This document shows, one piece after another, positions 1 through 20,000 of a stretch of 20,000 nt of DNA. Numbering within the stretch: position 1 is the first letter of the stretch; every line of letters begins with the position of its first letter. The translations under genes and the position numbers were made by a program. The DNA lies in the IMG/VR virus record IMGVR_UViG_3300027406_000071; one strand, given 5' to 3'. This stretch comes from an uncultured virus (IMG/VR IMGVR_UViG_3300027406_000071) (taxonomy: Duplodnaviria; Heunggongvirae; Uroviricota; Caudoviricetes). The notes under the pieces were generated by a model. The model searched no databases, was not told the DNA's origin, and saw only the letters and a program-made list of their open reading frames with translations.

Positions 1-64
1 GCACTAAAAGTGCAATTACTATCTTTGTACCATGATCTGCTAAAAATGTATTAAATTTGCTCAT
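1..64 (-). CDS. Partial ORF running off the window edge (MSKFNTFLADHGTKIVIALLV...), possibly membrane-anchored or secreted
   Basis: ATG at 64-62, 12 bp downstream of the M42 peptidase stop; frame open to the edge; hydrophobic stretch begins. Confidence 0.55.
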   Translation of the reverse strand, partial: MSKFNTFLADHGTKIVIALLV

Positions 65-76
65 AATGTGTGTATT

Positions 77-1159
77 TTAATTATCTATCTTATTATTTAT
101 CTTATTTATTTTTTCAGGTGTCAAGTTTTTAAGAAAATGAACGTATAATTCAATGCAATTCTTAACATCTTTCTTATGTGCCATTTCTACAGTTGAGTGC
201 ATATATTTAAGTGGCATACCTAAAATAGCAGTTGGTGTATTCTCTAAAAAGAATGCAACAGTATCATTTCCATAACTACCAACATGATGTTGAAGTGGAA
301 TATTATTGTTCTCTGCAACTTTCTTGATCATGTTTAAAATACCTCTATGATTTTGAGATGCATACTCTAATGATGGTCCTTTACCACCTTCAACTGGCCC
401 ATGTTTTGCATTATCCATTTTTGGTGTTGCTGTATTATGGCAAACATCTGTGACTAATGCTAAATCAGCTTGTAATTCTTTTGCAATTTTTTTAGCGCCA
501 AATAATCCAACTTCTTCTTGTACTGAATTAACTACATATAGATCAAATGGCAAATCTACACCTTCTTTGTGTATTTTTCTAAGAACCTCTGCTATAATAT
601 AACCTCCTATCTTATTATCTAATGCTCTACCTACATAATAATCACCCATTTCTTGTAATTGATCATCAAATGTAATTAAACATCCTACTTCAACACCAGC
701 TTCATTTACTTTTTCTAAACTATCTAATCCAGTGTCTACCCATAATTCATGATCAGCATAACCTAAATCTTTTCTTTTAACTCTCGTATGAATTGCTGGC
801 CAACCAAAAACACCTTTAACTTGTTCTCCATCATGTGTATGAATAGTTACTGCCTTAGAAGGTGCAATCATATTATCTGATCCTCCATGTTTTCTAACTC
901 TAATCATACCATCTTTTTCAATATTAGTAATAATCCATGCAATTTCATCACAGTGGGCTTCAATTACTACTTTTGGAAATTGAGTATTAAATTTGGTTTT
1001 AGATTTTCTAACTCCGTATGAAGTTCCATATGCATCTGTATACAAAAAATCAGAAAACGGTTTAATGTAATCAGTCCATATTTTTTGACCTTCAGTTTCC
1101 TGTGCTACTGGAGCATAAGCATTTAAGTAATCATATAAAAATTGTTTGTTCTTTTTCAT
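77..1159 (-). CDS. M42 family metallo-aminopeptidase (FrvX/TET-like)
   Basis: Metal-ligand motifs AHCDEI, ALDNKIG, VQEEVG, TDV and YMHS; 360 aa; typical M42 layout. Confidence 0.9.
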   Translation of the reverse strand: MKKNKQFLYDYLNAYAPVAQETEGQKIWTDYIKPFSDFLYTDAYGTSYGVRKSKTKFNTQFPKVVIEAHCDEIAWIITNIEKDGMIRVRKHGGSDNMIAPSKAVTIHTHDGEQVKGVFGWPAIHTRVKRKDLGYADHELWVDTGLDSLEKVNEAGVEVGCLITFDDQLQEMGDYYVGRALDNKIGGYIIAEVLRKIHKEGVDLPFDLYVVNSVQEEVGLFGAKKIAKELQADLALVTDVCHNTATPKMDNAKHGPVEGGKGPSLEYASQNHRGILNMIKKVAENNNIPLQHHVGSYGNDTVAFFLENTPTAILGMPLKYMHSTVEMAHKKDVKNCIELYVHFLKNLTPEKINKINNKIDN

Positions 1160-1923
1160 ATACCTTTTAATTCTTTAAATGTTTTTCTTCTTCTTATAAA
1201 TTGCTTAGAATAAAATTCTAAATCTGATTGTGTTAATGTGAAACATTGTGGTATGTTATCTTCTTCATTTGCAATCCATATTTCTCCACCATCTGCTTTA
1301 ATTCCTGTCATATCCCAATATGCAATAAAGTATGCACCACATTGTATGAAATAATCTTGAATCCAATCTTCTCTTTTTGGTCTTCTACTGTTTTTATAAT
1401 CAATAATAACAACTTTATCATCAACCATTTTAGAAATATTATCTACTGTTCCAGCCCATCCTCCACCTTTTACAGTCCATAAGAATGTTTCTGCTTCTAA
1501 TACTTTAACAACTCTATCAAAATAATCAGAACTATTAAAATAGAATTTATAAAAGAATTTCCATGCTTCTTCTAAATAAAGAGGTCCATTGTCTTCTTCG
1601 CTGAATTGGTTAACCTCCTCATCTTCTTTTGCTAAATCTTTAAGAATCTTTAGCCTTTCAGTGGCTGACCCAGAAGTGCTCTTATACAGTTCTATGAGTC
1701 TGTGCATAATAGTTCCCCTGTTCATTGAAAGTTCAGATATACGTTTAGCTTCGGCTTCACCTACTCTTTTTTTCCATTTCTCTAAACCTGACATATCTTT
1801 GGTATTACCCAAGATAGTAGTAACTGAAGGCAACTTAGCTATTACTTTGTCACCTTCAGTTACTTGATAAAACCTAAGTCCATCTTCATGAACTCTGTTT
1901 ATTGATACTTCTTCTGTTTTCAA
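1156..1923 (-). CDS. PD-(D/E)XK exonuclease (phage exonuclease, Cas4/RecB-like)
   Basis: LPSVTTIL, RGTIMH, AGTVD, IIDYKNS and Q-x-x-AY motifs; TTG start. Confidence 0.85.
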   Translation of the reverse strand: MKTEEVSINRVHEDGLRFYQVTEGDKVIAKLPSVTTILGNTKDMSGLEKWKKRVGEAEAKRISELSMNRGTIMHRLIELYKSTSGSATERLKILKDLAKEDEEVNQFSEEDNGPLYLEEAWKFFYKFYFNSSDYFDRVVKVLEAETFLWTVKGGGWAGTVDNISKMVDDKVVIIDYKNSRRPKREDWIQDYFIQCGAYFIAYWDMTGIKADGGEIWIANEEDNIPQCFTLTQSDLEFYSKQFIRRRKTFKELKGI

Positions 1924-1926
1924 ATT

Positions 1927-2412
1927 CTATTGTGTTAAGAATATAGTAAACTTATCCCATAATGCATTCCATATGTGTGCATTATTGATGATAAATTTAG
2001 TTATAATAAAAATGATAAAACCTACAAATGTAGATCTAATAATATTACCAATAATAGGCAGCAGAGACAAATCATCAAATACTGGCCATAAAATTATTAA
2101 ATAAGAAACAGGCGATACCTTTTGTATTTGAGGATAAACCATATCTGCCAAACCTATTTGTAACATGTAGTTTCCAAAACCTGAAATCTTATTAAGAACA
2201 AATGCCTGTTGAATTTCACCAGATGCAGTTTGAACCTCTTCTGGTAAATTAACTACACCATAAATTCTACCCAACCAATCAACTCTTAATTGAAAGTCTT
2301 GATTTAATTGATCTTGATTTTGTTTTGCAGTTTTACGAAAAATCCACCAAACTCTAATATCTCTAGCTAATTCTACCCAATATACAAAAGTGTTTTTGAT
2401 CCAGTTCCACAT
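1927..2412 (-). CDS. Hypothetical membrane protein
   Basis: 161-aa ORF with hydrophobic C-terminal segments, tightly packed in the operon. Confidence 0.7.
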   Translation of the reverse strand: MWNWIKNTFVYWVELARDIRVWWIFRKTAKQNQDQLNQDFQLRVDWLGRIYGVVNLPEEVQTASGEIQQAFVLNKISGFGNYMLQIGLADMVYPQIQKVSPVSYLIILWPVFDDLSLLPIIGNIIRSTFVGFIIFIITKFIINNAHIWNALWDKFTIFLTQ

Positions 2413-2413
2413 A

Positions 2414-2698
2414 TTAATTTATTTTTGTTAATTCTTTTATAGTTGCTAACGGAACATTACCTGTTTGTCTTTCTACAATTTCGCCGTCTTCAAAATACAA
2501 TAATGTAGGTATCGATCTAATGCCATATTCTGCAGCAATGTCTGATTCTTCATCTACGTTAATTTTTAGTACTTTAACTTCACTAACTTCTTCTGAGTAT
2601 TTGTCTAATGTTTTAATAAGCATTTTACATGGTCCACACCATGCAGCCCAAAAATCTACTAATACTCTTCCTGTTTTAATTTCTTCTTTAAAATCCAT
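2414..2698 (-). CDS. trxA: Thioredoxin
   Basis: VDFWAAWCGPC active site and cis-Pro motif RSIPT. Confidence 0.95.
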   Translation of the reverse strand: MDFKEEIKTGRVLVDFWAAWCGPCKMLIKTLDKYSEEVSEVKVLKINVDEESDIAAEYGIRSIPTLLYFEDGEIVERQTGNVPLATIKELTKIN

Positions 2699-2707
2699 AT
2701 TTTAATT

Positions 2708-2923
2708 TTAATATATTTCCCATTCAGTTAATAATTCATTATCTGTAAGTCTAATATAAGTATCAAGTGACATGTGAATTGCTACTTGACCCTCTAATGT
2801 AAGAACTTTGGTGAATTCTACAGAATCTTCAAATCTTTCATCTGCATCTCCATTATAAAGTTCATCACTAATTTTAATTAGATTTTCAATTGATTCCTCT
2901 TGAATCCAAACTTCTATAGTCAT
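2708..2923 (-). CDS. Hypothetical acidic protein
   Basis: 71-aa ORF downstream of a class II promoter motif. Confidence 0.7.
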   Translation of the reverse strand: MTIEVWIQEESIENLIKISDELYNGDADERFEDSVEFTKVLTLEGQVAIHMSLDTYIRLTDNELLTEWEIY

Positions 2924-2938
2924 AATTATTGTTTAAGT

Positions 2939-2968
2939 ATTATATACTCTTATTTGATATTGTTTCAA
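2939..2968 (-). promoter_or_regulatory. Class II promoter-like motif TTGAAA-N18-TATAAT
   Basis: One of four copies of (T/G)TGAAACAA with TA(T/A)AA at identical 18-nt hexamer spacing, each just upstream of a gene start. Confidence 0.65.
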
Positions 2969-3572
2969 TTTGATGTTTCTTCAAATCTTTAAGAACATCT
3001 TTTTTAACTATTTCTAAATACTTTGCTCGTTTTTTATCACTTGCAAATGGTACTGACCAAAATTGTTTTGTCTTTAACCATCTTGAAATATTCCATCCAA
3101 ACACAAATGTAAATACACCCATCACTAAACGTAATTTAACCGAATTCAAATAAAGTGTTTTTACTGGCAATGAAGGTGCTCCATGTGTGATGTATGTTCT
3201 TACCTTTTTATCACTCAAAAATGGTTTTGGATATGCGTATGGTCCAATCACTGGGACAAACTTGTATGCAAAACCTGGAGTAAATACTTCGTCAAAGAAT
3301 ATCTCTGTTCTTGGTGTTAATCTAAACCACCAAACTGGAGATACGAAATAGATTCTGTCTGCCCAAGTTACTAACTCTTGATATTTTTTAATAAGATCTG
3401 TTCTTGGTCTAGAGAAATCATCTCTATATAAATCAATAACTTCTACCTCATTTAGGTAATCACTATCTAATAGAGTTTTCTGAATTGTCTTAAAAATACC
3501 ATTGTAACAGAAAGATTCCTGATCTGGATGACCTACTACAATCAAGTTCTGCATTCTTTCTAGCTTTTTCAT
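2940..3572 (-). CDS. NAD(P)H-dependent (quinone) oxidoreductase, flavodoxin-like fold
   Basis: VGHPDQESF, WADRIYFVSPVWWF and FFDEVFTPGFAY motifs of the Flavodoxin_2 family. Confidence 0.88.
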   Translation of the reverse strand: MKKLERMQNLIVVGHPDQESFCYNGIFKTIQKTLLDSDYLNEVEVIDLYRDDFSRPRTDLIKKYQELVTWADRIYFVSPVWWFRLTPRTEIFFDEVFTPGFAYKFVPVIGPYAYPKPFLSDKKVRTYITHGAPSLPVKTLYLNSVKLRLVMGVFTFVFGWNISRWLKTKQFWSVPFASDKKRAKYLEIVKKDVLKDLKKHQIETISNKSI

Positions 3573-3748
3573 AAAAATTGTTTAAATTGTGTTTCTTCTT
3601 TTTTTCTAGATTCTTCTAGTTTTTTTACATGATATTCTCTGGCATATTGTTCCATGATCTTGCTCATTGTTGTGTAATGAGAAAATGCATCACTATCTAT
3701 ATTTTTATTTGGCCATTCATTTTTATCTAACCATTCTTTTGCTGTCAT
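3569..3748 (-). CDS. Hypothetical 59-aa protein (MTAKEWLDKNEWP...)
   Basis: Hand-translated; fills the gap exactly, with ATGA overlaps at both ends. Confidence 0.75.
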   Translation of the reverse strand: MTAKEWLDKNEWPNKNIDSDAFSHYTTMSKIMEQYAREYHVKKLEESRKKEETQFKQFL

Positions 3749-4074
3749 TTTCTTTTCTTTTGAAATAATGGTATAGTCAATGTAACTGTGGCTCCTCCCA
3801 TCATAGTAGCTAACACATCTCTGCGCTCTACCGTACCACCAGTTCTACTATCATACAATTCTTTTAATATACCTGCTGAAATTGATGCTAACATTCCCGT
3901 TATTTGAGCTCTTGTTTTATTATTATGTTTTTTATATGACCAATAATAACCTACTGTGCTAGCTGCTGCGCCTGCTATAAAATGTATTTGTTTGTCTTTC
4001 TCTTGTAAAATAAAATTCTGCCCAACCATGTTTGTTGTTAACATAAATAGAATTATTAAAAAGAAATGTCTCAT
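3745..4074 (-). CDS. Membrane protein, YfiM-like
   Basis: Signal-like N-terminus; DKQIHF, KELYD and DVLAT motifs with hydrophobic helices. Confidence 0.65.
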   Translation of the reverse strand: MRHFFLIILFMLTTNMVGQNFILQEKDKQIHFIAGAAASTVGYYWSYKKHNNKTRAQITGMLASISAGILKELYDSRTGGTVERRDVLATMMGGATVTLTIPLFQKKRK

Positions 4075-4310
4075 CGGTTTGCTCTTTGGTTTTTTGATTT
4101 AAATCTGATACCATCATTATTTTTGGCATGCTTTGTCTTTCTGCCTTTAACTCGCTCTCTCCACATTTTAAATGAGGATTCTTTCATGTGCTTCCTCATT
4201 AACTTCCTAACATCATTCTCTTTAAGTCCGAATTGGAATTCAATGGCCTCAAATGGAGTTCTATCCTCCCAAGCCATTTCTATAATTCTATCAATTTGTT
4301 CTTCTGTCAT
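4071..4310 (-). CDS. TIGR03643 / DUF2805 family protein
   Basis: Recognisable IEMAWEDRTPFEAIEFQFGLKE...SSFKMWRERV signature. Confidence 0.88.
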   Translation of the reverse strand: MTEEQIDRIIEMAWEDRTPFEAIEFQFGLKENDVRKLMRKHMKESSFKMWRERVKGRKTKHAKNNDGIRFKSKNQRANR

Positions 4311-4390
4311 TTTGATCCTAGTATCATTAGAGTAAAAAACCCAATCACTGTAAGAATATTAATTATTGTATAAATTCTTTCTTCTTTCAT
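4307..4390 (-). CDS. 27-aa single-helix microprotein (MKEERIYTIINILTVIGFFTLMILGSK)
   Basis: Hand-translated; ATGA overlaps with both neighbours. Confidence 0.6.
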   Translation of the reverse strand: MKEERIYTIINILTVIGFFTLMILGSK

Positions 4391-4641
4391 TTCTCTGTAT
4401 AATTGTTCGTTAGTAACGTCAATAGAATATTCACCTCTGTAGGATTAGTAAATCTAATCTCCGGAGTTTCAAATGCCTCAACATACCATCCATCTTCTTC
4501 AACCTCATCACTTGCTGGTGAGATTAAGCTGAAGTTACCTACGTCGTATGTGTAGTAGTGGAAGTCATTTGGTGCTCCACTATTCTCAGCTGTCTCGTCA
4601 TTGCGAGTGAAGTCTAATTCTATTAGTTGCTTTTCTGTCAT
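4387..4641 (-). CDS. Hypothetical protein, cassette D of the repeat-delimited array
   Basis: Start codon lies inside junction repeat copy 1. Confidence 0.8.
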   Translation of the reverse strand: MTEKQLIELDFTRNDETAENSGAPNDFHYYTYDVGNFSLISPASDEVEEDGWYVEAFETPEIRFTNPTEVNILLTLLTNNYTEK

Positions 4642-4653
4642 CTCTCTTTGGTG

Positions 4654-4812
4654 TTAAAGACAATGGTCATTTAATGGTATATCATTCTCATTCTTATACC
4701 CAAGTCCAAGTGTAATATCCTCTTTAGTGGTAAGCGTTGTACCATCTTTATAAGTGATAGTTACTACTCCTTCTTTGACTTCAATCATTTGAACATTGTC
4801 TAATGGTTTCAT
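4654..4812 (-). CDS. Hypothetical 52-aa protein, cassette C (MKPLDNVQMIEVKEG...DHCL)
   Basis: Hand-translated; ATG in repeat copy 2, stop TAA inside the core of repeat copy 1. Confidence 0.75.
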   Translation of the reverse strand: MKPLDNVQMIEVKEGVVTITYKDGTTLTTKEDITLGLGYKNENDIPLNDHCL

Positions 4813-5093
4813 CTCTCTTTGGTGTTAAAGGTTTCTAATATATGTAGAGCAAAGTCTGCCATCATATCATAGTGATAATGAGCATAGGTTTGTCCTTCAC
4901 TACGATTAGACTGAACAAAGTCATCAGTCATAGATAGAATCTTGTCGTGTGTATCAGTACCATATTCTGCTAATACTTTATCCCACTCCTTTTTTAGCAC
5001 CTCTTTAGGTGTTGTCTTAACGATGTGTTCCATCTCTTCACCAAAGTTGTCAAAATCTGCTTCTGGATTGTAATTTGGATTTACTTCACTCAT
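4809..5093 (-). CDS. Hypothetical protein, cassette B, ending ETFNTKER
   Basis: ATG in repeat copy 3; C-terminus and TGA encoded by repeat copy 2. Confidence 0.8.
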   Translation of the reverse strand: MSEVNPNYNPEADFDNFGEEMEHIVKTTPKEVLKKEWDKVLAEYGTDTHDKILSMTDDFVQSNRSEGQTYAHYHYDMMADFALHILETFNTKER

Positions 5094-5239
5094 CTCTCTT
5101 TGGTGTTAAAGGTTTCTTCCTTGTAGTTCTTAATACATTCCTCCTCCATTAGGTCAACCCATTTTGAGTACGAGATTTCTTCTCTATTAAGTTGCCATTC
5201 CAACTCTCTTACAAATCCTTGCTTTAAGTATTTACCCAT
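5090..5239 (-). CDS. Hypothetical 49-aa protein, cassette A (MGKYLKQGF...ETFNTKER)
   Basis: Hand-translated; ATG in the arm of repeat copy 4; C-terminus encoded by repeat copy 3. Confidence 0.78.
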   Translation of the reverse strand: MGKYLKQGFVRELEWQLNREEISYSKWVDLMEEECIKNYKEETFNTKER

Positions 5240-5250
5240 TGTCTTTGGTG

Positions 5251-5496
5251 TTAAACATACATTGGAAAATCTACACCATGTCGGTGTACAAATGAGTTGT
5301 GTACCTCTTCATCTAATTCAATTCTTACATCAACATCACTGTCCTTAAACATTCCAGTTAAAGCAGTAATATCAAAGTCAGTATATTCTTGATCTTCAGT
5401 TTTATCTTCTAGCGTTCTTAATGCAGTTTGATAAACTTGTAATGCTTTTACAATAATATCCCTTTGTGGCTGTGGTAATTTAACTGTGTTTCTCAT
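5251..5496 (-). CDS. Hypothetical protein (MRNTVKLPQPQRD...), 81 aa
   Basis: Start moved from 5631 to 5496 to avoid overlap; stop TAA lies in repeat copy 4. Confidence 0.7.
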   Translation of the reverse strand: MRNTVKLPQPQRDIIVKALQVYQTALRTLEDKTEDQEYTDFDITALTGMFKDSDVDVRIELDEEVHNSFVHRHGVDFPMYV

Positions 5497-5497
5497 T

Positions 5498-5773
5498 CTA
5501 ATCAACTTTTTCTTTTTTACGGCCTTTCCAATCTCTATCCATTCTATTCTTTCTAGCATTTTTAAGAGCTTCGCGTTCTTTATTAACTGGAAATCTACTA
5601 AAGTTTCCCATACCATCCATATCCACATCATCGCTCATCGATCCATGTCTATCATAATAGTTTGGATAGTTTTCTTCTCTTTGTTTTTTAGCACCATAGA
5701 AGATGTTCCATATTGTAAAATAGATGTAAACTGAAAATATCAGTCCACCCATAATAAAAAATCCTAGATTCAT
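5498..5773 (-). CDS. Hypothetical protein with N-terminal transmembrane helix (MNLGFFIMGG...)
   Basis: Start moved to the ATGA overlap at 5773. Confidence 0.7.
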   Translation of the reverse strand: MNLGFFIMGGLIFSVYIYFTIWNIFYGAKKQREENYPNYYDRHGSMSDDVDMDGMGNFSRFPVNKEREALKNARKNRMDRDWKGRKKEKVD

Positions 5774-5958
5774 GAGTTTCTTCTTTGTCTGATCGCTATC
5801 GCAAAAAGGAGGATAGTTCCTGGCCAGTGTGCCGAATACTGAGCTTCTTCTGTGTAACCTAATACTCCATAAGTTACGGAATATAGAAGGCATGCAAATG
5901 CTAAAATTACTGGGTACCAGTTATTAAAGAATTTTTTGAATTTGTTAATCTTGTTCAT
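5770..5958 (-). CDS. Small two-helix membrane protein (MNKINKFKKFF...)
   Basis: Start moved to 5958; two hydrophobic segments. Confidence 0.65.
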   Translation of the reverse strand: MNKINKFKKFFNNWYPVILAFACLLYSVTYGVLGYTEEAQYSAHWPGTILLFAIAIRQRRNS

Positions 5959-5974
5959 AATATTTAATTTATAG

Positions 5975-6826
5975 TTATTCATATGCTTTAGGGTTAGGTA
6001 ATCCACTGTAATAATCCCAATCTTTTAAATCATCTCTGTGGATAGGTACATTCCATTTAGGATCATACCAAAATCTACGGTTCTTAGAATCTATACGAGT
6101 ATCCATCATTTTGTTTCCATAACACAACATAAATTTTTCTTGAATTGCGTTTTCGCCAAATGGATTATCCCAATCTTTGATGCTTCCACCGCCCTTTGCG
6201 TATGCCAACATTGGAATATCTGTACATAATTCTAGTATTTTTGGGTACTTTGCAATTTGTTGTGCTGCCGGAAGAAATGGATCAACATCACCTGCTCTAA
6301 AAATAATTTCAGCTCTTAGATAATTACCAATACCATTAAACCATTTTTGATCCATAAGAACCTCATATAATGGTTTACGAAATGTTTTTTTAGTTAGATT
6401 TGTCATGATATTCAAAAAGAATTCACGTGGTTCTGTTGTTGGATCTGGACCTCTTCCTTCATTCCAACTCAAACCTTGTGTCCATTTACCAAAACGTCTA
6501 ACATCTACAAATGACAATGTTGTTCCATCTTTTCTATAAAATTTAAGATGTGCGTGTTTGTCTTCTTGTCCAGTGTTAGTAGTTCTAAAATGACCACTCA
6601 TACCCATAGTAATACGTATAGGAATAGTTGCTTCACTATCATCATCTTTGATAGTTAATATGATCTCTTTACCTTTACTTTCTGAAGTTAGTGTAAAATA
6701 TTTAAATGGGATATCTAATTCTGCCCCTTTGTGTTGAGGATTCTTTTTTACATTTGTGTAAATCATTCCACTTGATGCTTGATTTACATAGTCTGATGTT
6801 AATTTAAGTTCGGCTAGTTCTGGCAT
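5975..6826 (-). CDS. Fpg/Nei family DNA glycosylase/AP lyase, NEIL1-like
   Basis: N-terminal catalytic MPE; GMSG; FVDVRRFG; H2TH motif LMDQKWFNGIGNYLRAEI; no C-terminal four-Cys zinc finger. Confidence 0.92.
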   Translation of the reverse strand: MPELAELKLTSDYVNQASSGMIYTNVKKNPQHKGAELDIPFKYFTLTSESKGKEIILTIKDDDSEATIPIRITMGMSGHFRTTNTGQEDKHAHLKFYRKDGTTLSFVDVRRFGKWTQGLSWNEGRGPDPTTEPREFFLNIMTNLTKKTFRKPLYEVLMDQKWFNGIGNYLRAEIIFRAGDVDPFLPAAQQIAKYPKILELCTDIPMLAYAKGGGSIKDWDNPFGENAIQEKFMLCYGNKMMDTRIDSKNRRFWYDPKWNVPIHRDDLKDWDYYSGLPNPKAYE

Positions 6827-6828
6827 AA

Positions 6829-7053
6829 TTAAAATGGTAAGTCTTGGTTCAACAATTTTTCTGTCTTGATTGCATCAATATCAACTTCCTTTACGTTTAA
6901 TGATGCGAACGGTGTAATATGCAATTTATGTACATCCCACTGTTGATTTGGGTGCAACGCATTCTGGTTTTTGGCGATCAGTTCTGCTTTAGAAAAAGCA
7001 TGTTTATCATTGTCACCTTCAATGTAAACTTCATAAGTTACTGTATATCTCAT
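6829..7053 (-). CDS. Hypothetical protein
   Basis: 74-aa ORF directly downstream of a class I promoter motif. Confidence 0.75.
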   Translation of the reverse strand: MRYTVTYEVYIEGDNDKHAFSKAELIAKNQNALHPNQQWDVHKLHITPFASLNVKEVDIDAIKTEKLLNQDLPF

Positions 7054-7070
7054 AGTTCTGCTTTAATATT

Positions 7071-7124
7071 ATACTACTAATATACAAAAAGTTTATGACA
7101 TAAAAAAATCTGGGTGAATTATTT
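7071..7124 (-). promoter_or_regulatory. Class I promoter-like repeat GATTTTTTTATGTCA-N10-GTATATTAGT
   Basis: Same two boxes with a fixed 10-nt spacer at 11821, 12258 and 19923; always intergenic and upstream of a minus-strand gene. Confidence 0.8.
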
Positions 7125-7129
7125 TACTA

Positions 7130-7702
7130 CTAATGGTGAATTAATATATGATCATCGAAATATTGATCAAACATTTTGTTCCATTCTTTAGTTTCCATTA
7201 ATGTAATATGTAGATTTTTACCATCTGGAAATGCATTACTTGATAATCCCTTTGGAATGGTGAATATAACTACACCGTCATCTGCTAAATAAGATTTCAT
7301 TTCAGATAATAATTCCGGTAACTCTTCTAATGGCACATGTTCTAAAACTTCTGTACACATTATAATATCGAATGTTCCTGTTGGTTTTTTACAATATTCT
7401 GGGTGGGCAGGATCATATCTATAAAATCCTCTTAATCTTGAACCAAAGTGTTCACTAGCAGTTTTACGTTCTTTAACTCCTGGAATTGGCACTTTTTTTG
7501 TCCAATGTACTCCAGTTCCAGATCCAAAATCTAAGATAGTACCGCTACCTCTTTTATCTAATTCATATTCTAATTCGCCATATATCTTTTGAATTCCGCC
7601 CCCATCAAAAACTGTTTTTTCTTTTAACGTGACCATTTTACCATTTCTTAAAAATGGTTTACCTTCAAAAATGTCTTTGTAATATTTTAGATATTTACTC
7701 AT
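7130..7702 (-). CDS. Class I SAM-dependent methyltransferase
   Basis: Motif I ILDFGSGTG and FDIIMCTEVLEHVP. Confidence 0.88.
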   Translation of the reverse strand: MSKYLKYYKDIFEGKPFLRNGKMVTLKEKTVFDGGGIQKIYGELEYELDKRGSGTILDFGSGTGVHWTKKVPIPGVKERKTASEHFGSRLRGFYRYDPAHPEYCKKPTGTFDIIMCTEVLEHVPLEELPELLSEMKSYLADDGVVIFTIPKGLSSNAFPDGKNLHITLMETKEWNKMFDQYFDDHILIHH

Positions 7703-7719
7703 TGTTTAAAGTTAAAAAA

Positions 7720-7781
7720 TGGAACAGATTCTACCACAGGACGGGGGCCCATAACAGTGGTTAGATATAGAACCTGCTCCA
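7720..7781 (-). ncRNA. Candidate small structured RNA or 5' leader hairpin upstream of the methyltransferase
   Basis: GGAGCAGGTTCTA/TAGAATCTGTTCC 13-bp stem with two G-U pairs; inner CCAC/GTGG helix; followed by TTTTTT; GC-rich relative to surroundings. Confidence 0.5.
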
Positions 7782-7810
7782 ATAATATATTTATCATGGT
7801 TTTATTTCAT

Positions 7811-7835
7811 AAAAAAGCCTCTCGTTTGAGAGGCT
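7811..7835 (-). terminator. Intrinsic terminator downstream of tRNA-Ala
   Basis: AGCCTCTC-AAAC-GAGAGGCT followed by a T run on the minus strand. Confidence 0.85.
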
Positions 7836-7842
7836 AATTTCG

Positions 7843-7950
<108 letters not shown>

Positions 7951-7960
7951 AATAAAAAAA

Positions 7961-8359
7961 GGAAGGATCGTGTACTAAGGTATACTAGCCTTAGAAGATC
8001 GACTTATTGTGTTGATTACTGCATACCAATCAACTTTACTATTATTTCAAGTTCTACTCAAGATGGTTAAATCTCGTTGTAGTGCCACAACGGCTTTGAT
8101 TGTACTTTATCCCCTAATAAGACAGGATGTTCAGTCACTTAGGCAAGGCTTCCTCTCGGGTACTTGCAATGCTCTTAGAAAGATTAGTTTAGATATCTTT
8201 CCCGATCTACCACCTTCTACTCTGTCGAGTCTTAGTTACGCACTTTTGCAACTAAGCCGGAACTTGTCCGATGTCTAGTGTGCCTTAATCCCTCTTTCCG
8301 TCAGGATTTTTTCGGCAATACACTCACATTATCAATGATCAATATCTAATGTGCCTTCC
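7961..8359 (-). ncRNA. Candidate large (~400 nt) structured noncoding RNA, family unassigned
   Basis: Ends pair (GGAAGG/CCTTCC); about ten local helices, GNRA-capped hairpins and a long-range helix; no minus-strand ORF of 60 aa or more; followed by a T7 run; adjacent to a tRNA. Confidence 0.75.
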
Positions 8360-8363
8360 AATA

Positions 8364-8374
8364 TTTTAAAGAAC
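8364..8374 (-). promoter_or_regulatory. boxA-like element GTTCTTTAAAA just upstream of the ncRNA/tRNA unit
   Basis: Resembles the rrn antitermination boxA (TGCTCTTTAACA); lies immediately 5' of the RNA candidate. Confidence 0.45.
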
Positions 8375-8414
8375 GTTTCCTTGGTACTTTATATATACCA
8401 ATTAATATTTGGTA

Positions 8415-8591
8415 CTATGCTTTGTTTGCTGCACTTACTGCAACTCTTACGTCTTGTGCTAATCCTTTGATTACTTGCATAGCCTTACGTACTCTTGTAC
8501 CTGCTGCTTTGTTTCCTTTTTCTGAGAATTTTGCTGCATCCTCTTGGATGTTAGTCAATTCTTCTTGGATTTGATTTAATAATTCTGTCAT
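8415..8591 (-). CDS. Histone H1-like (Hc1 family) nucleoid protein, 58 aa
   Basis: Hand-translated MTELLNQIQEELTNIQEDAAKFSEKGNKAAGTRVRKAMQVIKGLAQDVRVAVSAANKA; KGNKAAGTRxRK is the Hc1 signature. Confidence 0.88.
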   Translation of the reverse strand: MTELLNQIQEELTNIQEDAAKFSEKGNKAAGTRVRKAMQVIKGLAQDVRVAVSAANKA

Positions 8592-8617
8592 AATATTTGT
8601 TTTTTAAATTTATACCT

Positions 8618-8647
8618 GTTATACTCTGCTAAATTGATTTGTTTCAA
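8618..8647 (-). promoter_or_regulatory. Class II promoter-like motif TTGAAA-N18-TATAAC
   Basis: Matches the copies at 2939, 9734 and 16311. Confidence 0.65.
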
Positions 8648-8653
8648 CTTTTT

Positions 8654-8860
8654 TTAATCTTTTTTACTTTCTCCGATTACTGTTACTGATTTTACATTTT
8701 CATCAGATGCTAATATATGATTAGCGTATGCTTCTGTGTTTTTAATATTGGAATAAATTCTCTTTTCTAGAGTTTTATATTCTACTTCAACATCCCATCC
8801 TCCTGGAACAAGACTTTTTGAATTAGTTCTATACTCATCACTTATATAATATCCTTCCAT
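8654..8860 (-). CDS. Hypothetical protein
   Basis: 68-aa ORF in the minus-strand run. Confidence 0.7.
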   Translation of the reverse strand: MEGYYISDEYRTNSKSLVPGGWDVEVEYKTLEKRIYSNIKNTEAYANHILASDENVKSVTVIGESKKD

Positions 8861-8861
8861 A

Positions 8862-9029
8862 TTATTGTTTTTTTAATAAGATCCATAAAAATAAATATAC
8901 TAGTGAGCTTGATGGAACTAATAAGAATATGATTCTCCATGCGAGTGCTGATGTATCTGACCATCTTGCGATTCCTCCACAAACTCCTCCTAAATACCTA
9001 TTGTTTTTATTTCTTTTTATTGTTGTCAT
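8862..9029 (-). CDS. pspC: PspC domain protein, 55 aa
   Basis: Hand-translated MTTIKRNKNNRYLGGVCGGIARWSD...WRIIFLL...YLFLWILL; R-x-x-GGVCGGIA and Y-x-x-LW motifs. Confidence 0.85.
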   Translation of the reverse strand: MTTIKRNKNNRYLGGVCGGIARWSDTSALAWRIIFLLVPSSSLVYLFLWILLKKQ

Positions 9030-9141
9030 TTTTGTCTTCTATTATATTACCGTAATCATCCATAAGTGGAGCATTTTTGATTTCTTTAAATATCCAAACC
9101 CATACTAAACCGAATATAATTCCTGCTATTGTCATGCTCAT
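9007..9141 (-). CDS. 44-aa membrane microprotein (MSMTIAGIIFGLVWVWIFKEIKNAP...)
   Basis: Hand-translated; ATGA overlap with the upstream gene. Confidence 0.6.
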   Translation of the reverse strand: MSMTIAGIIFGLVWVWIFKEIKNAPLMDDYGNIIEDKNDNNKKK

Positions 9142-9341
9142 TGTGTTTTATTTTGAGTTCCTGTTATTTGATATGCTTCATGTAGCTTATCTTGAGCTGC
9201 ACTAACTAGATCTTTTATTTCTGTTTCTATTTTAGCTACTGGATGTTGTTGTAAATGATCATCTATCATAGACATAATTACATGTAATCTATCCAACATT
9301 TCATGATAATGAAACTGATCTAATTTAGGTTTTTGGCTCAT
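9138..9341 (-). CDS. Hypothetical protein
   Basis: 67-aa ORF with ATGA overlaps. Confidence 0.75.
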   Translation of the reverse strand: MSQKPKLDQFHYHEMLDRLHVIMSMIDDHLQQHPVAKIETEIKDLVSAAQDKLHEAYQITGTQNKTQ

Positions 9342-9538
9342 ATATTTCTAGATAAGATTTTAGCGTCTTCTTCTTTCACTAATTGATCTATATCTGTCCA
9401 ACATAATTCTATCTCATGTGTTTCTGGACTTCCTTCTTCAATTTCCATAATACACAGATCTAATAAACCTTGTATATCACTTTCTAGAACTGGATATTTT
9501 TTAATAACTTCGTTTGCGTACTCTATTAAATTAGTCAT
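9338..9538 (-). CDS. Hypothetical protein (MTNLIEYANEV...)
   Basis: Start moved to 9538, after the upstream small ORF stop. Confidence 0.7.
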   Translation of the reverse strand: MTNLIEYANEVIKKYPVLESDIQGLLDLCIMEIEEGSPETHEIELCWTDIDQLVKEEDAKILSRNI

Positions 9539-9540
9539 AT

Positions 9541-9714
9541 TTATAAAATTATCTGTGTTAATGCCCATAATAAAAATGCAACTAATCCTGTTTTAATAAC
9601 ATAATCATTTACTTTATAATTATTTTCAACTTGTCTTTTAGATCTTCCTTGCCACTCGTTAGGATCCCATTCTTTAGTTCTTGATTTAAAGATATTTGGT
9701 TTTGTCTTACTCAT
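9541..9714 (-). CDS. 57-aa protein with C-terminal transmembrane helix (MSKTKPNIF...WQGRSKRQVENNYK...)
   Basis: Hand-translated; follows the class II promoter motif at 9734-9763. Confidence 0.7.
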   Translation of the reverse strand: MSKTKPNIFKSRTKEWDPNEWQGRSKRQVENNYKVNDYVIKTGLVAFLLWALTQIIL

Positions 9715-9733
9715 GTTTTGTTGATTGTTTATA

Positions 9734-9763
9734 TTTATATTAAGATTATTTAATTTGTTTCAC
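9734..9763 (-). promoter_or_regulatory. Class II promoter-like motif GTGAAA-N18-TATAAA
   Basis: Matches the other three copies in sequence and spacing. Confidence 0.6.
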
Positions 9764-10440
9764 TATAATTTGTGGATGAATGGAACACCATTTTTAATTG
9801 TCATGTACTCATATGGGAGTGCGTCAACAAAATAATGATTATCATCATAGTCAATTAATGACATATTAGTATGTCCAACGATTTGTACAATAGTATCGTT
9901 AAGAGGATTACGTCTTAGGGCTTGAGGTCTAATCCACATTGGACCTTCACCATCATAATTACCATACATTTCCATGCCACTGTGATTAAACGATCTCTTA
10001 TCATAAGACCAAAGATCATTAATTTGTTCTGGGATATTACCACCTTCTGGGAAATTGGTGTCATACCACACTTTCGAAACGCCAGCATGTGTAAATAAAA
10101 ACTTATCTACCTGATATGCTACTTGTAAATGTTCTTTAGTTTCTTTTAAGAGTTCACCAATTTCTGGTGCGTGCCATACATTATATCCACCATATCTTCC
10201 ACCACAATCTGACATATAGTGAAAGTCATGATTACCGATCAGCATAGTTACTTTAACATCAGTAGATTCCTTCCATGCAATAATCTCTTTGTAATTATAG
10301 ATTTGTTCTACATGTGGAATTGAGAATGAATCAAAGTAGTCTCCAATAAATACAAACTCTGTGGCATCAGGATTTAACTCGATAAGTTTCTTCCAACTAT
10401 CGTGTCCGTGAATGTCTCCTATTACTACTATTTTGTTCAT
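9763..10440 (-). CDS. Calcineurin-like metallophosphoesterase
   Basis: GDIHG, GDYFD, GNHD, THAG and VGHT motifs. Confidence 0.92.
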   Translation of the reverse strand: MNKIVVIGDIHGHDSWKKLIELNPDATEFVFIGDYFDSFSIPHVEQIYNYKEIIAWKESTDVKVTMLIGNHDFHYMSDCGGRYGGYNVWHAPEIGELLKETKEHLQVAYQVDKFLFTHAGVSKVWYDTNFPEGGNIPEQINDLWSYDKRSFNHSGMEMYGNYDGEGPMWIRPQALRRNPLNDTIVQIVGHTNMSLIDYDDNHYFVDALPYEYMTIKNGVPFIHKL

Positions 10441-10619
10441 TTGAATTTCTTTTTAAAAATAATTAATTTTAATTGAATATAAAACTTAAGATCATAATAC
10501 CATCTAAACTTTCTTCGCCTTTTTGCTTTTTTGAGCCAACTCTCATCTTTATAGGATATTCTTTCTATCCAACTTGTAACTGATTCGTCTTCTCTTCGAG
10601 CGTGGCGATGTTTAGTCAT
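10437..10619 (-). CDS. Small basic hypothetical protein (MTKHRHARRE...)
   Basis: Start moved to 10619; ATGA overlap with the phosphoesterase. Confidence 0.6.
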   Translation of the reverse strand: MTKHRHARREDESVTSWIERISYKDESWLKKAKRRRKFRWYYDLKFYIQLKLIIFKKKFK

Positions 10620-10758
10620 CTCTGTTCTTGTGTTTTTTTGTGCGTCTATACTTTTTCTTATTTCTAACTGGAGTAGGCATACGAAGAGCATCCAACCACT
10701 CTTGTAGTGTTAGATTTACTTCTTTTAATTTTTTGCCTTTATTTTCCATGATTGTCAT
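10612..10758 (-). CDS. 48-aa basic protein (MTIMENKG...RNKKKYRRTKKHKNRDD)
   Basis: Hand-translated; fills the gap. Confidence 0.6.
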   Translation of the reverse strand: MTIMENKGKKLKEVNLTLQEWLDALRMPTPVRNKKKYRRTKKHKNRDD

Positions 10759-10867
10759 TATTTTTTGGTCTAACTAAACAATTAACACAAATGTTAGTTA
10801 ATAATAAACCACTTGGTATATTGTCTCCACATATATTACACGTTTCGTGATACTCTTTACTTTCCAT
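10739..10867 (-). CDS. 42-aa putative zinc-binding microprotein (CNIC...CVNC)
   Basis: Hand-translated MESKEYHETCNICGDNIPSGLLLTNICVNCLVRPKNNDNHGK; two CxxC pairs. Confidence 0.55.
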   Translation of the reverse strand: MESKEYHETCNICGDNIPSGLLLTNICVNCLVRPKNNDNHGK

Positions 10868-11132
10868 ATTTATTTCTTTCCCATCCTCCAAGTGGCATTA
10901 TTTCTTCACCTGTTCCCATTGGCGCTTTCTCATTTACCCATTCTTCTTTTCCAGTTGAGATTCCCATAATTTTAATATTATCATTACCTGAAATAAGTTT
11001 AGCTTTTTCAATAGCTTCGGCGTTATTTTCAGCCATCACGCAAATCGTAAAATCTTGGAACTTATTAAATGCTCGTTCTCTATGATCTTCGTCATAATAA
11101 TGTAAATAATATATTACAGTTGGTTTTTTCAT
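10857..11132 (-). CDS. Hypothetical protein
   Basis: 91-aa ORF. Confidence 0.7.
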   Translation of the reverse strand: MKKPTVIYYLHYYDEDHRERAFNKFQDFTICVMAENNAEAIEKAKLISGNDNIKIMGISTGKEEWVNEKAPMGTGEEIMPLGGWERNKYGK

Positions 11133-11173
11133 AAATCTATACTGTTCTTTGGTTTAGAGACATTTTTTATATG

Positions 11174-11416
11174 CTACTTTTTAAATTTGGTTTCATATTT
11201 GATTCTTTTTTTCAATTCAGCTTGACCTTCTGGTGAAAAGTTATATATTAACTCTCTGAGATCTTGTTCATTTAGAGTGTCCATATATACTGGATTGAAT
11301 GGCATTTTTTGCTCTTTACAGATTTCTTCAAATTCTAAAAGTAAAGTAGCTTTGGTGTTTAAACCTTTTAAAAGTTCTTTTTCTCTAGGGGTAATGTATT
11401 TTTCGTTTTCTGACAT
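11174..11416 (-). CDS. Hypothetical protein (MSENEKYITP...)
   Basis: Start moved to 11416 to avoid overlap. Confidence 0.7.
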   Translation of the reverse strand: MSENEKYITPREKELLKGLNTKATLLLEFEEICKEQKMPFNPVYMDTLNEQDLRELIYNFSPEGQAELKKRIKYETKFKK

Positions 11417-11426
11417 GTTATATGAA

Positions 11427-11795
11427 TTAATTTGATTGATTATTTTTTTTGGTATTACGATAATTAACAACTGCTTTTGCAAGGCGATCCATGCGTTCTT
11501 TAGGATCTTGAATCATCACACGTGCTGTGGTTTCGTAAATTTTACCATTGTAAGATGATTTGTAGTAACCTTTGCGCTGTGGATTTAATTGATAGATGGT
11601 TTCATGAAATTTACCACCATAATAAGACCTGGCAGCAGATGATAGTAACTTAGTTTTGTAACTTCTGCGAATATAACCACTTTCATAAGAAAGATAGTCA
11701 CAATTTGTAATTGGGTCATGATAACATATTGTACCATTGTCAGCTTGTCGTTGTGAAGTTACTTCAACACATTTAAGAGATTGTAATTTGTTCAT
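11427..11795 (-). CDS. Hypothetical protein
   Basis: 122-aa ORF downstream of a class I promoter motif. Confidence 0.75.
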   Translation of the reverse strand: MNKLQSLKCVEVTSQRQADNGTICYHDPITNCDYLSYESGYIRRSYKTKLLSSAARSYYGGKFHETIYQLNPQRKGYYKSSYNGKIYETTARVMIQDPKERMDRLAKAVVNYRNTKKNNQSN

Positions 11796-11820
11796 TTTTA
11801 TTTGTTTTGATTAATACTCT

Positions 11821-11855
11821 ACTAATATACCAAAAAATATTGACATAAAAAAATC
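11821..11855 (-). promoter_or_regulatory. Class I promoter-like repeat
   Basis: ACTAATATAC-N10-TGACATAAAAAAATC on the + strand. Confidence 0.8.
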
Positions 11856-12217
11856 TATGCTAATATTTTTTCACTTTTTTTAGCCTTAATGTGTTTACAA
11901 TCTCCTCTAAAGAAATTCATTGCTGGACAATTACATCCCCAAACACCGTTTGTTTCAGTAACATCATAGAATTTTCCAGGCTTAGAAGACTCTACTTTCC
12001 ATGATCTGTTTTCAGTTTTAGTTTTAGTGATCACTGACACAGGTTTTGGTTTTTCTATTTTAGTACTTTTGTCAAACTTAATCTGATCTCTAGTAGTTCC
12101 TTTAGGAACCGGGTGCCAACCTGGACATACATAAGTAGCATCAACTGTATTTACTATAGCAAATACGTCGCCATAACAATTATCGTAAGGGAATGTAAAA
12201 GTAGAAGTGTTTGACAT
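11855..12217 (-). CDS. SWIM zinc-finger protein
   Basis: Y-x-V...WGCNCP...CKH (CxC...CxH) motif at the C-terminus. Confidence 0.8.
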   Translation of the reverse strand: MSNTSTFTFPYDNCYGDVFAIVNTVDATYVCPGWHPVPKGTTRDQIKFDKSTKIEKPKPVSVITKTKTENRSWKVESSKPGKFYDVTETNGVWGCNCPAMNFFRGDCKHIKAKKSEKILA

Positions 12218-12229
12218 AATTTGTGTTTG

Positions 12230-12304
12230 GTGAGGTATTAACCTCCATTAGTATACTACTAATATACCACAAATAAATGACATAAAAAAATCTGGGTGAT
12301 TTAT
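12230..12304 (-). promoter_or_regulatory. Class I promoter-like repeat plus leader hairpin GAGGT-TAAT-ACCTC
   Basis: 63 bp (12230-12292) match 19895-19957 with 3 mismatches; the distal part also matches 7096-7124. Confidence 0.82.
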
Positions 12305-12321
12305 TTTTAAAAAAGTTTCAA

Positions 12322-12729
12322 TTAAAATTTATCGGAGAATATATCTTCTATGTCTTCGTGAATTTCTTCAGCAGTTACATCTAATTCTAACATAATGTTT
12401 GCACGATATGTTAATTCTTTACTTCCGTTATTGAATACTAAAATAGTTGGAATAGATCTTACCTTGTATTTCTTTTTAAGATCTGGGTATTTTTCAATAT
12501 CTACTCTGTAATATGTTCCATCTTCTATTGCTTCCCATTCTGAAAATGGCTCAACAAAAGAGGCTACAAATTCTACAATAACTATACCTGTATTAATAGA
12601 CTTGCTAAATGTGTCAGAAGTTAAATACTTTGGTTCTCCCTCAGTTATTCCTGCATTAGTTGAATCTGCTATCGTAGACGATGCCATTAATCCAAATGCT
12701 AATAAAAATACAATTACTATCTTTTTCAT
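12322..12729 (-). CDS. Exported thioredoxin-fold protein lacking CXXC
   Basis: Signal peptide; IVIVEFVASF in place of VDFWAxWC; KYKVRSIPTILVF; no cysteines. Confidence 0.75.
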   Translation of the reverse strand: MKKIVIVFLLAFGLMASSTIADSTNAGITEGEPKYLTSDTFSKSINTGIVIVEFVASFVEPFSEWEAIEDGTYYRVDIEKYPDLKKKYKVRSIPTILVFNNGSKELTYRANIMLELDVTAEEIHEDIEDIFSDKF

Positions 12730-12731
12730 AA

Positions 12732-13841
12732 TTATCTAAATTGGAAGTTTAAGCCAGCTTTAGCAGTAAATACTTGTCTATCCCAATATTGTAGATAATT
12801 CATTTCTGCAAAAACACCTAACTTCTTTGTTATTTTCCATCCTGTCATTGCACCGATTGTAAAATCAGTCCATTGCGCATCTTCTCCTTCACTAATAAAC
12901 TTACCATAAGAAAAGTCTTTGTTACCCATAACCTGTTGGTGATATGGCATAACTGAAGTGTAAATGTGTGCCCAGTTATTTCCATCTTGTGAATAATGAT
13001 AAAAATCTAATCCAATTACTGGAGATATTGTACCAAGATCTTCAATTTGTATAAGTCTTTCTCTATTAAAGTCATTTACAATACCACCGAATACATTAGT
13101 TCTAAAATCTAAATCTGTATCTGAAACTCTCTCACCATTTTCATCATTCCAAAAGAAATCAAAGTTATCTAATTCTCCATCGTTATCATAATCGATACCA
13201 TAATAGTTATCATTGTAACCATTGTCGTATGCTAATTGCCACCATGGATTATCATCTAAGTAATCTGCAATTGGTAAGTAACCATAAGGTCTATGTGTTC
13301 TAAATGCAGCACCGATAGAAAGGTTAAGTTTTTTACCTATTGGTTTTCTCCATCTAAGATCTACTGCCCTGTAATCCAAATCTGCAAGACCATCTTGCAT
13401 TTGTTCTAGTTTAAAGATAAAGTTATCTCCTAAATATCTAAGAAATATATCTTCTCTTGTGTATTCATTACCAAACTGTCTTGCCCATTCCCATTGGAAT
13501 TTATATTCCCAACCTTTAACAGCACCTATATTAGAACTTAATCCTGTTTGGATTTCTGTACCATCATAGAACGCATTAGGTTTATTCTCATAATCAAATC
13601 TTGCAACCTTTCTAATACCAAAACCATAAGAATAATTAGTTTCAGCATCTGGTGTAACATCAAATAGTTCTCCACCTTGATCTACGAAATAAGTTTTTTG
13701 TGTGCTAGTTTGTGGTTGTGCTTCTCCAGCAACTCCATAAATAGTAGAGTATTTAAAGAATTTCTTAACCTTCTTTGTAATCTGTGCGTCCGCAGTACTA
13801 AATGATACCAACGCGATAATAAGTAATAATAGTTTTTTCAT
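12732..13841 (-). CDS. Exported protein, possible outer-membrane beta-barrel
   Basis: Signal peptide MKKLLLLIIALVSFSTADA (start moved to 13841); aromatic-rich alternating strands; C-terminal AKAGLNFQFR; DYDNDG loop. Confidence 0.65.
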   Translation of the reverse strand: MKKLLLLIIALVSFSTADAQITKKVKKFFKYSTIYGVAGEAQPQTSTQKTYFVDQGGELFDVTPDAETNYSYGFGIRKVARFDYENKPNAFYDGTEIQTGLSSNIGAVKGWEYKFQWEWARQFGNEYTREDIFLRYLGDNFIFKLEQMQDGLADLDYRAVDLRWRKPIGKKLNLSIGAAFRTHRPYGYLPIADYLDDNPWWQLAYDNGYNDNYYGIDYDNDGELDNFDFFWNDENGERVSDTDLDFRTNVFGGIVNDFNRERLIQIEDLGTISPVIGLDFYHYSQDGNNWAHIYTSVMPYHQQVMGNKDFSYGKFISEGEDAQWTDFTIGAMTGWKITKKLGVFAEMNYLQYWDRQVFTAKAGLNFQFR

Positions 13842-13842
13842 G

Positions 13843-14136
13843 TTATCTGTTACGAAGATGTTTTTCAATTGCCTTTAAATCCTCTTTCATTTCTTCTACA
13901 TCTTCTTGTGTATTTAATATTGTAGAACGTACTAACTCATCTTTGAGTTCATATTCAGTTCTAGAAATGTTAGGAGCTGGTAGAGTTTTAGCTGCTTCTA
14001 TCTCATCTCTCATATCATCGAGTTGAGCTTGGAATGCGAACCAAAAACTTACCACTGTTGTGATTGCCACAGCTATTGCGATTAGTGTTTTTACACTAAC
14101 TTTAATTCCGCTGTCTTCATTTAATTCTTTTGCCAT
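13843..14136 (-). CDS. Single-pass membrane protein with coiled-coil
   Basis: Helix LIAIAVAITTVVSFWFAF followed by heptad-like acidic helices. Confidence 0.75.
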   Translation of the reverse strand: MAKELNEDSGIKVSVKTLIAIAVAITTVVSFWFAFQAQLDDMRDEIEAAKTLPAPNISRTEYELKDELVRSTILNTQEDVEEMKEDLKAIEKHLRNR

Positions 14137-14202
14137 TGTATAACAATGTATTTTTTATGCATAATGCTACAATGTATATATCTTGTAAAATACTTATTTG
14201 AT

Positions 14203-15372
14203 CTAAATAAGACTTCTGAACTTCTCTGCTTCTATTTGATTGATCTTATCGGATATTGCAGATCCTTTTAAGCCAAACTTTTTCATGACATCTCCACCTT
14301 TGGTTGATGGTTTATATTTAAAGAACACTTTTAAAGTTTTAGTGTCGAGTTTATTAATTTTTGCAAATTCTAGAATAGTTTTGGTGTCTAATTTAGAAGA
14401 TATTTGAATCTTCATATATTGTTTATGTAAATTAAATACATCATTTATATCAAACGTCATTAAACTCTTTAGGAATAATATTGAATCAATTTCACCGTTT
14501 GTAAACGATGCTTTATTTAATTCCTTCTGTATTGTATCATTATCATTATTACTAAATAGAATTGCAATCTGTACTATCCAATTGTTAGTGTTAATAAACT
14601 TTTCGTTAATTTGTAAAGATGGAAACATGATTGACCACAAATTAAATTCTGATACCATGTTTAAATAACTCTTTGCTGATTTTGCAGAAACAATAGATTT
14701 CTTAAATTCATCTCTAATTCTTTCAGAACTAATACCTTCTAAACTATTATCGATTAAAATAGCATCTGCAGTTTCTTTTTCTAATTTTGATCCTGTTCTA
14801 CCTGCAAATCGCAACGCCCTTAATTTTCTAAGTGGATCTTCTGCAAATCTATCTGCGGCGACACCAACTGTTCTAATTTTTGAGTTTTTTATATCATCTA
14901 AACCTCCAACTAAATCTACAATCTCTTTTCTGCCCATATCATAAAATAGTGCATTAATTGTTAGATCTCTTCTTAATACATCTTTATCAATTGTAGAATA
15001 TTCCACTGCATCTGGTCTTCTTCCCTTTCCAACATCTTCTCTAAATGTTGCAATCTCAACACCCGCTGGATCCGAAGGTACATTTACAATAACTACTCCA
15101 AATTGATGACCAACTTCTCCAGTAGTTGAGTAACCAGCGTTAGTAACAATATCTATAACTTCTGCAGGAAACGCATCAGTTGCCAAATCAAAATCCTTTG
15201 GCTTTTTACCTAGCAATGCATCTCTCACTGCACCACCCACAATAAACAATTCCTTGCCATTTTGTTTAAATAGTTTATGCAATTCTAAAATATCCTTTGG
15301 AACATTTAATTTAAGAGAATTGTTGGCTTCTAATAAAAGCTTAAAATTTTTAAATGATTCTACTAATCTCAT
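14203..15372 (-). CDS. cca: CCA tRNA nucleotidyltransferase (class II)
   Basis: VGGAVRD, KDFDLAT, EIATFR, RRDLTINAL, EDPLRKLRALRF and ERIRDEF motifs. Confidence 0.9.
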   Translation of the reverse strand: MRLVESFKNFKLLLEANNSLKLNVPKDILELHKLFKQNGKELFIVGGAVRDALLGKKPKDFDLATDAFPAEVIDIVTNAGYSTTGEVGHQFGVVIVNVPSDPAGVEIATFREDVGKGRRPDAVEYSTIDKDVLRRDLTINALFYDMGRKEIVDLVGGLDDIKNSKIRTVGVAADRFAEDPLRKLRALRFAGRTGSKLEKETADAILIDNSLEGISSERIRDEFKKSIVSAKSAKSYLNMVSEFNLWSIMFPSLQINEKFINTNNWIVQIAILFSNNDNDTIQKELNKASFTNGEIDSILFLKSLMTFDINDVFNLHKQYMKIQISSKLDTKTILEFAKINKLDTKTLKVFFKYKPSTKGGDVMKKFGLKGSAISDKINQIEAEKFRSLI

Positions 15373-15389
15373 GTATTATATATCAAATA

Positions 15390-15644
15390 CTATAATTTAT
15401 GTTTGAATTCCTTTAGATATAAACACTTTTCATATTCTTCTTGTTTCTCAAAATATGAAATCATTTCATCTAAATCATCTTCAGTTGGTGTTGCATCGGG
15501 TTCTATAAAAAATACTGGCATCATATCATCAGGAAATTCTTGACCTTCTTCAACAATTATAAAGGACAAATACACTAATAATTGTTCAAGTGTTGCACCT
15601 CCAGATAATAATTGATATGAATTTTCTATTGATTGTCCGTACAT
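15390..15644 (-). CDS. Hypothetical protein with UVR-like C-terminal motif (EEYEKC)
   Basis: 84-aa acidic ORF ending YFEKQEEYEKCLYLK. Confidence 0.7.
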   Translation of the reverse strand: MYGQSIENSYQLLSGGATLEQLLVYLSFIIVEEGQEFPDDMMPVFFIEPDATPTEDDLDEMISYFEKQEEYEKCLYLKEFKHKL

Positions 15645-15647
15645 TCT

Positions 15648-16286
15648 TTACCAGTTTTTCTTATATTTATCGCCATCCACCCAAGAGAACAATCTTGTTT
15701 CTTCGACGTCATGTAATACTATTGTTTTATCAGTTACTTTATCATCGTAAAACCATTCATATCCAAATAATGCAACATCAGTGTCCATTGTTTTGATAAT
15801 CTGATTATTAAATGTCTTACATCCATGTGCCCAATAAATATTATCTCCATAACATTCTAAACATTCATTAATAACTCTACTATTTGGTGCAGAACCATAA
15901 ACTGTACAATCTATTAATGTGTTATTTTCTTGTGTAGGTTTCATACCTGCAAAGAATGTGTGTTGTGGTGAAAGGTGTGCTAAACATTCATCAAATGGTC
16001 TGATAGGTTTTGCATCTAAATCACAGTAAACTCCACCATAATCTCTAAGTATAAGTATTCTAACTCTATCTGCAATAAAAGCCCATTTATAAACTTCTGG
16101 CTCTGTTATATAATTTTGTAAAAACTTATCATTTTTATAGACATCATTAAAGACCATATCATGTGTCCATAATGTATATTCCCAATCAGGATGCATGGCT
16201 TGCATCTCTTCTCCAAATTTCACACACCATGCTGGTGGCTCTTTTTCTCCAATCCAAACTTGATGAATTTTCTTAGGTATTTTCAT
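15648..16286 (-). CDS. Glycosyltransferase, GT32/OCH1-like (DXD)
   Basis: IPKKIHQVW, ADRVR and YGGVYCDLD motifs. Confidence 0.9.
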   Translation of the reverse strand: MKIPKKIHQVWIGEKEPPAWCVKFGEEMQAMHPDWEYTLWTHDMVFNDVYKNDKFLQNYITEPEVYKWAFIADRVRILILRDYGGVYCDLDAKPIRPFDECLAHLSPQHTFFAGMKPTQENNTLIDCTVYGSAPNSRVINECLECYGDNIYWAHGCKTFNNQIIKTMDTDVALFGYEWFYDDKVTDKTIVLHDVEETRLFSWVDGDKYKKNW

Positions 16287-16310
16287 AAATTATAACTATT
16301 TTTTATATTT

Positions 16311-16340
16311 ATTTTATCGTTTAAATCTATATTGTTTCAC
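16311..16340 (-). promoter_or_regulatory. Class II promoter-like motif GTGAAA-N18-TAAAAT
   Basis: Matches the other three copies; upstream of the glycosyltransferase. Confidence 0.55.
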
Positions 16341-16919
16341 ATATTTAAACAGATTGTAATTCACAGCACACTCTTCTCGTTCTGGGTGCCATTGAACTGC
16401 AAGGATTTTCTTTTCTTCGTCCTCTATTGCCTCAGGAATATAATATCCATCAAATGACATACATGTTATTTTAAAATTAGGTGCTATCTTTGAACACCAT
16501 TGGTGATGTCTTGAATTAACTTCAAACATACCATCTTCTAGATCTTTTACGTAATGATATTGTGATTGTTTTCCACTATGATCAACATCTTCAGAGAAAA
16601 CATCGCTTTGGTGAAATTCAACAACTCTTTCTAATAAATCTTCAACCTTTCCTCCAAAATAATAATTTAAAATTTGCATACCTTTACAAATTCCAATTAT
16701 TGGCTGTTCACATTCTATGGCTAATTCTATCCAATGTAATTCTTTTTGATCTCTTTCTATATTTTTGCCAATATCTGCTCCTCCACATAAAAGTAGTGGT
16801 GCATCAAGATTTTTGTACCTAAGATCCAGAATGATTGGATCGAATCCTTCAGATTTAATCCAATTAATATACATTTCCTTTTCTTTTAGGCCTTTAGGTG
16901 GCGCTACAAATATCTTCAA
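16314..16919 (-). CDS. Class I glutamine amidotransferase, peptidase C26 / PuuD-like
   Basis: GGADI, GICKGMQILN, VNSRHHQ and VQWHPE motifs; TTG start. Confidence 0.88.
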   Translation of the reverse strand: MKIFVAPPKGLKEKEMYINWIKSEGFDPIILDLRYKNLDAPLLLCGGADIGKNIERDQKELHWIELAIECEQPIIGICKGMQILNYYFGGKVEDLLERVVEFHQSDVFSEDVDHSGKQSQYHYVKDLEDGMFEVNSRHHQWCSKIAPNFKITCMSFDGYYIPEAIEDEEKKILAVQWHPEREECAVNYNLFKYVKQYRFKR

Positions 16920-16963
16920 AATATTAAATGTTTTTCAATACTCTAATAGTATCTATTCATTTT

Positions 16964-18259
16964 TTAAAAGTCTCTAGTAGTTTCATAAATAGCTTTAATT
17001 ACAGGAAATCTTAGTGAATTAGTACCATTCATATTTGTTGTTTCTTCAAAGTATTGGATAGTAACTTGTTTCCCAACTATTTCATTTGGATTCTGAAAAT
17101 AATGACGTCTTTGATCATGATTAAAACCACTTCCAACTTGAACAGGATTTCCTTTATGTTCTATAATAATATTCTTTAACATTAATTCAGAAACTTCTGC
17201 GCCATCAACAATAACTCTTTGAATGTCGTTTTCTACACCAACTACAATATATTCTTCATCGTGCATTTGTTTTACTTTAAGAACCTCATCAGATCTTTTA
17301 CCTTTATATGCAGTGTTCTTACGTAACATAAGTCCTTCCCATCCACCTTCTTTTGACATATCCATCATTCTAGAGAATACTTCATCATCACAGTCTAATT
17401 GCTCAAGAACTCCAATAAATTGATGTCCATCTTCAACAATATTATATAGATTATTAATACGCTCATTAAATGTAGTCAAACTAGTTTTATCTTGAAATTC
17501 TTTAAGAGTTAGAAAATCAAACATCCAATAATATGGATTTTCAATAGTGTGATCTTTACGTTTAATTTCTTTAATAATATTTTGGAAATCCTCATCTCCG
17601 TTTTCATCTAACATACAAATCTCTCCATCAAAAACCATATTGGAAAGATTCAATGCTCTCAACTCTGGTTTTAAATTATCAAGTGTTAAGAATTCTTTTC
17701 CTGATCTTGAGAAAAACTTAGGTTCTCCATCACCATCAATAATACAAATACATCGACATCCATCTAATTTACGACTAACTTGCCATCCATCATTCCAATC
17801 AACTTTCTTTTGAGTTTTTTCATCAAATGCTTTTGCTAATGCAACATCAAATGTTGGGATAAGATTAGGAATTGCCTTATTAATAGTAGATGCAGTTGAT
17901 CTTGTCTTAAGATTACGATCCAGAATGTTCCAGATTAAATCCTCGAATAGTGGATTTTCTCTAACATATCGATTAACATTAGCAATTGCGTTGTGACCAG
18001 TGACTACTCTGTCATTCAGATCATTAAGTAAAAGAAAGAAATCACCATAAGTATTAGGATGACCTAACAAATCTGAATTCTTTTTACAGTTTGCTGAAGT
18101 TACACCATATTGAAGATATGTATTATATGTGTAGTACAGCGCATTTCTAACCGATTCATATTGACTATATTCTTTTAAGACATTTATTTTGTCTGTGTTT
18201 GAATTAGTTGAATTTGAAACTTCAACGAAATCATGTATTAATTGGAAATCTGTTCTCAT
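16964..18259 (-). CDS. ATP-dependent DNA ligase
   Basis: KLDGCR adenylation motif, FDGEI, EGLML, LKVK, VGSGF and SLRFP. Confidence 0.95.
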   Translation of the reverse strand: MRTDFQLIHDFVEVSNSTNSNTDKINVLKEYSQYESVRNALYYTYNTYLQYGVTSANCKKNSDLLGHPNTYGDFFLLLNDLNDRVVTGHNAIANVNRYVRENPLFEDLIWNILDRNLKTRSTASTINKAIPNLIPTFDVALAKAFDEKTQKKVDWNDGWQVSRKLDGCRCICIIDGDGEPKFFSRSGKEFLTLDNLKPELRALNLSNMVFDGEICMLDENGDEDFQNIIKEIKRKDHTIENPYYWMFDFLTLKEFQDKTSLTTFNERINNLYNIVEDGHQFIGVLEQLDCDDEVFSRMMDMSKEGGWEGLMLRKNTAYKGKRSDEVLKVKQMHDEEYIVVGVENDIQRVIVDGAEVSELMLKNIIIEHKGNPVQVGSGFNHDQRRHYFQNPNEIVGKQVTIQYFEETTNMNGTNSLRFPVIKAIYETTRDF

Positions 18260-18261
18260 AA

Positions 18262-18375
18262 TTATATCATTTTTAAAAGATTACTAACTAGTAGAATCAT
18301 GTATAATCCAAAGGCTACGGTTAATACAATATCTACGCTATCTATATTTTGTACAATTGATTTTATTTTTCTCAT
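18262..18375 (-). CDS. 37-aa membrane microprotein (MRKIKSIVQNIDSVDIVLTVAFGLY...)
   Basis: Hand-translated; fills the gap exactly. Confidence 0.55.
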   Translation of the reverse strand: MRKIKSIVQNIDSVDIVLTVAFGLYMILLVSNLLKMI

Positions 18376-18376
18376 A

Positions 18377-18550
18377 TTATAAATCGTTATTTAAGTGGCT
18401 TCTAAAACCCATAACAGGCGTGTGGCCAACAATTTTATTTTTACGTTGCTCAATCATATTTCTTGTCATGATCAAAGTTTCAACATCTTCTTCAGTTTTT
18501 ACCCAATCTGTAAATAGGTAAGTCAGCAATCTTGATTTTAGCTTTTTCAT
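18377..18550 (-). CDS. Hypothetical protein (MKKLKSRLL...)
   Basis: Start moved to 18550. Confidence 0.65.
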   Translation of the reverse strand: MKKLKSRLLTYLFTDWVKTEEDVETLIMTRNMIEQRKNKIVGHTPVMGFRSHLNNDL

Positions 18551-18551
18551 A

Positions 18552-18944
18552 TTATGCAAATTTAGCTCTTAATTCTTTAATCTCTTCTTTTGATTCAAAT
18601 CCAATGATGTGAAATACTTCATTGCCTTCACCAAAATTAGGCTGTACAAAATTAGATATGATTAAATCATCCCAAATTTCGTTTAACCACCATGTTTCGA
18701 TGCCATCGATATTTTTTAGAAGATCTTCTTTGATAGATTCTAAAGTAAAACCATAACCATATCCTGATGACATGATAATCTTACCTAGTGTTTTAGCTGT
18801 ATCTAAATCGCTAAGCGCATTAATAGCAAATTCAATTTCTTTAATCATATGAGAAGAAACTTCTTGATTATATTTATACATCTCTCTTGACCAAGGTTTA
18901 GTGATCTCGATGCCGTGCTTGTAAATTTTTGGAATTTTTGACAT
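18552..18944 (-). CDS. Hypothetical protein
   Basis: 130-aa ORF downstream of a partial class I promoter. Confidence 0.75.
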   Translation of the reverse strand: MSKIPKIYKHGIEITKPWSREMYKYNQEVSSHMIKEIEFAINALSDLDTAKTLGKIIMSSGYGYGFTLESIKEDLLKNIDGIETWWLNEIWDDLIISNFVQPNFGEGNEVFHIIGFESKEEIKELRAKFA

Positions 18945-18973
18945 GTTTTTTATTTTTAGCTTTTTAATTACAG

Positions 18974-18987
18974 TACTAATATACCAC
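18974..18987 (-). promoter_or_regulatory. Partial class I promoter (proximal box GTGGTATATTAGTA only)
   Basis: Proximal box identical to the 12258 and 19923 copies; the distal ATGTCA box is absent. Confidence 0.6.
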
Positions 18988-19024
18988 TTTTATTTTAACG
19001 GGGAAAGCTTTTTGCTGTTTATTT

Positions 19025-19540
19025 TTAAAAGTTACGAACAATTACGTTTATACCGCATTTTTCATAAACCGCTTCCCAACCTTCTTCTCTGTTTGATCTA
19101 AATCCACTCTTATTAAGTATGTTGTCCTCTTCGCGAGTAATCCAACAAACTCCAGTGTGGTTTGACATTGCTTCTTTTAATTCTTCTTGAGATTGACACT
19201 TAACAAATGTTTGATAAGTTTCGTGATTTGTTGTTGTGTGTTCCCATAACATAATAGTTTTACCATCCTCATCTCTACCCAACATTTTACGGTCAGTGTA
19301 TATAAGATTAAATGGATCTTCTTCAATACCGTTCTCTTCAAAAAGTCTTATAATCTCTGTAGAAACATATTTAGGTGGTAAATCTGTCCACTTATAAATA
19401 GTACGCTTAAGAGCTTCTTTGATTTTCTTCTTTAAGAAATCATTTTTAGATGCTTGATAACTCTGAACAAAAGCCCACATAATTGGTAAGAACTGTTCGT
19501 TCCATTCTTGATGATCAACTGTGTTTGGTGCTTTTCTCAT
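19025..19540 (-). CDS. Hypothetical protein
   Basis: 171-aa ORF; WEH...CWITREED...L...Y...GI pattern is loosely HNH-like but unassigned. Confidence 0.75.
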   Translation of the reverse strand: MRKAPNTVDHQEWNEQFLPIMWAFVQSYQASKNDFLKKKIKEALKRTIYKWTDLPPKYVSTEIIRLFEENGIEEDPFNLIYTDRKMLGRDEDGKTIMLWEHTTTNHETYQTFVKCQSQEELKEAMSNHTGVCWITREEDNILNKSGFRSNREEGWEAVYEKCGINVIVRNF

Positions 19541-19653
19541 TATGATTTGTCTATTATATTTAAAGCTTCTTCGTAGCTTAAGTTAATTCCTCTTTCTTCT
19601 GCCATCATCATTTCTAATCTGGCTAAATGGTGTCTAAGATCTTGTGCTTTCAT
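19540..19653 (-). CDS. 37-aa hypothetical protein (MKAQDLRHHLARLEMM...)
   Basis: Hand-translated; TAATG overlap with the downstream gene. Confidence 0.55.
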   Translation of the reverse strand: MKAQDLRHHLARLEMMMAEERGINLSYEEALNIIDKS

Positions 19654-19654
19654 A

Positions 19655-19879
19655 TTATCTTTCTAAAATTACAACTGAACCAAATTCATTATCAAATACC
19701 TGAATTAGATTTTCATAATCACCTGACATCATTTTTTCTTGGATCTCTTTAATATAAGAATCACTCATGCCGATTTGTTTTCCAAAATTCTTAGCAAGTG
19801 CTATTAAATTAAATGCATTTCCTTGTGGACCTGTTAAGTCGATAACGATTTCTGATTTAGGTTTTTTTGATCTGATCAT
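19655..19879 (-). CDS. Conserved phage-type hypothetical protein (IDLTGPQGNAF motif)
   Basis: 74-aa ORF; motif recalled from small proteins of large myophages. Confidence 0.75.
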   Translation of the reverse strand: MIRSKKPKSEIVIDLTGPQGNAFNLIALAKNFGKQIGMSDSYIKEIQEKMMSGDYENLIQVFDNEFGSVVILER

Positions 19880-19894
19880 TTTTTATTGGTTTTA

Positions 19895-19957
19895 GTGAGG
19901 TAGTAACCTCCATTAGTATACTACTAATATACCACAAATATTTGACATAAAAAAATC
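19895..19957 (-). promoter_or_regulatory. Class I promoter-like repeat plus leader hairpin
   Basis: Near-identical to 12230-12292. Confidence 0.82.
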
Positions 19958-19992
19958 CGGAGCTAATTATTTTCAAATTAGTTTCCGGATTT
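19949..19992 (-). terminator. Intrinsic terminator of the upstream unit, overlapping the class I promoter
   Basis: Minus strand AAATCCGGAAACTAATT...AATTAGCTCCGGATTT followed by a T run. Confidence 0.7.
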
Positions 19993-20000
19993 ATATTTTG

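Follow-up and report, generated by a model that had tools for sequence, protein, structure and literature searches.

The closest known system to the one reported here is the shuffling of T4-type phages that is mediated by PeSLs (promoter-early stem-loops). PeSLs are short conserved motifs, composed of a sigma-70-like promoter and a terminator stem-loop, that occupy intergenic positions before small ORFan genes in hyperplastic regions, and where relatives differ by an indel or a replacement, the breakpoints lie within the motif (PMC2839356, PMC4122927). Mini-circles reportedly arise when two adjacent motifs recombine. Homologous recombination is proposed, no dedicated recombinase is identified, and the authors draw their own comparison with integrons (PMC2839356, PMC4122927). 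The unit that we describe lies in a 20,000-nucleotide stretch (hereafter the window) of the uncultured virus IMGVR_UViG_3300027406_000071. It too occurs in a T4-type hyperplastic region with breakpoints in the motif. Set against PeSLs, the unit has neither a sigma-70-like promoter nor a terminator stem-loop, is located within coding sequence or where it ends, is about 25 nt long with stops in two frames and a start codon, and is also present in phages that are not T4-like.

Integrons possess IntI and attI, together with attC, a folding site of 57–141 bp that lies 3′ of the ORF. The present array resembles them in its ordered, same-direction, promoterless single-gene cassettes with one junction site each, in the variation of content at a fixed platform among relatives, and in the existence of an empty site. 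However, neither IntI nor any other tyrosine recombinase was found here (five incomplete records; 236 ORFs among the matches listed), and the site, 25 nt long and without structure, keeps a fixed position relative to a start codon, with crossovers that do not fall at one position.

Linkers between modules are a third precedent. Boundary or linker sequences reportedly figure in the modular theory of Susskind and Botstein and in the work of Clark et al. in 2001 on HK620. Short conserved gene-boundary sequences of lambdoid phages and mycobacteriophages have been proposed to target homologous exchange of modules; they are few, lineage-specific and debated. Here, in contrast, one exact 20-mer occurs at no fewer than 121 loci, its carriers belong to several phage types, and the step in homology at its edges has been quantified. 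The unit also resembles ATGA coupling or reinitiation, as an upstream TGA overlaps the next ATG. Ordinary translational coupling needs only this four-base overlap and a nearby ribosome site, which does not account for at least 20 invariant bases common to several phage types.

Results

A stop/start junction between unrelated small genes

The minus strand of the window carries four exact copies of TTTAACACCAAAGA (4645–4658, 4816–4829, 5097–5110 and 5242–5255), each immediately 5′ of an ATG; our motif search confirms the four copies and the spacings of 171, 281 and 145 given in an earlier note on this DNA. Allowing up to two mismatches yields six matches against 0.57 expected, a number reached in 0 of 200 shuffles. 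The full unit, (A)AACC-TTTAACACCAAAGAGAGATGA, is about 25 nt long and supplies stops in two frames plus the start codon of the next gene. Copy 1 (5237–5255, minus strand, as are all features of the array) is the variant TTTAACACCAAAGA-CA-ATG, also found in the relative G001; its TAA ends a 126-aa ORF and its ATG starts a 49-aa gene. Copy 2 (5090–5117) has the full form of 28 nt, AGAAACCTTTAACACCAAAGAGAGATGA; the 49-aa gene ends in it with ...ETFNTKER*, and its ATGA begins a 94-aa gene. The full form recurs as copy 3 (4809–4836), where the 94-aa gene finishes and a 52-aa gene begins, and copy 4, CTTTAACACCAAAGAGAGATGA (4638–4659), ends the 52-aa gene with TAA and starts an 84-aa gene with ATG. 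A degenerate fifth junction, ACAGAGAAATGA (4387–4398), retains only the 3′ part of the unit, ending the 84-aa gene and starting a 27-aa ORF that in G001 is preceded by a full unit.

The earlier description of the stops (TAA and TGA), of the ETFNTKER tail on two proteins and of the ATG for the following ORF is correct, and a junction that gives stops and a start between single-gene cassettes is supported. The reported 28-bp identity of two copies holds in the window, but in the underlying virus record they match at 26 of 28 positions because the record differs at 5094 and 5116. Window and record differ at six positions, 5063 also among them, and both alleles are present in public runs. Outside the array, the record (56,743 bases) has no further copy of TTTAACACCAAAGA at up to one mismatch.

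The 126-aa ORF (5251–5631; start uncertain) is the left anchor of the cassette site and is conserved at 94–97% nucleotide identity in five relatives; versions of 81–103 aa ("c19") occur in relatives. Behind it lie the cassette genes of 49 aa (5090–5239), 94 aa (4809–5093) and 52 aa (4654–4812), one per interval as claimed, and then, after the last copy, that of 84 aa (4387–4641). The 27-aa ORF (4307–4390), a predicted membrane peptide MKEERIYTIINILTVIGFFTLMILGSK, is the last motif-led unit before the DUF2805 gene (4071–4310), the right anchor. The first three cassette genes belong to no known family and the 84-aa gene to a viral hypothetical one. Pfam and PHROGs gave no family for the window cassettes or for 13 common cassettes, and in Atlas the 84-aa protein matched nothing but viral hypothetical clusters, while the 94-aa protein had no match. 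G+C in the array is 36.4% against 31.5% in the window, the 97th percentile of same-size windows, and is displaced towards that of other motif-bearing phages. The foreign look of the cassettes noticed earlier is upheld by this shift; the hand counts behind it (53/120 and 36/120) were correct.

The unit could in principle lack any function of its own and be a mere conserved end-to-start joint of a tandem paralog family (MKTPMQELIEQ...YYNETFNTKER). Among the matches listed, the most numerous cassette family, with 27 of 152 downstream ORFs, natively ends in ...[YF][YF]xETFNTKER and is often tandem, which makes such a family a plausible origin of the unit. However, the window's five ORFs have nothing in common except the 8-aa tail, a check for paralogy and tandem duplication among them was negative, and the 155 downstream ORFs among the matches listed fall into 78 families. 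At 92 of 197 places among those matches there is no long upstream ORF at all, and synonymous variation is absent. The unrelated ORFs refute the paralog joint as a full explanation for the window, and overall we consider it quite improbable.

Cassette content varies between fixed anchors

We compared the locus in 73 Fpg-anchored relatives and the window, with the left anchor gene in seven sources. From Fpg to a conserved block the region is variable among the 73 relatives, that is, hyperplastic. Named by length in aa, the cassettes between the anchors run 49-94-52-84-27 in the window, 49-52-94-27 in G001 (the 84-aa gene being missing) and 53-161 in L268. In L272 the 84-aa gene stands directly behind the anchor gene and is followed by another gene; in L270 the 49-aa gene is followed by the contig end; and in L265 and L266 the DUF2805 gene comes directly behind the left anchor, leaving an empty site. 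Neighbours vary as well: the gene behind the 49-aa gene is a different one in each of the window, G001 and L128, the 94-aa gene has six different right-hand neighbours (window, L029, L049, L058, L070, L101) and the 52-aa gene has three (window, L029, L126). Among relatives, cassettes have been reordered, gained, lost and replaced, and the breakpoints lie in the repeat, as the earlier note had proposed; cassette shuffling at the junction is supported.

The unit is not the only place of variation. In L265 and L266 the empty site has one end outside any unit, at a microhomology of 4–5 nt that accounts for it; exchange between two units does not. Junctions without the unit vary too (a 109/59-aa indel, a translocated 131-aa region, and variants c13, c20 and c33), so that the unit is not required for shuffling in the hyperplastic region.

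Small genes shared with relatives are 87–100% identical in nucleotides (cassettes of 49, 94, 52, 84 and 27 aa; neighbours of 109 and 59 aa), whereas the neighboring Fpg gene is 75–82% identical and the ligase and CCA-adding enzyme are 72–78% identical. An identity above that of these core genes suggests that the small genes were recently exchanged, and we count this as support for the explanation that we prefer below.

Homology starts and stops at the unit

Homology between otherwise different genomes starts and stops exactly at the unit. Among the matches listed, junction pairs from different loci were homologous on the left only in 104 cases, on the right only in 69 and on both sides in 11, and of the multi-member flank clusters, 24 of 25 on the left and 24 of 26 on the right had at least two different partners. 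Agreement per position is a step function with edges at unit positions −3 and +21. Crossovers do not fall at one point, since a variant at unit position 6 goes with the left flank and one at position 17 goes with neither. Contigs from public runs diverge into other sequence at 4638/4639 and 5111, both inside junction copies, and also at 5080, ten bases outside copy 2. A joint 4834>5090 in run X5 has only 28 letters on one side and may merely reflect the repeat.

The comparators are all assembled sequences, whose contigs tend to end near the unit (25 of 78 among the matches listed do so within 200 nt of it, against 3.1 expected), as they would if the apparent shuffling were chimeric metagenome assembly at a repeat. 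We hold such an artefact to be extremely improbable, and count the contig ends in favor of the explanation preferred below. The arrangements in the window and G001 come from long contigs (57 kb and 212 kb) of different samples, 14 DNA runs from 12 studies contain the window stretch nearly complete (0.92–0.97 of its words), and independent contigs repeat the same arrangement (L265 and L266; L269 and L270 up to the end of L270). Final assembly k-mers, moreover, are as a rule longer than a repeat of 25–28 nt. The comparisons do rest on metagenome assemblies, in which some joins may be chimeric.

No sign of a dedicated recombinase

The array, with its same-direction, promoterless single-ORF cassettes and one site each, its varying content at a fixed platform that includes an empty site, and its cassettes in unrelated phage types, is what would be expected if a dedicated site-specific recombinase encoded elsewhere excised and inserted cassettes at the unit. 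The earlier note had suggested an integron-like mechanism and asked for a co-occurring tyrosine recombinase. PF00589 had no match in five records (G000, G001, G002, G003 and G005; about 510 kb; 22–87% complete), which include a 212-kb, 76%-complete relative, while the control was positive in 14 of 14 genomes. Integrase, resolvase and transposase families were absent from 236 ORFs of at least 130 aa in 77 loci among the matches listed. A tyrosine-recombinase core site has inverted arms of about 9–13 bp around a 6–8-bp spacer. By inspection, arms of only 4 bp flank AACACC here and the next positions are unpaired; the quasi-palindrome described earlier is present as CTTT/AAAG but extends no further than four bases on each side, and no stable fold was predicted at the four junctions (z-scores −1.54, 0.04, −1.02 and 0.39). 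Inverted repeats like those of attC are absent from the unit of about 25 nt. Together with a site fixed to ATG, crossovers that are dispersed and one empty-site end outside any unit, these results do not support an integron mechanism, which we judge very improbable.

Enzymes of general recombination, on the other hand, were found. Among the matches listed, an exonuclease (DUF3799/PDDEXK or YqaJ) is encoded in 30 of 77 loci and ERF near the unit in six of 77. Sak4 is encoded in G002, and the window has a PD-(D/E)XK exonuclease at 1156–1923.

The unit is conserved as nucleotides and locked to a start codon

Among the matches listed are 203 unique instances of the 14-mer, and in 190 of them the ATG follows at exactly 3 nt. 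At 197 places among these matches, the upstream ORF ends at the TAA in 31 cases and at the TGA in 71, so that 102 upstream ORFs terminate in the unit; two read through, one further ORF in the TGA frame is without the TGA, and 92 places have no long upstream ORF. The TGA overlaps the next start as ATGA, and the TAA lies 12 nt upstream in frame with the ATG. A single version accounts for 123 of 139 unique matches to TTYAAYACNAARGARAGRTGA, a pattern that permits 128 synonymous versions, and what is conserved is therefore the nucleotide sequence rather than the FNTKER peptide. In 389 kb of loci among the matches listed there are 202 occurrences of the 3′ part, AAAGAGAGATG, 147 of them behind the exact 5′ part. 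Exact conservation over at least 20 nt, including a 5′ half for which a start signal should have no use, exceeds the needs of a simple ribosome site.

Some units lie directly 3′ of terminator-like hairpins, and several of the 92 places without a long upstream ORF follow terminator-like hairpins or promoter-like elements. Units in such positions would require read-through or a promoter function. With about 22 nt of exact conservation the unit is also like the promoters of single-subunit RNA polymerases, and might serve a phage or host polymerase with a very short leader. Against this, it is locked to the ATG to the base, and roughly half of its occurrences among the matches listed are within coding sequence. 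The window phage has a separate promoter-like, PeSL-like repeat, D1, in the same window, sigma-70-type promoters in the array show no excess (15 against 18.6 expected), and there is no excess of terminators inside it. We regard a promoter as highly unlikely.

A further alternative is that the unit is primarily an mRNA or DNA operator for a phage regulator or endoribonuclease, recombination being a by-product. RegA and RegB of T4 act on the initiation regions of early genes. Nucleotide-level exactness over 20–25 nt that overlaps the start codon goes beyond what a start signal needs, and the unit is found only on a subset of small genes, grouped in arrays; both would suit an operator. However, the 236 neighbouring ORFs among the matches listed include no common regulator, and the unit has no RNA fold and no match in Rfam. 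The RegA family PF01818 was without a match in the five records, though it was without one in the controls as well. One regulator would, moreover, have to travel with the unit, because the phage types that have the unit in common share no detected large terminase or ligase. We find an operator unlikely.

Elsewhere in the window phage, genes are preceded by A/T-rich leaders that contain no Shine-Dalgarno sequence. Against the 16S rRNA of one Flavobacteriales MAG, the longest Watson-Crick/GU run of the unit is 8 nt, which 77% of shuffled motifs equal, and its duplex energy with the 3′ tail of that rRNA, which may not be the host's, is unremarkable. The post-16S spacer of one MAG, ...AACACCTCCTTTATAGAGAGATGA, resembles the unit, but does so in only one of 301 genomes of its order and was dismissed as coincidence.

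Several types of marine phage carry the unit

Among the matches listed in IMG/VR, at least 121 loci, the exact 20-mer is carried by jumbo phages of the T4-like kind to which the window belongs, by phages of about 100 kb and by small phages bearing ERF and exonuclease. The window phage has a gp44-type clamp loader, a T4-type large terminase, a sheath and endonuclease VII. Searches of cultured phages with window positions 3500–7200 (blastn) and with the commonest cassette protein (tblastn) gave no match, so we found no cultured carrier, and a literature search for the literal motif "AACACCAAAGAGAG" within any word had no occurrence. All carriers probably infect marine Bacteroidota, a host that we infer from distant relatives and MAG binning; the nearest cultured relatives infect Bacteroidota. 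Five matches in genome contigs (two Flavobacteriales/-aceae MAGs, one "Methanobacteriota" MAG and two single-cell assemblies) look like binned or co-sorted viral contigs. Six RNA-library runs contain 0.69–0.90 of the words of the window stretch, where presence alone is no proof of transcription.

Discussion

On balance, we favor the explanation that the unit is a portable intercistronic stop/start adaptor that also serves as a short homology for recombination, and we hold this to be somewhat more probable than all else combined. The adaptor would be carried before small, probably early, genes in many uncultured marine phages, and its everyday role would be to stop and restart translation on polycistronic mRNA in hosts without Shine-Dalgarno pairing. 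Because co-infecting phages would share the same 25 letters at the starts of hundreds of genes, general recombination machinery could use them as short homology. This machinery would be the T4-type system in the window phage and an exonuclease with ERF or Sak4 annealases in the smaller phages. In each exchange a whole gene would arrive with a stop for its new upstream neighbor and with its own start, and a gene recombined in frame b would gain a ...TFNTKER tail. Such exchanges may have put the 49-, 94-, 52-, 84- and 27-aa genes between the 126-aa gene and DUF2805. The outcome would be like an integron array but achieved by homology, as with PeSLs, with no need for a dedicated recombinase. Either a bound protein or recombination-driven spread may maintain the exact unit.

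The origin of phage mosaics is an old dispute, between homologous linkers at module borders and random illegitimate joins filtered by selection. The unit marks the edges of homology at more than 100 junctions, it is common to T4-like jumbo phages and small ERF-type phages of seawater, and between phages the cassettes resemble each other much more closely than do adjacent core genes. The linker model is therefore directly testable in an abundant natural system. With the unit as a query, one can also search directly for a pool of phage genes that are small, probably early and of unassigned function, and for hosts without Shine-Dalgarno pairing the unit hints at a plug-and-play expression adaptor.

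Beyond the adaptor itself, we raise as a speculation, more probably wrong than right by a wide measure, that it is the currency of a cassette-exchange network among unrelated marine Bacteroidota phages and is recognized by a factor that promotes capture. If true, this would be a functional analogue of the integron without an integrase, and real linker-mediated modular evolution of the Botstein type. Candidates for the capture factor are an annealase or a nuclease, for example a homing-type enzyme. HNH/NUMOD4 enzymes of this type themselves sit behind the unit.

An array of single-gene cassettes with a repeated junction

The array lies in a neighbourhood of close-packed genes, every one on the minus strand. 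We refer to its junction sequence of about 25 nt, which ends one small gene and starts the next, as the unit. Exact copies of TTTAACACCAAAGA occur on the minus strand at 4645, 4816, 5097 and 5242, confirming the four copies reported in the earlier note; with up to two mismatches there are six matches against 0.57 expected, a number reached in 0 of 200 shuffles. A 28-nt form is the same at 4809-4836 and 5090-5117. In reading order, a 126-aa ORF (the left anchor) ends ...MYV-TAA and is followed by a unit and a 49-aa gene, whose end, ...ETFNTKER-TGA, overlaps the next ATG. The 94-aa gene that follows ends likewise in ...ETFNTKER-TGA/ATG, and is succeeded by a 52-aa gene ending ...HCL-TAA, a unit, an 84-aa gene, the degenerate unit ACAGAGAAATGA, a 27-aa ORF and, last, the DUF2805 gene, all on the minus strand. 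Read on this strand, the junction does supply TAA and TGA stops, ETFNTKER tails and the next ATG, as had been claimed. The only part common to the five array ORFs is the 8-residue tail encoded by the unit itself; they are unrelated genes and not paralogs.

No further copies were found elsewhere in the 56,743-base IMG/VR record containing the window, which CheckV rates 25% complete. The earlier hand counts of G+C were correct, and G+C is 36.4% in the array versus 31.5% in the window. Other motif-bearing loci have a median of 39%, and those of the exonuclease-bearing type 40%, so the raised array G+C fits import from them.

The window differs from its own virus record by six single bases (5063, 5094, 5116, 10363, 10829 and 15004), the first three of which fall in the array. 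Both alleles are present in public runs; the record's base predominates there at 5063 and 5094.

Rearrangement of the locus in relatives

A set of 73 contigs was retrieved through the Fpg-like gene, and in it the region from that gene to a conserved block is highly variable. The left anchor gene is present in seven sources. Behind it, the window carries genes of 49-94-52-84-27 aa, and a 212-kb relative (G001) carries 49-52-94-27, with the 52- and 94-aa genes swapped, no 84-aa gene, no 109/59-aa pair, and a 131-aa region located elsewhere. Metagenome contig L268 has 53-161, L272 has the 84-aa gene and then another gene, and L270 has the 49-aa gene and then the contig end. Contigs L265 and L266 pass directly to DUF2805; their junction reads ...TATAACACCAA-ATGACAGAA, an empty site in which a shortened unit is kept, and one end of this event is a microhomology of 4-5 nt. 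Depending on the source, the 94-aa gene is followed on the right by any of six genes, and the 49- and 52-aa genes each by any of three. Cassettes are thus reordered, gained and lost among relatives, as anticipated. The region also varies at junctions without the unit.

Nucleotide identity to relatives is 87-100% for cassettes (94-aa 99.6%, 52-aa 97.5%, 27-aa 98.8%, 59-aa 100%) but 75-82% for Fpg and 72-78% for the ligase or CCA-adding enzyme, indicating recent exchange between diverged phages.

At the DUF2805 gene (4162-4288), contig depth is several-fold above the flanks (203 versus about 20 in public run X1), and at 4239-4298 many contigs continue into unrelated sequence. The segment is common to many other seawater organisms or phages.

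Shuffling at the unit

We compared 50-nt flanks at 80% ungapped identity for junction pairs between different loci. Among the matches listed, likeness was confined to the left flank in 104 pairs and to the right flank in 69, and extended over both flanks in 11; 24 of 25 left-flank clusters and 24 of 26 right-flank clusters with at least two members had at least two partners. Agreement per position forms a clean step, remaining at 0.8-1.0 through position 0 in left-only pairs and reaching background from +22, with the reverse step in right-only pairs. At unit position 6, a variant co-segregates with the left flank, and G/A at position 17 is linked to neither flank, suggesting that exchanges occur inside the unit without a single crossover point. 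Contig ends lie within 200 nt of the unit in 25 of 78 contigs (3.1 expected), which fits branching assembly graphs from co-occurring phages that share one side only. Twenty public marine runs, drawn from 18 studies and including six RNA libraries, contain the stretch. In two of the RNA libraries, contigs leave the window sequence at 4638/4639 and 5111, within junction copies, and also at 5080, which is 10 nt beyond the edge of copy 2. One-sided homology and the differing cassette content of relatives support shuffling of cassettes at the unit.

The integron-like recombinase mechanism that had been proposed is not supported. PF00589 gave no hits in five records totalling about 510 kb (control 14/14), and no integrase, resolvase or transposase was seen among 236 ORFs near the unit. 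The inverted arms measure 4 bp, no fold of the four junctions was significant, Rfam gave no match for the unit, and its position is tied to the start codon.

Sequence constraint on the unit

The exact 20-mer TTTAACACCAAAGAGAGATG occurs in at least 121 IMG/VR loci, and the consensus is (A)AACC-TTTAACACCAAAGAGAGATGA. Among the matches listed, ATG stands at one constant offset in 190 of 203 unique instances, and unit-led ORFs are small (median 53 aa), those of at least 25 aa (n=155) forming 78 blastp families. In the same listed matches, 31 upstream ORFs stop at the unit's TAA, 71 stop at its TGA, giving ...FNTKER, and only two read through. The other 92 cases have no long upstream ORF reaching the unit, which in several of them stands behind hairpins or other non-coding repeats.

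A pattern admitting all 128 spellings of FNTKER-stop gave 139 unique hits, 123 with a single spelling; the constraint therefore acts at the nucleotide level. Of the two halves, the 3' one, AAAGAGAGATG, is more strongly conserved, and variant 5' halves usually retain TAA then ACC or a close variant. A start signal alone leaves the exactness of at least 20 bases unaccounted for. It may be kept by a bound factor or by a spreading advantage of cassettes with a perfect copy. No complementarity to Flavobacteriales 16S rRNA (one MAG) was found; a unit look-alike beside this rRNA gene was confined to one genome and dismissed as coincidence. A plausible origin of the unit is the most numerous cassette family, MKTPMQELIEQ...YYNETFNTKER with 27 members, in which the unit's peptide is the native end. 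A literature text search did not find the literal motif.

In many loci (e.g. L047, L058, L064, L067, L088, L097) the unit leads very short ORFs. One that recurs has 8-9 codons (MSRCTPHRK), and other peptides, 19-21 aa long, form a family with members such as MKDIIALCNRDKED... and MSITDLCLRDLDDN... These may be leader peptides or the beginnings of something other than a normal gene.

Distribution among phage types

Copy number varies widely, with four units in G001, one each in virus records G002-G004 and 16 in G005, a 64-kb fragment in which ~17 consecutive small genes carry the unit. G001 and G005 have the window's ligase and terminase; neither was detected in G002-G004, which encode Sak4, DnaB-type helicase, primase or RNR genes. 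Short unit loci are mostly of small-phage type, with Terminase_3, Bac_DnaA_C and BT4734-like primase common. DUF3799/PDDEXK or YqaJ exonuclease occurs in 30 of 77 loci, ERF in 6 and HNH_3 enzymes, among the cassettes, in 5 (L008, L028, L015, L023, L068). These HNH_3 genes are of homing type, and the two at L008 525-1022 and L028 2449-3003 also carry NUMOD4 and begin directly behind the unit. Such enzymes could stimulate exchange by introducing double-strand breaks.

Loci L062, L063, L066, L095, L100 and L121 (also L061, L067, L117) carry the unit's 5' half, AACCTTTAACACCAA, ahead of CGAAAAATAGGCGCA, then about 12 nt, ATAGGCGCA and a full unit. This order gives a double TAGGCGCA box within a duplicated unit, which may be a cassette with promoter or operator function that is likewise moved by the unit's homology.

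Comparison with PeSL

The closest known system is modular shuffling mediated by PeSLs (promoter-early stem-loops) in T4-type phages. There, short regulatory motifs precede ORFans in hyperplastic regions, breakpoints fall in the motif, and homologous recombination is proposed, with no special recombinase (PMC2839356, PMC4122927). Unlike PeSL, the unit has no promoter or stem-loop, is located at or within gene ends, carries stops in two frames plus a start, and crosses phage types.

Separately from the unit, a PeSL-like repeat with a hairpin, T-run and promoter-like box occurs in the window at 7039-7113, 11784-11858, 12221-12295 and 19886-19960, read on the minus strand; further copies lie in metagenome locus L131 (4570-4690, 5960-6060, 13790-13900, 14120-14230). 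The repeat is intergenic, 60-90 nt long, and its hairpin and T-run are followed by ATGTCA...N...TGGTATATTAGTAG, with 29 invariant columns over eight copies from two phages. By its layout it looks like a terminator-plus-promoter cassette, a putative PeSL-type element of this phage group.

Phage identity and host

On predicted gene content we assign the phage as T4-like; it is probably a jumbo phage. The assignment rests on genes in the 56,743-base record for a gp44-type clamp loader, T4-type large terminase, tail sheath, endonuclease VII, RNase H and a sigma factor, and on those in the window for ligase, CCA-adding enzyme, Fpg-like glycosylase, thioredoxins and a PD-(D/E)XK exonuclease. By terminase, the nearest cultured relatives are Tenacibaculum phages PTm1 and PTm5 (34% identity), Sphingomonas phage PAU and a Flavobacterium phage. 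Gene leaders are A/T-rich and lack Shine-Dalgarno sequences, and two of five prokaryotic-assembly hits are in Flavobacteriales or Flavobacteriaceae MAGs. The host is likely a member of the Bacteroidota.

In G001 (C1:160080-161907), the T4-type large terminase was matched as two pieces, the longer containing two TAG codons; the split could reflect an intron, intein, frameshift or assembly error.

What the first reader, a model, noticed from the sequence alone, without database searches (positions are those of the whole stretch)
4650..5252. 591-bp three-cassette block bounded by perfect 11-bp inverted repeats and 6-bp direct repeats
Seen: 4656-4666 AAAGACAATGG and 5236-5246 CCATTGTCTTT are exact reverse complements, flanked by direct GGTGTT at 4650-4655 and 5247-5252. 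Recombination between the two GGTGTT spacers would release a 597-bp circle whose junction is CCATTGTCTTT-(6 bp)-AAAGACAATGG, a perfect 11-6-11 site. It would leave a tidy empty site joining the 5251 stop to the 4641 start. Known: 11-6-11 is the geometry of XerCD/dif-type sites, although this sequence is not canonical dif. Inference: the outer cassette edges record an intact recombination site, with further cassettes inserted inside it. An alternative is a small non-autonomous element with terminal inverted repeats and a target duplication.
Basis: partly seen in the sequence, partly recalled or inferred. Interest (0 to 1): 0.8.

Follow-up and report, generated by a model that had tools for sequence, protein, structure and literature searches.

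The report
Shared junction motif shuffles phage genes
Three tiny genes of an uncultured marine phage lie between copies of a 26-letter stop-start junction that hundreds of other phage genes share, and related phages carry none, one, two or reordered copies of them, so the inverted repeat first noticed is a by-product of a gene-shuffling junction.

Summary
The 11-bp arms (4656-4666, 5236-5246) and the GGTGTT repeats are there.

The GGTGTT repeat and the inner CTTT/AAAG belong to a 26-nt junction, J, read on the coding (minus) strand: AAACC-TTT-AACACC-AAAGAGAGATGA. J precedes four consecutive small genes here. Its 20-nt core occurs in at least 121 IMG/VR loci, always co-oriented with the genes. 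It supplies stop codons in two frames and the next start codon.

At least seven other states of the same locus also exist, with 0 to 4 cassettes and the order p52/p94 swapped. Every J-associated breakpoint falls in the 14-nt core.

The predicted 11-6-11 circle junction was not found (0 of 20 p52 ends, 0 of 13 p49 starts). The two arms belong to two independently moving cassettes: the last codons of p52 and the start region of p49. No tyrosine recombinase was found in five related phage records.

Best reading: a portable stop/start junction that serves as short homology for recombinational cassette shuffling. It resembles the PeSLs of T4-type phages but is shorter, overlaps coding sequence, and is shared by T4-like and small unrelated phages. 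It is a new variant of a known kind.

The parts
5236..5255 (-). J4: variant junction TTTAACACCAAAGACAATGG. It holds the TAA stop of the upstream gene (5251-5253) and the ATG of p49 (5237-5239).
   Evidence: The variant is found in 11 IMG/VR loci, and in all but one (L128) it travels with the p49 gene.
5090..5117 (-). J3: full junction, 28 nt identical to J2. The upstream p49 reads through it (..ETFNTKER) and stops at the TGA that overlaps the ATG of p94 (ATGA).
   Evidence: (family D3).
4809..4836 (-). J2: full junction between p94 and p52, with an ATGA stop/start overlap.
4638..4666 (-). J1: junction between p52 and p84. p52 stops at the TAA inside the motif.
   Evidence: The same p52 end is kept in 20 other contexts.
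5090..5239 (-). Cassette gene p49 (49 aa, MGKYLKQGF..). No Pfam family.
4809..5093 (-). Cassette gene p94 (94 aa, MSEVNPNY..). No Pfam family. It has at least 16 different downstream neighbours in 19 related loci.
4654..4812 (-). Cassette gene p52 (52 aa, MKPLDNVQ..HCL). It has 14 different downstream neighbours.
4387..4641 (-). p84 (84 aa, MTEKQLIE..). It is the right-hand neighbour of the block. It is itself present or absent among relatives: absent in G001, L186 and L196.
5251..5631 (-). p126. In relatives it is an 81-aa gene starting at the internal Met, about 5251-5496. It is the left-hand anchor of the cassette locus.
4307..4390 (-). m27 (27-aa membrane-like ORF, MKEERIYTIINI..), followed by the DUF2805 gene (4071-4310). 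Together they are the right-hand anchor of the cassette locus.
4659..5255 (.). The 597-nt stretch present here and absent from G006/L187. Its limits are ambiguous within the 14-nt core TTTAACACCAAAGA.
   Evidence: G006 matches window 5511-5242 and 4658-4380, and the two matches overlap in G006 by exactly the 14-nt core.

Best explanation
The window comes from a roughly 220-kb T4-like phage of marine bacteria. The host is probably Flavobacteriia.

The 591-bp block is three independent minigene cassettes (p49, p94, p52). They sit in a small cassette array between two anchor genes, p126 and m27/DUF2805. Every cassette is bounded by the same 26-nt junction, J, read on the coding strand as AAACC-TTT-AACACC-AAAGAGAGATGA.

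J is a ready-made gene joint. It ends the upstream reading frame in two of the three frames: at the TAA inside it, or at the TGA that overlaps the ATG. It also carries the purine-rich leader and the ATG of the next gene.

Because the same 20-26 nt stand at both ends of every cassette, recombination between any two J copies adds, removes, duplicates or reorders whole genes that are ready to be expressed. This can happen within one genome or between co-infecting phages. The likely enzymes are the phages' own recombinases: UvsX/RecA-like in the T4-likes, and Erf, PD-(D/E)XK or YqaJ types in the small phages.

The 11-bp inverted repeat arises because the start region of p49 happens to be complementary to the last codons of p52. 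It is not needed for the exchange.

Shown: the motif, its register with stops and starts, its spread, and exchange exactly at its core. Inferred: a role in translation, and homologous recombination rather than site-specific recombination.
For: Motif:
- There are 3 exact copies and 1 variant in the window, against 0.01 expected.
- Conservation has sharp edges at -8 and +17. Positions outside the search pattern are still 80-90% conserved (200 unique copies).

Register with genes:
- Of 62 core copies that were not selected through the ATG, 52 have a start codon at +13/+14.
- Of 62 loci with at least 2 copies, none has copies on both strands.
- Of 216 copies, the upstream ORF ends at the overlapping TGA in 80 and at the internal TAA in 70. 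It lies in the third frame in 14, and no long ORF reaches J in 52. The conservation is therefore not that of a peptide tail.

Cassettes:
- 182 distinct proteins in 90 clusters start at J, with a median length of 56 aa.
- 59 of 67 representatives have no Pfam family.
- 130 of 191 J-to-J intervals are filled at least 85% by one ORF, and the median interval is 220 nt.

Exchange at J, from the allelic series at this locus:
- p126-J-m27 (L186, L196)
- p126-J-p84 (L145=L195, L187)
- p126-p49-p84 (L180)
- p126-p49-p52-p84 (L166)
- p49-p94-p52-p84 (window, L174)
- p126-p49-p52-p94-m27 (G001, L127)
- p126-p52-..-m27 (L184)
The blastn blocks end inside J.

Recent transfer: the cassettes are 97-99% identical in nucleotides, while the neighbouring Fpg gene is only 75-81% identical.

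Retrieval by protein, independent of J: 18 of 18 p94 homologues with a 3' end have J or a near variant.

Recombinases: RecA/UvsX-like genes are present in G001 and G005. PD-(D/E)XK nuclease genes lie in 27, Erf in 8 and YqaJ in 5 of 132 J-bearing loci.

Natural populations: metagenome unitigs break at J, and their loose ends lead into other cassettes.
Against: - No experiment or read-level datum shows how the exchange happens. Homologous and site-specific recombination leave the same products.
- Twenty to 26 nt is short for classical homologous recombination.
- J shows no special complementarity to the 16S rRNA of a Flavobacteriales genome. 109 and 126 of 200 shuffles pair as well. A ribosome-binding role is therefore not backed by pairing.
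- J is confined to small islands, 2-20 copies per genome. It is not the phages' general start signal, so something beyond translation may keep it.
- The core has a 4-6-4 palindromic shape (CTTT-AACACC-AAAG), as recombinase core sites do.
- Some arrangements could in principle be assembly chimeras, although several recur in independent contigs.
Confidence: 0.7

Rival explanations
1. J is the core site of a dedicated site-specific exchange system, integron-like or Xer-like, run by a host enzyme or an unrecognised phage enzyme. Cassettes leave as circles and re-enter at any J.
For: - The core has the shape CTTT-AACACC-AAAG, two 4-bp inverted arms around a 6-bp spacer.
- All exchanges map to the 14-nt core.
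- J is shared by unrelated phage lineages: T4-like genomes of 212-297 kb, and 8 complete genomes of 32-64 kb without gp23. This would suit a host-encoded enzyme.
- J is restricted to small islands and is not a general start signal.
Against: - No tyrosine recombinase was found in 5 phage records totalling 530 kb, while the control rang in 14 of 14 genomes.
- J is in strict register with stop and start codons and always on the coding strand.
- Half-motifs occur alone. The 5' half occurs alone in 10 of 62 copies, and the 3' half alone in 4 of 12 p94 starts. This fits two gene-linked halves better than one protein site.
- The inverted arms are only 4 bp long.
- No circle junction was seen.
Confidence: 0.12
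2. J is kept mainly as an operator: a binding site on mRNA or DNA for a regulator that switches the whole set of minigenes together. Cluster K start-associated sequences have been suggested to work this way. On this view, recombination at J is a side effect.
For: - 26 nt is longer than any ribosome-binding signal and is conserved letter for letter across unrelated genes.
- J is restricted to a subset of genes.
- J overlaps the start codon.
- J shows no rRNA complementarity.
Against: - No RegA- or RegB-like gene was found. The controls were silent, so this is not informative.
- A phage-encoded regulator would have to be shared by unrelated phage lineages.
- No candidate gene recurs next to the islands other than recombination and replication genes.
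Confidence: 0.1
3. The outer edges of the block are the two halves of a perfect 11-6-11 Xer/dif-type site, which would be re-formed on an excised 597-bp circle. The other cassettes were inserted inside it.
For: - The arms are exact and abut the shared spacer, p about 2e-3.
- The predicted empty site exists.
- Both arms are kept in G001 and L166, where p49-p52 are adjacent.
- The 11-bp helix appears in the centroid RNA fold.
Against: - The circle junction is found in 0 of 20 p52 3' ends and 0 of 13 p49 5' ends.
- p49 and p52 mostly occur apart.
- In L184, p52 directly follows p126 without p49.
- The p49 arm varies: AAAGAGAATGG in L138 and L201, and no J at all in L139/L140.
- The empty site is equally predicted by any J x J exchange. 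Five different right-hand neighbours of p126 exist.
Confidence: 0.03
4. The block is a small non-autonomous transposon with terminal inverted repeats and a 6-bp target duplication.
For: It has inverted ends flanked by a direct 6-mer.
Against: - The 6-mer is part of J in every one of over 200 copies, whether or not an inverted repeat is present.
- The interior is three cassettes that move separately.
- The block was not found as a unit at any other site.
Confidence: 0.01

Closest known systems
PeSL (promoter-early stem-loop) cassettes of T4-type phages. Sources: Arbiol et al. 2010, PMC2839356 (outline and section 13 read); Comeau et al. 2014, PMC4122927 (abstract read).
   Same: - Both are short repeated motifs at the borders of small ORFan genes in the variable regions of T4-like phages.
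- In both, recombination between copies gives insertions, deletions and replacements between close relatives.
- Mini-circles are proposed as vectors.
- The close relative G001 encodes gp23 and a UvsX-like recombinase.
   Different: - PeSLs are intergenic composites of a sigma-70 promoter, a terminator hairpin and a Shine-Dalgarno sequence.
- J is 26 nt, has no promoter boxes and no hairpin, overlaps the end of the upstream gene, and contains its stop and the next start.
- J is also found in complete 32-64 kb phages without gp23.
- The window has separate promoter-plus-hairpin repeats that look more like PeSLs.
Start-associated sequences (SAS) of cluster K mycobacteriophages (Pope et al. 2011, PMC3203893; passages read).
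   Same: - Both are asymmetric repeats in one orientation, a few bases from start codons.
- Both are restricted to non-structural genes of different families.
- Both are longer and better conserved than rRNA pairing explains.
- The function of both is unknown.
   Different: - The SAS is 13 bp, contains AGGAG, lies 3-7 bp before the start, and is confined to one phage cluster.
- J is 26 nt and includes the ATG and the upstream stop codons.
- J spans unrelated phage lineages.
- Gene exchange at J is documented here.
Boundary or linker sequences of lambdoid phage modules, from the modular theory of phage evolution.
   Same: Both are short conserved sequences at gene borders that serve as homology for swapping modules.
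   Different: J is far more uniform and more numerous. It bounds single minigenes rather than functional modules.
Integron gene cassettes (attC / attI / IntI). This is recalled.
   Same: Both are arrays of co-oriented single-gene cassettes, mostly without promoters, whose number and order vary.
   Different: - There is no integrase.
- There is no folded attC-like imperfect palindrome; only a 4-bp inverted repeat is present.
- The junction is part of the coding and start region.
XerCD/dif sites and the elements that exploit them. The 11-6-11 geometry is recalled.
   Same: Both have a 6-bp spacer between partly inverted inner arms.
   Different: - The perfect 11-6-11 site exists only on paper.
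- J is multicopy, gene-oriented and start-codon-linked.
- J was not compared with a Bacteroidota dif sequence, because no tool supplied a reference.

Membership tests
XerCD/dif-type site | An intact 28-bp site (11-bp arm, 6-bp spacer, 11-bp arm) present in DNA | tested here: not met
   The predicted junction was absent from all contexts fetched: 0 of 20 p52 ends and 0 of 13 p49 starts. In the window only hybrid sites exist.
XerCD/dif-type site | Sequence likeness to the host's dif | not tested
No Bacteroidota dif reference was obtainable from the tools.
XerCD/dif-type site | One site per replicon, not tied to gene starts | tested here: not met
   There are 2-20 co-oriented copies per phage record. 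52 of 62 unselected copies are in register with a start codon.
Integron cassette array | A tyrosine recombinase (IntI) beside the array | tested here: not met
   PF00589 was found in 0 of 5 phage records, while the control rang in 14 of 14 genomes. The records are incomplete (22-87%).
Integron cassette array | attC: a 60-140-nt imperfect palindrome that folds as a hairpin | tested here: not met
   Conservation covers only 26 nt with sharp edges. The only symmetry is CTTT/AAAG.
PeSL of T4-type phages | A sigma-70-like -35/-10 promoter plus a stable stem-loop in an intergenic space | tested here: not met
   There is no intergenic space, because ORFs fill the J-to-J intervals. Nothing is conserved upstream of -8. 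No hairpin is present.
PeSL of T4-type phages | Marks the points of insertion, deletion and replacement between close relatives in variable regions | tested here: met
   eight states of one locus, all with breakpoints in J.
Start-associated sequence (cluster K) | An asymmetric repeat in one orientation, immediately upstream of start codons of non-structural genes | tested here: met
   However, the sequence, length, host and phage group differ, so this is a likeness and not membership.
MITE-like element (TIR + TSD) | The whole element moves as a unit and makes a new target duplication | tested here: not met
   The 6-mer is part of every J copy. The three genes occur separately.
T4-like myovirus (identity of the phage) | gp23 major capsid protein, gp20 portal protein and other T4 core genes | tested here: inconclusive
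   None was found in the 56.7-kb record of the window itself. gp23 is present in the syntenic 212-kb relative G001. gp20, gp23, the prohead protease and the terminase are present in the 248-kb contig G004:C1, which shares p49.

The most novel reading that the evidence does not exclude
J is the address label of an integrase-free cassette system. In this reading, a common pool of about a hundred or more families of ORFan minigenes is traded among unrelated marine phage lineages, from T4-like jumbo phages to phages of 30-60 kb. Trade occurs through a dedicated mechanism acting at the CTTT-AACACC-AAAG core, such as cassette mini-circles made by a host-encoded or still unrecognised recombinase or annealase. 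The same 26 nt also program termination-reinitiation, so that any cassette is expressed wherever it lands.
Probability: 0.15. Interest if true: 0.85.

Novelty: new variant of a known kind. Interest (0 to 1): 0.6.

Why it matters
Phage genomes are full of tiny genes of unknown function. How these genes spread between unrelated phages is mostly inferred and seldom seen.

Here one locus is caught in at least eight states in environmental DNA, with every J-associated breakpoint inside a 14-nt core. The same junction precedes at least 182 different minigenes in phages as different as T4-like giants and 30-60 kb phages.

This gives three things:
- A concrete, searchable marker for a shared accessory-gene pool of abundant marine phages. 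The stretch is held by runs of 18 studies.
- A natural test bed for recombination on very short homology.
- A candidate portable expression joint for hosts, probably Bacteroidota, whose translation start signals are poorly understood.

Tried and rejected
- Isolate phage collection: no DNA match to the region or to the motif. The best protein relatives of the ligase are only 30-35% identical.
- Literature: the motif string is in no relevant paper. The 4 hits are unrelated eukaryotic primers. No description of such a junction in flavobacterial phages appeared in the listing.
- Rfam: no family matches 4200-5800.
- RegA and RegB families: no match, but the controls were silent, so this is uninformative.
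- 16S rRNA pairing: J pairs no better than shuffles with the 16S rRNA of a Flavobacteriales genome, either whole or at the 3' tail.
- Sequencing runs: only contigs were available. Transcript starts, strand and rare circle junctions could therefore not be seen.
- One joint in run X5, 4834 to 5090, has only 28 nt on its shorter side and lies in the 28-nt repeat, so I do not count it.
- RNA-library contigs hold the region, but this does not show transcription.
- The PD-(D/E)XK nuclease of the window (1156-1794) is not similar to the nuclease family that recurs near J in small phages.
- Long-range mRNA pairing of the two arms appears in the centroid fold but not in the minimum-energy fold. I reject it as a function because the two cassettes mostly occur apart.
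- Host assignment from genome bins is mixed: 2 Flavobacteriales, 1 archaeal, 1 alphaproteobacterial and 1 Marinimicrobia record. The Bacteroidota call rests on a T9SS sorting domain in the related phage, and so is only probable.
- Earlier notes of this scan: nothing for this genome or this sequence.
Full report
**1. The observation.**
The sequence read and an exact search confirm every coordinate.
- AAAGACAATGG lies at 4656-4666, and its reverse complement at 5236-5246.
- GGTGTT lies at 4650-4655 and 5247-5252.
- The block is 591 bp and the period is 597 bp.

By itself a perfect 11-bp inverted pair within 700 nt is ordinary in this AT-rich DNA: 8 are observed against 10.8 +/- 3.1 in shuffles. 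The unusual part is that both arms abut the same 6-mer. Four of the 11 bp come with a shared motif.

**2. What surrounds it.**
All genes of the window lie on the minus strand. Read on that strand, four consecutive small genes are each preceded by the same sequence.
- TTTAACACCAAAGAGAGATG occurs at J1 (4639-4658), J2 (4810-4829) and J3 (5091-5110).
- The variant TTTAACACCAAAGACAATGG occurs at J4 (5236-5255).
- The gene order is p126 - J4 - p49 - J3 - p94 - J2 - p52 - J1 - p84 - m27 - DUF2805.

The inner CTTT/AAAG of his arms is also part of it. The outer 7 bp of the arms are the start region of p49 (..ACA-ATG-G) and the last codons of p52 (..CAT-TGT-C, His-Cys-Leu-stop).

**3. The phage.**
- The window is part of a 56.7-kb IMG/VR record estimated to be 25% complete.
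- It differs from that record at six bases, three of them around J3. Both alleles occur in natural samples.
- The syntenic 212-kb contig G001 encodes a T4-type major capsid protein and a RecA/UvsX-like protein.
- A 248-kb contig binned with a Flavobacteriaceae genome shares p49. It carries the T4 portal protein, capsid protein, prohead protease and terminase, plus a protein with a type-IX-secretion sorting domain. This points to a Bacteroidota host.
- No isolate phage is close.

**4. The junction motif J.**
It also occurs in 5 genome-bin contigs.
- *Extent of conservation.* In 200 unique copies the conservation runs from -8 to +17, giving AAACC-TTT-AACACC-AAAGAGAGATGA, and drops sharply on both sides. 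The positions outside my search pattern are still 80-90% conserved.
- *Register with start codons.* Of 62 core copies that were not selected through their ATG, 52 have a start codon in register. The other 10 keep only the 5' half.
- *Orientation.* In 62 loci with two or more copies, none has copies on both strands.
- *Upstream reading frames.* Of 216 copies, the upstream gene ends at the TGA overlapping the ATG in 80, giving the tail ..FNTKER. It ends at the TAA inside J in 70. It lies in the third frame in 14, and no long ORF reaches J in 52. The DNA or RNA sequence is what is kept, not a peptide.
- *What J precedes.* J precedes 182 distinct proteins in 90 clusters, with a median length of 56 aa. 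I scanned 67 of the 82 cluster representatives of at least 35 aa. Of these, 59 have no Pfam family. The rest include an HNH endonuclease, a methyltransferase, a GroES-like protein, an Smr protein and an HTH protein.
- *Interval sizes.* J-to-J intervals have a median of 220 nt. In 130 of 191 intervals a single ORF fills at least 85% of the interval.
- *Not a general start signal.* G001 has J only at this locus. G005 has 20 copies in two clusters. Five complete genomes of 37-64 kb have 2-5 copies, mostly in one small island.
- *Spread across lineages.* Of 25 carrier records, only the 297-kb one has gp23. Eight records of 32-64 kb that are estimated at least 98% complete do not. J is therefore shared by unrelated phage lineages.

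**5.
I did not type the joined sequences he proposed. Instead I searched for natural stretches that would contain them. These were the J4 variant and a degenerate pattern for 'end of p126 or end of p52, plus the core', run on IMG/VR and on the metagenome collection.

*The empty site exists.*
- The end of p126, the core, and then GAGATGACAG.. of p84 occur in L145 (the same contig as L195, 23.6 kb) and in L187 (6.0 kb).
- In blastn, G006 matches window 5511-5242 at 97% and 4658-4380 at 90%. The two matches overlap in G006 by exactly the 14-nt core.

*The circle junction was not found.*
- None of 20 p52 3' ends is followed by the p49 start. These ends are 15 in metagenome contigs, 2 in IMG/VR, 1 in a genome bin and 2 diverged homologues.
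- None of 13 p49-type starts is preceded by the p52 end.

**6. The locus is polymorphic in many more ways.**
- p126-J-m27 (L186, L196)
- p126-J-p84 (L145/L195, L187)
- p126-p49-p84 (L180)
- p126-p49-p52-p84 (L166)
- p49-p94-p52-p84-m27 (window; L174 shares the p94-p52-p84-m27-DUF2805 part)
- p126-p49-p52-p94-m27 (G001, L127)
- p126-p52-..-m27 (L184)
- p126-J-other (L167)

p52 has 14 different downstream neighbours. p94 has at least 16 in 19 loci that were found by protein similarity alone. 18 of 18 of the p94 loci with a 3' end carry J or a near variant.

The cassettes are 97-99% identical in nucleotides, while the adjacent Fpg gene is 75-81% identical. This argues for recent lateral movement.

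Not all rearrangements here use J. The membrane-protein genes at about 5512-5976 and the stretch 3573-4070 are also insertions or deletions without J.

In four marine runs the assembly unitigs stop at J, and their loose ends run into other cassettes. The stretch is held by 20 runs from 18 studies.

**7. Mechanism.**
*Shown:*
- J is a stop/start joint.
- Whole genes are exchanged at its core.

*Inferred:*
- The exchange is homologous recombination on the shared 20-28 nt.
- J also serves translation, either restart or initiation.

*For homologous exchange:*
- Recombinase genes are present. UvsX-like genes occur in G001 and G005. PD-(D/E)XK nuclease genes lie in 27, Erf in 8 and YqaJ in 5 of 132 J-bearing loci.
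- No tyrosine recombinase was found in five records.
- Variants in the 5' part of J travel with the upstream gene, and variants in the 3' part travel with the downstream gene.
- Half-motifs occur alone.

*Against, or still open:*
- The homology is short.
- J has no special pairing with 16S rRNA.
- J is restricted to islands.
- The core has a 4-6-4 symmetry.

A dedicated exchange enzyme or a regulator binding J therefore remains possible.

**8. Comparison with what is known.**
- *PeSLs of T4-type phages* are the nearest system (PMC2839356, outline and section 13 read; PMC4122927, abstract read). They play the same role at the borders of ORFan genes in variable regions. They are, however, intergenic promoter-terminator composites. 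J is a 26-nt joint that overlaps coding sequence and lacks both elements.
- *Cluster K start-associated sequences* share the position and the orientation rule (PMC3203893, passages read). They differ in sequence, length and spread, and no exchange at them was described in the passages I read.
- *Integron, Xer/dif and MITE memberships* each fail on a tested defining feature (see the membership table).
- *Earlier notes of this scan* describe analogous junction repeats in other genomes. They are unverified and concern other sequences.

**9. Verdict.**
The cassette block and the empty site are right. The 11-6-11 site is not supported.
- The real feature is a widespread junction motif that bounds shuffled minigenes.
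- This is a new variant of a known kind.

**Caveats.**
- All of the evidence is comparative and comes from assembled contigs.
- IMG/VR and the metagenome scan are not exhaustive.
- The supplements of the cited papers were not consulted.

Noticed in passing
window 7039-7113, 11784-11858, 12221-12295, 19886-19960 (minus strand): There are four copies of a promoter-like repeat, GATTTTTTTATGTCA-N9-TGGTATATTAGTAG. Each lies just upstream of a gene start (genes ending at 7053, 11795, 12217 and 19879). Two copies are followed by a GAGGT..ACCTC hairpin. These look more like the PeSL elements of T4-type phages than J does.
   Followed up: partly
window 5063, 5094, 5116, 10363, 10829, 15004: The window differs from the held genome record G000 at six bases. 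Three cluster around J3, where the window's J3 is identical to J2 over 28 nt and G000's is not. The record's letters at 5063 and 5094 also occur in natural samples, in some runs beside the window's. This is possibly a short conversion tract.
   Followed up: partly
window about 5512-5976 and 3573-4070: Two further insertions or deletions relative to the relatives are not bounded by J. The first holds the membrane-protein genes. It is absent between Fpg and p126 in G001 and G006, and lies elsewhere in G001. The second holds the lipoprotein gene and a 59-aa gene, and is absent in G001.
   Followed up: no
L208/L209, L210-L213 (IMG/VR loci): p94 is itself a mosaic. Some relatives share only residues 14-94 or 48-94, fused to different N-terminal parts. 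Exchange therefore also occurs inside cassette genes.
   Followed up: no
L147:16302-17036 (G004:C1, 248-kb T4-like phage contig binned as Flavobacteriaceae): A phage-encoded protein has a cohesin-like domain and a type-IX-secretion C-terminal sorting domain. This is a Bacteroidota-specific signal and a host clue.
   Followed up: no
L130:1705-2334, L027:1952-2503, L014:1368-1994: GIY-YIG-like and HNH/NUMOD4 homing-endonuclease genes sit inside or beside J arrays. The one at L027:1952-2503 starts at a J copy. The GIY-YIG call for L130 is made by eye from the N-terminal sequence only.
   Followed up: no
many loci, for example L006, L010, L011, L029, L030, L045: Many viral contigs end within about 100 nt of a J copy. 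This suggests that assemblies break at these islands because of population heterogeneity.
   Followed up: partly
window 15648-16286 (minus strand): This glycosyltransferase has a DXD sugar-binding region. It also has a weak likeness, below the cut-off, to the TcdA/TcdB catalytic glycosyltransferase domain (E 0.0014, 18.4 bits against a cut-off of 23.6). It is probably an ordinary phage glycosyltransferase.
   Followed up: no
L126/L131/L133/L134: Two p49 paralogues (90% and 82% identical to the window's p49) lie in tandem, 319 nt apart, in four contigs. In L131 the first reads as the start of a 149-aa ORF.
   Followed up: no

Follow-up and report, generated by a model that had tools for sequence, protein, structure and literature searches.

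A structured, non-coding RNA gene of marine T4-like phages with a 3' half that resembles manA

The window analysed here is a stretch of 20,000 nucleotides of DNA from an uncultured virus, taken from an IMG/VR virus record of 56.7 kb whose completeness was put at 25%. All of its credible genes lie on the minus strand, and between a gene for an Hc1 histone-like protein and a tRNA-Ala gene about 400 nt are left to which no protein could be assigned. The earlier note, made from the letters alone, had read this stretch as a new or divergent large phage non-coding RNA. Does it encode such an RNA, and if so, of which kind and to what possible end?

Location, extent and relatives of the RNA gene

The stretch had been described as free of genes, and its location proved right, with no minus-strand ORF of at least 40 aa within 7961-8359. 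G+C content rises to 0.38-0.41 here, whereas most neighbouring windows have 0.25-0.33. The folding energy is -108.2 kcal/mol for the minus strand, which 0 of 100 shuffles equal or better (z -3.14), and -92.8 kcal/mol for the plus strand, equalled or bettered by 11 of 100 (z -1.37). The minus-strand orientation had been read from G-U pairs, and such pairs occur in 33 of 33 homologous sequences (columns 94/105, 149/162 and 334/349 of the alignment A3 described below). The stretch 8359-7961 is a genuine structured, non-coding RNA gene on the minus strand. Conservation exceeds these coordinates slightly, from GUUCUUU at 8374 to the end of a U-run at 7954. The locus consists of the following features.

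8415..8591, minus strand: Hc1 histone-like protein gene, 58 aa (Pfam Hc1, E 6.3e-21)
8360..8374, minus strand: conserved leader upstream of the RNA, GUUCUUU (8374-8368) followed by an A/U-rich run
7961..8359, minus strand: structured RNA proper, closed by the terminal helix P1 (GGAAGG 8359-8354 with CCUUCC 7966-7961)
8009..8278, plus strand: spurious 89-aa ORF on the opposite strand, open in 2 of 33 sequences
7954..7960, minus strand: U-run directly 3' of P1, present in most clades and missing from the L266 clade
7917..7950, minus strand: terminator-like hairpin AGAGUAGA/UCUACUCU with a U-run, between RNA and tRNA-Ala; strain-group specific
7842..7916, minus strand: tRNA-Ala(UGC), with an intrinsic terminator behind it (7835-7816)

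The GUUCUUU of the leader is invariant in 33 of 33 sequences at 9-15 nt upstream of P1, and the leader is kept with either the Hc1 gene or tRNA-Ala upstream of it. Possible roles are those of a promoter element, a processing site or a pairing partner; a scan for sigma-70-like sites gave no call within 8360-8374. The terminator-like hairpin at 7917-7950, which was read by eye and missed by a simple terminator scan, is also found in L296 and L307.

About 46 further copies of the RNA were found, in one IMG/VR phage, 42 marine metagenome contigs and two contigs of metagenome-assembled genomes (MAGs) labelled Flavobacteriales. A set of 49 related viral loci was fetched via the phage CCA-adding enzyme; among these, L204 matches window positions 9754-20000 with 99.8% identity and diverges below 9754. 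Since window positions 7058-9753 were found in none of these 49 loci, the RNA lies in a variable island. A search of 45 whole related records with the manA model (RF01745) gave a single match (27.8 bits), in the related IMG/VR record G013 (212 kb, 76% complete). By BLAST its copy is 92% identical across all 399 nt, and the other 44 of the 45 records have none. Genes in this record follow the order Hc1, tRNA-Ala, RNA and tRNA-Gly, the last beginning right behind the U-run of the RNA.

A 21-nt exact block identical in the window and G013 copies was used to fish for metagenome homologues and led to 42 marine metagenome loci with an RNA 80-99.5% identical. As this block was the search pattern, its invariance (3' strand of P16b, AGAAC, 5' strand and loop of P17) exists by construction. 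A second conserved pattern led to three places in prokaryote genome contigs. Two of these, in MAGs labelled Flavobacteriales and Flavobacteriaceae, carry the RNA (184 bits with model R1, a covariance model of the 3' domain), and it is absent from the third (L310, Poribacteria). Both RNA-bearing MAGs contain more pieces of the same phage type on other contigs, which either hints weakly at the host or reflects faulty binning. A T4 gp23-type capsid protein was found in four of the five related records searched, G013 included, and the window's own fragment is without one; the carriers are taken to be uncultured marine T4-like phages.

Other searches added no copies. Exact patterns of the RNA gave 0 matches in IMG/VR, though G013 contains the second pattern, and a locus search with the neighbouring methyltransferase gave no relatives. 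Patterns of the manA core retrieved canonical manA RNAs and chance matches, none like the window RNA. Nothing was found by nhmmer and BLAST of the RNA against the 49 related-phage loci (the G013 copy sits elsewhere in its record), and R1 run on 59 related-phage loci met no copy besides that of G013. A phage-genome search returned 291 matching records; among the 40 listed none covers 80% of the query, and similarity falls on a tRNA or, once, on the Hc1 gene.

Secondary structure and covariation

The fold was examined on alignment A3, which holds 33 distinct full-length sequences in 466 columns (31 from metagenomes, the window and G013); seven partial and four duplicate sequences of the 42 metagenome loci were left out. 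RNAalifold predicted 101 pairs from it, 30 of them with compensatory changes. The curated structure has 97 pairs in 20 helices with 98.1% of cells paired, and 30 of the 97 pairs change on both sides, against a shuffle mean of 19.1 and with 0 of 500 shuffles reaching 30. Shuffles of A3 were on average 93.0% paired, and controls in which partners were slid by 1-3 columns gave 33.6-41.3% paired cells and 3-9 two-sided changes. Covariation among homologues, named in the earlier note as a way to check the RNA, is thus abundant. The helices are arranged as follows, outside the terminal helix P1.

8325..8353, minus strand: P2 hairpin, CACAUUA/UAAUGUG; the outer stem covaries and 16 of 16 distinct sequences fold so
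8173..8324, minus strand: 5' domain, with the 5' strand of P3, helices P4-P9 and the invariant AGAUCG (8208-8203)
within the 5' domain, minus strand: P4, GCC/GGC plus AAUCCU/GGGAUU
8280-8277 with 8214-8211, minus strand, in the 5' domain: P5, CACU with GGUG, covarying
within the 5' domain, minus strand: P8, capped by a GACA loop, and P9, GAAAGAU/AUCUUUC
8021..8172, minus strand: manA-like 3' domain, P10 to P17, source of model R1
within the 3' domain, minus strand: P10, GCAU/AUGC, and P11, a hairpin with a GNRA loop; junction AAGUGACUGAA
within the 3' domain, minus strand: P12, the clamp ACU/AGU, which encloses the hairpin AUCCU/GGGAU and covaries
within the 3' domain, minus strand: P14, CAAUC/GAUUG, closing a three-hairpin multiloop (P15, P16, AGAAC, P17)
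within the 3' domain, minus strand: P16 loop, UUUAACCA
7967..8020, minus strand: 3' tail, mostly unpaired, with CGAUCU (8001-7996), P18, the 3' strand of P3 and the junction GAU
7994-7989 with 7980-7975, minus strand, in the 3' tail: P18 hairpin, CUAAGG with CCUUAG, two-sided changes in 4 of 6 pairs

The terminal helix GGAAGG/CCTTCC had been predicted, and three of its six pairs are changed on both sides (AU:16/GC:12, GC:26/AU:7 and AU:21/GC:11). Compensated pairs are also found in P2, P5 (2 of 4, splitting CG:18/UA:14 and CG:20/UA:6/UG:6), P6 (3 of 5), P7 (6 of 9), P12 (1 of 3), P14 (3 of 5, with switches UA:18/CG:15 and CG:17/UA:16) and P18. The long-range helix P3, in which GUGUA 8323-8319 pairs with UACAC 7974-7970, has one compensated pair. 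P15-P17 are 97-100% paired in A3; invariance in columns of about 350-370 carries no information, as these are set by the 21-nt search pattern. P9 was misaligned by MAFFT in two clades of A3, and per-sequence folds show that it forms in 11 of 11 distinct sequence types with compensation, for example GAAAGAU/AUCUUUC against GAAAUAG/CUAUUUC. The apical region of P2 holds an invariant UGAUC (8341-8337), which contains the self-complementary GAUC.

Ten of the fourteen structural claims of the earlier note hold and four helices do not. Besides the terminal helix and the orientation, CACATTA/TAATGTG, GCC/GGC, AATCCT/GGGATT and CGGA/TCCG as well as CTTAGTTGC/GTAACTAAG, GAAAGAT/ATCTTTC, CTAAGG/CCTTAG and the hairpin CTC-GACA-GAG are backed by covariation or per-sequence folds among the 33 sequences. 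The pairs of the proposed hairpin CC-GAGA-GG never vary and its loop is always of the GNRA type (GAGA or GAAA), and both GAGTAGA motifs are present. The helix AGTGT/ACACT fell, as it shows no compensation and its strands belong to other covarying helices (GUGUA/UACAC and CACU/GGUG). GTTGATT/AATCAAC is only 78.4% paired, and GAUUG pairs instead with CAAUC upstream, two pairs switching together. The proposed long-range helix AAGGTGGT/ACCATCTT has unpaired cells in four of its eight pairs and no compensation, with its ACCA lying in the P16 loop, and CGTTGTG/TACAACG, with 19 unpaired cells and no compensation, is poorer than P15 together with P16.

A pairing of AGAUCG (8208-8203) with CGAUCU (8001-7996) is 97% paired, with no compensation and six unpaired cells. 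Six rejected or open helices pooled have three two-sided pairs against a shuffle mean of 3.3. A candidate loop pseudoknot, GAAAGA/UCUUUC, was dropped because it was not positionally homologous after realignment. When columns were compared pair by pair for tertiary contacts, the division of the sequences into two clades dominated the outcome, and no claim was drawn from it.

Relation to manA

The Rfam check proposed in the earlier note gave no strong family match, as only tRNA was found at curated thresholds. Below them, the manA model (RF01745) matches positions 7970-8158 on the minus strand across its full length (model positions 1-192) with 32.7 bits, at E 1.8e-6 in a 1-kb, all-family scan and E 2.4e-8 against the 56.7-kb record. 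A sub-threshold match lies at the same place in 20 of 20 relatives (23.6-34.4 bits). By the Rfam criterion the RNA is not a manA member: 32.7 bits in the window and 27.8 in G013 stand against a gathering threshold of 55.2 bits, and canonical manA RNAs, recognised in 18 of 20 pattern loci scanned with Rfam, score 63-195 bits. The 5' half (8150-8400) produced only chance-level rows (E 5.8-9.7). No match to GOLLD, ROOL, OLE, HEARO, raiA, RNase P, tmRNA or group I/II introns was listed at E up to 10 in 7700-8700 or 8150-8400, nor at the gathering threshold in the window. The front half of the RNA resembles nothing catalogued in Rfam, and its back half resembles manA.

The likeness to manA lies in the 3' domain. 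The core junction of manA, GUGaCUGAA ... UAAgGu, is present with the clamp around a hairpin and aligned to the model, so that both RNAs share a hairpin, a GUGAC(U/C)GAA junction and a clamp of two to three pairs closed by UAA(A/G)GUA around a hairpin. Pairing in the clamp (columns 273-275 with 303-305) is complete (100%), and one of its pairs is split CG:19/UA:14. The two RNAs also have in common a multiloop of three hairpins closed by a helix, in which AGAAC separates the second hairpin from the third and GGU follows the third; the closing helix P14 is compensated in three of its five pairs, and AGAAC and part of P16/P17 are fixed by the 21-nt search pattern. Both RNAs occur in marine T4-like phages, and some canonical copies of manA adjoin a tRNA (within 8 nt behind the RNA in 2 of 20 scanned loci).

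The differences are considerable. manA is shorter, with about 190 nt against about 400 nt, and the window RNA, unlike manA, possesses a further 5' domain of 150 nt as well as a 3' tail, all enclosed by the new helices P1 and P3. The outer stem of manA (5' GGGaG with 3' CuCCC) is not kept: the model's CUAAG/CUUAG is 67.7% paired in the family, the 3' strand of that stem forms the covarying hairpin P18, and GCAU/AUGC closes the domain instead. The 3' hairpins of manA (model positions of about 130-185) are also missing, with non-standard-pair marks and low posterior values there, and at these positions the window family has a mostly unpaired tail and P18. The loop that bears ACCA belongs to the second hairpin in the window RNA and to the third in manA. 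A placement in the 5' UTR before a protein gene, as for manA, was not found, the RNA following Hc1.

Could the likeness be convergent or due to chance, and the whole RNA a new class unrelated to manA by descent? Every member scores below the cut-off, the outer stem, the register of the first hairpin and the 3' hairpins differ from those of manA, and nhmmer of either RNA half against 120 manA-pattern loci showed no sequence likeness. The reverse search was marginal as well: R1, a model of low information content run with default filters, gave three matches at E up to 1 among 100 manA-pattern loci (L073 with 19 bits, E 0.026, L051 with 15.9 and L137 with 13.7 bits), the first two at confirmed manA sites. 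Against convergence stand the full-length model match, the unpaired hallmarks GUGAC-GAA, UAA-GUA, AGAAC and GGU at the same junctions of the same topology, the covarying helices, and carriers that are alike in virus type and habitat. An origin without kinship to manA thus seems rather unlikely, and the 3' domain (8172-8021) is likely, judged by sequence and fold, to be a distant homologue of the manA core. As its 3' half appears distantly related to manA, below the Rfam cut-off, the RNA would be divergent rather than wholly new. The earlier reading as a new or divergent large phage non-coding RNA is supported, with a covariation-backed RNA of about 400 nt, relatives that carry gp23-type capsid proteins and no Rfam match for the RNA at curated thresholds.

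Gene neighbourhood, RNA libraries and possible role

Of the 42 loci, 35 have Hc1 upstream of the RNA in the same orientation, and the other seven have at most 183 upstream bases, so that it is present in 35 of 35 assessable loci. In 28 loci 48-66 nt separate Hc1 from the RNA, and in the seven with an intervening tRNA-Ala the distance is 150-174 nt. Downstream of the RNA no gene is conserved, and a U-run, an extra terminator, a tRNA or differing ORFs follow by clade. A tRNA occurs in the available flanks of 22 of the 42 loci, and in 21 of these 22 it is tRNA-Ala(UGC), before or after the RNA. The tRNA-Ala(UGC) near the RNA is often accompanied by tRNA-Gly.

The RNA is present at high contig depth in four marine metatranscriptomes. 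Six marine runs contain 78-90% of the sampled words of 7800-8600, and four runs from four studies (X15, X16, X17 and X19) were mapped on 6500-10500, with a single depth value for each contig. Summed contig depths over 7840-8375 are 570-701 in X15, 66.8-600 in X16, 709-5346 in X17 and 136-405 in X19, figures that may be inflated by related strains collapsing onto the conserved RNA and by DNA carry-over. The flanks (6500-7839 and 8778-10500) have summed depths of 0-67.9 in the four runs; X19 is without cover outside 7840-8643, and missing cover is no sign of silence. Depth in X17 is 4114 on the RNA contig, 203 on that of Hc1 and 5-15 in the flanks, and in X16 the upstream genes and the 5' part of the RNA are equally deep (66.8). 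Contigs join Hc1 to the RNA in X15 (7865-8673) and X19 (8041-8632), so the RNA may stay part of the Hc1 transcript. The earlier note had proposed to look for a discrete transcript of about 400 nt, and the RNA is present in RNA libraries. Contigs of X16 and X19 end at 7965, four nt inside the 3' strand of P1, where they abut Illumina adapter letters; mis-priming is possible there, since the pentamers CGATC and CTTCC occur both in the adapter and at this end of the RNA.

Taken together, a free-standing RNA gene of two domains with a manA-like core is probably the best explanation as a whole. The gene would encode one compact RNA of about 400-435 nt in uncultured marine T4-like phages with large genomes, and this account can be held with fair, though not high, confidence. 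The covarying terminal helix would unite the 5' and 3' ends of two domains, a 5' one of about 150 nt of unmatched kind and a 3' one of about 150 nt that may be a distant, enlarged relative of manA. Transcription would occur with, or just behind, the Hc1 gene. Release could then follow from termination at the U-run after P1 or, where a tRNA abuts, from tRNA processing. Most likely the RNA acts free-standing and not as a riboswitch, presumably in trans as an abundant molecule rather than as a leader. By analogy with manA, ROOL and GOLLD it may be a self-assembling RNA particle that forms through conserved loops. Candidate contacts would be the invariant GAUC-bearing loop of P2, AGAUCG and the ACCA loop, all of which are invariant or uncompensated.

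Alternatively, the RNA could form a structured tail in the 3' untranslated region of the Hc1 mRNA and stabilise or regulate that message, or it could be a partner that binds the Hc1 protein, rather than acting alone. The directly upstream, same-strand position of Hc1 in all assessable loci fits this, as do the RNA-library contigs that join the two and the lack of a sigma-70-like promoter call between Hc1 and the RNA. No Hc1 occurs near any of 201 manA-pattern loci, which makes the link specific to the window RNA family. However, where tRNA-Ala lies in between, in 7 of the 35 loci and in G013, tRNA processing would sever the RNA from the mRNA, and in X17 the depth of the RNA far exceeds that of the Hc1 contig. 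Moreover, relatives have Hc1 without the RNA (9 of 10 IMG/VR Hc1 loci), and a protective tail would not need so ornate a closed fold. A tail or partner of Hc1 is therefore improbable. Chlamydial Hc1 is regulated by the small RNA IhtA, a short antisense-type repressor encoded elsewhere. There, too, an Hc1-family histone-like protein is tied to a non-coding RNA, whereas the window RNA is a closed fold of 400 nt located downstream of the Hc1 gene.

A further possibility is a tandem of at least two small RNAs in place of a single molecule, since each domain is closed by a helix of its own (P5 and P10). Against this, P1 joins the first six and the last six nt with three compensated pairs, P3 links 8323-8319 to 7974-7970, and the order of the two domains is unchanged in all 33 full-length copies. 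Neither domain was met alone, R1 having matched only G013 in the 59 related loci. The covariation of the terminal helix speaks for one RNA (8359-7961) rather than separate modules, and a tandem is very unlikely.

That the free-standing RNA is instead a riboswitch or another cis-regulatory leader for the tRNA or gene behind it is highly improbable. The idea draws on manA, once listed as a riboswitch candidate (Weinberg 2010, PMC2864571), and on the window alone, in which GUUGAUU can pair with AAUCAA upstream or with AAUCAAC downstream. Conservation speaks against such alternative pairings (78.4% and 67.7% paired), the terminal helix shuts the RNA off from its flanks, and the absence of a conserved downstream gene, with a terminator, tRNA or unrelated ORFs following by clade, argues against any leader. 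A gene for a plus-strand protein of 89 aa, suggested by the open frame 8009-8278 of the window, is as good as impossible: the frame, which the earlier note had singled out for a check of protein-level conservation, is open in just 2 of 33 homologues, with in-frame stops in 31 and the frame lost in 25, its substitutions (352/361/331 by codon position) show no third-position excess, and it matches nothing in Pfam or PHROG.

The preferred free-standing RNA invites comparison with other ornate RNAs. GOLLD and ROOL are associated with phages and tRNA genes, and both are larger than the window RNA. Like it, they are large non-coding RNAs of many helices with phage and tRNA-gene ties; they differ in that the window RNA matches neither in Rfam at E up to 10 and has marine T4-like phages as carriers. 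Large ornate RNAs of bacteria and phages are few, and none is known to have a settled function. By cryo-EM, GOLLD and ROOL are homo-oligomeric RNA-only complexes (Kretsch et al. 2025, PMC12286853). For manA, according to Weinberg 2010 (PMC2864571) a riboswitch candidate found in marine metagenomes and in T4-like cyanophages, a preprint reports 8-, 10- and 60-mers, RNA-only cages that form via kissing loops (10.64898/2026.07.01.735769). From riboswitch candidate in 2010 to RNA-only cage in the 2026 preprint, manA has moved without a biological role in what these sources present. In the full-text literature no paper on an enlarged manA-type RNA or an Hc1-linked phage RNA was found, and the supplements of Weinberg 2010 may list variant manA copies.

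Perhaps, and this extension by analogy is doubtful, the RNA builds a particle from two parts, a manA-type cage core and a new 150-nt domain that alters the geometry of assembly or recruits the co-transcribed Hc1. If so, there would be a phage compartment of RNA or of RNA and protein, abundant in infected marine, possibly flavobacterial, cells, which might for instance hold tRNAs or condense nucleic acid, and the GAUC-bearing P2 loop and AGAUCG would be contacts between subunits. The family offers a manA-type core inside a larger closed fold and an alignment rich in covariation, which makes it a good target for cryo-EM and for testing whether a cage-forming core is a reusable module. Its fixed genetic partner, the Hc1 histone-like gene, is a concrete experimental handle, and in marine T4-like phage genomes the locus is an unannotated RNA gene to be marked.

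A variable island around the RNA

The window carries a CCA-adding enzyme gene, and the viral loci retrieved through this enzyme serve as a comparison for the region that holds the RNA.

14203-15372: CCA-adding enzyme gene (PHROG tRNA nucleotidyltransferase, E 4e-56)
7058-9753: block with a methyltransferase, tRNA-Ala, the RNA, the histone-like Hc1 gene and several small ORFs

Block 7058-9753 is absent from L204, a related viral locus with 99.8% identity across window positions 9754-20000, and from the remaining 48 of the 49 CCA-enzyme loci. The block is a variable island, mobile among phages of this kinship.

Hc1 is located in the RNA-gene region of related phages as well. In the related IMG/VR phage locus L261, a permuted tmRNA lies between tRNA-Ile and Hc1, while tRNA-Thr and tRNA-Arg follow Hc1.

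L261:1723-1877, also in L262: permuted tmRNA (RF04321, 72.8 bits)

Possible 3' end and upstream leader of the RNA

RNA-library contigs from two studies (marine metatranscriptome runs X16 and X19) stop at window position 7965, 4 nt within the 3' strand of the terminal helix P1, where they abut adapter letters. This stop either represents the true 3' end of the RNA or reflects adapter mis-priming on CGAUC/CUUCC. On the other, upstream side, the motif GUUCUUU (8368-8374) precedes the terminal helix by 9-15 nt; it is invariant in all 33 aligned copies and is kept whether the preceding gene is Hc1 or a tRNA. It is complementary to invariant AGAAC and AAGAGC within the RNA, a candidate pairing only, as none of these positions varies.

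Intergenic repeat and possible host

A 75-nt intergenic repeat occurs in four copies in the window (identity 65-91%), every one directly upstream of a minus-strand gene start, and probably represents a class of phage promoter or 5' leader.

7039-7113: repeat copy
11784-11858: repeat copy
12221-12295: repeat copy
19886-19960: repeat copy

The core common to the copies reads TACTACTAATATACC...TGACATAAAAAAATC on the plus strand, and pieces resembling the repeat recur across several contigs of the MAG G047. The RNA itself was found on short contigs (L308, L309) binned into G046 and G047, labelled Flavobacteriales and Flavobacteriaceae, and these bins contain further fragments of the same phage type. 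The bins hint weakly at a flavobacterial host for the phage, which both the low G+C and the presence of Hc1 would fit.
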